This document shows positions 1 through 32,000 of a stretch of DNA of 32,000 nt, one piece after another. The notes under the pieces were generated by a model. The model ran no database searches, was not told the DNA's origin, and saw only the letters and a list, made by a program, of their open reading frames with translations. Position numbers and translations under genes: made by a program. The stretch lies in NCBI GenBank assembly GCA_003345555.1, contig PRDJ01000033.1, positions 1 to 32,000 on the forward strand, written 5' to 3'. The DNA is from Candidatus Thorarchaeota archaeon. GTDB taxonomy: Archaea; Asgardarchaeota; Thorarchaeia; Thorarchaeales; Thorarchaeaceae. Within the stretch, counting starts at the first letter, position 1, and every line of letters begins with the position of its first letter.

Positions 1-552
1 TGCATGCATGTATATCTTGCATGCCCTTTCAAGCAGGACAGCATCATCGAAGGCGTCCCTCAGGGTTCTGTCGCAACACAAAGCTCCGTGATTCGCAATC
101 AGTACGGCACTTCTCATCTCGAGACCTTCAACCACTGCCTTGCCTAACGCAGTAGAACCGGGCTGAGCATACTTGGATACCCGTATCTCACCACCCAATC
201 TTGCAGTTACTTCGTCAATGACGGGGGGGAGGGGCTTGTGCAAGATGGCCATGGCTGTGGCATAGATACTGTGAGTATGTATCACAGCATTGACATCCTT
301 CCTCTGACGGTAGACCTCAAGGTGAGTCGGCGTCTCTGAGCTGGGATTCATCTTACCCTCGACAACGTTTCCCTCCATGTCCAGAATCATGACATCCTCG
401 GGCAGCATTTGGTCGTAGTGCTTCTGGCTGTAAGTTATTGCAACGTGATCATCGACTCTTGCGCTCACGTTGCCTGCAGTTCCAGCAACAAGCCCTTCCT
501 TGAGTAATTCCTTGCAGATACCTTGTATCTCTTTCTTCACTTTCTCGTACAT
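1..552 (-). CDS. Class II aldolase/adducin family protein (L-fuculose-phosphate aldolase-like); 3' end runs off the window
   Basis: Not in the ORF track; translated by hand from ATG at 552, which overlaps the kinase stop (TAATG): MYEKVKKEIQGICKELLKEGLVAGTAGNVSARVDD...PSSETPTHLEVY...VIHTHSIYATA...LIANHGAL...LLERACKIYMHA, open to position 1. It carries the GTAGNVS phosphate loop, PSSE catalytic Glu, and HxH plus NHG Zn-ligand His motifs. Confidence 0.92.
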   Translation of the reverse strand, partial: MYEKVKKEIQGICKELLKEGLVAGTAGNVSARVDDHVAITYSQKHYDQMLPEDVMILDMEGNVVEGKMNPSSETPTHLEVYRQRKDVNAVIHTHSIYATAMAILHKPLPPVIDEVTARLGGEIRVSKYAQPGSTALGKAVVEGLEMRSAVLIANHGALCCDRTLRDAFDDAVLLERACKIYMHA

Positions 553-2060
553 TACTGTTCATCTCGATGACCGTACCAAATCTCCGTCCACTTGGAGTAG
601 CACGACTTGTAGGCATTCGCTCTCTCGTCAGGATCCACAACTGGTTTCCACTGTACCATCGCGTGAGCCGCAGCCTGCAAACTGGGATACCAGCCAGCGC
701 CACGCGCTGCGCAGATTGCCGCCCCAAGGAGGCTACCTTCTGATTGAAGCGTGGTATGCACCGGTGTGTTCAGTACGTTGGCAAGCATTTCTGTCCAAAC
801 TGCACCACGGGTCATACCGCCTATCGCCTTCACCGCCTTCACCTGCGCGAACTCAGCGAGCTGGTCGCAGTTGCCACGTATTGAGTAAGTAATATTTTCC
901 ATAACTGCATGAATCAAACTTGCTGCATTCAGGGAAACAACATTCGGAAGAGCAGGCTGAGGGAAGAAGATTCTCGCTTGAGGCACTTCGGTCATCTTTC
1001 TACAATCCATGATGCTCGGTCCCAAGCCCGCATAGGTCTCATTGCTGCCCGGCGGAATCGAGGCAACAACCTCGGACAGCTTGCTGAATGTCTGGCTGAC
1101 GCACTTCTCCGGATTCTCAGCGCGTTCACAAAGCAGACGGACGGCCCAATCAAGAAGAGCACCAGTAAGCATGGAATTGCTCTCTACGGTCCACTGTCCG
1201 GGAATCATATGGCAGCTCGTCCAGAGCTTCTGATCCGGCACACATATCGCGCAATCCGTAACCAGCATCGAGGGCGCTGTACTGCCTGCTATGACCGTAA
1301 TCTCGTTAACATCCGTCTCGGTCGCAACCAATGCACAATGGGTGTCGGTCCCGCCCTGAGCAACCTTAAGCCCTGCGGGCAGCCCACATTCTCGTTCTGC
1401 TTGTTTGCTGACTTCGCCAACGATGGTTCCAGCTTCGTGTATCTCAGGCAGGATTGACAAGTCTGCTTGAACAGCATCCGCTATGTCAGGACTCCAATCC
1501 CTCGACTTGACATCGAAGAAACCCGTACCACTTGCAGACGAGGGATCTGCAACGAAGGACCCGGAAAGTCGGTAGGTGATCCAGTCATTTATGGGGAGCA
1601 TGTGGGCCACCGTTTGGCGAATCTCAGGCTCTTCTTCTTCGAACCATGCGAGTCTCGATGGAGCAAAGACCAGCGGAGGCCAGCAACCCGTAATCTCGTG
1701 GAATCTCTCCCCTAGAGCATCTTCAATGATGTATTGAGTCATGGCTCCGCGTGCGTCCATGTTAGGACCGCCATAGAGCTCTTGTCCATCCTTGTCAAGA
1801 AAGACCACTCCGTGGCGCTGGCTTGTTGTGGCGACAGCTTCAATCTCCGACTTGGGAATACCTGAGACCTTCAAAGCCTGCCGAATGACAGCACATGTAA
1901 GATTCCAGAATTCCTTGGGGCTGAACTCCTTCGCTATCTCAAGGCTGGCAGGAGTTGTATAACCCCAAGGCTTTCTGCCCGCTCCAAGGACTTCGCCATG
2001 ACGACTCACAATCATACATCTTACGCCGGTCGTCCCGGCGTCAATGGCGGCCACTACCAT
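552..2060 (-). CDS. FGGY-family carbohydrate kinase, autoinducer-2 kinase (LsrK)-like subfamily
   Basis: N-terminal IDAGTTGVR ATPase motif, TSQRHGVV, GGTD, and C-terminal GG...E-G-S-LLGAA. PNMDARG replaces the usual W-x-D-x-R and resembles LsrK ANVDAR. AGGAGG RBS lies 7 nt upstream of the ATG. Confidence 0.9.
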   Translation of the reverse strand: MVVAAIDAGTTGVRCMIVSRHGEVLGAGRKPWGYTTPASLEIAKEFSPKEFWNLTCAVIRQALKVSGIPKSEIEAVATTSQRHGVVFLDKDGQELYGGPNMDARGAMTQYIIEDALGERFHEITGCWPPLVFAPSRLAWFEEEEPEIRQTVAHMLPINDWITYRLSGSFVADPSSASGTGFFDVKSRDWSPDIADAVQADLSILPEIHEAGTIVGEVSKQAERECGLPAGLKVAQGGTDTHCALVATETDVNEITVIAGSTAPSMLVTDCAICVPDQKLWTSCHMIPGQWTVESNSMLTGALLDWAVRLLCERAENPEKCVSQTFSKLSEVVASIPPGSNETYAGLGPSIMDCRKMTEVPQARIFFPQPALPNVVSLNAASLIHAVMENITYSIRGNCDQLAEFAQVKAVKAIGGMTRGAVWTEMLANVLNTPVHTTLQSEGSLLGAAICAARGAGWYPSLQAAAHAMVQWKPVVDPDERANAYKSCYSKWTEIWYGHRDEQ

Positions 2061-3077
2061 CTACTTGCCCCTCCTTTCGAATACCTCGGGGTTCAACACG
2101 TGCAGCGGTCTTTTGCCCCTGACAAAGGCAACGATGTCAGCTGCAATCATTGCTGATTGACGTTCCATAGTCTCTATTGTATTCCCGCCCATGTGTGGAG
2201 TAACAACAACATTGTCAAGACCTAGAAACACATTGTCAGAGTCAACAGGTTCCATCGAGAAAACATCAAGGCCCGCACCTGCAATTGTCGCGGATTTGAG
2301 AGCATCCAGAAGGGCCGCTTCATCAGCGACCATCGCCCTTGCTGTATTGATGAATATGGCTGTCTTCTTCATCTGTGCGAATTGCTTCGCACCTATCATT
2401 CCCTTTGTCTCGGGAGTTGGCGGGCAGTGGATTGTTACGATATCAGAGCGCTTCAGTAGCTCGTCAAGCTTCACTACCTCAGCTCCAACTTGACGAACTC
2501 TTGTGTTGTCCACGTATGGGTCATAAACGAGAAGTCGCAACCCAAAAGCTTGGAGACGTTTTGCGACTTCAAACCCAATCGAACCAAGACCAATGATGCC
2601 AACACTCCGGCCATATAGCTCGAAGCCCGCCAATGTCTTGTACATACGGGCGAAATCCCCGAAGCTATTTACGAAGAAATCGCCTTTCAGAAAACGTTCA
2701 CACGAAACAATCTTGCGGGCAACGCTCAAAATCAGTCCTATCGTATGCTCTGCGACAGCATTCGTGTTCCTGCCCGGGGCACTGATCACAGGAATCCTCT
2801 TGGCAGTCGCAGCCGGGATGGAGATGTTGTTCGGGTCGTTCCTCGCAGACCCGATGAGCTTCAGAGATGTGCTGGCAATCACTTCTTCCTTGACCTCGTC
2901 GCCCTCCACCACAACAACGTCAGCACCAGCCTCTTTGATTGGCTTAGTGAGAGAATCTCCCAAGTAGAGCTTGCCTGTCTCAAGCCAGCTCTGGTGCACA
3001 ACCGTCACACCAGCATCTCTGAGGGTCTTCAGTCCAGACTCGGAAAATGGTGCAGTTATGAGTGCTTTCACGTCCAT
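2061..3077 (-). CDS. D-isomer-specific 2-hydroxyacid dehydrogenase (SerA/GyaR-like, NAD-binding)
   Basis: Rossmann GIIGLGSIG...VYDPY, N-x-x-AVAEH, INTAR (Arg), LDVF-x-x-EP (Glu), TPHMGG (His). No ACT domain. ATG at 3077 follows an in-frame GTG at 3080. Confidence 0.92.
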   Translation of the reverse strand: MDVKALITAPFSESGLKTLRDAGVTVVHQSWLETGKLYLGDSLTKPIKEAGADVVVVEGDEVKEEVIASTSLKLIGSARNDPNNISIPAATAKRIPVISAPGRNTNAVAEHTIGLILSVARKIVSCERFLKGDFFVNSFGDFARMYKTLAGFELYGRSVGIIGLGSIGFEVAKRLQAFGLRLLVYDPYVDNTRVRQVGAEVVKLDELLKRSDIVTIHCPPTPETKGMIGAKQFAQMKKTAIFINTARAMVADEAALLDALKSATIAGAGLDVFSMEPVDSDNVFLGLDNVVVTPHMGGNTIETMERQSAMIAADIVAFVRGKRPLHVLNPEVFERRGK

Positions 3078-3114
3078 CACCGTGACCCGCGTATTGAACC
3101 GGAATGAACGCCGC

Positions 3115-3128
3115 CCTTAAAACATTCA
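3115..3128 (-). promoter_or_regulatory. Putative archaeal BRE-TATA promoter of the dehydrogenase-kinase-aldolase operon
   Basis: Minus strand reads TGAATGTTTTAAGG about 40 nt upstream of the ATG at 3077. The same GAA-N2-4-TT(T/A)TA pattern recurs upstream of several genes in the window. Confidence 0.5.
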
Positions 3129-3236
3129 TGGACTCGCGTCAAGATAGTCACGCCGTCATGGACACCGGACCTGACTCCGCATACTGTGATCAAAGGCCGA
3201 TGAAACGATAGAAAACCCGGAACCAGACGTTTCGAC

Positions 3237-3569
3237 CTACAACAGGAGCTTCTGCAACTTCAGCAGATCAGGGACCTCGCCTTTTGTCTTTAGCTTGCCC
3301 GCGGAATACGCCGCCATGGGACTTTCTGTCTTGGCCATTATGCCGAGGAAGACCGTGGAGTCCATTGTCACCTGCAATTCAGATGGTACTACTCCCTCAC
3401 CGACTGCTAGGACTTTTCCATCACCAATTTTCAGATACATGCTTGTATTGATATCAGGAAATACAAACTGGAGCGTCTTGTTGTAGCCCACGAATCTCTT
3501 CTGTATCTTGGGGTCATCGAATCGCTTCGCGATTTCTTTGAGGTGAGCTAGTACCTTCTCTCTAGACAT
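3237..3569 (-). CDS. SCP2 sterol/lipid-binding domain protein
   Basis: About 110 aa from MSREKVL (ATG 3569; the track start at 3677 is probably too long). C-terminal pattern 'LQVTMDSTVFLGIMAKTESPMAAYSAGKLKTKGEVPDLLKLQKLL' is typical of SCP2 (A-x3-GKLK-x-x-G). Confidence 0.85.
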   Translation of the reverse strand: MSREKVLAHLKEIAKRFDDPKIQKRFVGYNKTLQFVFPDINTSMYLKIGDGKVLAVGEGVVPSELQVTMDSTVFLGIMAKTESPMAAYSAGKLKTKGEVPDLLKLQKLLL

Positions 3570-3786
3570 CCAAATACCTTGACCTGAACAGATTACAAAT
3601 GCGGATTTATCCTCTATGTATTTCCCGGCCTGTGGTCTCCCCGCCATGTCAAGCTCCGACCGGAGGCTTCGCTTCATGCGACGGTTGCTCCCTTAGCATG
3701 TCCGCAAAGGCTTAACGGGAAATACGATTGATTGAAGCAGTGATACGCCCAAGTGGTGTATTCCACAACTAGTGGTGCTAGGCAGT

Positions 3787-4494
3787 ATGAGTGATATCTT
3801 TGGCATGATAATGCACGATGCCAGTGAGGGGCAGATGGCAGAACACAAGATCGAACGAGATGATGGTTTTGTAACTGACAGCAATGGCAAGCAATACGTT
3901 GCCCCGATTGAAGAATGGCAGGAATCCGAAAGACTCGCAATTCCAGTTGCCAAGAGCCCTGTCTTAGACATAGGGTGCGGAGCTGGCCGCGTAGGTCAGT
4001 ACTTGATTGTCCACGGATTAGATTGGGTTGGCATAGATGTCTCGCCTGGTGCAATAGAGGCATGCAGACGGAGAGGCCTCGACAGTGTACATCTCATGTC
4101 GGCCGATGAAATCAGACTCAGAAGACGAGACTTCAGAACTGTCATTATGTTTGGCAATAACTTTGGTGTCGTTGGAGGCAAGGATAAGGTCGCAAAGATG
4201 CTGAAGCAATTATACAAGGTAACGACTCGGGATGCAATAATACTGGCAGGCTCAAGGGATCCTAGGGCCACAGATGAAGAGGCACATCTGAAATACCATC
4301 AGTGGAATCAGTCTCGTGGTAGACCCGCGGGACTCGTCAGGCTTAGGATGCACTACAAGGGTTTGACTGGTCAGTGGTTCGAACTATTGTTGAGCAGTCC
4401 TGAAGAGATGAGCGAGGTGGCCGAACGCGCAGGCTGGCACCTTACCAAGACGTTCGGCGAAAGGAAGTACTACGTAGGGCTACTGGAAAAGTAA
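3787..4494 (+). CDS. Class I SAM-dependent methyltransferase
   Basis: Motif I VLDIGCGAGR, post-I GIDVS, motif IV IMFGNNFG. Start at ATG 3787 (MSDIFG...IERDDG) is preferred over the track GTG at 3772. Substrate unknown. Confidence 0.88.
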   Translation: MSDIFGMIMHDASEGQMAEHKIERDDGFVTDSNGKQYVAPIEEWQESERLAIPVAKSPVLDIGCGAGRVGQYLIVHGLDWVGIDVSPGAIEACRRRGLDSVHLMSADEIRLRRRDFRTVIMFGNNFGVVGGKDKVAKMLKQLYKVTTRDAIILAGSRDPRATDEEAHLKYHQWNQSRGRPAGLVRLRMHYKGLTGQWFELLLSSPEEMSEVAERAGWHLTKTFGERKYYVGLLEK

Positions 4495-4555
4495 CAATAA
4501 TCGTGAATCGGGATTCCGAACTTATTTTGCAGCCATTCATAATGCTGAATAGACC

Positions 4556-5461
4556 GTGTCTGTTCTGGAAGAACTAGGCTGGTGGGTTTACTGTTTGAAA
4601 GGATTTGATAAGCTTCATGAAAAGCTGCCCGGCTACCCAGGCAGGAGAATCGCGCTATTGCCGCTCAGGGGATTGGTAGCTTCGACAGTAGCTTTTCTAG
4701 GCCTGATCTTATTGGACATCCTGCCACGCATCTTCAGCAGTGTTGAGCTACTCGTACTAGCTGAACCTTTCATTCCGCTACTTGGTAGCCTCCTGGTCGC
4801 GGCAGTTGGATTGTGGCTCATAGGAAGCCTGTGGAACAAGAGAGATGTGATGAAGGCCAAGTATGGTAGTCTTGCATACCAAAAGATGATATCCAGAGGA
4901 GTTGTGGGCGTGTTCCTTATTCCTTCTCTCGTCTTTCATGCATTCACCTCAATTCGTTCATTGCCTCCTAGCCCTCCAGTTAATGAACTCACGACTCAGT
5001 GGTCACAATCGCTACTGTTTGCCTTCGGGATTACTGGGGATGCTGATCTGCTGCTGCGCATCGGGGTAGCAGCATTCCTATTTGCCTTGGGCGCCCTCAC
5101 TGTACGCAGCGCGCTCACCACATTCGGAATAGACTACATGACCGTCGTATACCTCTATTTTCCAGACGAATCGGAAGTGCAACAGCATGAAATCTATTCA
5201 GTCGTACGTCATCCTGCGTATTTGGGAGCTGTTCTTATGGGCGCCGCAGCATTCGTGTTCAGATGCTCCGTTTACTCTGCTCTGATTTTCATAATCGTAT
5301 ACGGCGTGTTCAGAATCCAGATCGCACGTGAAGAAAGAGAGCTTGTTGAGAGATTCGGTAACTCATACAAGGACTATATGAAGAAAGTTCCTGCGCTTCA
5401 TGTTCGGCTGCATAGCATAAGGGCTTTCGCAAGATTTCTGACATACAGACCTTCTAGATGA
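4556..5461 (+). CDS. Isoprenylcysteine carboxyl methyltransferase (ICMT/PEMT)-family membrane protein
   Basis: C-terminal IYSVVRHPAYLG and EERELVERFGNSYKDYMKKVP motifs; several hydrophobic TM segments upstream. Start codon uncertain (GTG). Confidence 0.85.
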   Translation: MSVLEELGWWVYCLKGFDKLHEKLPGYPGRRIALLPLRGLVASTVAFLGLILLDILPRIFSSVELLVLAEPFIPLLGSLLVAAVGLWLIGSLWNKRDVMKAKYGSLAYQKMISRGVVGVFLIPSLVFHAFTSIRSLPPSPPVNELTTQWSQSLLFAFGITGDADLLLRIGVAAFLFALGALTVRSALTTFGIDYMTVVYLYFPDESEVQQHEIYSVVRHPAYLGAVLMGAAAFVFRCSVYSALIFIIVYGVFRIQIAREERELVERFGNSYKDYMKKVPALHVRLHSIRAFARFLTYRPSR

Positions 5462-5599
5462 CAGCTGCTTGACCCCGTGTTCGGCTCGGACTTCGGCGCC
5501 ACCTTTGTCACTCCATGGCTAAATCGATAATGAGATTCGGAGCGCCACAGGCAATCTATTAGGGAGAGCCTGTAGCGTTACGAAGATAAGGAGACTCCT

Positions 5600-6025
5600 G
5601 TGAAATCCTATGAGCAAAAGGAGGAATTCGTGTTGGCAGTCTCAACAAATACACCAAGGAATTCAACACCTCTTGGCGTCTCGATCCTTGCGCTTCTTGA
5701 TGTCGTAATTGGTATCTTCTCAGTGTGGGTAGGCGTGAATACCGAGTTCATCAGACTAGGTCATCATCTTGTGATGATAGACACCGTGCAGCTTGGCGAC
5801 CTAGTACTTGGGATCGTCCTCATAATAGCGGGATTCGGCCTGTGGAAGATGAAGTACTGGGCTTGGCTGATTAGTGTGCTGTTCATGATCATAGGTCTCG
5901 TCTTGAATGTTGGCGCAGTGTTGATCGACTTCGAACTCATTCATCGCTACATCTTGGCGATTCTGGTCCGCATTATCGTGATTGCGTATCTGTTGCAGCC
6001 AGAAATAAGCAGCAAGTTCAAGTAA
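5600..6025 (+). CDS. Hypothetical membrane protein, about 4 TM helices
   Basis: Four hydrophobic stretches, GLWKMKYWAW loop and charged termini. RBS-like AAGGAG precedes both GTG 5600 and GTG 5630, so the start is ambiguous. Confidence 0.7.
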   Translation: MKSYEQKEEFVLAVSTNTPRNSTPLGVSILALLDVVIGIFSVWVGVNTEFIRLGHHLVMIDTVQLGDLVLGIVLIIAGFGLWKMKYWAWLISVLFMIIGLVLNVGAVLIDFELIHRYILAILVRIIVIAYLLQPEISSKFK

Positions 6026-6040
6026 CTGATTAGATTGGGT

Positions 6041-7504
6041 ATGAGTGTTCTCGGCGGCGAGGACCATTTAGACCCAACTGCCCATTGGGCAGAAAGGGAG
6101 CTTGCGAACATGGGCTTGAGAGCGAAGGTGAGCTATGCTTCAGGAAACTTGGGAGCATCTCTACTCTACAACGCCTTCGCGACATTTGCATTGACCTTCT
6201 ACGTTGACAAGAAATACATCGGACTTGATGGAGTCCTGTACGGGATGGCAATCGCCATATACGGTGTATGGAACGCGATTAACGATCCTCTTTTCGGGGT
6301 CCTCTCAGACAGAACACGTACTAGGTGGGGGAGAAGAAGGCCTTACATATTCATAGGTGCAATCTTCCTCTTCGTGACATACTTGCTGGTCTGGACTCCT
6401 CCGGTGACAGGGCTTCCACTAGCTGAACCATTCAATATCCCGATATTCATCTACTTCCTTCTCACCATAATCGCATTCGACGGGTTCTACACGCTGGTCA
6501 GTGTCCCTTACGTTTCCATGTTTCCGGAGCTCTATGAAAGTCCAAAGGACAGATCACAGGTTCAGCTCTTCAGACAGTTGTTTGCAGCCTTGGGTCTCAT
6601 ACTCGCTTTCACGATGCCAATGATGATTGAAACTCTGTCAAGGACAATGACAGTATACGATGCTTACAAGTACGTGGGCCTAGCCCTTGGCGTGGTGGGA
6701 TCAGTTCCTTTCATAATCTCCGTAATCTGGAACAAGGAAAGAAAGGAACTAAGCCTAGAGACAAATCCTTCACTTGGGCCAACTCTGAAGACCACGTTAG
6801 GGAATAGGACGTTCCTCATATTCGCCGTGGCCTACCTAATGATACAGTATGCCTTTCTGTGGATGCAGAGCATGCTGGAGTTTTTCTCAACTAACATCCT
6901 CGGTATAGGAAAAGGCGACGTGACGATCTTGTTGCTGGCCATGTTCGTCTCAGCGCTGCCATTTCTTGCGGTGTGGGCCGCAGCTTACAGGAAATACGGG
7001 ACTAGGAAATGCTTCATCGCGACCATGTCTGTCTTCGCGATTTCACTCCAGCCGTTTCTGTTTGTATCGGGCCTCACTCAGGTTTTGCCCATAATGTTCG
7101 TTGCTGGCGTTGGCCTCTCAGGATACATGATGCTGCCTGAAGTAATGGTGAGCGAGATTATTGATGAAGACGAGGTCAAGTCAGGGATCAGAAGAGAAGG
7201 AGTATACTTCGGAATGAATGGCTTTCTCGGGAGATTTGGATTCGTACTAAGCGGATTGACAGCCGCGTTCTTCTTTGGACTGACCGGATATCAGGGTGGT
7301 ACTCCGCCGACACCAGAAGTCAGTCTGATATTCAGGCTGGCCATGACGACAATCCCGCTGATGGCCATGGGGCTCGCACTTGTCTGTCTGAAGTACTACC
7401 CGCTTCACGGGGAAAGACTAGATGCAGTAAGAAAAGCAATGGACAAGATGCACATGGAAAAGGCAGAGCGTCTGGAGGCAGCCCCTAAAGAAGAGAAGCT
7501 ATGA
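6041..7504 (+). CDS. MFS transporter, glycoside-pentoside-hexuronide (GPH/MelB-like) family
   Basis: WNAINDPLFGVLSDRTRTRWGRRRPYI signature, D-G-x-Y-T-x-x-x-VPY, C-terminal D-E-D-E-x-x-SG-x-RREG-x-YFG; about 12 TMs. Alternative starts at 6035 (TTG) and 6110 (ATG). Confidence 0.92.
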   Translation: MSVLGGEDHLDPTAHWAERELANMGLRAKVSYASGNLGASLLYNAFATFALTFYVDKKYIGLDGVLYGMAIAIYGVWNAINDPLFGVLSDRTRTRWGRRRPYIFIGAIFLFVTYLLVWTPPVTGLPLAEPFNIPIFIYFLLTIIAFDGFYTLVSVPYVSMFPELYESPKDRSQVQLFRQLFAALGLILAFTMPMMIETLSRTMTVYDAYKYVGLALGVVGSVPFIISVIWNKERKELSLETNPSLGPTLKTTLGNRTFLIFAVAYLMIQYAFLWMQSMLEFFSTNILGIGKGDVTILLLAMFVSALPFLAVWAAAYRKYGTRKCFIATMSVFAISLQPFLFVSGLTQVLPIMFVAGVGLSGYMMLPEVMVSEIIDEDEVKSGIRREGVYFGMNGFLGRFGFVLSGLTAAFFFGLTGYQGGTPPTPEVSLIFRLAMTTIPLMAMGLALVCLKYYPLHGERLDAVRKAMDKMHMEKAERLEAAPKEEKL

Positions 7505-8167
7505 GGATTGTTCCTCAATGCATCTAGGTCCCTCATTCGAGGGGTTGTTCACAAACGAGGATACACTAAAGACCTCCATGTCAATGGATGGATATGAATC
7601 AAGCAATGCCTTCAGTACTGACGAATCAACCTTCTCCTTTGTCAGCCACATATCGTACTCATCGCGCGAAAGAATTACTGGCATTCTGTTGTGAATCTTA
7701 GAAAGCAATTCGTTCGGCACGGTTGTGACAATCGTTGCACTCGCATTCACCTCAGCCGTTGGTGACTCCCAGAGGTCATACAACCCTGCAAATGCAAACG
7801 GCTCCCGCGACTTCAGGCGTACAAAGTAGGGAGTCTTGTTCCCGACCTTGCCCTTCCATTCATAGAATCCATCTGTTGGAATCAGGCATCTTCGATTCTT
7901 GAAAGAGTGGCGGTAGGTTGGCTTGACCTCGATTGTCTCAGCTCGTGCATTGATTGTACTGAAATCCGACGCAGGTTCCTTCGTCCAAAAAGGAATCAGA
8001 CCCCAACGCATCTCCACGAGCTTGCGTACATCATTCTGAATAATCACTGCGATTTCTTGTTCCGGCGCGACATTGTAACGCGGCTTCAGCTCTGCCATGA
8101 CCTGCCCTATTCCGAACTTGGCGACTAATATGCCAGCAGGGCTGAATAGACCAAACCGACCACACAT
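7499..8167 (-). CDS. SOS response-associated peptidase (SRAP; HMCES/YedK family) abasic-site DNA-protein crosslinker
   Basis: N-terminal MCGRF (catalytic Cys2), RYNVAP, INARAET, RRCLIP-x-DGFYEW, IHNRMPVIL, and C-terminal VNNPSNEGP. Confidence 0.95.
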   Translation of the reverse strand: MCGRFGLFSPAGILVAKFGIGQVMAELKPRYNVAPEQEIAVIIQNDVRKLVEMRWGLIPFWTKEPASDFSTINARAETIEVKPTYRHSFKNRRCLIPTDGFYEWKGKVGNKTPYFVRLKSREPFAFAGLYDLWESPTAEVNASATIVTTVPNELLSKIHNRMPVILSRDEYDMWLTKEKVDSSVLKALLDSYPSIDMEVFSVSSFVNNPSNEGPRCIEEQSS

Positions 8168-8250
8168 AATAAGCGGTTAATCCCTGTTCACAAAAGGCTT
8201 CGGTTGTGGCAGAGGTGTTAAGCAAGACGACCCGAGTGCTTGGCCTCTGA

Positions 8251-8265
8251 CAGAAAGATTATATC
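8251..8265 (+). promoter_or_regulatory. Putative BRE-TATA promoter of the first hdrA-like gene
   Basis: CAGAAAGATTATATC about 50 nt upstream of ATG 8317, in the divergent SRAP/hdrA intergenic region. Confidence 0.55.
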
Positions 8266-8316
8266 GACTCTCAGGGTGTCGACCTCGACACAACCGTAGC
8301 TCGGAGATCTCTATTG

Positions 8317-11300
8317 ATGGTCACTAAGACGACCAAGAAAAAAGCGCCCAAGGCAAGACCCAAGATGACGGAAAAAGCGCCTTCGAAGATAACTGATGTC
8401 TTGGTCATTGGTGCAGGCATGGCAGGCATCAACGCTTCGCTTGATCTCGCTAAAGGTGGACACCATGTTCACTTGGTAGAAAAGAATGTGAATATTGGCG
8501 GCAACTATGTCGCCGTCTACAAGATATTCCCTATGCTGGAGTGCTCTGCTTGTGTCATGACGCCCCTGACTTCTTACGTAGGAAAGCATCCGAACATCAC
8601 AACCTATGCCTTGTCCACAGTGGAGAAAGTATCGGGGACCAAGGGCAATTTCAGCGTAACTATTCGAAAACAGGCTCGTTACGTTGATGAAAAGAAGTGC
8701 ACAGGATGTGGATTGTGCACGCAGAACTGTCCGGTGGAGGTTCCAAACGAGTATGACTTTGGTCTGAGCTTGCGAAAGGCGATCTACTTTAACTTCAGGC
8801 AGCAGGTCCCGCTCATTGCACGCATAGACAAGAAGTCTTGCATCGGTTGTGGCACCTGCGCGGGAGTCTGCCCTCAGGACTGCATCAGATATGATGATGA
8901 AGACAAACTCTATACCTTCAAGGTTGGGTCAATCATTGTTGCTACCGGATTTCAAGAATACAAGCCATATGACTATGGCGAGTACGGCTATGGTGTGTAT
9001 CCGAATGTTGTCACGAGTCTAGAATATGACCGAATGAGCCACCCCACCGGGCCAACTGACTCCCATATGGTGCGTCCGTCGGATGGCAGGGAGCCGGAGA
9101 AGGTCCTCTTCGTTAATTGTGTGGGAAGCAGGGATGTCAGAGAGAACATCAGCGGATATAGTCAGCACTGCAACAGGGTCTGCTGTTCGTTTGGTCTCAA
9201 GCTCGCACAAGTCACGCGAATGCACTATCCCGCAGAGCATTGTGAGATCATATACACCTACATGGACATGCGAACAGCCGGAAAGGCACTCGAGGAGTTC
9301 CTGTGGGACAGTCAAAAGAATCAAGGTATCAAATTCATTCGAGGCAGAGTTGCGGAGATTTCTGAAGACTTCGATACACACGACCTGTTCGTGAAACTCG
9401 AGGACACAGAAACCGGTAAGATCATCGAACTGAAAGGTATCTCACTTGTCGTCCTCAATGCGAGCTTTAGACCGAACGACGGAGTCGAGGAACTGGCGAA
9501 GCTCCTCAAGATTGACATCAGCGACACTGGGTGGCTGAAGGAGAAGCATCCGAATACAGCAGCGCTTGAAACCGACAAGCCGGGCATCTTCATTGCGGGC
9601 TGTGATCATGGCCCGAGAGACGGTACTGACACCGTCAACGAAGGAAAAGGTGCCGCCATGGCTGCCCATTCGATTCTGCCAATTCCAGAAGTCGCACCAA
9701 TTGAGGTAATACCCCCGCTTGAAGAGGGGGTTGAGCCCAGAGTTGGCGTATTCATCTGCCACTGTGGTGGTATCATAGGCAATATGATTAGTTCTCCGGG
9801 TCTTGCCGAATGGTCGCGGGATCTTCCCAATGTTGTCTTTGCGACCGACTACATATTCATGTGTAGTGATCCGGGGCAGCAGAAGATTGTGGACGCGATT
9901 GAGGAACACAAGCTGAATCGCGTTGTTGTAGGTTCGTGCTCTCCGCTTCAGCATCAGGAGACTTTCAGAAACGCACTTGAGAGAGCAGGTCTGTCAAGGT
10001 ACTACTTTGTCGGTCCCGTGGGCCTGAGGGAGCAGCTGGCCTTGGTAAATGCAAGAGCCACAGCAGAGGAGCGTCAGGAAAAGGCGCAGGATATGATTCG
10101 AAGTGCCGTGGCCAAAGCCGTGAATAATGAAGCCGTTCCGATGAAATCTGTTGAGGTTGTTCGCACGGCCATGGTTGTTGGTGGAGGAGTATCTGGCATG
10201 ACAGCTGCCCTCGACATCGCTAGGAAGGGCTTCAACGTCGTCCTTGTTGAGAAGACGGACAAGCTCGGCGGACGACTTAACGAGTTGCATCATATCTTCC
10301 CCAAGATGGAGTCGGCGAAGGATATTGTTGAGGACTTGAAGACGCGTGTCGGTCAGGAGAAGAGGATCCAGGTACTCTTGAACTCGAGACCGATTGGTCG
10401 TGAGGGCACATATGGGAACTACGACGTGATACTCGAGAACATCGCGACCCATGAAAAGAAGACCGTCAAGGTTGGCTCGATGCTTCTTACTGTGGGAACT
10501 GACACTTATGAACCCAAGAATGGTGAGTACGGATTCGGAGTCGTTCCTGCAGTCATCACGACACTCGATTTGGAGAAGAAGCTCAGAAACGGGGAACTCA
10601 AGACCCCCCCAAAGAACCCCGTCTTCATCCACTGCGTGGGTTCAAGGCAGACGCCGGGCGAGGGAAATAGATACTGCTCACGAGTTTGCTGCTCGGCTCT
10701 AGTGGCTATGCAACACGAGCTCAAAGAGATGTTTCCGGATGTGAGAATCTTCTCTGCGTTCAAGGAACACATCCGTCCATTCGCGAGCGGGATGGAAGAG
10801 ATGTGGCGCGAAAACAGGCAGAATGGAATTACATACATCCGATGGGTACGCGAGAGACCACTGACGGTCGAAAAGGCTGGGGATTCAGATGAGGCCATAA
10901 TCACTGTCTATGACACTCTTTCACAACAGACACTGAAGATAAGGTCAGACTTGGTCGTTCTCGCAGTGGGGCTTGAAGCTCCACATGATGTAGCCGACCT
11001 AGTGAAGGCCATGGGCATTAACCGCGGTCAAGACGGATTCCTCCGAGAAATGCACATGAAGTTCAGACCGGTCGAGACGACAGTGCCCGGAGTATTCCTC
11101 GGCACGACTTACGCCAAGAACGTATCCGACTCAATCAACCAAGCAAGGGCCGCAGCAAGTGAGGCATGTATTCCGCTCAACCTGGGGACGGTACAAATCG
11201 AGCTGCTTACGGCAGAAGTGGACGAAGACCTATGCGTGGGTTGTGACCTGTGCCACTTCTCTGAAATCTGTCCGTATGATGCCATCACTATGATGGAGGT

Positions 11301-11451
11301 CTCGCCGGGAGTAAAGAAGAGCGTGACAGACGACGTGAAGTGCCATGGATGCGGCGCATGTGCCGCGATTTGCCCCACGGGTGCTCGAGACTTACGCTGG
11401 TGGCGTGAGAAGAGCTACATGGAAGAGATTGAGGCAATGCTCGCCAGCTAG
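8317..11451 (+). CDS. hdrA: Large heterodisulfide reductase subunit A-like flavoprotein with two FAD modules and no MvhD domain
   Basis: Two GxGxxG FAD motifs (IGAGMAG, VGGGVSG). Inserted 2x[4Fe-4S] ferredoxin (CTGCGLCTQNCP, CIGCGTCAGVCP) in module 1. CVGSR...C-x-x-x-CC cluster motif in both modules. HdrA N-terminal domain (PRVGVFICHCGG...FMCS...GSCSP) located internally from about 9736. C-terminal ferredoxin (CVGCDLCHFSEICP, CHGCGACAAICP). Confidence 0.92.
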   Translation: MVTKTTKKKAPKARPKMTEKAPSKITDVLVIGAGMAGINASLDLAKGGHHVHLVEKNVNIGGNYVAVYKIFPMLECSACVMTPLTSYVGKHPNITTYALSTVEKVSGTKGNFSVTIRKQARYVDEKKCTGCGLCTQNCPVEVPNEYDFGLSLRKAIYFNFRQQVPLIARIDKKSCIGCGTCAGVCPQDCIRYDDEDKLYTFKVGSIIVATGFQEYKPYDYGEYGYGVYPNVVTSLEYDRMSHPTGPTDSHMVRPSDGREPEKVLFVNCVGSRDVRENISGYSQHCNRVCCSFGLKLAQVTRMHYPAEHCEIIYTYMDMRTAGKALEEFLWDSQKNQGIKFIRGRVAEISEDFDTHDLFVKLEDTETGKIIELKGISLVVLNASFRPNDGVEELAKLLKIDISDTGWLKEKHPNTAALETDKPGIFIAGCDHGPRDGTDTVNEGKGAAMAAHSILPIPEVAPIEVIPPLEEGVEPRVGVFICHCGGIIGNMISSPGLAEWSRDLPNVVFATDYIFMCSDPGQQKIVDAIEEHKLNRVVVGSCSPLQHQETFRNALERAGLSRYYFVGPVGLREQLALVNARATAEERQEKAQDMIRSAVAKAVNNEAVPMKSVEVVRTAMVVGGGVSGMTAALDIARKGFNVVLVEKTDKLGGRLNELHHIFPKMESAKDIVEDLKTRVGQEKRIQVLLNSRPIGREGTYGNYDVILENIATHEKKTVKVGSMLLTVGTDTYEPKNGEYGFGVVPAVITTLDLEKKLRNGELKTPPKNPVFIHCVGSRQTPGEGNRYCSRVCCSALVAMQHELKEMFPDVRIFSAFKEHIRPFASGMEEMWRENRQNGITYIRWVRERPLTVEKAGDSDEAIITVYDTLSQQTLKIRSDLVVLAVGLEAPHDVADLVKAMGINRGQDGFLREMHMKFRPVETTVPGVFLGTTYAKNVSDSINQARAAASEACIPLNLGTVQIELLTAEVDEDLCVGCDLCHFSEICPYDAITMMEVSPGVKKSVTDDVKCHGCGACAAICPTGARDLRWWREKSYMEEIEAMLAS

Positions 11452-11537
11452 ACCTGCCAGAAGCATCAGAGTCTCTGACAAATGTGCAAGACCAATGAAG
11501 CTGTGGCTGCCATCAATCAGCTCGGAGATGGGTTTCC

Positions 11538-11563
11538 AGTGTGTTCCGAGTCCCGGACACACT
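11538..11563. terminator. Possible hairpin between convergent genes
   Basis: AGTGTGT(T)CCG-AGTCC-CGGACACACT: 10-bp stem with one bulge, touching the stop codon of the small minus-strand gene. Function is not demonstrated. Confidence 0.25.
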
Positions 11564-11744
11564 AGGACTTTCTAAAGCGATAGAGGGCTACGAGGTTCAG
11601 CACAATTGACATCCCAATCAGGACCCCGATTAGGAAGTCTATGATGCCATCTCCTATGACAAACCGATCCATTAACACTGCAATTGAAAGGCATGTGCAC
11701 CCGACAGGCGCCAACCATCTATCCTTCAACAGAACCACGCGCAA
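11562..11744 (-). CDS. Small two-TM membrane protein (about 60 aa)
   Basis: Two clean hydrophobic helices (LAPVGCTCLSIAVLM; IIDFLIGVLIGMSIVLNLVALY) and a basic tail RFRKS. It fills an otherwise empty gap, with an AT-rich GAAGTTATTTAAC about 30 nt upstream. Confidence 0.6.
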   Translation of the reverse strand: MRVVLLKDRWLAPVGCTCLSIAVLMDRFVIGDGIIDFLIGVLIGMSIVLNLVALYRFRKS

Positions 11745-12017
11745 AGCACCATACTCCAGAATGCGCCTAATGTTAAATAACTTCTCGACAAAGCAATCCG
11801 ATGACTAGCAGGCAAAGTGTTGCCAGTGCTGGCTGAAGCCCGCAATTCATAATGGATATAGGACGACCATCCACATTACAGGATACCCAAGAACAGCTCT
11901 CGGATCCGCGGGTAAAACTCCGGAAAGGTTCCCTCTGTTCACAGGTCGCATGAGCAGACTGATATGATAAGATGAATTCCGTGGATAGATTGAAACGCTC
12001 TGTAGGGGGTTTGTGAG

Positions 12018-12590
12018 ATGGTATCGGCTGATAGCATGCTGGCAGGCTGGATGGTTTTGAATGATTTGCTTGGTGACCTGAAGAGCCGAGGCGTGTTCAT
12101 ACCAGACCTCACCTATGCAGACCTGCGAAATAGCAAGATGGTCATTGAATATCTTCGGGCATTTGAGCGTGAGATTGCCTCTATCGATCAGCAAGACGTG
12201 GAGCTGAGGTCCGAAATGGAGACAAGGATGCTCCGTCTGAAGGAAACCTTGATGATTTGGGCCGAGCAAAATGGCGGTGAGGGAGTTCGGCGTACATGGG
12301 AAAGGCGCTTCAACGATGCAATCCAAGGGAAGGGTCAAAAGATTCCCCCTGAGCCTAAGACCCGGATTTCGGATCTCCCAAGAGAGAAGGACGTTGCTTT
12401 CTTTCGGATAAGGTTACCAGATGAGATTCCAGTGGAGATTGTCTCAGAACTGGCAGAGGATTGCCGTGTCCATATATCACTGGACGGTGACCGCCATCTA
12501 CAAGTAAGTGGCAAGAAGGAATGCGTCCGTGATGCGATGAAGCGGCTCGGTGAGATATTCTACGGGGAAGACCGGACAGTATCGAAGTAG
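12018..12590 (+). CDS. DUF2096-like conserved archaeal protein
   Basis: Recognised by eye from the pattern W-x-VL-x-DLL-x-DL-x-x-RG...DLR-x-x-K-x-x-I...W-x-x-R...LPR...F-x-RI-x-LP...E-x-x-E...V-x-G-x-KE-x-V-x-x-A-x-K. GGGGGT RBS upstream. Family assignment needs an HMM check. Confidence 0.7.
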   Translation: MVSADSMLAGWMVLNDLLGDLKSRGVFIPDLTYADLRNSKMVIEYLRAFEREIASIDQQDVELRSEMETRMLRLKETLMIWAEQNGGEGVRRTWERRFNDAIQGKGQKIPPEPKTRISDLPREKDVAFFRIRLPDEIPVEIVSELAEDCRVHISLDGDRHLQVSGKKECVRDAMKRLGEIFYGEDRTVSK

Positions 12591-12604
12591 AACAATAGTC
12601 CAGT

Positions 12605-13480
12605 CTACAATCCGAGAATGTCGGCTATCGGGTCGAGTGGCACCCTGTTCAGTCTGAGCCCGAGAGCGTCTACATCAATACCCATTGCGGCACCGAGCAC
12701 CTGTGTTACGAACAATGCAGGCAGCTCAAACGATTCCCCCTTGTCGCCCTTCATGCCAATGGCTTGGATATCGAACTGCGTGTGGCATGCTGGGCAGTTT
12801 GTCACAATGCAGTTAGCGCCAGCGTCCTTCGCTGAGATCATCTTCTCCTTTAGAATCCGTGATGCAACACTCTCACTCGCTATAAGCAATGGCGAACCAC
12901 AGCATCTGAGTTTCAAGCCCCAAGGTAGGCTCTTAGCCCCGGTCAGTTCGATTAGCTCATCGACTTTGCGTGGAAGCTCAGGGTCATCAAAACCAGCCAC
13001 TTTCGAAGGCCGGAGCAAATGACAGCCCGGGTGGAATGCTACAGATAGCCCATTCAGTGGTCGGACAATCTTACCCTTGATCTCATCCTTCAAATCGTAG
13101 AGGACCTCAACGAAATGTCGAATTGTAGCCTTGCCCGTGAATTGCAGTCCCTGAGAAGATAGGGCCTTGTTTGTAGCCTTTCGAGCAGCATCATTATTGT
13201 GAAGAACATGAGAGCAGTCCTTGAGAGAGCCGAAGCAGCCGTTGCACGGTGTGACTATATTGTGGCCGCGCTTTTCAGCAAGAGCGATGTTCCTTCCTGA
13301 AATTGCGAGCCAGCTGGGTTCATCGATTGACTTTAGAACAACCGTGCCGCAGCACGAAGCACCTTCAAAGTCCAAGAGCTCGACGTCGAGCTCTTTTGCG
13401 ACAGCACGCATAGATGCTTCATAGTAGTTGAATCTTGAGGGAATTGCGCAGCCCAGGAATACCTCATACGTTTGGGTCAT
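12605..13480 (-). CDS. hdrB: Heterodisulfide reductase subunit B (CCG-domain protein), divergent copy
   Basis: All ten Cys plus the His of the two CCG domains are present: FLGC, SCCG, PCNGC, PGCH, RCCG, NCPAC. ATG 13480 overlaps the hdrC stop (TGATG). Confidence 0.93.
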   Translation of the reverse strand: MTQTYEVFLGCAIPSRFNYYEASMRAVAKELDVELLDFEGASCCGTVVLKSIDEPSWLAISGRNIALAEKRGHNIVTPCNGCFGSLKDCSHVLHNNDAARKATNKALSSQGLQFTGKATIRHFVEVLYDLKDEIKGKIVRPLNGLSVAFHPGCHLLRPSKVAGFDDPELPRKVDELIELTGAKSLPWGLKLRCCGSPLLIASESVASRILKEKMISAKDAGANCIVTNCPACHTQFDIQAIGMKGDKGESFELPALFVTQVLGAAMGIDVDALGLRLNRVPLDPIADILGL

Positions 13481-13998
13481 CACTCACCCTCCTGCAATCT
13501 CATCAGACCCGTCTTGCCAAGCACCTTGCGGGTCTCGGCCACATCAAGATGCGGGACAGGAGGAAGAGCCAAGTCGTCGCGCTCCCAATCTGTCGGTTCG
13601 TAAAGCTTTCCATTATCGTACAGGGCCTTTCGTGATGTCACATAGCCCGGTGGTGTTATGCCCTTGCGAAATGCCATGTTCTTGAGGCCAAAGATTATGT
13701 CAGTTATCTCGATTCCCTGAGGACAACGCTGCTGGCATTGATAACACGTAGTGCAGAGCCAGACCATGTCCGTGTCAAGGACTTCCCTGAAACCGAACAA
13801 GAGCATCCTCATCAACTCGTGGACTTGGATGTTCACTTTGTCAGAGACAGGGCACCCTGCGCTGCACTTTGCGCACTGAAAACACGCGGTCAGGTCCTGC
13901 CCACCAATCAGCTTTGAGACCTCCTTCGTGAATTCAGCATCAAGTGCCTCGAACTTCTTGCCTTCGAAGGACTTCAGCTGACCCCAGTTCTCTGCCAT
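13480..13998 (-). CDS. hdrC: Heterodisulfide reductase subunit C (2x[4Fe-4S])
   Basis: CFQCAKCSAGCP and WLCTTCYQCQQRCPQ motifs; lies between hdrA and hdrB. Confidence 0.93.
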   Translation of the reverse strand: MAENWGQLKSFEGKKFEALDAEFTKEVSKLIGGQDLTACFQCAKCSAGCPVSDKVNIQVHELMRMLLFGFREVLDTDMVWLCTTCYQCQQRCPQGIEITDIIFGLKNMAFRKGITPPGYVTSRKALYDNGKLYEPTDWERDDLALPPVPHLDVAETRKVLGKTGLMRLQEGE

Positions 13999-14002
13999 TG
14001 AT

Positions 14003-17000
14003 TCATTTCCTCCTTGGTCTCAGAGGACTCGGTCCCAACTTGTCAGCGAGCTCAGAGAGCTTCCGCACTGTGTCAGCCCAGATTGAGCCCTCGCTTGCAC
14101 TAATGTGAGTGAACTGGAGCCGCTCGGTCTCAAGTCCCGCTTTCTCTAGTATCTTCTTCGCAATTGCGAATCTTCTCTCGAAGGTGATATTACCATCGAC
14201 ATAGTGACAGTCGCCTGTGTGACAACCGGATATCCAAACCATGTCTGCTCCGAGCCTGAATGCTTCAAGGATGTGAGTGACACTAATGCGTCCGGTGCAC
14301 ATGACACGTATGTCTCGAACGTTGGTCGGCTGTTGAAACCTCGAGACACCCGCATTATCGGCCCCGGCGTAGCTGCACCAGTTGCACACTATTGTTAGAA
14401 TGCGTGATTGGTTTGCGGGCATGTCTTCGAGCGCCGCACGAATCTGAGAGAGTATCTGATCGTCAGTGAAGTGCTTCATTGTGATAGCACCAGTGGGGCA
14501 TCCGGCGGCACACTTTCCACAGCCCGCACAGAGCACGGGATTCGATACAGCATAGTCGTGACCGCCTTGGCCCGGAACAACCTCTATTGCATTGTAGGCA
14601 CAATTGATTTCGCACGTGCCGCAGCCTACGCAGACCTCGGGATCCACAACAGAAACTATCGCCTCGGCCTTCCGAACACCCGTCACTAAAGGTACAAGTG
14701 CGCGAGCAGCCGCACCTCTTCCCTGTGCAATGGATTCATCGATTGACTTGGGTGCTGTTGCAGTCCCGGCCACATAGACACCATCTGTCTGGAAGTCCAC
14801 CGGTCTCAGCTTCGGGTGTGCTTCCATGAAAAACCCAGACATGTTCAGCGGGACCTTGAATAGCTCTGAGATTTGCTTGTTGGTCTCCCGCGGAACCATC
14901 GCTGTTGCTAACACAACGTGATCAACATCAAGCCCTAGCTTCGCTCCGAGTATCTGGTCAGTGACTTCTACCCTGAGGGGCCTGTTCTTCCCCTTCTTTA
15001 CCTCTGGAGGCGAGTCCTTGTCGAATCTGATGAAAACAACACCTTTCTTCCGAGCTTCGCGGTACCTGTCCTCTGCTGTGTAGGATACTCTCAGGTCCCT
15101 GTACAGATGGAATACCCGCGAATTGGGATACTTCTCGAGGAGCTCAAGAGTATGCTCAAGAGCAACAGTGCAGCAGATTCCCGAACACCAAGTTCGCGAC
15201 CCTTCAAGAGACTCATCTTGGCGGGAACCAGCACAGTGGATTACAGCGAAAGTCTCTCCATCTTGGAATGCGTCGTCTTGTGCGAGCCGCTGATTCAGCT
15301 CAAGCTCTGTAGTGACATCGGGGAACTTCTGGAGGCCGTAGAGGCCCTTCTCCTCCAGCTGGACTGCCCCCGTTGCAACGACGACAACCCCGACCTTCAG
15401 TTCCCGCTTCTGCTTCTTGCTTGTCATGACCGTTACTTCAAAATCACCAATCGATCCTTTGGCATCCGTAACCTCCGAGTTTAGCATTAGCTCGATGTTA
15501 GAGTTGCCCTTGACCATTCGTTCGTGTTGTCCCACAATGTCTAGGGCAGGTGTGAAATCGAAGTTGACCGTGTGCAGCTGGCTCAATAGGCCGCCGACCT
15601 TGTCTTCCCTCTCTACAAGATATGTCTTGAACCCCTTGTCAGCTATCAGTTCTGCAGCTGACATTCCGGCCACACCAGCTCCGATTACGAGAACCGCAGG
15701 CTCAACTTTCGTGGCTGCCTCTTCTTCAGGCTCGAGCAGTCTGGACTTGGCTACAGCCATTCGGACAAGATCCATGGCTTTCGCGGTGGCTTCATCTTTG
15801 GCACCTTGGTGTATCCATGAACAATGCTCACGTATGTTAGCCATTTCAAAAAGATACTTGTTGAGCCCAGCTTCTTCGGTTGTCGCTCTGAATAGGGGCT
15901 CGTGGGTTCTCGGTGTGCAGGAGGCTACAACAACACGATTGAGCTTGTGTTCCTTGATTGCATCCTTGATGACGACTTGAGCATCTGATGAACAGGAATA
16001 AAGCAGATTCTGAGCATGAACGACATTAGGCAGCGAGCCTGCATAGCGAGTAACTTCTGCAACGTCCACTGTTCCGGCAATATTGACACCACAAGAACAA
16101 ACAAAGACGCCGATGCGGGGTTCTCCTGTTGCGAGTTCGGTGATGGTCTGTGTCGCCGCCTCAAGCTCAGGCGCCTTGGGGATGACTATATCAAGCGCTG
16201 CCAGTGCGGCAGCAGCGCTTCCCTGAGCGACTGAGTCAGGAATATCCTTAGGGCCATTCACTGTCCCACACATGTGAATTCCCGGGACACCGGTCTGGAC
16301 ACTTTCAACACGACCGGCCATGCCCTCCAAGTAGCCGTAGCTATCAATCTGAACACCGAGCTTCTGAAACAGATCTTGATTCTCGTTATGGACCATGGCC
16401 GGGCATAGGATGACTAAGTCGTAGCGATCCTGTAGAATCTCACGTCCTTTCATATCACTATGCCTGACAAGCAGGTCTCTGCTATCGCGGTCTTCGATGA
16501 TTTCGCTGGGGAGACCCTTCACATAATTGATGCCATATTCCTTCTCGCCCCGCACGAGGAATTCCTCGAAGCCCTTACCAAAGGCACGCATGTCATTGTA
16601 CAGAATGTCAATGTGGACCTCGGGCATATGCTCCTTCGTTATGATTGCCTCTTTCGTGGCATATGTGCAACATATCCTTGAACAGTAAGGACAATGGTTC
16701 ACATCACGTGAACCCACACACTGAACGAACGCAATTCGATGAGGTTCTCGACCATCGGAGGGACGCATGATGACTCCCCCGGTGGGTCCGCTCGCAGAGA
16801 CCATTCTCTCATACTCAAGACTTGTGACAACATTCGGGTACCGTCCGTAGCCCAGTTCCGGCACGGTGGATGCGTCGAGAAGCCTGTAGCCAGTTGCAAC
16901 AATGATTGAGCCAGCATTGATCTCAACCGTCTCATCCGGGCGTTCAAAATCGATTGCTTGGGCCTTGCAGCCATTCGCACAGGTCATGCACTGAATGCAG

Positions 17001-17467
17001 TTCTCGATGTCGATAGTCGCAATGTTGGGTACAGCCTGTGGGAATGGGATGTAGGCTGCTTTTCTCATCTTTAGGCCAAGGTCGTACTCGTTCGGAACCT
17101 CGATTGGACACACTCTCTGGCAATCGCCACAGCCAGTACACTTGTTCGAATCCACACGGCGTGTATGCTTCAGGACCTTCACTGTGAAGTCGCCCTGATT
17201 ACCTGATACCTCTGTGACCTCAGAATAGGCCAGAATCGTGATATTGGGATTTCGTGAGCAATCGACCATCCATGGCCCCATGATGCACATCGAACAATCT
17301 AGGGTCGGGAACGTCTTGTCGAGCTGAGCCATGTGTCCACCGATGGATGGCTGCCTCTCGACCATGTACACCCTAACGCCCATTCCGGCTAGGTCTAATG
17401 CAGCACGGATACCAGCGATTCCCGCGCCTATGATAACTACAGGTCTTGTTGAGGTCTCTGCCATCAT
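14003..17467 (-). CDS. hdrA: Large heterodisulfide reductase subunit A with two FAD modules fused to a C-terminal MvhD ([2Fe-2S]) domain
   Basis: Module 1 is canonical (IGAGIAG, GGHMAQLDKTFPTLDCSMC, inserted ferredoxin, CVGSRD...CSRICC, GPKDIPDSVAQ). Internal HdrA N-terminal domain (RIGVFVCSCG...YSCS...ASCTP). Second FAD module (IGAGVAG), C-terminal ferredoxin (CVGCGTCEINC, CAGCGKCAAGCP). MvhD from about 14405 (CNWCSYAGAD, RVMCTGR, GCHTGDCHY). Confidence 0.95.
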   Translation of the reverse strand: MMAETSTRPVVIIGAGIAGIRAALDLAGMGVRVYMVERQPSIGGHMAQLDKTFPTLDCSMCIMGPWMVDCSRNPNITILAYSEVTEVSGNQGDFTVKVLKHTRRVDSNKCTGCGDCQRVCPIEVPNEYDLGLKMRKAAYIPFPQAVPNIATIDIENCIQCMTCANGCKAQAIDFERPDETVEINAGSIIVATGYRLLDASTVPELGYGRYPNVVTSLEYERMVSASGPTGGVIMRPSDGREPHRIAFVQCVGSRDVNHCPYCSRICCTYATKEAIITKEHMPEVHIDILYNDMRAFGKGFEEFLVRGEKEYGINYVKGLPSEIIEDRDSRDLLVRHSDMKGREILQDRYDLVILCPAMVHNENQDLFQKLGVQIDSYGYLEGMAGRVESVQTGVPGIHMCGTVNGPKDIPDSVAQGSAAAALAALDIVIPKAPELEAATQTITELATGEPRIGVFVCSCGVNIAGTVDVAEVTRYAGSLPNVVHAQNLLYSCSSDAQVVIKDAIKEHKLNRVVVASCTPRTHEPLFRATTEEAGLNKYLFEMANIREHCSWIHQGAKDEATAKAMDLVRMAVAKSRLLEPEEEAATKVEPAVLVIGAGVAGMSAAELIADKGFKTYLVEREDKVGGLLSQLHTVNFDFTPALDIVGQHERMVKGNSNIELMLNSEVTDAKGSIGDFEVTVMTSKKQKRELKVGVVVVATGAVQLEEKGLYGLQKFPDVTTELELNQRLAQDDAFQDGETFAVIHCAGSRQDESLEGSRTWCSGICCTVALEHTLELLEKYPNSRVFHLYRDLRVSYTAEDRYREARKKGVVFIRFDKDSPPEVKKGKNRPLRVEVTDQILGAKLGLDVDHVVLATAMVPRETNKQISELFKVPLNMSGFFMEAHPKLRPVDFQTDGVYVAGTATAPKSIDESIAQGRGAAARALVPLVTGVRKAEAIVSVVDPEVCVGCGTCEINCAYNAIEVVPGQGGHDYAVSNPVLCAGCGKCAAGCPTGAITMKHFTDDQILSQIRAALEDMPANQSRILTIVCNWCSYAGADNAGVSRFQQPTNVRDIRVMCTGRISVTHILEAFRLGADMVWISGCHTGDCHYVDGNITFERRFAIAKKILEKAGLETERLQFTHISASEGSIWADTVRKLSELADKLGPSPLRPRRK

Positions 17468-17509
17468 TTGTCCCTTTAGGGGTGATATGTAGCGGCCTCA
17501 TGGTTGGAC

Positions 17510-17525
17510 GATAAAACGTTTGTTC
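17510..17525 (-). promoter_or_regulatory. Putative BRE-TATA promoter of hdrA(mvhD)-hdrC-hdrB
   Basis: Minus strand reads GAACAAACGTTTTATC about 45 nt upstream of ATG 17467; purine-rich AAAGGGA just before the start. Confidence 0.45.
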
Positions 17526-17540
17526 TAGCGGAGATTCTTT

Positions 17541-18440
17541 TCACGTTGTGCCAAGACTCAGAATCATGTCTTTCAGATTCTTCACAATCCTGAGTGCATC
17601 ATCCCAGTCACGCTGCCAGAGGTTCCTGCCGAAAATCAAACCTGCAGCTCCTTCTTGTAAGCACACCCTTGCCTTGTGGAGGATTTCGTCATCATCAATC
17701 TTACCCCCGCCTGAGAAGAGCACGAGAGTCTTGCCAGCTGAATGTATCACCTTCCTCACGCGTTCATCATAGCTCAGGTTCAATGAGTCGTAGGGTTTCG
17801 GTTGTAGAGACCTTGTTTTTGGATCATCATTGGGAACGTTGATCTTGACTAGGTCTGCTCCAAGCTCACTTGCCACGCGAGCTGCGTAGTCGACTGCATA
17901 TAGAGAATCGCGTCCGCCCTTCGAATCTACCGCTGCTCCTCTTGGGTATGCCCACATGACGATTGGCATACCATAACGGTCAGCATCAGCTTTGACTTTC
18001 CTGAATTGGTTGAAATCTTCAACCTGCCTTGGACTACCCACAAAAAGAGTGTACCCCACAGCATCTGCACCGATTCTGACCGCGTCTTCAACCGAGGCCG
18101 TCATGGGTGAGACAGGGTAACCCTCGCTAGGAATGCTCGTCTTACCATTGAGCTTGAGGATAATCGGGACCTTGCCGGCATACTTCGATGCATACTTCTC
18201 GGCCAGACCCAAGTGAAGCGCAACTCCTGACAGACCGCCCTCAAGAGCGAGCCTGAACTGAAACGTGGGGTCCTCAGAGGGGGGATTCGGGAGGAAGTCT
18301 ATCGGACCGTGCTCGAGCCCTTGGTCAATTGGCATTATGAGCATATGCCCGTTGCCCGGACCGTGCTCATACATGAGTCGATGTAGCCTGATTCTCTTCC
18401 CGAGGCTGAGGTAGTCCATGTCGTCCAGCCAGTTCTTCAA
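17541..18440 (-). CDS. fba: Class IA (archaeal-type/DhnA family) fructose-1,6-bisphosphate aldolase
   Basis: DQGLEHGP-x-DF, ILKLNGKT, SVEDAV-x-x-GADAVGYT, WAYPRG (Trp/Tyr motif as in Thermoproteus FBA), Schiff-base Lys in GADLVKI, SGG and GRNLWQ. Start TTG 18440 or ATG 18419. Confidence 0.9.
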   Translation of the reverse strand: MKNWLDDMDYLSLGKRIRLHRLMYEHGPGNGHMLIMPIDQGLEHGPIDFLPNPPSEDPTFQFRLALEGGLSGVALHLGLAEKYASKYAGKVPIILKLNGKTSIPSEGYPVSPMTASVEDAVRIGADAVGYTLFVGSPRQVEDFNQFRKVKADADRYGMPIVMWAYPRGAAVDSKGGRDSLYAVDYAARVASELGADLVKINVPNDDPKTRSLQPKPYDSLNLSYDERVRKVIHSAGKTLVLFSGGGKIDDDEILHKARVCLQEGAAGLIFGRNLWQRDWDDALRIVKNLKDMILSLGTT

Positions 18441-18476
18441 AGCACGTAGACCTCGGTTTTACCAATGAAGCGGTCC

Positions 18477-18490
18477 TTCATAAACATTCT
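18477..18490 (-). promoter_or_regulatory. Putative BRE-TATA promoter of the aldolase gene
   Basis: Minus strand reads AGAATGTTTATGAA, overlapping the hdrB stop codon, about 40 nt upstream of the fba start. Confidence 0.5.
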
Positions 18491-19433
18491 AGGCCGTTGC
18501 CTTTGCCTTGGCCCTGAGGTTGAGCCGCTCCCAATTAGGCTCGGTCTTCCTCTGCGAATACTGTAGATGGTTGGCGAGCCCGAATTCATCCGGCTCATGG
18601 CCAAAAGCGAGTGCTAGCAGCTCAGATACGTGCATGATATCGAACTTGTACTCGACTCCGAAGAGTTTCTGGATCTCTACTTGGCCCGTGTCAAGCTGAA
18701 GCAAACAGAACGGGCACGGGGTCACAATAACATCGGCACCACCTGCAGCCGCAATGCTGTCGAATTTCTGCTTCGTGAAGTCGAGAGAAGTCTTGAGATC
18801 TGCAGTCCTTACCGCGCCACCGGCGCCACAGCAAATCAGCTCATCCTTGTAGTGGACGTACTTGGCACCGCTAGTTTCGCAGATTTCCCTGAATATGTGA
18901 GGCCGCTCGCTATCGTCTTTCTTCTTTACTAGTTTCGGTCTCATCCAGTGACATCCAGGATGAAGGGCCATTCTGACTCCATTCAGTGGGCGCGTGACAT
19001 GCTCCTTAACCTTCTGAGTACCAACAACGTCGTGGAGCACATCGAGGTAGTGTGTCACCTCGATTGTGCCTTTGAACTCACGCCCGATATCAGCTAGGTT
19101 GCGGTTCACGGCAGCCCTAAGCTCCTCGTCTTCCTTCAACTCATGGTTTGAGTCCCACAAGCTGGCGAAGCAACCGTTGCACCCAGTTGTAATGGGGTGG
19201 CCACCTTGCTCTGCAATAGTCAGATTTCGAGCAGCAATGGTAGCCCACGTGACTCTGTCAAATGAACCGAACACGCCCGGAGCAGGACAACAGCTCGCCC
19301 CAACCATGTCAAGCAAGTCTATACCTAAGTCGTTGAAGACGAGTTTCGTTGCTTTCTCGATGCTCGGATATCGATGCGGAATAATGCAGCCCAGAAAATG
19401 ATAGTATGCAGGTCGCTTCGACAAGCCGTTCAC
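18489..19433 (-). CDS. hdrB: Heterodisulfide reductase subunit B, methanogen-like copy
   Basis: FLGCIIPHRYPSIE, GASCCPAPGVFGSFD, GCNGC, PGCH, CCGAGGAVR, PCPFC. GTG start overlaps the hdrC stop (GTGA). Confidence 0.95.
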   Translation of the reverse strand: MNGLSKRPAYYHFLGCIIPHRYPSIEKATKLVFNDLGIDLLDMVGASCCPAPGVFGSFDRVTWATIAARNLTIAEQGGHPITTGCNGCFASLWDSNHELKEDEELRAAVNRNLADIGREFKGTIEVTHYLDVLHDVVGTQKVKEHVTRPLNGVRMALHPGCHWMRPKLVKKKDDSERPHIFREICETSGAKYVHYKDELICCGAGGAVRTADLKTSLDFTKQKFDSIAAAGGADVIVTPCPFCLLQLDTGQVEIQKLFGVEYKFDIMHVSELLALAFGHEPDEFGLANHLQYSQRKTEPNWERLNLRAKAKATA

Positions 19434-19999
19434 TTCTCCTTCTTTTCCGCAGCGGGTGGTTCCTCAGTATAACCAATCAGTTTGTCAAATCCGCTCTTCT
19501 TGGCTATCTTGCGAATCTCCTGCGCCACCTTCGGACTCGACGACCCATTTGGAGGCAATGGTTCGAGACCGGATTTCTTCCTCAGTTCGGACCACGTATC
19601 CTTGTCAAGAGGCACAGCATGTCCGGACTCCATCACTTTCTTTGCTGTGTCCTGATGTGACTTGAGCATGTGTCCCTCTGCGACGGCGACGTTTCTGATT
19701 GCCTTGATGACATCGGTTGGCTTCACATCTTGCGGACAACGATCCGTGCACATGTAGCAGGTGGTACAGTACCAAAGCTCAGGAGCGGTGATGACCTCGT
19801 TCTTCAGGCCAAGCAGAGCCTTCCTTATGATTCCTCTCACAAGATAGTTAGTGCGGGCTCCCGCGGGGCAAGATCCAGAGCAAGTGCCACATTGGTAGCA
19901 GCTTTGGATGTTTGGTCCGCCGGCCTTCTTGATCATTTCGATGAATTCAAGGTCCACCTCGTCAACGTCAACCGGGGGTCTTTCTTCAACAATTGTCAA
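19430..19999 (-). CDS. hdrC: Heterodisulfide reductase subunit C
   Basis: CYQCGTCSGSCP, WYCTTCYMCTDRCPQ, GHAVP. TTG at 19999, preceded by CAGGTG, is preferred over the track start at 20029. Confidence 0.93.
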   Translation of the reverse strand: MTIVEERPPVDVDEVDLEFIEMIKKAGGPNIQSCYQCGTCSGSCPAGARTNYLVRGIIRKALLGLKNEVITAPELWYCTTCYMCTDRCPQDVKPTDVIKAIRNVAVAEGHMLKSHQDTAKKVMESGHAVPLDKDTWSELRKKSGLEPLPPNGSSSPKVAQEIRKIAKKSGFDKLIGYTEEPPAAEKKEK

Positions 20000-20132
20000 G
20001 TTCGGGCACCTGAGCGTTCGGACCAGCAAATGGTTCGGCCTTTTATCCGTTGCTTCATGGCTACTGTTATTATGCGTTCGTTATGTGGCACAACGGAAAG
20101 GTTGAATCGAACGAGTGGAATAGAGGATCGGA

Positions 20133-21212
20133 ATGTTCTGCCCAAACCATTGTGACGAGAAGCGGCTTGTTTCATGCTCTGTAGGGTACTGCCCAGAGTG
20201 CCTTGCCGCTGATAGCCGATTGCTGGAAAGAGTGTTGAACGTGCACAGAGCCAGCAGAAACCACGCTGGCCTGATTCAGGGTGTCCCAGCCACCGGTCCA
20301 CATGTATGTCCGGAATGCGCAAATCATTGCAGGCTAAGTGATGGCCAGACGGGATTCTGTAATGGCAGAAAGGCGACGGCGTCGGGCATAATCGAGAGAT
20401 ACCCGGGCAGGGCGGTCGTCTACTGGTACTTCGATCCATTGCCTACAAATTGCGTGGGGGACTGGGCCTGCTCGCTCACTCGTCCGGAGAAGAAGTCATG
20501 CCTCCCTTACCTGAAGAACCTGGCCGTGTTCTACGGGTCTTGCAGCTCTGACTGTCTCTTCTGCCAAAACATAGGCTATCGTGACATGATGGCAAGAGGA
20601 CGACCTCTGATGACTCCCGAAGAACTTGCATCAGTGGCAGACGACAGGACAGCGTGCGTCTGCTATTTCGGGGGAGATCCATCGTGCAATGCGAAGCATT
20701 CAGTCGAAACGGCCAAGCTGGTTAGACAGGAACGGGACCTGAAGGTCTGTTATGAGACCAACGGCCTCATCTCCAGCAAGTGGCTACAGCGGATTGCCGA
20801 TGTGGTATGGGAAAGCAGAGGACCAATCAAGTTCGACCTTAAGGCGTTCACCCCGGAACTCTATACGGCATTAACGGGAGTGTCTAATGCATCTGTTCTC
20901 AGGAATTTCAGAACGCTGGCCCAACGAGGAAAGAACCGTGAAGAGGAATTCCTCATTGCCAGCATATTGCTTGTGCCAGGGTATGTCGGAGTGTCAGAGG
21001 TCAGAAAGCTGGCAGACTTCATCGCTGCCTGTGACGCAACCATTCCGACTGCGCTCCTAGGTTTCTTTCCACATCACATGATGAGTGACTTGCCTTGCAC
21101 TAGCATAGCACACGCGAATGCCGCGGTTAAGGCAGCAAGGGATGCGGGGCTAATGAACGTTAGAGTGGGAAATACTGGACTACTCTCTTCAGTAGAGTAC
21201 ACGGTCAGCTAG
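20133..21212 (+). CDS. Radical SAM protein (PflA/AmmeMemoRadiSam-like clan) with Cys-rich N-terminal region
   Basis: CSSDCLFCQN (CxxxCxxC), YFGGDP, YETNG, DLKA motifs; N-terminal CPNHC...CPEC and CPECANHC...GFC metal-binding clusters. Confidence 0.9.
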   Translation: MFCPNHCDEKRLVSCSVGYCPECLAADSRLLERVLNVHRASRNHAGLIQGVPATGPHVCPECANHCRLSDGQTGFCNGRKATASGIIERYPGRAVVYWYFDPLPTNCVGDWACSLTRPEKKSCLPYLKNLAVFYGSCSSDCLFCQNIGYRDMMARGRPLMTPEELASVADDRTACVCYFGGDPSCNAKHSVETAKLVRQERDLKVCYETNGLISSKWLQRIADVVWESRGPIKFDLKAFTPELYTALTGVSNASVLRNFRTLAQRGKNREEEFLIASILLVPGYVGVSEVRKLADFIAACDATIPTALLGFFPHHMMSDLPCTSIAHANAAVKAARDAGLMNVRVGNTGLLSSVEYTVS

Positions 21213-21438
21213 AGGCAGCTAGGGACATCAGATGATTGCTGCCCTCACGAGCTCATGTGAACAAGCGTCCATCCTCGGGCTCTCGTGGCCAATGCCCCGA
21301 GAAAGGGGAAATGTATAAAGGACCGCAGGACAAGGCTCTAAGATTGCAAGTGTGGCTCGTGTACAAGCCTCGGGTGAGGTATCAAGAGTACACGAAGACA
21401 AACTGGCGTCCTTTCCCACCACAGGAGGTAACGAAGCT

Positions 21439-21891
21439 ATGGTCGCGAGTCCGATTACGACATATCTCTACGTGATAAGCCTGATTCTGGTCTACGGTTC
21501 CCTGGGAATTGCCTTTGCGGTCGGTGCTTCCATGACAATATTCGTCATCGACGGCGTTCTCTGCATACTGTCGCTTGCTCTGCTTCAGGGGCTCCGTTGC
21601 GCTATCACTGGCAAGACCGTAACCGTGGCACCTGGCCCCATGGCCGTTACACGATATCAGCAGCAATCCGATGGGGTTCATGCTGTAACTGAAAGTAGGT
21701 GGAGTGCTGGAGGGACCTACGGTGCACGATACTACGGTCTCCTGTTTGGGTGTCTGGGCCTGCTCTTCGGGCTCATGATTGGATTTGGTGGGGAGATGTA
21801 CGAGCAAGATACCTTTCCAGCCGTGACTCTCTTAGCCAGTACCATCTTCGCTATCATCGGGGCGATAGCGTACAAACCCACTAGCAGCTGA
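21439..21891 (+). CDS. Hypothetical membrane protein, about 4 TM helices (150 aa)
   Basis: GGAGGT RBS 9 nt upstream of ATG 21439; two hydrophobic hairpins flanking a polar loop; TATA-like GAAATGTATAAAG at about 21308. Confidence 0.72.
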   Translation: MVASPITTYLYVISLILVYGSLGIAFAVGASMTIFVIDGVLCILSLALLQGLRCAITGKTVTVAPGPMAVTRYQQQSDGVHAVTESRWSAGGTYGARYYGLLFGCLGLLFGLMIGFGGEMYEQDTFPAVTLLASTIFAIIGAIAYKPTSS

Positions 21892-21904
21892 ATTGCACCG
21901 TATA

Positions 21905-22236
21905 GTAGTCACTCTTGACCTTGAGGCATTCGCTCAAGGAGTCTGCATCCATCCCGGCTGTCTACTAGATTGCGAGTCGCGACGAACATACCGCTTGTGC
22001 CGGGATATGTTTGAGTGTCAGAGGTTAGAAGACGGACAGATTTCATTGCCAGCTGCGACCCCACTATTCCGACAGCGCTCCTAGGCTTCATCCCGCATCA
22101 TATGACGAGTGGCCTGCCTTGCACTGCCAGAGCACATACAGATGCAACTGTCAAGGCGACGCAAAAGGCAGGGCTAACGAACATAAGAGATAGAAACAAG
22201 GGTTTTCCGTCCAGCAGGGAGTACAACCTACAGTGA
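21905..22236 (+). pseudogene. Degenerate duplicate of the 3' end of the upstream radical SAM gene
   Basis: Reads VTLDLEAF (intact gene: IKFDLKAF), then a 58-nt shorter spacer with frameshift, then NIPLVPGYV*VSEVRRRTDFIASCDPTIPTALLGFIPHHMTSGLPCT... (intact: SILLVPGYVGVSEVRKLADFIAACDATIPTALLGFFPHHMMSDLPCT...). GGA>TGA nonsense at 22012-22014. Confidence 0.9.
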
Positions 22237-22267
22237 TGACAAAGAGTGCACAATGTACAAGTACTCT

Positions 22268-22280
22268 GAATGCGTTTATG
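22268..22280 (+). promoter_or_regulatory. Putative BRE-TATA promoter of the DUF3795 gene
   Basis: GAATGCGTTTATG about 42 nt upstream of ATG 22322. Confidence 0.45.
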
Positions 22281-22321
22281 CCAAGCTCTCAGCCACTGTC
22301 AGTATCATGAGTGAGTGAAAG

Positions 22322-23329
22322 ATGGAAGACCTGATTTCCAAATGTGGGATGTGCTGCAGTCGGTGCCCGGCCTACAGAGCAAACATAAGAACAAAAGCCG
22401 ACAAGATTCGAACAAGTGATGGATGGTACAAGTACCTGGGCTTTCGCTTTCCTTCACGGCTAATCATCTGCGATGGGTGCCAGATGCCGGATGATCAGAG
22501 CCCCTTGCGCATAAGACGAGGATGCACGGTACGAAACTGTGCAATATCAAATGGTGTCGAGACCTGCGCGCATTGTTCGGAGTATCCGTGTGAAGCAGTA
22601 AAGACACTGAGCTACGTTGATAGGCAATGGGCCGAAACTAGATTGGGCGATAGAATCAAAGAGGAGGACTATCTAACCTTCATAGAACCATACGAAGGTA
22701 TCAAGCATCTGGACAAGATTCGAGCCAGTCTTGGCCCCGAAGATATCTTGAAGGCAGAAATTTCGTTGGCCGAATCCAAAATATCGAACTTTCCTGAGCA
22801 CCTGCCGCTTCCAAAGGAGGACCTAATCGCTTTACAAGCCCTCCACAGTATCTTGGCTTCAGTGAAATCCATTGGTGGCGGTACCTATGCTATGCAGGTG
22901 ACCTTGGAGAACAGGAGGAGGTACCTCCTGAGGCTATTGTGGGTCTTTGGATGCTATGGTGAAATGGAAGATAAGAACGGTTCGTACCTTGTGGTTACTA
23001 GTGAGGCCTACTCTACTAAGATGCGCCAAGCTCCGGCTTTCTCACTCTTCTCAAGGATGTTAGGTCACTTTGATGTCCTGAAAGAGTTCGGAATACGTTG
23101 CCAACATGTGCAATTGACAGAAGAGAAGTATGGGAAGAAAGGATGGCTAACCCCGACAGGAGCGTTGAGGAGAAATGGGTGGGCTATCAAGATGAGCTTC
23201 GAGGAGCGTGTGGGAGGGGCGTCAGCGTTGAAAGCTCTCAGAACCTACGCGACGAGACTGAGCGAGAAGCAGGGAGAAAAAGGATACGCCCTCTTCTCAC
23301 AGGTGGACATGAGACCATTGGAAGAGTAG
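22322..23329 (+). CDS. DUF3795-domain Cys-rich protein with long C-terminal extension
   Basis: N-terminal CGMCCSRCPAY...CDGC...CTVRNCA-x-x-x-GVETCAHCSEYPC pattern of DUF3795; the last ~200 aa are unrecognised. Confidence 0.8.
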   Translation: MEDLISKCGMCCSRCPAYRANIRTKADKIRTSDGWYKYLGFRFPSRLIICDGCQMPDDQSPLRIRRGCTVRNCAISNGVETCAHCSEYPCEAVKTLSYVDRQWAETRLGDRIKEEDYLTFIEPYEGIKHLDKIRASLGPEDILKAEISLAESKISNFPEHLPLPKEDLIALQALHSILASVKSIGGGTYAMQVTLENRRRYLLRLLWVFGCYGEMEDKNGSYLVVTSEAYSTKMRQAPAFSLFSRMLGHFDVLKEFGIRCQHVQLTEEKYGKKGWLTPTGALRRNGWAIKMSFEERVGGASALKALRTYATRLSEKQGEKGYALFSQVDMRPLEE

Positions 23330-23401
23330 AGAATCACATGCGACCATGATTGACTGTCCATCGCACTGCACCAACCAAGCTCTACTTCGCCTCCCTTATG
23401 T

Positions 23402-23414
23402 GAATGCTTATATC
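23402..23414 (+). promoter_or_regulatory. Putative BRE-TATA promoter of the third hdrC-hdrB pair
   Basis: GAATGCTTATATC about 50 nt upstream of ATG 23462; closely matches the element at 8251. Confidence 0.55.
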
Positions 23415-23461
23415 GTGTCACACGACGAAGCGGCTACTGCTCCAAGTTCAGAGGTCCTACA

Positions 23462-24013
23462 ATGGGAGAGATCATTCGGGAAACCATTTCAGCTGGCGAT
23501 ATGGACCCAACATTCATAGAGAAGATCGAAAAGGCTGGTGCAGATAGGATACGAACTTGCCTATCCTGTGGGACCTGCTCAAGTGTTTGCCCCTCTGGTC
23601 GTCGTACAGCTTTCAGAACGCGTGAGCTTATCCGTAAAGCCTTGCTCGGCCTCAGAGAAGACGTTCTGAGTTCTCCAGACCTTTGGTTATGTGCCACATG
23701 TCTTACTTGCTTGGAGCGCTGTCCGAGACAAATCAAGATCACAGATGCAATCATAATCATGAGAAACATGGCTGTCAAGGAAGGATTCATGCTTCCTCAG
23801 CATCGAAAGTCCGCTCAGAAGCTGCTTCAGACAGGACATGCAGTACCATTGGATGATGCAAACCGGGACATGCGAAGGGAACTGGGTATCCCAGAGATAC
23901 CTCCCACAGTGCACTCAAGCGAGGAAGCACTCGCACAGGTCAAGGAGATAATGAGACTCACGGGGTTCGATACCCTTGTAGAAGGAGAAGGAACAGGGGC
24001 CAAGCAGGAATGA
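23462..24013 (+). CDS. hdrC: Heterodisulfide reductase subunit C
   Basis: CLSCGTCSSVCPSGR, WLCATCLTCLERCPR, TGHAVP. Confidence 0.93.
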   Translation: MGEIIRETISAGDMDPTFIEKIEKAGADRIRTCLSCGTCSSVCPSGRRTAFRTRELIRKALLGLREDVLSSPDLWLCATCLTCLERCPRQIKITDAIIIMRNMAVKEGFMLPQHRKSAQKLLQTGHAVPLDDANRDMRRELGIPEIPPTVHSSEEALAQVKEIMRLTGFDTLVEGEGTGAKQE

Positions 24014-24903
24014 CAGACCCTCAAACTTACTCATTGTTCCTCGGATGTGTGATGCCAAATCGCTATCCTAATGTCGAGAAAAGCATCAGAGTTGTACTTC
24101 CAGCACTCGGTATAGAGCTGGAGGAGCTGGAGGGAGCAAGTTGTTGCCCTGCACCGGGCGTCATAAGATCATTTAGCGAGCGGACATGGCTCGCGCTCGC
24201 ATCTCGCAACCTTGCATTGGCGGAAAGAGCGGGTCACGATATCATCACGGGATGCAATGGCTGCTATGGAACCTTCAAAGAAGCGCTCAATATAGTGCAC
24301 GAGAAACCCGACCGGCTCAAGGATGTCCAGCAGATCCTCAAGAGCGTTGGACTGAAGTACGAGGCAGGTGTCGACGCAAAACACCTCATCGAGGTTATCT
24401 ACAGCATTGGGATTGACCCTCTGCGAAAGAAGATTACGCGCCCCCTCACAGGCTTGAAGGTCGGCGTACACTATGGATGTCATCTTCTGAGGCCAAGCAA
24501 GCTGAGACCTTGGCACCAAATTCAGAAGCAGACATTCCTCGATGAGCTCGTCGAAGTGACGGGAGCCGAGAGCGTCAAGTACAAGGACAAGTTCCTCTGC
24601 TGTGGCGCCGGAGGTGGAGTACGTGGCTCCAATGTCCCTGTCAGCATAGACATTGCCCGAGAGAAACTTGATAATATGATGGAAGCAGGAGCTGATTGCA
24701 TAGTCGATGTTTGTTCGTTCTGCCATCTTCAGTTCGAGGTTTGTCAGGCTGAACTCAACAAGGAACTAGGGGAGAACAAGTATCACCTACCCGTGATATA
24801 TTACACCCAGCTCTTGGGATTGTCGATGGGGTTTGAACCTCAGGATCTCGGGCTTCACAAACATGTTGTCAGCACTCAGGCGCTTCTGGATCGCTTCCTT
24901 TGA
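24010..24903 (+). CDS. hdrB: Heterodisulfide reductase subunit B, methanogen-like copy
   Basis: FLGCVMPNRYPNVE, GASCCPAPG, GCNGC, YGCH, CCGAGGGVR, VCSFC. ATGA overlap with hdrC. Confidence 0.95.
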   Translation: MTDPQTYSLFLGCVMPNRYPNVEKSIRVVLPALGIELEELEGASCCPAPGVIRSFSERTWLALASRNLALAERAGHDIITGCNGCYGTFKEALNIVHEKPDRLKDVQQILKSVGLKYEAGVDAKHLIEVIYSIGIDPLRKKITRPLTGLKVGVHYGCHLLRPSKLRPWHQIQKQTFLDELVEVTGAESVKYKDKFLCCGAGGGVRGSNVPVSIDIAREKLDNMMEAGADCIVDVCSFCHLQFEVCQAELNKELGENKYHLPVIYYTQLLGLSMGFEPQDLGLHKHVVSTQALLDRFL

Positions 24904-24934
24904 TTCCCCCTAGCCCAGATTCCGTTTGTGCTTT

Positions 24935-25828
24935 CTAGTACCATCTCTTGGCCGCGTAGTACACTACAAGAGACATGACAGCGCTTGATATTATCGCTGC
25001 GGAGATGAACAGTCCAATAATGAAGCCCTGGTCAGTTGTCGTCGTTGTTCTAGTGACCAGGACATCGCCTGCGGTGAAGGGTGCATCAGACGTGTCGCGA
25101 TTCATGTAAATGCCGTCAGAGACCCTAATCTCAACAACGTAGGTGGAGATATTGAGGAAACCCTGGGTGTACCATGTAAACCACGTCTTGTTCAATCCTT
25201 TGGAAAGAAGTTGAAACGTCAATCCCGAGTCCGATGAGAGTCGGACCTCATAGGTGAGCTCCTCTTCGGAATTGTTGTCCCAACCGAACCAGGTTATGTT
25301 GTGGGCACCGGTCCAGTGCTCGCCGCCATTCGGGGAAATCACTCTTACGTGAGGAACGAGGAAGTTGCCTATGAATACATTAGTGACCGTCTCTTCAACA
25401 AAAGTCCCGTTGTATAGCCATGCCGACGCTATTATGACGCAGCTGGCATTGTTGCCGAGTTGTCTAGTGTCAACTGATGCTGTAGTCGAACTACTCTCGT
25501 TGGATATTGCCTTCGGGATTGCTGTGGCATTGACCACGATTCTTGTCTTCACGACCAATCCTAGAGGAGTCCAAGTCGCATTCAAGATTATGTGATCGCC
25601 TGAAATCGTATCACCAGAGTGAACCGTCATCGGGGTATGGTCCCATCTTGAATAGTATGTGAGTGAGAGATTAACGTCCCATGTGGAAAGCGCATGTCCA
25701 GTGGGCAGGAGGGGGGTGGCAACTGAGCACGCGTGCAATTGTGAAAGCGAAATCATCAGTAGCAGCATCACTATGTGACTGTAGCGAACATGAACGCTTA
25801 TTGAGCGACTTTGAGATGGGTGCTTCAT
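24935..25828 (-). CDS. Secreted, C-terminally membrane-anchored surface protein with an Ig/FN3-like domain
   Basis: N-terminal hydrophobic signal-like stretch (IVMLLLMISLSQL), many N-x-S/T sequons, VRVISPNGGE-x-W...ITW...YEVRLSSDSG-x-TF motif, TRTTTTT linker, TM helix and KRWY tail. Start uncertain (25924, 25828 or 25768). Confidence 0.78.
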   Translation of the reverse strand: MKHPSQSRSISVHVRYSHIVMLLLMISLSQLHACSVATPLLPTGHALSTWDVNLSLTYYSRWDHTPMTVHSGDTISGDHIILNATWTPLGLVVKTRIVVNATAIPKAISNESSSTTASVDTRQLGNNASCVIIASAWLYNGTFVEETVTNVFIGNFLVPHVRVISPNGGEHWTGAHNITWFGWDNNSEEELTYEVRLSSDSGLTFQLLSKGLNKTWFTWYTQGFLNISTYVVEIRVSDGIYMNRDTSDAPFTAGDVLVTRTTTTTDQGFIIGLFISAAIISSAVMSLVVYYAAKRWY

Positions 25829-25887
25829 GAGACCCGACCTGGCCGCACGAAGTCCTCTTTTGCTCCAGTTAGTTCTATTGTTAGAAC

Positions 25888-26352
25888 TCAATCCTCTTGC
25901 TCCGGAAATGGTTGTTCCCTCCATATCCTAAAAGATTCGTACCAAAGGACAACGCAGACTGACACCAGAAGACCAACCAGAACGGCTGAGTACCATTCAA
26001 TGTAGGAAAGCAGCATGGTGGTCAGTGCAGCTGTGACTGATGTGTAGAAGGTGGCATAGAAAAGAAACCGAGGAACCATCAGTCGACCTTTACCAATGAA
26101 CATTCTCAGCACGCCAACCCTGACGTCGCGCCTCACTGTGTACTGCCCATGGACATCCTTGTCAACAAGACCCAGCTGCCTCAGATGTTCTAGGTGATGC
26201 ATTGAGAGAGAAGGACTGGAAAGCGCAGCCCCTCTCTGAATCTCTCTGGCGGTCATTGGCACGGGATGCCGAAGCATATACCAGTATACACGAAGAGTCC
26301 TGCCCTTTAGCGACTTGACCAGCTCTTCCTCGTCAGGCTCCTCGTCGGGCAT
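25888..26352 (-). CDS. Winged helix-turn-helix transcriptional regulator (ArsR-like) with two C-terminal TM helices
   Basis: LKGRTLRVYWYML...MTAREIQRGAALSSPSLSMHHLEHLRQLGLVDK wHTH, followed by hydrophobic FLFYATFYTSVTAALTTMLL and WYSAVLVGLLVSVCVVLWYE. Confidence 0.85.
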   Translation of the reverse strand: MPDEEPDEEELVKSLKGRTLRVYWYMLRHPVPMTAREIQRGAALSSPSLSMHHLEHLRQLGLVDKDVHGQYTVRRDVRVGVLRMFIGKGRLMVPRFLFYATFYTSVTAALTTMLLSYIEWYSAVLVGLLVSVCVVLWYESFRIWREQPFPEQED

Positions 26353-26404
26353 TACCTAGCACCGCCCCATCATGTTGCCGAACCAATCGTCGCGCTGACT
26401 CTTA

Positions 26405-26419
26405 ACTAATATCTTTCTG
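26405..26419 (-). promoter_or_regulatory. Putative BRE-TATA promoter of the wHTH gene (divergent from kor)
   Basis: Minus strand reads CAGAAAGATATTAGT about 55 nt upstream of ATG 26352; shares CAGAAAGAT with the element at 8251. Confidence 0.45.
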
Positions 26420-26505
26420 AACACACTCATCAGAATCACAAGGTAAGCCTCTTATACCCGCGACTTGACGACCAGTCTGAACGAGACGGAGTCGGTGAGT
26501 AGTCA

Positions 26506-26862
26506 ATGGCTTCCGTGAGAAAACCCATTACACCAAAACCTGTCAGAATGCGAGACAAGGTTCTCGTTATGCTGGAGGAGAGGTGCAAAGGTGATCAGTG
26601 CCAGCTGTGCGTCAGTTTCTGCCCTAAGAACGTCCTCTGTCTGACTGACAAGTACAACCGAAAGGGGTACCATCCAGTCACAGCTTGCGACATCGATGCA
26701 TGCACGAATTGCCAGTTCTGTGAACTAATCTGTCCGGACATGGCGATATATCTCGCTGACAGGGATGAAGCTGAGAAGGTTTTCAAGAGCCACGGGCTGG
26801 AGGAGGGCACCAAGATTCCAGAACTCGAGAATGATGCTGCAAAGGAAGGGGGGACCGACTGA
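26506..26862 (+). CDS. korD: 2-oxoacid:ferredoxin oxidoreductase delta subunit (2x[4Fe-4S] ferredoxin)
   Basis: CKGDQCQLCVSFCP and CTNCQFCELICPDMAI motifs; N-x-KGYHP; first gene of the operon. Confidence 0.88.
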   Translation: MASVRKPITPKPVRMRDKVLVMLEERCKGDQCQLCVSFCPKNVLCLTDKYNRKGYHPVTACDIDACTNCQFCELICPDMAIYLADRDEAEKVFKSHGLEEGTKIPELENDAAKEGGTD

Positions 26863-27999
26863 TTGCCTCGGCGTGAGATTTTTACTATGGGAGACATTGC
26901 CTGCGCGGAAGGCGCGATTAGTGCAGGATGCCGATACTTTGGTGGCTATCCCATAACGCCCGCAACGGAAATCGCTGAGTGGATGGCTGTCAGAATGCCG
27001 GAGGTCGGCGGCGCGTTTGTTCAGTACGAAGATGAGATTGCCTCGATAACAAGCGCGCTGGGTGCTTCGTGGGCCGGGACAAAGGCGATGACTGCTACAT
27101 CCGGCCCCGGTGCAAGTCTCATGATGGAATCAGTTGGTCTTGCAGTCATGACGGAAACCCCAGTTGTTATTGTCAACATAATGAGAGGCGGTCCGAGCAC
27201 AGGTCAGCCCACGCGCGGACAGCAGGGTGATGTATTCCAAGCCAAGTGGGGCAGTCACGGTGACTATCAGATAATCGGACTGACACCGGCTTCAGTCCAA
27301 GAGATGTTCGATTTGACGGTTAGGGCTTTCAATCTCTCTGAGAGGTATAGGGTGCCTGTTTTTGTATTGGCGGACGAAGTCGTTGGGCATATGAGAGAAA
27401 AGCTTGTGATTCCTGACGAAAAAGACCTGAAACTCGTAGACAGGAAGATGCCAACTGTTGACCCCTCGGACTATCTTCCATTCAAGCCAGGCGATGATCT
27501 TGTACCGCCTATGGCATTGCTTGGCACTAAGTACCAGTTCTATGCTACTGGTTTGACGCATGATGAAAGAGGATATCCTACCGACAGCGACGAAGTCCAA
27601 ATCGAGCTGATAACACGGCTCAGTGAAAAAGTGCTCCGTCATGTGTATGATATAATCGACGTGGAGAAGTACATGCTTGATGATGCGGATATTGCAATAG
27701 TGGCGTATGGCACGCCTTCAAGAAGTGCGAGAAAGGCGATCAAAGATGCACGCGCCGAGGGCATCAATGTGGGCATGCTGAGACTGAAGAGCGTATGGCC
27801 ATTTCCGGAGAAAATCGTGTCTGAACTCGGTTCACAGGTCAGGCATATCATAGTCCCGGAGCAGAACATGGGGCAGATCTACTACATGGTCAGGGCATTT
27901 GCAGCGCCAACGCCCATTCACCTGATGACCAAGCCCGCTGGCACACCACAACTACCCGACGAGATACTTCAGAAGATCAAGGAGGTACACTCCCTATGA
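26863..27999 (+). CDS. korA: 2-oxoacid:ferredoxin oxidoreductase alpha subunit (substrate specificity not established)
   Basis: FGGYPITPATEI, EDEIAS, TATSGPG, RGGPSTGQPT, SHGDY, VPEQNMGQ. Confidence 0.93.
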   Translation: MPRREIFTMGDIACAEGAISAGCRYFGGYPITPATEIAEWMAVRMPEVGGAFVQYEDEIASITSALGASWAGTKAMTATSGPGASLMMESVGLAVMTETPVVIVNIMRGGPSTGQPTRGQQGDVFQAKWGSHGDYQIIGLTPASVQEMFDLTVRAFNLSERYRVPVFVLADEVVGHMREKLVIPDEKDLKLVDRKMPTVDPSDYLPFKPGDDLVPPMALLGTKYQFYATGLTHDERGYPTDSDEVQIELITRLSEKVLRHVYDIIDVEKYMLDDADIAIVAYGTPSRSARKAIKDARAEGINVGMLRLKSVWPFPEKIVSELGSQVRHIIVPEQNMGQIYYMVRAFAAPTPIHLMTKPAGTPQLPDEILQKIKEVHSL

Positions 28000-28838
28000 C
28001 GACGGCGCCAGCCACACTCGTGCATCCGATGTCCAAATACATCAGAGAAGATAGGCTGCCTTGGATCTATTGCCCCGGGTGTTCCATCGGGATAGCGACT
28101 GGCATGATAGTGCGGGCCATTGACAACATCGGCCTTGACTTCTCGAAGGTTGTATTTGTGTCGGGGATTGGTTGCAGCGGTCGCACGTCCGGCTACTTCA
28201 AGACAGGAACTTTCCACACGACTCACGGAAGAGCTATTCCATTCGCAACTGGTGTAAAAATCGCGAATCCTGACTTGGAAGTCATAGTGGTTGCGGGCGA
28301 TGGCGATTTGGCCGCCATCGGGGGAAATCATCTCATACACGCTTGCAGGCGTAACATAGACATGACCGTGGTCTGCATAAACAACTGGAACTACGGCATG
28401 ACAGGCGGGCAGTTTGGGCCCACTACAGAACATGAGAAGCTGACTCAAACAAGCCCTCCGCCAATAGGAAACATGGAGCATCCTTTCAATCTCATCAAGC
28501 TCGCTGCGTCGTCAGGTGCGACCTTTGTTGCACGCTGGACTGCCGTCCAGGTCCGCCGAGGTATAACGTCGATAGAGAAAGGAATCAAGAAGAAAGGCTT
28601 CTCATTCATCGAGATTGTCGGTGCCTGCCCCACCGCGTATGGAAGAATGAACAAGCTGGGCGAAGGCGTTGACATGCACAAGCACCTTCTCGAGGTTACA
28701 GACATTCAGAATGGGTTGCCACCACACGAAGCGGAGATTGAATACGATAAGAGGATAGTATGCGGGGAGTTTGTTGACATCGAAAAGCCTGAGTATACGG
28801 ACGTTCTCAAGCAGATGCATGCAAAGGTCAGGAAGTGA
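27996..28838 (+). CDS. korB: 2-oxoacid:ferredoxin oxidoreductase beta (TPP-binding) subunit
   Basis: CPGC, SGIGCSGR, TTHGRA, GDGD...NN TPP motif, YGMTGGQ, CPT. Confidence 0.93.
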   Translation: MTTAPATLVHPMSKYIREDRLPWIYCPGCSIGIATGMIVRAIDNIGLDFSKVVFVSGIGCSGRTSGYFKTGTFHTTHGRAIPFATGVKIANPDLEVIVVAGDGDLAAIGGNHLIHACRRNIDMTVVCINNWNYGMTGGQFGPTTEHEKLTQTSPPPIGNMEHPFNLIKLAASSGATFVARWTAVQVRRGITSIEKGIKKKGFSFIEIVGACPTAYGRMNKLGEGVDMHKHLLEVTDIQNGLPPHEAEIEYDKRIVCGEFVDIEKPEYTDVLKQMHAKVRK

Positions 28839-28843
28839 TTTGC

Positions 28844-29401
28844 ATGAGCCGTTACGAAATAAGAATCGGGGGCTTCGGCGGTCAGGGTATCGTGACGATG
28901 GCCGTGGTGATAGGAGAGTCTTCTTCGCTCTTTGACAAGAAGTATGTTGTACAGACTCAGTCCTACGGTCCTGAAGCCCGAGGTGGGGCGAGCAAAAGCG
29001 AGATAGTCATCAGCGACGAGGAGATCGACTATCCCAAGGTAATAGCTCCTGATGTCTTCATTGCGATGAGTAGGGCCGCGTATCTAGAATACGTTCATGG
29101 TCTGAAAGAGAACGGCGTACTGATAATCGACAGCGATTTAGTGAATGTGGAAAGCGAGTTGCCTCAAGGCGTCAGAGTATACAGGGTACCGGCCACGCGT
29201 ATTGCAGATCAAGAGGTCAGAAGCAAACAGACGACGAATGTTGTAATGATGGGAGCATTCGCAGCCATAACAAAAGCTATCTCTATCGACGGTCTAAGAC
29301 ACCAGATGGAGGAGCGCTGGCCCAAGTTTGTTAAGATCAACCACCTAGCCCTTGAACTGGGAATCAAGGCAGGTGAGAAGGCTCTCGCAGGTGAGTCGTA
29401 A
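28844..29401 (+). CDS. korC: 2-oxoacid:ferredoxin oxidoreductase gamma subunit
   Basis: GGFGGQG, QTQSYGPEARGGAS, NVVMMGA. ATG 28844; alternative GTG 28835. Confidence 0.93.
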   Translation: MSRYEIRIGGFGGQGIVTMAVVIGESSSLFDKKYVVQTQSYGPEARGGASKSEIVISDEEIDYPKVIAPDVFIAMSRAAYLEYVHGLKENGVLIIDSDLVNVESELPQGVRVYRVPATRIADQEVRSKQTTNVVMMGAFAAITKAISIDGLRHQMEERWPKFVKINHLALELGIKAGEKALAGES

Positions 29402-29411
29402 GGTTCTCGGT

Positions 29412-30191
29412 TTACTTGGTGGCTAGAATCGCTGCACCAAGAGCACCAGTTAGCTGAGGCTTTTCTGGTATCCAAAGAGGACTGTCAAGCTGCTTCGATA
29501 GGTAATGACGAAACGCAGAATTGAGAGCGACACCACCTGTTACGCCGATAGGAGTCGTGAGTCCGACTCTCCTCGCAAGAGCGCCAACCTTCGCTGCCAT
29601 GGCTGAATGTGCCCCCGCAGCGATGTCGGCAGGTGCGACACCCGTCCCAATCTTGCCCACGACTTCGCTCTCGGCAAAGACTGTACATGTGCTGCTGATT
29701 GTGCAGGGAGAAGTTGATTGAAGGGCGAGCGGGCCTAGGTCGTCAATCGATACTTCGAGGACCCGAGCCATCACCTCAAGGAATCTGCCCGTGCCCGCGC
29801 TGCATTTGTCATTCAGCTCGAAGTCGGTCGGCCGTCCGTTCGGCCCAATCTTGATTACTTTCGAGTCTTGGCCGCCCACATCTATCAACAGCCGAATGTC
29901 CGCATTCAACGAGTGAACGCCCACGCTATGGCAAGTTATCTCGGTCACGGCCTCGTGAGTGAACTCAACAGACGTCCGTCCGTATCCCGTACTGACGATT
30001 GGGAGACCTGCCAAGTCCTTTCCTGAAGCTTGCGAGAGCTCCTCCAAGACTCTCCGTACAGCGACAGGTGCTGACGAGCCAGTGGGTATCAGCGCACTAG
30101 CAAGAATGGTGCGCGACAAGTCGACAAGCACGCCCTTGGTTGTAGTCGACCCCACATCTAGACCAATCCCCATGGTTGCGCGCTTTGTCAA
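29412..30191 (-). CDS. hgdC: CoA-substrate-specific enzyme activase (HgdC/HadI-type ASKHA ATPase with [4Fe-4S])
   Basis: GLDVGSTTTK, STGYGR, EITCH, DVGGQDSK, NDKCSAGTGRFLE, STCTVFAESE, TGGVA, QLTGALGAA. Confidence 0.92.
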   Translation of the reverse strand: MTKRATMGIGLDVGSTTTKGVLVDLSRTILASALIPTGSSAPVAVRRVLEELSQASGKDLAGLPIVSTGYGRTSVEFTHEAVTEITCHSVGVHSLNADIRLLIDVGGQDSKVIKIGPNGRPTDFELNDKCSAGTGRFLEVMARVLEVSIDDLGPLALQSTSPCTISSTCTVFAESEVVGKIGTGVAPADIAAGAHSAMAAKVGALARRVGLTTPIGVTGGVALNSAFRHYLSKQLDSPLWIPEKPQLTGALGAAILATK

Positions 30192-30202
30192 ATCACTGCC
30201 AC

Positions 30203-31435
30203 CTAGATGAACATCTCAAGTAGTGCATCAATTCTCGTCTGGATTTGTGCATCATTGAAGAGACGGCTATCTACCATGTCGCCCTCTATGACTACACCCG
30301 GCACTCCTGTCCGTTCCATAACGAGTTCCTTCGACACAAGCTGTCCCAGCGAGTATCGTTTGCAGGATCGGACAGAGAACATAATGAAGCCATCAAGTGA
30401 GTATTCCTTGATTAGCTCACACATCTTGTCGACCTTGGCCTCTAAGCCCTTGTTGAGATAGACGTTGGAATACACAGACACAACGCTGTCCACTAGGTCT
30501 GCACCACTGAGCGAGCCCGACCATGCATGAGTGTACGTGTCCGCAGGAAATACCACGCCCCTGGCAGCCAGCCCATTGAAGAAACGAAAGATTGTGAACC
30601 AAGGAGGAATGTCGTCCCAGAGAAGTCGTATCTTCTCGTCCCGGATTGCGCCCAGACCTTGCGCAACTCGTCCCTCCACCTCCTCAAGAAGTGCTTGATA
30701 GAATTCAACCGCAAGTTCTGTCCCACGCAAAGAGACAATAGGCGCCATTGCAAGGAATCTGTCGGCGCAATTCAATGGGCTTGGTCTGTTCCGACAGGCC
30801 TTCAAGCATCGTGTCCACAGGTCAATGCCTTTGCCTGAGAGATTCCCCACTTCTCGAAGGCGCTCTTCTGAGAATGTGGTGTGAAATGTAGTAGACAGAA
30901 AATCGATAAGCCTCATGACACTCTGGCGAACGTACTCCCTATGGTGAGGCGTCTGTTTGCCCTGTGTTGGAGGGGTATCGAAGAGAAAGACAGGTGCTCC
31001 GGTCATCTCAGATATGGCATCATACCATCTCAAGACAGTTCCACAGATGTTGTTGCATGCCAGCAACGCCTGAGGCTTCGGCAGTCCCTCCAGCGGGCTC
31101 TTCTCAGGATAGCGTGCCGCACCTATGCTGGACCGAGCGTATGAACAAAGCTCTTGGGAGTAACCCATCTCCTCTGCAAAGCCGCAAATCTGAGGACCGA
31201 CCTTCTGGGATCCGATGACTGCTCCGTACTGCTCAGGATAATTGACGCCCACGCCCATGGCCACAGGTATCTCAACGGGGAAGCCCGATGTGATCCATGC
31301 CAGCCTTCCATTTTCACTGGCAGCATGGCCCTCCAGCATATACCGAAACATGATTTGCTGCAGGAGTGAATTGGTGCGCAACTGTCTGTAGACCTTTTCT
31401 TCTGTTCTTTTTTCTTGCTCCGCCAATGTCGTCAC
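30203..31435 (-). CDS. 2-hydroxyacyl-CoA dehydratase family subunit (HgdA/HadB- or BcrB-like)
   Basis: AWITSG-x-PVEI, YPEQYGA, three cluster Cys (ELCSYAR, NNICGT, RSCKR), and C-terminal EGDM-x-D-x-R...TR-x-DA. GTG start overlaps the upstream stop. Confidence 0.9.
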   Translation of the reverse strand: MTTLAEQEKRTEEKVYRQLRTNSLLQQIMFRYMLEGHAASENGRLAWITSGFPVEIPVAMGVGVNYPEQYGAVIGSQKVGPQICGFAEEMGYSQELCSYARSSIGAARYPEKSPLEGLPKPQALLACNNICGTVLRWYDAISEMTGAPVFLFDTPPTQGKQTPHHREYVRQSVMRLIDFLSTTFHTTFSEERLREVGNLSGKGIDLWTRCLKACRNRPSPLNCADRFLAMAPIVSLRGTELAVEFYQALLEEVEGRVAQGLGAIRDEKIRLLWDDIPPWFTIFRFFNGLAARGVVFPADTYTHAWSGSLSGADLVDSVVSVYSNVYLNKGLEAKVDKMCELIKEYSLDGFIMFSVRSCKRYSLGQLVSKELVMERTGVPGVVIEGDMVDSRLFNDAQIQTRIDALLEMFI

Positions 31436-32000
31436 CTCTGGTTTCTGGACTTGATAGTTTCAAGGAAGCTCTGGAGGCGAACACCAAGCCGCTCCCGATC
31501 CGAAAGCTCGGGATCAATAGGGAGACGGAGGACAACAACTCCCGACTTCGATGCTGCTGCTTCAAGACTCGGTGCCTCAAACTCATCAGGGTCACAGAAC
31601 GATTGCTCGCATATGACTAGGCCGTCGATAGCCAAGTTTGTTAGAATATCCCTGACAAACGAAAGACGCATCTCAAGACCTTCTTGGGTCGGCTCTAAAG
31701 GAGAGGACAAAATGGATCTTGCGACAGACTCGAATGGATCGCCCTCCATGTCACACGGCCGTGTGAATGCTGTCTTGAAGCCGAATGTGAGAAGATCGAT
31801 GACAAGTGCGTTCTCCGAAATGCCTGCAGCAGACAGGAGAGCAACAAGAGCTCCTGGATCAATCATGCCACCAGCAACGGCTATTCTGGGTGAGTCCGTA
31901 TCATGTGCGAAAGTCAATCGTGTAAGATGCCCTTTCAGCAACTGTTGCCGGATTCTATTGATAGGCTCCAATGATTTCGACTTAGCGAGTGAACGCTGGG
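31432..32000 (-). CDS. 2-hydroxyacyl-CoA dehydratase family second subunit (HgdB/HadC- or BcrC-like); 5' end outside the window
   Basis: Frame stays open to the window edge (..QRSLAKSKSLEPINR..). C-terminal DGLV...FCDP-x-EFE-x-P...R-x-x-x-RLQSFLE pattern. Confidence 0.85.
   Translation of the reverse strand, partial: QRSLAKSKSLEPINRIRQQLLKGHLTRLTFAHDTDSPRIAVAGGMIDPGALVALLSAAGISENALVIDLLTFGFKTAFTRPCDMEGDPFESVARSILSSPLEPTQEGLEMRLSFVRDILTNLAIDGLVICEQSFCDPDEFEAPSLEAAASKSGVVVLRLPIDPELSDRERLGVRLQSFLETIKSRNQR

Follow-up and report, generated by a model that had tools for sequence, protein, structure and literature searches.

The window, a stretch of 32,000 nucleotides that opens a contig of a Thorarchaeota genome, carries at its left end the first part of an operon of five to seven genes. 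Those for SCP2, a D-2-hydroxyacid-dehydrogenase-family enzyme, an FGGY-family kinase and a class II aldolase lie within the window (Table 1), those for a tungsten aldehyde:ferredoxin oxidoreductase (AOR), another SCP2 and a permease of the AEC type outside of it. We consider it somewhat probable that this operon encodes a route of the type "phosphorylate, oxidise, cleave, oxidise", in which a polyol or deoxy-sugar would be converted to DHAP, a triose phosphate of glycolysis, and an aldehyde, with AOR oxidising the aldehyde. The sequence-only reading had proposed a single operon in an archaeon that matches no described pathway, and both parts of this proposal hold.

Table 1. Features at the left end of the window, listed in operon order
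Feature	Position	Strand	Basis and remarks
SCP2-family small protein	3237..3569	-	first gene of the conserved cluster; Pfam SCP2
Candidate TATA-like TTTTAA	3117..3122	-	40-45 nt upstream of the dehydrogenase ATG; read from sequence
D-2-hydroxyacid-dehydrogenase-family enzyme, 338 aa	2061..3077	-	Pfam 2-Hacid_dh/2-Hacid_dh_C
FGGY-family kinase, 502 aa	552..2060	-	Pfam FGGY_N/FGGY_C
Class II (Zn) aldolase, FucA/DrdA-like	1..552	-	Pfam Aldolase_II; contig end cuts the gene

The dehydrogenase, kinase and aldolase are three co-directional ORFs, and the junction letters agree with the gap-free joining claimed for them. At "AAG TAG ATG GTA" the dehydrogenase stop abuts the kinase ATG, while in "CAG TAA TGT" the kinase stop and the aldolase start overlap as TAATG. 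The dehydrogenase ATG at 3077 is accompanied by an in-frame GTG at 3080, and the TTTTAA motif upstream may be an archaeal promoter element. Of the 211 aa of the aldolase 184 remain in the window; the full-length 211-aa form is found on a 271-kb contig with an identical kinase, where the aldolase is followed, after a gap of 12 bp, by an AFOR_N/AFOR_C gene and then by SCP2 and Mem_trans. Another contig of the same genome (C57) opens with the continuation of the operon: AOR at 4-1572 (+), a second SCP2 at 1569-1916 (-), convergent to AOR, and the AEC permease at 2099-3025 (+). The sequence-only reading had advised looking beyond the left edge for an LsrG-like isomerase or LsrB-like binding protein; AOR, SCP2 and the permease are located there instead. 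AOR lay outside the view of the sequence-only reading, which also missed the SCP2 gene in the window.

Among related loci with at least three genes on each side, dehydrogenase and aldolase flank the kinase in all 26 Thor-type loci and in 16 of 18 distant loci, so that the arrangement is not due to chance. Most Asgard lineages have the triad (among them Thor, Freya, Jord, Baldr and Heimdall/Hod), as do bacteria, several of them anaerobic (Chloroflexota, Bacillota and others), and it is often accompanied by AOR and SCP2 in shuffled gene orders. In particular, an SCP2 gene adjoins the module in 24 of the 26 Thor-type loci and, with varied gene orders, also in Heimdall/Hod, f12 and one Chloroflexota locus. 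AOR likewise adjoins it in varied orders in Thor, f12, Heimdall/Hod, Chloroflexota (L084) and Bacillota (L085, L141, L145, L146), and an Fe-ADH of the lactaldehyde-reductase type takes its place in L082 and L140. This adjacency across several lineages and gene orders, together with the substitution by Fe-ADH, points to an aldehyde as product. Dehydrogenase and aldolase form one fused protein of about 560 aa in 120 of the 120 Loki/Prometheo/Hod clusters listed, which suggests that the two act together.

The wider neighbourhoods differ. In the Bacillota loci L082 and L085 the triad lies with a Bmp/PnrA nucleoside-type binding protein, DUF1152 and a TRZ/ATZ amidohydrolase, which reaches 338 bits against the 5'-deoxyadenosine deaminase model (cut-off 522). 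In four Chloroflexota it is part of a hopanoid cluster with radical-SAM HpnH and a nucleosidase/phosphorylase-like gene, and in Freya, Jord and Baldr it stands among housekeeping genes with no transporter. Given these nucleoside-type, hopanoid and housekeeping contexts, the substrate may vary by lineage. Part of the bacterial operons with the triad also encode a SorC regulator similar to LsrR (28-30% identity) and a CUT2 ABC transporter similar to LsrACD (27-35%). In two bacterial triad operons, the binding protein has its best matches in 4WT7 and 3L49 (177-210 bits; ribose-binding proteins reach 58-73), which suggests a polyol as substrate class; the 4WT7 structure holds the acyclic polyol allitol (PMC10318746). 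As no ABC binding protein was found at Thor loci, this hint is borrowed from the bacteria.

Both FGGY domains of the kinase score far above their cut-offs (FGGY_N 160.9 bits, FGGY_C 64.5 bits), and D7, R82, N100, D102, R104, D239 and G414-G415 are invariant in an alignment, including the catalytic and ATP residues D7, D239 and G414-G415, which places it in the FGGY family. Its best NCBIfam model is autoinducer-2 kinase (LsrK, NF008187; 280 bits against a cut-off of 528), with XylB at 242 bits (cut-off 380) and GlpK at 129, and its best solved structure is LsrK 5YA0 (223 bits; glycerol kinase 122). The resemblance to LsrK that had been noticed by eye is therefore real at the family level, and LsrK is indeed the nearest characterised relative, but E. 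coli LsrK shares only 30% identity with the kinase. An identification as LsrK equivalog was rejected, the score being well under the cut-off of the model. In trees, the kinase groups with other kinases linked by context, 23-29 in all, in a distinct clade beside LsrK, XylB and GlpK. This clade sits with the terminal-diol kinases and remote from the 1-kinases FucK and RhaB.

The dehydrogenase has both Pfam domains of the D-isomer-specific 2-hydroxyacid dehydrogenase superfamily, far above cut-offs (2-Hacid_dh_C 200 bits, 2-Hacid_dh 63 bits), and retains the catalytic Arg/Glu/His aligned with SerA R240, E269 and H292; the catalytic Arg is absent from some members of its clade. P. horikoshii D-3-phosphoglycerate dehydrogenase (PGDH, 1WWK) is the best PDB match (215 bits), and PGDH (TIGR01327) also leads glyoxylate reductase among the NCBIfam models with 260 bits (cut-off 454) over 238 (cut-off 455). 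Since both scores are below the cut-offs, the dehydrogenase is an equivalog of neither. With SerA and 1WWK it further shares an NAD-type Rossmann motif with Asp, whereas it has no ACT domain and its clade displays insertions. Where SerA has its phosphate-binding "LRSRT" (Arg60/Arg62), the sequence here is an acidic and conserved "V-E-x-D" ("V-E-G-D-E"), and new clade-specific arginines are conserved in the motifs "CR(N/D)xPxN" and "PGRN". An identity with SerA was rejected on the score and on this replacement. We interpret the enzyme as NAD-type and PGDH-like, with a remodelled substrate site.

The aldolase matches Pfam Aldolase_II with 192 bits, far above the cut-off, and, when aligned to FucA of E. 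coli, it keeps the Zn ligands E73, H92, H94 and H155 and the phosphate-site residues N29 and S71. By contrast, Tyr113, which in FucA contacts the aldehyde oxygen, is changed to Asp or Glu in nearly all aldolases of the clade, within the motif "PP(I/V/L)(I/V/L)DE". Identification as a FucA equivalog was rejected because of this replacement and because the best FucA-named models remain below cut-off for the full-length same-genus homologue (183 against 264; 123 against 400), although the Zn ligands are kept. A same-genus homologue of 62% identity finds S. pneumoniae FucA (151 bits), DrdA (6BTD, 141.5) and E. coli FucA (102) in the PDB; 6BTD is a 5-deoxyribulose-1-phosphate aldolase (PMC6079011). 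The fused dehydrogenase-aldolase forms are annotated as "L-ribulose-5-phosphate 4-epimerase" by the JGI pipeline. With the Tyr113 of FucA and DrdA missing, the protein may catalyse another reaction, as epimerase, decarboxylase or isomerase.

The SCP2 protein comprises about 110 aa from Met37 of a 146-aa ORF (3677..3237). It matches the Pfam family with 37.4 bits (cut-off 21.3), is 95% identical over 3569..3267 to a 110-aa SCP2 of a same-genus genome and weakly resembles the non-specific lipid-transfer protein of mammals (E 0.0016); its predicted fold is that of a lipid-carrier-like small protein. AOR of the same genome is 72% identical to a same-genus homologue with the domains AFOR_C (366 bits) and AFOR_N (245 bits), which matches P. 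furiosus 1AOR with 371 bits, FOR with 286 and WOR5 with 205. These scores place the enzyme nearest to the AOR type, not the FOR or WOR5 type, among these three types compared. The P. furiosus AOR is a broad-range enzyme. At 20 or more Thor loci, the gene after AOR encodes a carboxylate-type permease, a hint that an acid is exported.

The route that we favour would start from a polyol or deoxy-sugar ending in -CHOH-CHOH-CHOH-CH2OH. The kinase would phosphorylate the terminal diol at its primary hydroxyl, the type of position on which the nearest relatives GlpK, XylB and LsrK act; the PGDH-like dehydrogenase would then oxidise the carbinol beside the CH2-O-phosphate to a ketose-1-phosphate, which the Zn aldolase would split into DHAP and an aldehyde. 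AOR would turn the aldehyde into a carboxylate under reduction of ferredoxin, and export of this acid may fall to the AEC permease, with flux presumably running towards DHAP. The kinase is likely to precede the dehydrogenase, because its clade groups with terminal-diol kinases instead of FucK/RhaB, and because the nearest relative of the dehydrogenase, PGDH, oxidises the carbon beside CH2-O-phosphate. A polyol route had been suggested earlier with oxidation ahead of phosphorylation; this comes close to the reading best supported here, but the evidence favours the order kinase, dehydrogenase, aldolase. Operons with an Fe-ADH for the aldehyde keep the dehydrogenase, which also supports this step order. 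Several observations speak against the route: D-2-hydroxyacid dehydrogenases normally use 2-hydroxy-carboxylates, not polyol phosphates, and the phosphate-binding arginines of SerA are missing here; the aldolase has lost Tyr113; the gene contexts vary between lineages; and a small hydrophilic substrate leaves the lipid-carrier fold of SCP2 unexplained.

Alternatively, every family might act in its textbook role: a ketose (6-deoxyhexulose, pentulose or hexulose) would be phosphorylated at C1 and cleaved, AOR would oxidise the resulting lactaldehyde, glycolaldehyde or glyceraldehyde to a 2-hydroxyacid, and the dehydrogenase would act last to form pyruvate, glyoxylate or hydroxypyruvate. D-2-hydroxyacid dehydrogenases do use glycerate, glyoxylate and lactate, the aldolase is FucA-like with AOR directly downstream, and the dehydrogenase-aldolase fusion recalls the aldolase/aldehyde-dehydrogenase fusions that occur in rhamnose catabolism. 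We nevertheless regard this alternative as improbable. A search of the genome for FucI, RhaA, AraA and XylA gave no homologue and hence no aldose-ketose isomerase of a classical kind, which also speaks for the substrate class proposed above, and the kinase clade is distant from FucK and RhaB. A D-specific enzyme does not accept the L-lactate that L-fucose or L-rhamnose would give, the oxidation of such 2-hydroxyacids with NAD is thermodynamically uphill, and the carboxylate-binding region of the dehydrogenase is remodelled, with the catalytic Arg gone in some members. Operons with Fe-ADH and without AOR would yield no acid, yet retain the dehydrogenase, and the permease after AOR suggests that the acid leaves the cell. 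The chemistry of our preferred route might, on the other hand, serve the salvage of an endogenous S-adenosylmethionine by-product of the 5-deoxy-pentose type (5-deoxyribose or 5-deoxyribitol, methylthioribose, a 5'-deoxyadenosyl-derived adduct) to DHAP and (substituted) acetaldehyde, which would make it a form of the DHAP shunt with this kinase and dehydrogenase in place of an MtnK/MtnA-type kinase and isomerase. DrdA resembles the aldolase almost as much as any FucA does, and the neighbours in L082 and L085 and in the four Chloroflexota clusters are consistent with such a substrate. The transporter-free housekeeping context in Freya, Jord and Baldr fits an internal metabolite, the module occurs in most Asgard lineages, and in B. 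subtilis the pair yoaDC, dehydrogenase and FGGY kinase by family, is under S-box (SAM) regulation (PMC2743287). However, no step would make the aldose 5-deoxyribose a kinase substrate, the known shunt has no place for the dehydrogenase, the match to the deaminase model is under its cut-off, and the PNP-family and IF-2B (MtnA-like) genes of the genome could feed the aldolase without the kinase. The single IF-2B gene lies on another contig than the aldolase, and a search of 19 bacterial loci for SAM riboswitches gave none. We therefore hold this salvage to be a tentative and rather unlikely explanation.

The headline of the sequence-only reading was a variant AI-2 route, in which the kinase would phosphorylate DPD, and phospho-DPD would be isomerised and then reduced by the dehydrogenase to a 5-deoxy-pentulose-1-phosphate, cleaved by the aldolase to DHAP and acetaldehyde; if so, the archaeon could consume a bacterial signal. 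The rank of LsrK among the relatives of the kinase and the LsrR-like regulator and LsrACD-like transporter of some bacterial triad operons agree with this, an alpha-diketone could suit a dehydrogenase with a remodelled carboxylate site, and AOR or an alcohol dehydrogenase would remove the acetaldehyde. The phylogeny called for by that reading, however, leaves the kinase outside the true LsrKs: E. coli LsrK and two Bacillota LsrKs (with lsrR, lsrACDB and lsrF), 54% identical across phyla, group together with 100% support and without it. E. coli LsrK furthermore matches the GlpK-like paralogue of the genome (contig C1) as well as the kinase (197 against 192 bits). In the 93%-complete genome, LuxS was not found and E. 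coli LsrB, LsrC, LsrD, LsrG and LsrR have no tblastn match at E<=1e-3; LsrF has only a weak match, to a gene of the DeoC family that lies some 15 kb away from that of the kinase. The bacterial triad binding proteins resemble the polyol binder and not LsrB (26% identity, E 5e-6), and a module that scavenges a bacterial signal would be expected neither to include SCP2 nor to be spread over most Asgard lineages. The module is thus not an Lsr system, and the proposed AI-2 variant is unsupported and very unlikely.

Among known systems, the Lsr system of E. coli and Salmonella shares with the module an FGGY kinase with the N-x-D-x-R motif, DHAP among the end products and, in some bacterial versions, a SorC-type regulator with a CUT2 ABC transporter. 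It differs in the kinase clade and in the partners LsrG, LsrF, LsrB and LsrR; a thiolase yields acetyl-CoA there, whereas here a Zn aldolase would yield an aldehyde and the dehydrogenase, AOR and SCP2 are added. The L-fucose and L-rhamnose pathways (FucI-FucK-FucA-FucO; RhaA-RhaB-RhaD) likewise combine an FGGY kinase with a Zn aldolase to give DHAP and an aldehyde that is subsequently oxidised or reduced, and the aldolase here retains their Zn ligands and Glu73. They differ in their isomerase, in the kinase clade and in Tyr113, and the PGDH-like dehydrogenase, fused to the aldolase in Lokiarchaeia, is an obligate partner only here. In glycerol catabolism (GlpK, then GlpD) and in that of erythritol in Brucella (EryA, then EryB), a kinase acts first and a dehydrogenase then oxidises beside the phosphate ester. 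The logic proposed here would be the same, an FGGY kinase on a terminal diol followed by carbinol oxidation, but the dehydrogenase is of the D-2-hydroxyacid type instead of a GlpD/EryB flavoprotein, and the product would be cleaved by an aldolase where it is isomerised in those pathways. The DHAP shunt (DrdK-DrdI-DrdA; MtnK/MtnP-MtnA-Ald2, PMC6079011) is similar as a three-gene module with a class II aldolase last, forming DHAP and a small aldehyde, and in the 5'-deoxynucleoside-type neighbours of some Bacillota. A DrdKIA module was rejected as identity, the aldolase standing beside an FGGY kinase in place of an MtnK-like one and a dehydrogenase in place of the MtnA-like isomerase. DrdA retains the Tyr that the aldolase clade described here lacks.

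The sequence-only reading of a three-gene minus-strand operon at the left end of the window is confirmed and can be extended. The genes encode a D-2-hydroxyacid-dehydrogenase-family protein (DH), an FGGY kinase and a class II aldolase, hereafter the triad, and the junctions without spacing are present as described: the TAG of the DH gene abuts the ATG of the kinase gene, of which the TAA in turn overlaps the ATG of the aldolase gene. A public 271-kb contig carries a kinase protein identical to that of the window. There the aldolase has 211 aa, and a 591-aa tungsten aldehyde:ferredoxin oxidoreductase (AOR) starts 12 bp after it, followed by a convergent second gene of the SCP2 type (small proteins of the sterol-carrier fold) and a Mem_trans (AEC-family) permease. 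AOR, second SCP2 and permease are the opening genes of contig C57 in the genome of the window (2.28 Mb, 82 contigs, 93% complete), so only a gap in the assembly interrupts the operon. The LsrG-like isomerase or LsrB-like binding protein for which the region beyond the left edge had been proposed as a place to look are both missing there, and these three genes are found instead. The genome encodes four FGGY kinases (on contigs C1, C33, C58 and C64, C33 being that of the window, which covers its first 32 kb), about ten AOR-family paralogues and three SCP2 paralogues (C33, C57 and C5). Proteins closely related to those of the window bear the name Candidatus Thorarchaeota.

Genes and signals of the operon and of its neighbourhood in the window
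Feature	Position	Strand	Remark
DH	3077..2061	minus	Pfam assignment unambiguous
FGGY kinase	2060..552	minus	Pfam assignment unambiguous
Class II aldolase	552..1	minus	Pfam assignment unambiguous; gene truncated by the contig end
Candidate TATA-like element, TTTTAA	40-45 nt upstream of DH start		
SCP2-family small gene	3569..3237	minus	159 nt further upstream of DH
SAM-dependent methyltransferase, PEMT/ICMT-family membrane methyltransferase, MFS_2 (GPH-type) sugar:cation symporter	3772-5461 and 6035-7504		Divergent from the operon
Two heterodisulfide-reductase-like (Hdr) sets	8314-20029		1045-aa HdrA-like gene on plus strand, then HdrB-like (CCG), HdrC-like and 1154-aa HdrA-MvhD (FlpD) fusion on minus strand
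DeoC/LacD-family class I aldolase	17541-18440		Wedged between Hdr set and second HdrB/HdrC pair
Second HdrB/HdrC pair	18489-20029		

The likeness of the kinase to LsrK, noticed by eye, was correct, as LsrK is its best characterised match. Among NCBIfam models the kinase scores 280 bits for LsrK vs 242 for XylB, and among PDB entries 223 bits for LsrK (5YA0) vs 122 for glycerol kinase. The former score reaches about half of the 528 bits set as the LsrK equivalog cut-off, the kinase shares 30% identity with E. coli LsrK, and with E. coli LsrK as the query a GlpK-like paralogue on contig C1 of the same genome matches equally well. Complete genuine lsr loci (lsrR-lsrK-...-lsrF with divergent lsrACDB) occur in two Bacillota-type genomes of 5.2-5.6 Mb (loci L142 and L143 in G314 and G273), with Lsr proteins 39-60% and kinases 54% identical to those of E. 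coli. Their kinases served together with E. coli LsrK as the reference clade. Maximum-likelihood analysis unites the three in a long-stemmed clade (100% support) and places the window kinase in a separate clade of 29 kinases with a common gene context, whose Asgard members group monophyletically (99%). A second tree was similar in outcome. Both are quick IQ-TREE analyses with SH-aLRT support, and they leave the link between the LsrK clade and the clade of 29 without resolution.

No gene for LsrB, LsrC, LsrD, LsrG, LsrR or LuxS was detectable in the 93%-complete genome, and its only match to LsrF is the weakly similar DeoC/LacD-family aldolase (23%). True LsrK orthology is rejected on score, tree and context. 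A route for AI-2 or a variant of it, as had been proposed for the operon, is unlikely given how the kinase compares with LsrK in score, identity, phylogeny and genomic partners, and on present evidence the kinase is no Lsr component. Conversion of phospho-DPD to DXP for the MEP pathway was considered since ispG adjoins the triad in Thermoflexus. Stereochemistry, derived by hand, led to the rejection of this idea, because the C4 configuration of (S)-DPD is opposite to that of 1-deoxy-D-xylulose. The LsrK structure paper offers no substrate-contact residues for comparison, and searches of the literature for LsrK or fuculose in Asgard archaea, for DUF1152 and for PDB 7X0R yielded nothing useful.

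A survey with the window kinase as the probe recovered the triad in roughly every second genome sampled from the window's family, in Freya-, Jord-, Baldr- and Heimdall-/Hod-archaeial and other Asgard families, and likewise in bacteria (Chloroflexota, Bacillota, one deltaproteobacterial MAG and others). This module occurs in Thor, Loki, Heimdall/Hod, Freya, Jord, Baldr and other lineages; based on E-value tiers, roughly 80 of the 201 sampled genomes carry it. Neighbours were counted at loci with at least three genes on each side. All 26 loci of the Thor type (kinase at least 55% identical) possess DH and aldolase, 22 an AOR and 24 an SCP2 gene; of 18 distant loci (below 55%), DH and aldolase are each present in 16, AOR in six and SCP2 in five. 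The order SCP2-DH-kinase-aldolase-AOR is found in Thor genomes, family f12 and one Chloroflexota genome, and the order AOR-SCP2-aldolase-kinase-DH in Heimdall/Hod. That AOR and SCP2 recur as a pair although the gene order varies is good evidence for a joint function of all five genes. At least 20 Thor loci have the AEC permease gene behind AOR, on the same strand as the operon, and in Loki/Prometheo/Hod/Hermod genomes DH and aldolase are fused into a protein of about 560 aa (120 of 120 listed clusters).

Individual loci display further variation. In L021, from the genus of the window (G152, 11326-13138), the AOR downstream of the aldolase is split into overlapping ORFs of 216 and 402 aa, where other Thor loci have a single ORF of about 592 aa; the split reflects a frameshift, pseudogene formation or an error in the assembly. 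The MFS_2 symporter of the window is absent from this locus. In two loci of Thor genus g5 (L025 and L030, 3600-7730) a four-subunit sulfhydrogenase-like [NiFe] hydrogenase (Fer4_22; FAD/NAD; Oxidored_q6; NiFeSe large subunit) immediately precedes the operon on its strand and could re-oxidise the reduced cofactors made by the operon.

We propose, as the most likely course, that the kinase acts first, followed by DH and then by the aldolase. Three independent lines suggest this order: the kinase clade, the kinship of DH and the fusion of DH with the aldolase. In the tree the kinase clade groups with GlpK, XylB and LsrK, apart from FucK/RhaB. In a terminal vicinal diol, the former three enzymes transfer phosphate to the primary hydroxyl; FucK/RhaB phosphorylate beside a ketone. 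The nearest relatives of DH are short archaeal phosphoglycerate dehydrogenases (PGDH) and glyoxylate reductase; PGDH oxidises the carbinol adjoining CH2-O-phosphate. The fusion implies consecutive steps. DH would yield a ketose-1-phosphate, which the aldolase would split into DHAP and an aldehyde. An aldehyde product is supported by the regular company of AOR, which is replaced in two bacterial triad loci (L082 and L140) by a lactaldehyde-reductase-like Fe-ADH. The AOR is nearest to the broad-specificity AOR of P. furiosus, and the position of the permease after it suggests that the acid product is exported.

The active sites depart from those of the characterised relatives. DH retains Arg/Glu/His, has a conserved acidic V-E-x-D where SerA has the phosphate-binding LRSRT segment, and displays two clade-specific arginines in other substrate loops. 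An identity as SerA or glyoxylate reductase is ruled out by the cut-offs and the loss of the phosphate-binding arginines. The YD after its Rossmann glycine motif indicates NAD rather than NADP, as established for this fold. Aligned with E. coli FucA, the aldolase retains the Zn ligands and the residues of the phosphate site, and its clade has Asp/Glu at the Tyr113 position within a PP(I/V/L)(I/V/L)DE motif. Its best solved relatives, S. pneumoniae FucA (151 bits) and the 5-deoxyribulose-1-phosphate aldolase DrdA (141.5 bits), both keep the Tyr, unlike this clade.

The ABC binding proteins of two bacterial triad operons are nearest to 3L49 and 4WT7 (177-210 bits), with ribose-binding proteins at 58-73 bits and a weak match to LsrB (26% identity, E 5e-6). 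The 4WT7 crystals contained the acyclic polyol allitol (PMC10318746). These binding proteins are the best hint at the substrate class, which may accordingly comprise polyols. The classical aldose-ketose isomerases FucI, RhaA, AraA and XylA were not found in the 93%-complete genome, a result that likewise agrees with a polyol or redox route.

The main rival to a simple polyol is a 5-substituted 5-deoxy-pentose or pentitol derived from SAM chemistry, which could tie the different contexts of the triad together. In two Bacillota the triad occurs with a nucleoside-type Bmp binding protein, DUF1152 and a TRZ/ATZ deaminase, which resembles 5'-deoxyadenosine/MTA deaminases below the cut-off. In four Chloroflexota genomes the triad lies on the same strand inside hopanoid clusters with HpnH, but other triad carriers are without HpnH. 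The yoaDCB unit of B. subtilis, with YoaD/YoaC as candidate counterparts of DH and kinase, is S-box regulated (PMC2743287). No riboswitch supports a SAM link in 19 bacterial triad loci, for which Rfam at gathering thresholds returned nothing relevant, only a tRNA gene and, next to it, a group II intron (domains D1-D4), both located right behind the AOR gene in the triad operon of L145 (11762-12262). In Freya and Jord the triad stands among housekeeping genes, and its neighbours (CDC48, GMP synthase, FmdE, M20 peptidase) give no functional hint.

The SCP2 protein implies a hydrophobic ligand, which a simple polyol model does not provide. We also weighed, as the lipid form of the main rival and a very improbable alternative, that the module clips ribose-derived polyol side chains off lipids such as bacteriohopanetetrol or ribosylhopane (terminal tetrol/5-deoxy-ribityl unit). 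The lipid would be held by SCP2, C33-C35 would be removed as DHAP by kinase, DH and aldolase, and AOR would convert the remaining C32 aldehyde into C32 hopanoic acid. If true, this would provide an enzymatic origin for the C32 hopanoids dominating sediments, and Asgard archaea, which are not known to make hopanoids, could feed on bacterial membrane lipids. Hints for the alternative come from the four Chloroflexota clusters (L101, L098, L091 and L106, including Thermoflexus hugenholtzii; hpnH, hpnG-like, hpnA, shc, hpnCDE, with ispG also present), in which HpnH, HpnA and squalene-hopene cyclase (SHC) are bona fide and the HpnD-type presqualene diphosphate synthase is sub-threshold. Further hints are the company that SCP2 and AOR keep with the triad in at least four lineages and two acyl-CoA synthetase genes preceding the operon in one Thor genome. 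However, the triad is also found in genomes without HpnH and with sugar- or polyol-type ABC transporters. A general hopanoid link has no support, as the window's genome lacks HpnH, and so do four of the five other bacterial carriers (G201, G203, G204 and G508); in the fifth (G509) HpnH does not adjoin the triad. Matches to the SHC domain in the window's genome amount to weak fragments (22-30 bits).

In three of the four Chloroflexota clusters and in locus L083 the triad is succeeded by a conserved protein with a length of about 121 aa, and the copy in L101 matches Pfam HMG-CoA_red_N/CGDB. The two AMP-binding (acyl-CoA-synthetase-like) genes stand in tandem immediately ahead of SCP2-DH-kinase-aldolase-AOR in L024 (4176-7792; G164, Thor genus g15), and a second class II aldolase paralogue, 49% identical, is located downstream of that operon (13549-14307).

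Automated pipelines label these genes as "autoinducer-2 kinase", "phosphoglycerate dehydrogenase" and "L-ribulose-5-phosphate 4-epimerase", and counts of quorum-sensing genes in metagenomes list Asgard archaea as carriers of AI-2 genes (bioRxiv 10.1101/2024.11.15.623595). With a kinase that is no Lsr component, such counts are likely inflated. Of the metabolic operons of Asgard archaea that lack an assignment, the module is one of the more widely conserved, and its tungsten AOR, linking carbohydrate-like carbon to ferredoxin reduction, bears on models of their fermentative and syntrophic metabolism. If the order kinase-DH-aldolase is right, the D-2-hydroxyacid dehydrogenase fold gains a new role in polyol-phosphate oxidation, and the class II aldolases gain a new active-site variant with Asp/Glu for Tyr113. 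Compared with known systems, the module represents an uncharacterised and widespread variant of catabolism by a kinase plus a class II aldolase, with a PGDH-like dehydrogenase as an obligate member and with aldehyde oxidation linked to ferredoxin.

Follow-up and report, generated by a model that had tools for sequence, protein, structure and literature searches.

A 32,000-nucleotide stretch of DNA from an Asgard (Thorarchaeota-like) archaeon, here called the window, contains two genes that each encode, in one chain, two unlike halves of HdrA, an electron-splitting flavoprotein. Both genes probably encode a 'type II' HdrA, in which a class-A6-like module 1 is joined to a class-A12-like module 2 and a single bifurcating circuit would run through the module-1 FAD, the module-2 FAD being non-bifurcating. 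The fused complementary HdrA design is widespread and was already described in ANME archaea in 2022, noted in Thor- and Lokiarchaeota in 2024 and named 'type II HdrA' in 2025; the two proteins are good examples of it and not a discovery. An earlier note on this DNA had made its reading depend on the architecture and residue pattern not having been characterised before. [quoted passage not shown]

Gene extent and module layout

Both open reading frames were found as the earlier note had placed them, with the same layout. The first, P0001, is an hdrA-hdrA fusion without MvhD (1045 aa; 8314–11451, plus strand), for which the ATG at 8317 is the more likely start than 8314, because the closest homologue has 1044 aa. 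It shows HdrA-type NCBIfam matches across three stretches and has 58 orthologues (73–96% identity), the named ones mostly from Thorarchaeota. The second, P0002, is an hdrA-hdrA-mvhD fusion (1154 aa; 14003–17467, minus strand) with Pfam matches to FlpD and two Pyr_redox_2 stretches, and 56 orthologues were found (74–88% identity).

The layout was derived from pairwise HMMER alignments against the solved HdrA chains 5odc_A, 8rvu_a and 9sfi_A, and from a MAFFT alignment including the genome's own canonical 653-aa HdrA. Each polypeptide has two TrxR-like FAD domains, seen as two Pyr_redox_2/FAD_oxidored stretches, with both halves matching the 5odc_A TrxR core in alignment. In both proteins, module 1 begins at about HdrA residue 143 and hence lacks the N-terminal domain, carries the D/ECSxC motif of Cys194/Cys197 and the inserted 2x[4Fe-4S] ferredoxin, and stops ahead of the C-terminal ferredoxin. 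In P0001 it covers residues 1–470 (8314–9723, plus strand; aligned to 9sfi_A 128–561 and 5odc_A 146–567), with ECSAC in the TrxR-like FAD domain (C77/C80, nt 8539–8553), the inserted ferredoxin at residues ~120–198 and the TrxR cluster at Cys269/286/290/291. In P0002 it covers residues 1–445 (16133–17467, minus strand; 5odc_A 143–566 without register shift), with DCSMC (C58/C61, nt 17285–17299), the inserted ferredoxin at C110–C167 and the TrxR cluster at C250/262/266/267.

Module 2 of both proteins begins at HdrA residue 3 and contains the N-terminal domain with its Cys and the C-terminal ferredoxin, whereas Cys is missing at positions 194/197 and HdrA ~240–318, the inserted ferredoxin, is skipped. 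In P0001 (residues 471–1045; 9724–11448, plus strand; aligned to 5odc_A 3–234 and 319–650) the N-terminal Fe-S domain (C482/484/517/542) is followed by the TrxR-like domain and a 2x[4Fe-4S] C-terminal ferredoxin. In P0002 (residues 446–1020; 14408–16132, minus strand; aligned to 8rvu_a 10–243 and 322–656) the corresponding ligands are C457/459/492/517 in the N-terminal domain, C745/761/765/766 in the TrxR-like domain and C946–C990 in the C-terminal ferredoxin. Behind module 2, P0002 carries an MvhD/FlpD [2Fe-2S] adaptor domain (residues 1021–1154; 14006–14407, minus strand; PF02662, E 1.5e-43), which matches the MvhD chains 7bkb_F and 5odc_D and in which C1028/1031/1057/1082/1087 are invariant. 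All Fe-S ligand Cys are invariant among 107 and 95 homologues, with P0001 C792 (96%) as the sole exception. From this invariance and the module layout, each predicted accessory cluster site is present once per chain, in line with the complementary modules proposed earlier.

Type II HdrA comprises classes A3/A4, a fusion of the type I classes A6 and A12 (PMC12054007), which correspond to the fused HdrA3/HdrA4 of ANME archaea (PMC9012536). Like these, both window proteins have two TrxR domains, an A6-like N-unit, a complementary C-unit without Cys197 and N- and C-units in separate clades; their C-terminal units additionally lack the inserted ferredoxin. PMC9012536 words the module order the opposite way round. 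The canonical HdrA equivalogs NF041778 and NF041891 (cut-offs 1400 and 1300) were rejected for both proteins, with scores of 671.5 and 631.3 for P0001 and 742.7 and 758.2 for P0002. For HdrA2 (NF040770; HdrA-MvhD, type Ia; cut-off 1100), P0001 fell short with 871.9, and P0002 passed with 1171.2, but only as a sum of three stretches over two HdrA units, an architecture different from the single HdrA unit plus MvhD of HdrA2.

Flavin-site residues and their conservation

At the E356/K409 positions, the earlier note had assigned E/K and N/E to modules 1 and 2 of P0002, and D/K and E/A to those of P0001. This mapping is in register with PDB 5ODC, and 8/8 of the nucleotide coordinates given there fall on the mapped codons. 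Module 1 of P0002, the proposed bifurcating flavin, has Glu at E356 and Lys at the N5-contacting K409 position (E220, 16808–16810; K272, 16652–16654; minus strand). Module 1 of P0001 is a conservative match to this site (D239, 9028–9030; K296, 9199–9201; plus strand), with D/K invariant in 58/58 orthologues. In alignments to the solved HdrA chains, the Glu/Lys site is absent from both module 2 units, which have N725/E771 in P0002 (15293–15295 and 15155–15157, minus strand; against 8rvu_a) and E754/A798 in P0001 (10573–10575 and 10705–10707, plus strand; against 5odc_A). The claim of a single canonical-looking flavin among the four is not supported, as both module-1 flavins have the N5 lysine and an acidic partner; given the invariant Asp of P0001, two of the four look bifurcation-type by their residues.

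The Lys and an acidic residue are retained in module 1 of all 279 homologues, while module 2 has E/K in only 94. C194/C197/K409 of module 1 are kept in 107/107 and 95/95 homologues (C/C/E/K in 107/107 for P0002), and its E/K pair is found in 77/77 genome representatives. In contrast, E/K is kept in module 2 of 13/107 and 31/95 homologues and 50/77 genome representatives. Published type II surveys, which covered methane- and alkane-metabolising archaea, report K409/E356 kept in 75% of type II sequences, whereas module 2 of the Thorarchaeota families never has the pair (0/56, 0/58). The K409 position of module 2 is A/T/S in 58/58 P0001 orthologues and Glu771 is the majority residue in P0002 (47/56 Thorarchaeota orthologues); in P0002 module 2 the E356 and K409 positions are variable. 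At the level of sequence, the local feature is this family-conserved replacement of the module-2 Lys by Glu or a small residue. The TrxR domain of module 2 is the least conserved of all folded domains; its GxGxxG and other FAD-motif glycines are invariant in P0002, and in P0001 it shares with the Asgard clade the loss of two residues from the C-terminal FAD loop. Many non-Asgard type II proteins retain E/K in module 2. The counts support the view, also held in the earlier note, that modules 1 and 2 have non-equivalent flavin sites.

A putative intramolecular heterodimer with one circuit

An intramolecular heterodimer is the best interpretation of each chain, an idea already stated for type II HdrA in both PMC12054007 and PMC9012536 and put forward in the earlier note; predicted packing, docking, split gene pairs and mirrored clades support it. 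The whole-chain AF2 model of P0002 reached a pTM of 0.88 and a mean pLDDT of 86.2, with values below 50 only in the 436–441 linker. When docked as separate chains, the two modules scored an ipSAE of 0.90 against 0.00 for the best control (the docking mark is attained by 58/80 solved complexes and 2/110 mismatched pairs), a score that may reflect memory of the already solved HdrA homodimer. Contact agreement between runs was at least 87% and partner pLDDT at least 85. The predicted interface places module-1 residues 57 and 61–68 against 490–497 and 521–525 of module 2, adjoining Cys492/Cys517 of the N-terminal domain, and packs helix 413–425 on 913–925. The module-1 Cys pair is thus predicted to lie beside the N-terminal cluster of module 2, in a homodimer-like pairing.

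In an IQ-TREE phylogeny of 62 module sequences, the module-2 units form one clade (support 100/97) and the module-1 units group with canonical HdrA (99/93). The internal topologies are mirrored; one divergent pair, from C50 of the same genome, falls outside on long branches. This separation indicates an old heterodimer and not a recent tandem duplication. The same genome also has split pairs, as hdrC-hdrB-hdrA(module-1 type, 448 aa)-hdrA(module-2 type, 583 aa)-mvhD-mvhG-mvhA on C36 and hdrC-hdrB-hdrA(module-1 type)-hdrA(module-2 type plus MvhD) on C50, in a unit order matching the fusions (a Rosetta-stone series).

Layout, residue mapping, conservation asymmetry, the split and fused gene series and predicted packing underlie the following scheme, in which we infer cofactor occupancy, the direction of electron flow, the donor and the disulfide substrate. 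The two units would pack like the two protomers of methanogen HdrA, and one of the homodimer's two electron circuits would survive because the parts are complementary. Module 2 would be the single input and gating arm, comprising the N-terminal Fe-S domain, the C-terminal ferredoxin and, in P0002, the fused MvhD [2Fe-2S] centre. In HdrA, the N-terminal-domain cluster is completed by the partner's Cys197 and lies on the low-potential branch (PMC9012536), and the domain is mobile and gates FAD access jointly with VhuD (PMC13518236). Here, C58/C61 of module 1 would meet this cluster, the module-1 flavin would be flanked by the N5 lysine and acidic partner, the module-1 [4Fe-4S] cluster would lead to HdrC/HdrB and the inserted ferredoxin would hand on the low-potential electron. 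Bifurcation or confurcation would therefore take place at the module-1 FAD. Together with the HdrC/HdrB encoded next to it, P0002 would link a mid-potential donor that docks at MvhD, such as an Mvh-type [NiFe] hydrogenase of this genome, to ferredoxin and a disulfide, or work in the opposite direction. The module-2 FAD domain retains its FAD motifs and own [4Fe-4S] site and has lost the lysine; by analogy with BamE it would most likely be a scaffold or non-bifurcating.

BamE of the Geobacter metallireducens class II benzoyl-CoA reductase is likewise a fused HdrA dimer in one chain, fed by an MvhD-type adaptor, and a 2026 cryo-EM preprint describes one bifurcating and one structural flavin (10.64898/2026.04.10.717634). 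Its B-FAD in TrxR1 (Lys280, Cys59-Cys62) would be equivalent, by the residue numbers in that paper, to K272 and C58/C61, and the lysine-free non-bifurcating FAD in TrxR2 (Gln768) to the E771 site. BamE, however, serves a tungsten aromatic-ring reductase, in which BamD is a fusion of the HdrBC/HdrD-like kind and the adaptor BamF is longer and a protein of its own; in the window, MvhD is part of the P0002 chain, and HdrC and HdrB are encoded separately behind it. The HdrA of the Sporomusa ovata MetFV-HdrABC-MvhD complex (PMC9430772) also has two TrxR-like domains with E/K in one (E160/K216) and MvhD and HdrBC as partners, but it is bacterial, forms part of a methylene-THF reductase and contains fewer Fe-S clusters, namely five; the window has no metFV genes. 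All domains and cofactor motifs of methanogen (HdrABC-MvhAGD)2 (PDB 5ODC, 8RVU, 7BKB) are also present here. Module 1 is 50–60% identical to methanogen HdrA over the TrxR core, and the predicted packing is homodimer-like. Two equivalent circuits run through the methanogen homodimer, whereas we propose a single one per chain here.

Gene neighbourhood and alternative readings

On the minus strand, P0002 is followed 4 nt past its stop codon by hdrC (172 aa; 13480–13998; Fer4_8/Fer4_17) and then by hdrB (292 aa; 12605–13483; PF02754 x2, two complete CCG motifs with the CCG/CxxC pattern). This co-transcribed-type pair of a 2x[4Fe-4S] HdrC and HdrB also follows the P0002 orthologue in the Thorarchaeota genome CP070761.1. 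A second hdrC-hdrB pair (199 and 314 aa; 18489–20029) lies upstream of the P0002 gene on the same strand, with a DeoC-type aldolase gene (17541–18440) in between; its assignment to the P0002 complex is uncertain because in CP070761.1 it does not lie next to the hdrA orthologue. The third pair (183 and 297 aa; 23462–24903, plus strand) is 33–44% (HdrC) and 37–40% (HdrB) identical to the others. No McrA (PF02249) match was found in the 93%-complete genome, which makes CoM-S-S-CoB unlikely as the substrate.

Catalysis at both flavins of each chain is unlikely; in this reading the second flavin would be another bifurcation site or be tuned to a different partner, and its own [4Fe-4S] cluster would relay electrons to a second HdrBC. 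Such an arrangement would account for the invariant module-2 FAD motifs and TrxR-domain cluster Cys, for Glu771 within its family and for three intact hdrCB pairs within 12 kb of both fused hdrA genes. In PMC12054007, moreover, type II HdrA is proposed to carry out two bifurcation events, and proteins with a module-2 E/K, as kept in many outside the Asgard archaea, are read as having two sites. However, module 2 has no N5 lysine in either window protein, nor in 94/107 and 64/95 homologues, and with the N-terminal domain missing from module 1 and the Cys pair from module 2, neither an N-terminal-domain cluster nor Cys197 would be available to the module-2 flavin. In BamE the second FAD, read as structural by the authors, lies off the branching point and there is one BamD per BamE; in CP070761.1 the additional hdrCB pairs do not neighbour the hdrA orthologues. 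The suggestion that the other flavins are tuned to different redox partners found no support. Still, the second flavin may have some redox role, given its FAD-motif glycines, invariant [4Fe-4S] site and frequent Glu771. A second, non-bifurcating disulfide-reductase branch per chain with its own HdrBC, suggested for Thorarchaeota by the replaced lysine (Glu or Ala/Thr/Ser), this site and the three nearby HdrCB pairs, seems quite doubtful; if it existed, a single pseudo-dimer would handle two distinct thiol/disulfide couples.

The single-circuit heterodimer could also form between polypeptides, module 1 pairing with module 2 of another chain in a domain-swapped dimer or polymer. Only about 15–25 poorly conserved residues link the two modules, and docking of separate chains is blind to this distinction, but the single-chain model places both modules (pTM 0.88) and the BamE structure shows the fused dimer inside one subunit, so that we regard such swapping as very improbable. 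It is scarcely credible that P0001, with no MvhD and Asp for Glu356, is a paralogue in decay, or one with a purely regulatory role, that has no redox function. Its eroded module-2 FAD loop would fit decay, as would its surroundings, with no hdrBC on its own strand and neither hdrBC nor mvhD in its transcription unit. Against this, P0001 has retained each of the 33 conserved Fe-S Cys, of which 32 are invariant, and the D/K state is identical in all orthologues despite identities down to 73%. The convergent position of P0001 to the hdrA-mvhD-hdrCB operon is also conserved in CP070761.1.

Layout of the two fused proteins

The two fused HdrA proteins are encoded at 8314-11451 on the forward strand (P0001, hdrA-hdrA, 1045 aa) and at 14003-17467 on the reverse strand (P0002, hdrA-hdrA-mvhD, 1154 aa). 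In both, two pyridine-nucleotide-disulfide-oxidoreductase/FAD stretches are accompanied by several 4Fe-4S ferredoxin motifs, and P0002 ends in a C-terminal MvhD/FlpD domain (PF02662, E 1.5e-43). HdrA2 and HdrA were the top NCBIfam models, with three matching stretches in each protein. Both proteins remain below the canonical HdrA cut-offs, and P0002 exceeds the HdrA2 cut-off only because its two units sum. Among solved structures, HdrA chains of methanogens (5odc_A, E 1.9e-218) and MvhD chains come closest, and the homologues with 74-88% identity are mostly Thorarchaeota by name. The P0001 reading frame opens with a Lys-rich tail of ~25 residues (8314-8390; TTG at 8314, ATG at 8317), and its true start may lie ~10 codons further in, since most orthologues have 1034 aa.

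HMMER alignments placed each half of both proteins in unambiguous register with solved HdrA. [quoted passage not shown] It harbours the inserted ferredoxin and the D/ECSxC motif, of which the second Cys corresponds to Cys197 of the HdrA structure 5ODC. Module 2 (471-1045 and 446-1020) begins at HdrA residue 3 and includes the whole C-terminal ferredoxin, but has neither the inserted ferredoxin nor either Cys of the motif. The same layout was obtained in a MAFFT alignment including the canonical 653-aa HdrA of this genome. Furthermore, the Fe-S ligand cysteines are 100% kept, with the exception of C792 of P0001 (96%), across the full-length homologues compared (107 for the P0002 family, 95 for the P0001 family). 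From this invariance, each chain is predicted to carry two FAD and seven [4Fe-4S] clusters, and P0002 one additional [2Fe-2S] cluster. The permuted, complementary two-module layout that the earlier note had described is therefore borne out by both alignments and the Cys conservation.

Pairing of the modules

Four lines of evidence favour an internal heterodimer: the fold of the whole chain, docking, split gene pairs and the tree. An AlphaFold2 model of all 1154 residues of P0002, built from an 82-row alignment, reached a mean pLDDT of 86.2 and a pTM of 0.88, with values below 50 only in the linker (436-441), the termini and one MvhD loop. In addition, module 1 (7-435) and module 2 (447-1010) of P0002 were docked as two separate chains. 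This gave an ipSAE of 0.90 against 0.00 for the best control, a pass that may reflect likeness rather than an independent test because the HdrA homodimer is already solved; in benchmarking, 58 of the 80 solved complexes attained the ipSAE mark, as did 2 of the 110 mismatched pairs. Three runs agreed in at least 87% of contacts, with a partner pLDDT of at least 85. In HdrA, the partner chain contributes Cys197 to complete a protomer's N-terminal cluster (PMC9012536). The confident part of the predicted interface brings module-1 residues 57 and 61-68 (the stretch equivalent to Cys197) against module-2 residues 490-497 and 521-525, which flank Cys492 and Cys517 of the N-terminal domain. A pseudo-twofold contact is predicted between helices 413-425 and 913-925. 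Docking of separate chains does not discriminate intra-chain from inter-chain pairing.

Unfused HdrA units elsewhere in the genome keep the module order of the fusions. On contig C36 (6000-21000, reverse strand), a full Mvh-Hdr operon, in which HdrA is split into a heterodimeric pair, has the order hdrC-hdrB-hdrA (448 aa, module-1 type, E/K at the 5ODC positions E356/K409)-hdrA (583 aa, module-2 type, Q/K)-mvhD-mvhG-mvhA. Upstream of its hdrC-hdrB lie a third, module-1-type hdrA (916 aa), which carries a GltD/NfnB-like insertion of ~480 residues within the inserted ferredoxin, and then a 115-aa gene. On contig C50 (35000-46000; pair at 2654-7502 of this locus, forward strand), a very divergent pair follows hdrC-hdrB, namely hdrA (420 aa, module-1 type) and hdrA-MvhD (725 aa, module-2 type). 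In the 420-aa unit, Ala occupies the E356 position and the inserted ferredoxin is shortened, and the 725-aa unit has S/D at the E356/K409 positions. In a maximum-likelihood tree of 62 sequences, the module-2 units formed one clade (100/97) and the module-1 units together with canonical HdrA another (99/93), with mirrored internal branching orders. Only the C50 pair fell outside both clades, on long branches. Together, the pTM of the model, the docking score, the same-order split pairs and the separate clades suggest that the earlier reading of each chain as an intramolecular heterodimer was largely right. A Foldseek search of a PDB copy that did not yet include the models of BamE, a fused HdrA dimer, found single-unit HdrA chains (best match 5odc_A, TMt 0.78) and no fused HdrA.

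Flavin sites and known systems

At the FAD of HdrA, Lys409 lies at N5 and is positioned by Glu356 (PMC6405883, PMC13514486, PMC12054007). This background and the donation of Cys197 agree with what the earlier note had stated, and its mapping was in register, as 8 of 8 nucleotide coordinates match the codons concerned. The two positions are E220/K272 (module 1) and N725/E771 (module 2) in P0002, and D239/K296 and E754/A798 in P0001. We tallied them in the P0002 family, the P0001 family and species-representative loci. All 107 proteins of the P0002 family have Cys/Cys/Glu/Lys in module 1, and 13 have E/K in module 2; among its 56 Thorarchaeota orthologues, module 1 is E/K in every case, and module 2 has N or S (or G) at position 356 and mostly E at 409 (47/56). 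P0001 orthologues are invariably D/K in module 1 and E followed by A, T or S in module 2 (58/58 each), and their distant relatives show E/K in 37 of 37 and 31 of 37, respectively. Across many phyla, the loci (77 usable of 80) gave E/K in module 1 in 77/77 and in module 2 in 50/77.

The module-2 TrxR is also the folded domain with the lowest conservation (mean pairwise identity 0.71 vs 0.77 in orthologues, 0.49 vs 0.59 in distant relatives), and in the Asgard branch of the P0001 family two residues are deleted from the C-terminal FAD loop of module 2. The tallies, the domain identities and this deletion therefore indicate, at the level of sequence, that the flavin asymmetry is real and systematic, with the constraint sitting in the module that bears Cys197 and the inserted ferredoxin. 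Module 2 retains GxGxxG, the remaining glycines of the FAD motifs and a four-Cys cluster of its own. A special constraint on Glu771 was considered, but its 84% conservation in orthologues is not clearly above the 71% mean pairwise identity of the domain. The comparative rule obtained for fused HdrA is that the Cys197-bearing module always has Lys and an acidic partner, and that the module bearing the arm (N-terminal Fe-S domain and C-terminal ferredoxin, with MvhD in P0002) often loses the pair. Instead of the single canonical flavin among four proposed earlier, we read two as being of the bifurcation type, both in module 1; in P0001 the Glu-to-Asp change is a conservative one shared by the whole family.

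Fused complementary HdrA is not a new kind of system, and P0001 and P0002 have an already-described architecture. Prior accounts include that of Chadwick et al. and a 2024 survey (PMC11237513), in which 16/18 Thorarchaeota and 9/10 Lokiarchaeota assemblies carried fusions of two HdrA units, frequently together with MvhD. The name type II (A6 + A12) comes from a 2025 study that also treated the N and C units separately in its phylogeny and counted the K409/E356 residues (PMC12054007), and Kremp et al. 2022 described a Sporomusa ovata HdrA with E/K in only one of its two TrxR domains. In a cryo-EM study of class II benzoyl-CoA reductase, posted as a preprint in 2026, the TrxR1 FAD of BamE (Lys280, Cys59-Cys62) bifurcates, and the TrxR2 FAD (Gln768) lies off the branching point and is structural in the authors' reading (10.64898/2026.04.10.717634). 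The conservation rule agrees with this structure and argues against a published proposal of two bifurcation sites in type II HdrA generally; the invariance of module 1 over ~280 sequences likewise fits BamE better than that proposal. The earlier suggestion that the remaining flavins may be tuned to different redox partners is unsupported. Overall, what the note had observed stands, and its interpretation largely does, yet was already known. What the window adds is modest: judged from the sequences sampled, two Thorarchaeota families never keep the module-2 E/K pair (0/56 and 0/58), in contrast to ~75% published for type II in methane-metabolising archaea.

In the proposed circuit, module 2 would supply exactly one arm set per chain, and module 1 the flavin, the Cys pair, the HdrC-facing cluster and the ferredoxin-reducing domain. 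This would yield one complete circuit per chain and a module-2 flavin without an arm. Enzymes of this type are probably central to the ferredoxin, hydrogen and thiol/disulfide balance of Asgard archaea, which is relevant to syntrophy models of eukaryote origins. At least 598 species genomes encode full-length relatives, among them genomes of Asgard, Bathyarchaeia, Thermoplasmata, Methanosarcina, Desulfobacterota, Chloroflexota, Planctomycetota and others.

Selenocysteine is known at the Cys197 site of HdrA. Among related loci, many of them bacterial, 39 of 91 matches to KTFPxxDCxx(C/U) have an in-frame TGA at this position (L008, L011, L012 and 30 or more further loci), which fits the known selenocysteine. 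P0001 and P0002 have Cys there.

Gene neighbourhood

P0002 is directly followed by hdrC and hdrB (12605-13998, reverse strand). Further hdrC-hdrB pairs lie at 18489-20029 (reverse) and 23462-24903 (forward), giving three within 12 kb that are mutually 32-44% identical; all three HdrB, including that following P0002, have two full CCG motifs. The two fused hdrA loci have a DUF2096 gene (12018-12590, forward; cf. 14887-15450 of locus L004) between them. The complete Thorarchaeota genome CP070761.1 keeps this arrangement, with P0002-hdrC-hdrB, the DUF2096 gene and a convergent orthologue of P0001; there the DUF2096 gene follows the P0001 orthologue by 10 bp on the same strand. In the window, the 567 bp that separate P0001 from the DUF2096 gene contained only short, unconvincing ORFs, and an Rfam scan of 7400-20500 gave no matches. 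The adjoining DeoC aldolase was ruled out as part of the system, being missing from the orthologous CP070761.1 locus. The idea that two flanking HdrCB pairs mark two docking sites was downgraded, as the further pairs do not adjoin the hdrA orthologues in CP070761.1 and one BamD is bound per BamE (10.64898/2026.04.10.717634). Elsewhere, the genome (93% completeness) has Mvh-type [NiFe] hydrogenase genes and no match to McrA. At 26863-31998, three genes of a 2-oxoacid:ferredoxin oxidoreductase (POR_N/PFOR_II, TPP_enzyme_C and POR) converge on genes for a BcrAD/BadFG-type activator ATPase and two HGD-D (2-hydroxyacyl-CoA dehydratase-like) proteins, forming a ferredoxin-linked module that adjoins the Hdr genes.

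Follow-up and report, generated by a model that had tools for sequence, protein, structure and literature searches.

The closest described relatives of the genes analyzed here come from several soluble Hdr systems. The MvhADG-HdrABC complex of hydrogenotrophic methanogens is represented by the structures 5ODC/5ODR and 8RVU (Wagner et al. 2017, as cited in PMC6019823). In HdrA2B2C2 of Methanosarcina acetivorans, a single HdrA module is fused to MvhD, F420H2 is the donor for bifurcation, and CoM-S-S-CoB is the substrate (PMC6019823). Type II fused double HdrA proteins of ANME and methanogens have been described as HdrA3/HdrA4 (PMC9012536) and as type II, "A3+MVH" (PMC12054007); according to PMC9012536, the HdrA of Moorella thermoacetica is also a fused double HdrA, working in an HdrCBA-MvhD-MetVF methylene-tetrahydrofolate reductase. 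The sHdr system of Hyphomicrobium denitrificans, an organism without CoM/CoB, has several HdrCB-like pairs per locus, and the lipoyl carrier LbpA is essential for it (PMC6067878). A lipoyl-carrier idea has already been published for Culexarchaeia (PMC9723716), and the published reading for other Asgard archaea is an H2-dependent Mvh-Hdr with the heterodisulfide unidentified (PMC11291895). The role of soluble Hdr in archaea and bacteria without coenzyme M or B is a recognized open question, and it bears on ferredoxin, hydrogen and thiol redox balance in Asgard archaea, the closest known relatives of eukaryotes.

We analyzed a stretch of 32,000 nucleotides from a Thorarchaeota genome (the window), which probably represents the core of a soluble-Hdr gene hub of four promoter-bearing units, conserved through one Thorarchaeota family (Table 1). 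The parts are of known types, and their arrangement is family-specific. Unit 1 would consist of hdrA0, encoding a single-chain double HdrA with no MvhD, followed by the DUF2096 gene; unit 2, hdrA1-hdrC1-hdrB1, would be a self-contained operon in which an HdrA-MvhD fusion accompanies a non-canonical HdrBC, and hdrC2-hdrB2 and hdrC3-hdrB3 would form units 3 and 4.

Table 1. Features of the hub and its surroundings (positions in the window).
Feature	Position	Strand	Remark
promoter-like TTATATCG	8259..8266	+	55 nt upstream of hdrA0
hdrA0	8314..11451	+	1045-aa double (type II) HdrA without MvhD
DUF2096 protein gene	12018..12590	+	
hdrC1-hdrB1 pair	13998-12605	-	Pfam and NCBIfam
hdrB1	12605..13483	-	non-canonical pocket (CCG-TVV, CCGSP--LL); under TIGR03288 cut-off
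hdrC1	13480..13998	-	C-terminal part diverged; under TIGR03290 cut-off
hdrA1	14003..17467	-	1154-aa double HdrA fused to MvhD
promoter-like TTTTATCG	17509..17516	-	upstream of hdrA1
DeoC/LacD-family aldolase	17541..18440	-	
hdrC2-hdrB2 pair	20029-18489	-	Pfam and NCBIfam
hdrB2	18489..19433	-	canonical-clade HdrB, long branch; above TIGR03288 cut-off
hdrC2	19430..20029	-	above TIGR03290 cut-off
PflA-like radical SAM (rSAM) gene	20133..21212	+	
further material between rSAM and hdrC3	21352..23329	+	absent there in most relatives
promoter-like TTATATCG	23408..23415	+	54 nt upstream of hdrC3
hdrC3-hdrB3 pair	23462-24903	+	Pfam and NCBIfam
hdrC3	23462..24013	+	canonical HdrC
hdrB3	24010..24903	+	canonical HdrB
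HTH regulator (154 aa) and orf329	24935..26352	-	conserved neighbours; Hdr link not apparent
four-subunit 2-oxoacid:ferredoxin oxidoreductase (OFOR; delta, alpha, beta, gamma)	26506..29401	+	

An earlier note on this DNA had described three intact hdrC-hdrB pairs, and Pfam and NCBIfam models identified all three, each as an HdrC (two-[4Fe-4S] ferredoxin) with an HdrB (two CCG domains). The ten CCG cysteines that the note saw are present at 12, 44, 45, 80, 83/154, 194, 195, 230, 233 in HdrB1, at 16, 48, 49, 85, 88/161, 201, 202, 240, 243 in HdrB2 and at 13, 45, 46, 82, 85/157, 197, 198, 235, 238 in HdrB3, and all three HdrBs have the His after the sixth cluster cysteine. The eight cluster cysteines of HdrC are found in HdrC1, HdrC2 and HdrC3 alike, and the HdrB motifs read exactly as quoted in the note (SCCPAPG and CCGAGG-x-VR for HdrB2/HdrB3; SCCGTVV and CCGSPLL for HdrB1). 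Against the equivalog model for CoB-CoM heterodisulfide reductase subunit B (TIGR03288, cut-off 345 bits), HdrB2 and HdrB3 scored 377 and 380 and HdrB1 266; for HdrC (TIGR03290, cut-off 160 bits), HdrC2 and HdrC3 reached 190 and 201, and HdrC1 scored 96, aligning to model positions 2-97 only. The solved methanogen HdrB (5odc_B) was matched by all three HdrBs (HdrB3 at 6e-100, HdrB1 at 7e-69), and HdrC3 matched Methanothermobacter HdrC over its full length (1e-57).

The source genome is an MAG of 82 contigs with 3.4% contamination, and the hdrB3 match in the sister species G003 is broken by two frame changes, which would suit an assembly artefact from mixed strains or redundant copies in decay. 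However, the three HdrBs are only 37-40% identical to each other, dozens of MAGs obtained independently, as well as two closed chromosomes, repeat the three-pair layout, the cofactor ligands are all intact, and dN/dS against the sister species is 0.036-0.096. These observations effectively refute an artefact or decaying copies, a reading that now has next to no probability, and uphold the earlier view that the copies are clearly diverged. The hub genes are intact, conserved and under purifying selection.

By comparing the HdrBs with the CoM/CoB contacts of the methanogen protein (Arg14, Gly46, Gly198, Arg201 and Arg240 in 5ODR numbering; PMC13261682), we found two pocket classes among the three. 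HdrB2, HdrB3 and all their orthologues keep Arg14, Gly46, Gly198 and Arg201, and HdrB2 and HdrB3 also keep the proton-path residues His154 and Glu/Asp87 of methanogen HdrB; HdrC2B2 and HdrC3B3 further resemble MvhADG-HdrABC in subunit sizes and in all cluster ligands. In HdrB1 and all 11 orthologues compared, Arg14 is the sole contact kept; the substrate pocket of HdrB1 differs from that of HdrB2 and HdrB3, in support of the divergence noted earlier for the hdrA-linked HdrB. Arg240 was discarded as a diagnostic CoB contact, for Methanothermobacter HdrB itself has Val there. The four contacts are also present in many non-methanogens, and canonical HdrB of Bathyarchaeia, Hadarchaeota and Thermoplasmata keeps them. 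The HdrB2/HdrB3 motifs that had been called methanogen-like are a trait of the entire canonical clade, these three groups included, and therefore do not single out a methanogen-type substrate. This canonical pocket would also fit a small anionic disulfide like CoM-S-S-CoB from a different synthesis route.

In the HdrB tree, HdrB2 and HdrB3 fall separately inside the canonical clade (support 99/96), and HdrB1 is sister to another HdrB of the same genome, on contig C50 (support 99/94). HdrC2B2 and HdrC3B3 separated long ago within the canonical HdrBC clade, HdrB1 belongs to a large non-canonical class, and the three pairs are old paralogues. A homologue search with HdrB1 returned Thorarchaeota orthologues only. 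Its pocket cannot be called unusual, as the shortened second loop is common to 116 of 126 near representatives.

We aligned the halves of the two hub HdrAs to the canonical HdrA of the genome and mapped their cysteines and GxGxxG motifs. Both HdrA0 and HdrA1 contain two thioredoxin-reductase-type FAD modules per chain, with complementary N-domain and Cys197; in HdrA0, half 1 has the Cys194/197 equivalents and an inserted ferredoxin domain, and half 2 the N-terminal Fe-S domain and the C-terminal ferredoxin domain. As in HdrA3/HdrA4 and "A3+MVH," one module has lost the N-terminal Fe-S domain and the other Cys197, and HdrA1 carries MvhD at its C-terminus. However, the order is reversed relative to the described HdrA3/4, since here module 1 has Cys197 without the N-domain and module 2 the N-domain without Cys197, and no FdhB or molybdopterin partner adjoins; one of the 28 published classes may already show this order. 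HdrA1 scored 1171 with NF040770 (HdrA2; cut-off 1100 bits) and HdrA0 872, below it. Like HdrA2 of M. acetivorans, HdrA1 is fused to MvhD and passes the HdrA2 model, and in both systems hdrCB can be apart from hdrA, but HdrA1 is double.

By analogy with solved structures, any HdrC would be expected to dock on any HdrA. Because the HdrC-feeding cluster is kept in both halves, a double HdrA could dock two different HdrBC modules at once. It is a long shot, in our estimate, that the double HdrA forms an asymmetric pseudo-dimer of this kind (e.g., HdrA0 with C2B2 and C3B3) and couples two thiol/disulfide couples to ferredoxin. If it did, one couple might be a small-molecule disulfide and the other a carrier protein with a lipoyl group; we know of no Hdr described as coupling two different thiol/disulfide couples.

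The three pairs occur together in about fifty related Thorarchaeota species. HdrB1 orthologues, 72-88% identical, are present in 22 of 24 family genomes, and hdrB3, hdrB2 and hdrB1 lie within 9-17 kb in the HdrB1-bearing genomes of the family; hdrA0 orthologues in the family are 73-95% identical. We counted neighbors within 6 kb of hdrC3-hdrB3 in the 52 Thorarchaeota species loci carrying it, two of them on complete chromosomes, and found hdrC2-hdrB2 in 41/52, the OFOR operon, a conserved hub neighbor, in 41/52, and the rSAM gene in 38/52, where it stands between hdrC2, which is divergent from it, and hdrC3. The conserved position of the OFOR operon is the one new point in favor of the earlier suggestion that the Hdr system may run in reverse or serve as a sink for ferredoxin from this oxidoreductase. 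The hdrA1-hdrC1-hdrB1 unit behaves as a separable module, because two genomes without it (G011 and G017) keep hdrA0, C2B2 and C3B3. The DUF2096 gene, which begins 14-20 nt past hdrA0 in relatives, remains with hdrA0 where hdrA1C1B1 is missing. Within a single family, some of this synteny may stem from common descent and not from function.

Upstream sequences point to separate units, as a conserved promoter-like element precedes each of them. TTWTATCG occurs three times in the 32 kb, always on the right strand and 42-55 nt upstream of hdrA0, hdrA1 and hdrC3. A YTTATAHH element precedes the hdrC3 orthologues in 45/49 species, related elements are kept before most hdrA1 and hdrA0 orthologues, with a conserved AAACRTTTTATC upstream of hdrA1 in relatives, and before hdrC2 stands a separate element of the GATTTAAGG type, kept in 33/45 orthologues. 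Separate transcription of the pairs, as proposed in the earlier note, is supported by these motifs, which also define the putative operon boundaries; however, pairs 1 and 2 share the co-directional string hdrC2-hdrB2-deoC-hdrA1-hdrC1-hdrB1, where gaps of just 48 nt (hdrB2-deoC) and 73 nt (deoC-hdrA1) make read-through from pair 2 into pair 1 possible in the source genome.

Ordinary methanogen paralogy had been raised as an explanation that Mcr and CoM/CoB synthesis genes would reveal. None of 61 family genomes gave a match for McrA or ComA, and no ComD was found in the source genome (93% complete), whereas control genomes did give matches. The hub is therefore not methanogen paralogy; unlike hydrogenotrophic methanogens, the host is a non-methanogen without Mcr and known CoM synthesis genes, CoB synthesis having no specific marker. 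The claim that no hydrogenase or Fdh partner lies in the window was borne out, with no mvhA/G, fdh, flx or mcr among its ORFs, and the variable stretches between modules of inspected relatives contain no mvh or fdh genes either. However, the claim does not extend to the genome, where mvhDGA lies on contig C24 and a complete hdrCB-hdrA-hdrA-mvhDGA cluster on C36; a molybdopterin enzyme and an FrhB-like gene are each present once, and metVF lies within metV-metF-mtrH-mtrA-mtrH on C31. The proposed system of two HdrA by three HdrBC likewise leaves out another two hdrCB pairs and another six hdrA genes that lie outside the window.

Given these loci, C2B2 and/or C3B3 might serve the canonical HdrA on contig C57 (653 aa) and mvhDGA on C24, as an ordinary dispersed Mvh-Hdr. 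The genes are scattered in this way in Methanothermobacter, with hdrA, hdrCB and mvh at separate loci, and the source genome does hold a canonical HdrA and an mvhD-mvhG-mvhA set that are both orphans. Both canonical pairs exceed the TIGR03288 and TIGR03290 cut-offs, HdrB3 and HdrC3 match methanogen subunits at the E values given above, and the arrangement agrees with the reading published for other Asgard archaea (PMC11291895). Yet four genomes that keep the hub with both canonical pairs (G005, G008, G016 and G020) gave no MvhA with the query used, and an orthologue of the C57-type HdrA was not found in 6/30 family genomes, which have other full-length HdrA paralogues; these absences weaken the two as sole partners. 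The hub also differs from MvhADG-HdrABC in having no canonical hdrA or mvh adjoining, its neighboring HdrAs being fused double forms, and a dispersed Mvh-Hdr leaves the constant adjacency of both pairs to two double hdrA genes unexplained. We consider it possible but somewhat improbable. For unit 2, the combination of a double HdrA, MvhD and one HdrCB recalls the Moorella system, the HdrA of which is likewise a fused double form (PMC9012536), and unit 2 could act as the Hdr part of a methylene-tetrahydrofolate (or H4MPT) reductase, its MetVF being encoded on C31. An archaeal metagenome contig has hdrA (1152 aa, with MvhD)-hdrC (172 aa)-hdrB (293 aa)-metV-metF in the order of unit 2. Its HdrA is collinear with HdrA1 over the entire length (48% identity), and its HdrB shares 40% identity with HdrB1; MetV and MetF of the source genome are 40% and 39% identical to the proteins of that contig. 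However, metVF is on another contig here and never adjoins the hub in the loci examined; MetV was not found in seven family genomes with unit 2 (G005, G007, G008, G010, G016, G020 and G023), and G011 has MetV without unit 2. Because unit 2 and MetV do not co-vary, MetVF is ruled out as an obligatory partner and general explanation, and we think such a role distinctly unlikely.

By analogy with LbpA of sHdr, it is also conceivable that HdrB, at least where the pocket is of the HdrB1 type, acts on the lipoyl disulfide of a dedicated GcvH-like carrier. Of the nearest HdrB1 relatives outside Thorarchaeota, one sits in lplA-gcvH-like-hdrC-hdrB-mvhD and another in gcvH-hdrCB-hdrCB-hdrA-mvhD-HTH-giant hdrA-mvhD, but two other contexts showed no carrier, and the wider HdrB1 clade has members linked to GcvH, MetVF, Mvh or CODH. 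Besides true GcvH, the source genome encodes another GcvH paralogue (C73:32047-32472), of a type found in 31/31 family genomes, in which the lipoyl Lys is kept. Identity to the Hdr-linked carrier is 48% for this paralogue and 31% for true GcvH. The genome also has a second LplA (C1:61677-62834), 42% identical to the Hdr-linked ligase. The hub thus resembles sHdr-LbpA in its several HdrCB pairs, in a host without known CoM synthesis genes, and in the presence of carrier and second ligase in the genome. However, both are unlinked to the hub, the carrier gene being never in or near it, and more obvious partners of the C73 carrier are its neighbors, two glcD-like genes and one hdrD-like gene; the hub HdrAs are giant bifurcation-type proteins with MvhD, not short sHdrA, and DsrC was not found in the source genome. 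A lipoyl substrate seems unlikely to us.

[quoted passage not shown] More tentatively, HdrA1 may pair with C1B1, and the canonical pairs may serve HdrA0 and/or the unlinked canonical HdrA on C57. Reducing power might come from ferredoxin through the adjoining OFOR, from H2 through the Mvh encoded elsewhere where present, or from another partner docking on MvhD; the disulfide would be other than CoM-S-S-CoB, and an HdrB1-type pocket may accept the lipoyl group carried by a GcvH-like protein. With two canonical and one non-canonical HdrBC beside two fused HdrAs, the hub offers a family-wide test set in genomes where Mcr and CoM synthesis genes are consistently not found, and in some of which Mvh is not found either. 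Its value is that of a defined biochemical target rather than a new principle.

The position of the DeoC/LacD aldolase is shared with the closest relatives alone (G003 and OWC3), which puts it outside the conserved hub. The material between rSAM and hdrC3 contains orf179, a decayed copy of the rSAM 3' end (21987-22196) and a 335-aa DUF3795 protein, and orf179 precedes rSAM in OWC3 and one other MAG. Most relatives lack the aldolase, orf179 and the DUF3795 protein at these places, and we rejected them as hub components. An Rfam scan of the 32-kb window gave no match. The true start of hdrC2 is probably some codons downstream of the called position, because a conserved GGAT(T/A)(T/A)AAGGC lies only ~10-25 nt upstream of the called start. 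The orf329 product evolves fast and gives weak Ig-like leads only.

Annotation of the window (contig C33 of a MAG of 2.28 Mb, 93% complete) with Pfam and NCBIfam bore out the three intact hdrC-hdrB pairs described in an earlier note, and the observation is robust: the HdrB motifs cited there match the sequences exactly, in all three HdrB proteins the ten CCG cysteines are in place and the sixth is followed by the His, all three HdrC proteins carry the eight cluster cysteines, and the layout is family-wide. Genes for hydrogenase, formate dehydrogenase, Flx and Mcr were not found in the 32-kb window.

Annotated genes of the hdr region in the window (Pfam and NCBIfam)
Feature	Position	Strand
hdrA0	8314-11451	+
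DUF2096 gene	12018-12590	+
hdrB1	12605-13483	-
hdrC1	13480-13998	-
hdrA1 fused to mvhD	14003-17467	-
DeoC/LacD aldolase	17541-18440	-
hdrB2	18489-19433	-
hdrC2	19430-20029	-
PflA-like radical SAM gene	20133-21212	+
orf179 and DUF3795 protein	between radical SAM gene and hdrC3	
hdrC3	23462-24013	+
hdrB3	24010-24903	+
HTH regulator with orf329		-
Four-subunit 2-oxoacid:ferredoxin oxidoreductase (OFOR)	26506-29401	+

The locus census comprised 52 Thorarchaeota loci with hdrC3-hdrB3 (GTDB species representatives, two complete chromosomes among them). Within 6 kb of this pair lay hdrC2-hdrB2 at 41 of the 52 loci, the radical SAM gene at 38, the HTH gene at 43 and the OFOR alpha subunit gene at 41, and the loci without these neighbors are mostly truncated by contig ends. 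The conserved order of this set, the hub, is (hdrA0, DUF2096), (hdrB1, hdrC1, hdrA1), a variable stretch, (hdrB2, hdrC2), (radical SAM), (hdrC3, hdrB3), (orf329, HTH), (OFOR); the inter-module stretches hold unrelated cargo differing by genome, and the aldolase gene stands between hdrA1 and hdrB2 in the closest relatives only. Of 24 family genomes, 22 have an HdrB1 orthologue (72 to 88% identical), with hdrB3, hdrB2 and hdrB1 spanning 9 to 17 kb. Pairwise identity among HdrB1, HdrB2 and HdrB3 is 37 to 40%. In the maximum-likelihood tree, HdrB1 groups as sister with the C50-encoded HdrB, a fourth copy from this genome (support 99/94), while HdrB2 and HdrB3 are placed separately within the canonical HdrB clade (support 99/96), which also includes Bathyarchaeia, Hadarchaeota, Nezhaarchaeales, Methanofastidiosia, Methanomicrobia and Thermoplasmata. 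The dN/dS values of all Hdr genes against the sister species are 0.036 to 0.096, similar to that of the OFOR (0.034). The three HdrB proteins are neither artefacts nor recent duplicates.

Several local variations accompany this order. The interval that holds orf179 and the DUF3795 gene is empty in most relatives or contains the radical SAM gene alone; because the latter directly precedes hdrC3 in most of them, orf179 and the DUF3795 gene resemble an insertion accompanied by partial duplication. A decayed 210-nt direct copy (74% identical) of the radical SAM 3' end (20963-21172) lies after orf179, at 21987-22196. The gap between hdrA0 and the DUF2096 gene (11452-12017) is about 570 nt, against 14 to 20 nt in relatives, sister species included, and holds short ORFs only, such as a hydrophobic minus-strand ORF of 60 aa (11562-11744). 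The next gene after hdrA0 is the DUF2096 gene in 12/12 family loci with hdrA0 (loci L044-L058), including two genomes without hdrA1-hdrC1-hdrB1, and its protein is a candidate accessory of HdrA0 rather than an hdrB companion. In the sister species (G003), the hdrB3 orthologue (L050:5611-6503) is split into three pieces in different frames, 93 to 98% identical, which points either to a decaying gene or to faulty assembly, and the radical SAM gene is absent from its place in the hub.

In the enzyme of M. thermolithotrophicus, Gly46 and Gly198 touch the CoM sulfonate through their backbone, Arg201 contacts the CoB carboxylate, and Arg14 and Arg240 contact the CoB phosphate (2026 structure-activity study, PMC13261682); the proton path runs via His154 and Glu87 (PMC13518236). 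Arg240 was rejected as a diagnostic contact because the Methanothermobacter enzyme has Val at this position. In HdrB2, HdrB3 and every one of their orthologues, Arg14, CCPAPG, CCGAGGxVR, His154 and Glu/Asp87 are retained. HdrB1 and its orthologues (11/11) keep Arg14 and His154 but read CCG-TV, with one residue fewer, and CCGSP--LL, with two fewer and no Arg. At least two pocket types coexist, as the earlier note had it. Since HdrB proteins from several groups of non-methanogenic archaea have an equally intact canonical pocket, and the shortened second loop recurs in 116 of the 126 nearest relatives of HdrB1 (50%-identity representatives), both pocket types are ordinary for their own clades. 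It is the pairs without an adjacent hdrA that have the two canonical pockets, and the HdrB of the Mvh-linked cluster on contig C36 has a non-canonical pocket.

The pairs are not a case of ordinary methanogen paralogy, which the earlier note had named as refuting its reading: McrA and ComA were found in 0/61 family genomes, and ComD (sulfopyruvate decarboxylase) and DsrC were not found in the 93% complete genome under study, with control methanogens matched in each search.

HdrA0 and HdrA1 are single-chain doubles. Their first halves lack the N-terminal Fe-S domain and carry the Cys194/Cys197 equivalents and an inserted ferredoxin domain; their second halves have the N-terminal domain and a C-terminal ferredoxin domain, without Cys197 or the inserted domain. 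Both halves keep GxGxxG and the Cx..CxxxCC cluster, which leads to HdrC in solved complexes, and HdrA1 has MvhD added. Fused and tandem HdrAs with such complementarity are known from ANME archaea and Moorella (PMC9012536) and are classed as type II, one class of which bears MvhD and reaches 1182 aa (PMC12054007); compared with the description of HdrA3/4 (PMC9012536), the one description used here, the module order of HdrA0 and HdrA1 is reversed.

The earlier note had proposed a two-by-three mix-and-match system, with no hydrogenase or Fdh partner in the window. The absence of partners holds within the window but not genome-wide, because mvh genes (on contigs C36 and C24), one molybdopterin oxidoreductase, one FrhB-like gene and metVF lie elsewhere in the genome. 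The scheme therefore needs widening to five hdrC-hdrB pairs (three in the window, one each on C50 and C36), eight hdrA genes (the two fused doubles, one on C57, two on C50 and three on C36) and several candidate donors; nine longer HdrD-like CCG proteins are also encoded. The C57 hdrA is canonical (653 aa) and stands alone, and the C36 genes comprise two like those on C50 and a variant of 916 aa. The hdrA pairs on C50 and C36 are unfused counterparts of the two halves of the fused HdrAs: Cys194/197 and the inserted ferredoxin domain are in the first gene, and the second has the N-terminal domain and the C-terminal ferredoxin domain, followed by MvhD, fused or separate. The C36 order is hdrC-hdrB-hdrA-hdrA-mvhD-mvhG-mvhA, and C24 has mvhD-mvhG-mvhA without hdr. 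The C50 cluster (G000:C50:37653-46037, L041) reads hdrC-hdrB-hdrA-hdrA-760-aa Fe-S/HTH protein-acyl-CoA dehydrogenase, with a half-1 type HdrA of 420 aa and a half-2 type plus MvhD of 725 aa; it is an unfused paralogue of hdrA1-hdrC1-hdrB1 adjoining a beta-oxidation-type enzyme.

Three copies of TTWTATCG lie in the 32 kb, at 8259, 17516 and 23408, all on the coding strand and 42 to 55 nt upstream of hdrA0, hdrA1 and hdrC3, respectively. Orthologous hdrA0 genes have TTATATCG about 57 nt upstream, hdrA1 orthologues have AAACRTTTTATC, and 45 of 49 species have YTTATAHH before hdrC3, mostly between -43 and -61, within the short gap (typically 84 to 93 nt) 3' of the radical SAM gene. A distinct GATTTAAGG-type element precedes hdrC2 in 33/45. 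By sequence, these elements fit BRE/TATA promoters of archaea in which leaders are short, and they support four putative transcription units, separately promoted family-wide. With gaps of just 48 nt (hdrB2-aldolase) and 73 nt (aldolase-hdrA1) on one strand, read-through from hdrB2 via the aldolase gene into hdrA1 is possible in the genome under study. A longer element, TTGACAATGGATTTAAGGC, is common to relatives upstream of hdrC2 and reads GCAACGGATAAAAGGC in the window (about 20040-20055); lying in the hdrC2/radical SAM divergent region, it may represent a bidirectional TATA plus a site for a regulator.

All parts of the hub are of known kinds; specific here is a family-wide arrangement in which two fused HdrAs are surrounded by three HdrBC, two of them canonical and one non-canonical. 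Its mechanism is predicted by homology to known Hdr, and pairings, electron-flow direction and disulfide substrate are given as candidates only. Two genomes (G011, G017) have lost hdrA1-hdrC1-hdrB1 as a block and keep hdrA0, DUF2096 and both canonical pairs, so this unit is self-contained and the canonical pairs are independent of it. Because C57-type HdrA orthologues occur in 24 of 30 family genomes, and four genomes with no match to the MvhA query (G005, G008, G016, G020) keep the whole hub, the hub is the family's most constant Hdr equipment, independent of Mvh. As the OFOR operon is its constant neighbor, the common redox partner is, by association, most plausibly ferredoxin. Convergent to that operon, a BcrAD/HgdC-type activase and a 2-hydroxyacyl-CoA-dehydratase D-component gene (29412-31435) are a further low-potential ferredoxin consumer adjoining the hub.

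Gene contexts elsewhere offer substrate or partner leads. An archaeal metagenome contig reads hdrA-hdrC-hdrB-metV-metF, its 1152-aa HdrA with MvhD being 48% identical and collinear to HdrA1 and its HdrB 40% identical to HdrB1; the MetV and MetF of our genome, which has a metV-metF-mtrH-mtrA-mtrH cluster, are 40% and 39% identical to its proteins, and MetV showed no co-variation with the hdrA1 unit across the family. Two other near relatives of HdrB1 lie in lplA-gcvH-like-hdrC-hdrB-mvhD and gcvH-hdrCB-hdrCB-hdrA-mvhD-HTH-giant hdrA-mvhD contexts. A GcvH-borne disulfide has been proposed as Hdr substrate in Culexarchaeia (PMC9723716), paralleled by the sHdr-LbpA system (PMC6067878). The genome encodes a second GcvH paralogue that retains the lipoyl Lys. 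Its identity to the Hdr-linked carrier is 48%, against 31% for the true GcvH, which adjoins gcvT; its gene has an hdrD-like and two glcD-like genes beside it and is present in 31/31 family genomes, never near the hub. A second LplA (G000:C1:61677-62834) is 42% identical to the Hdr-linked ligase. Because GcvH-, MetVF-, Mvh- and CODH-linked members are mixed in the wider HdrB1 clade, context elsewhere cannot fix the partner here. On contig C31 (797-5129, L148) of this genome, in which McrA was not found, a MetVF-type reductase is directly joined to methyltransferase subunits, and on contig C73 (26794-32472, L141) this GcvH-like lipoyl carrier, distinct from the glycine-cleavage protein and matched by the second lipoate ligase, is convergent to a glcD-like/unknown/hdrD-like (CCG)/glcD-like set.
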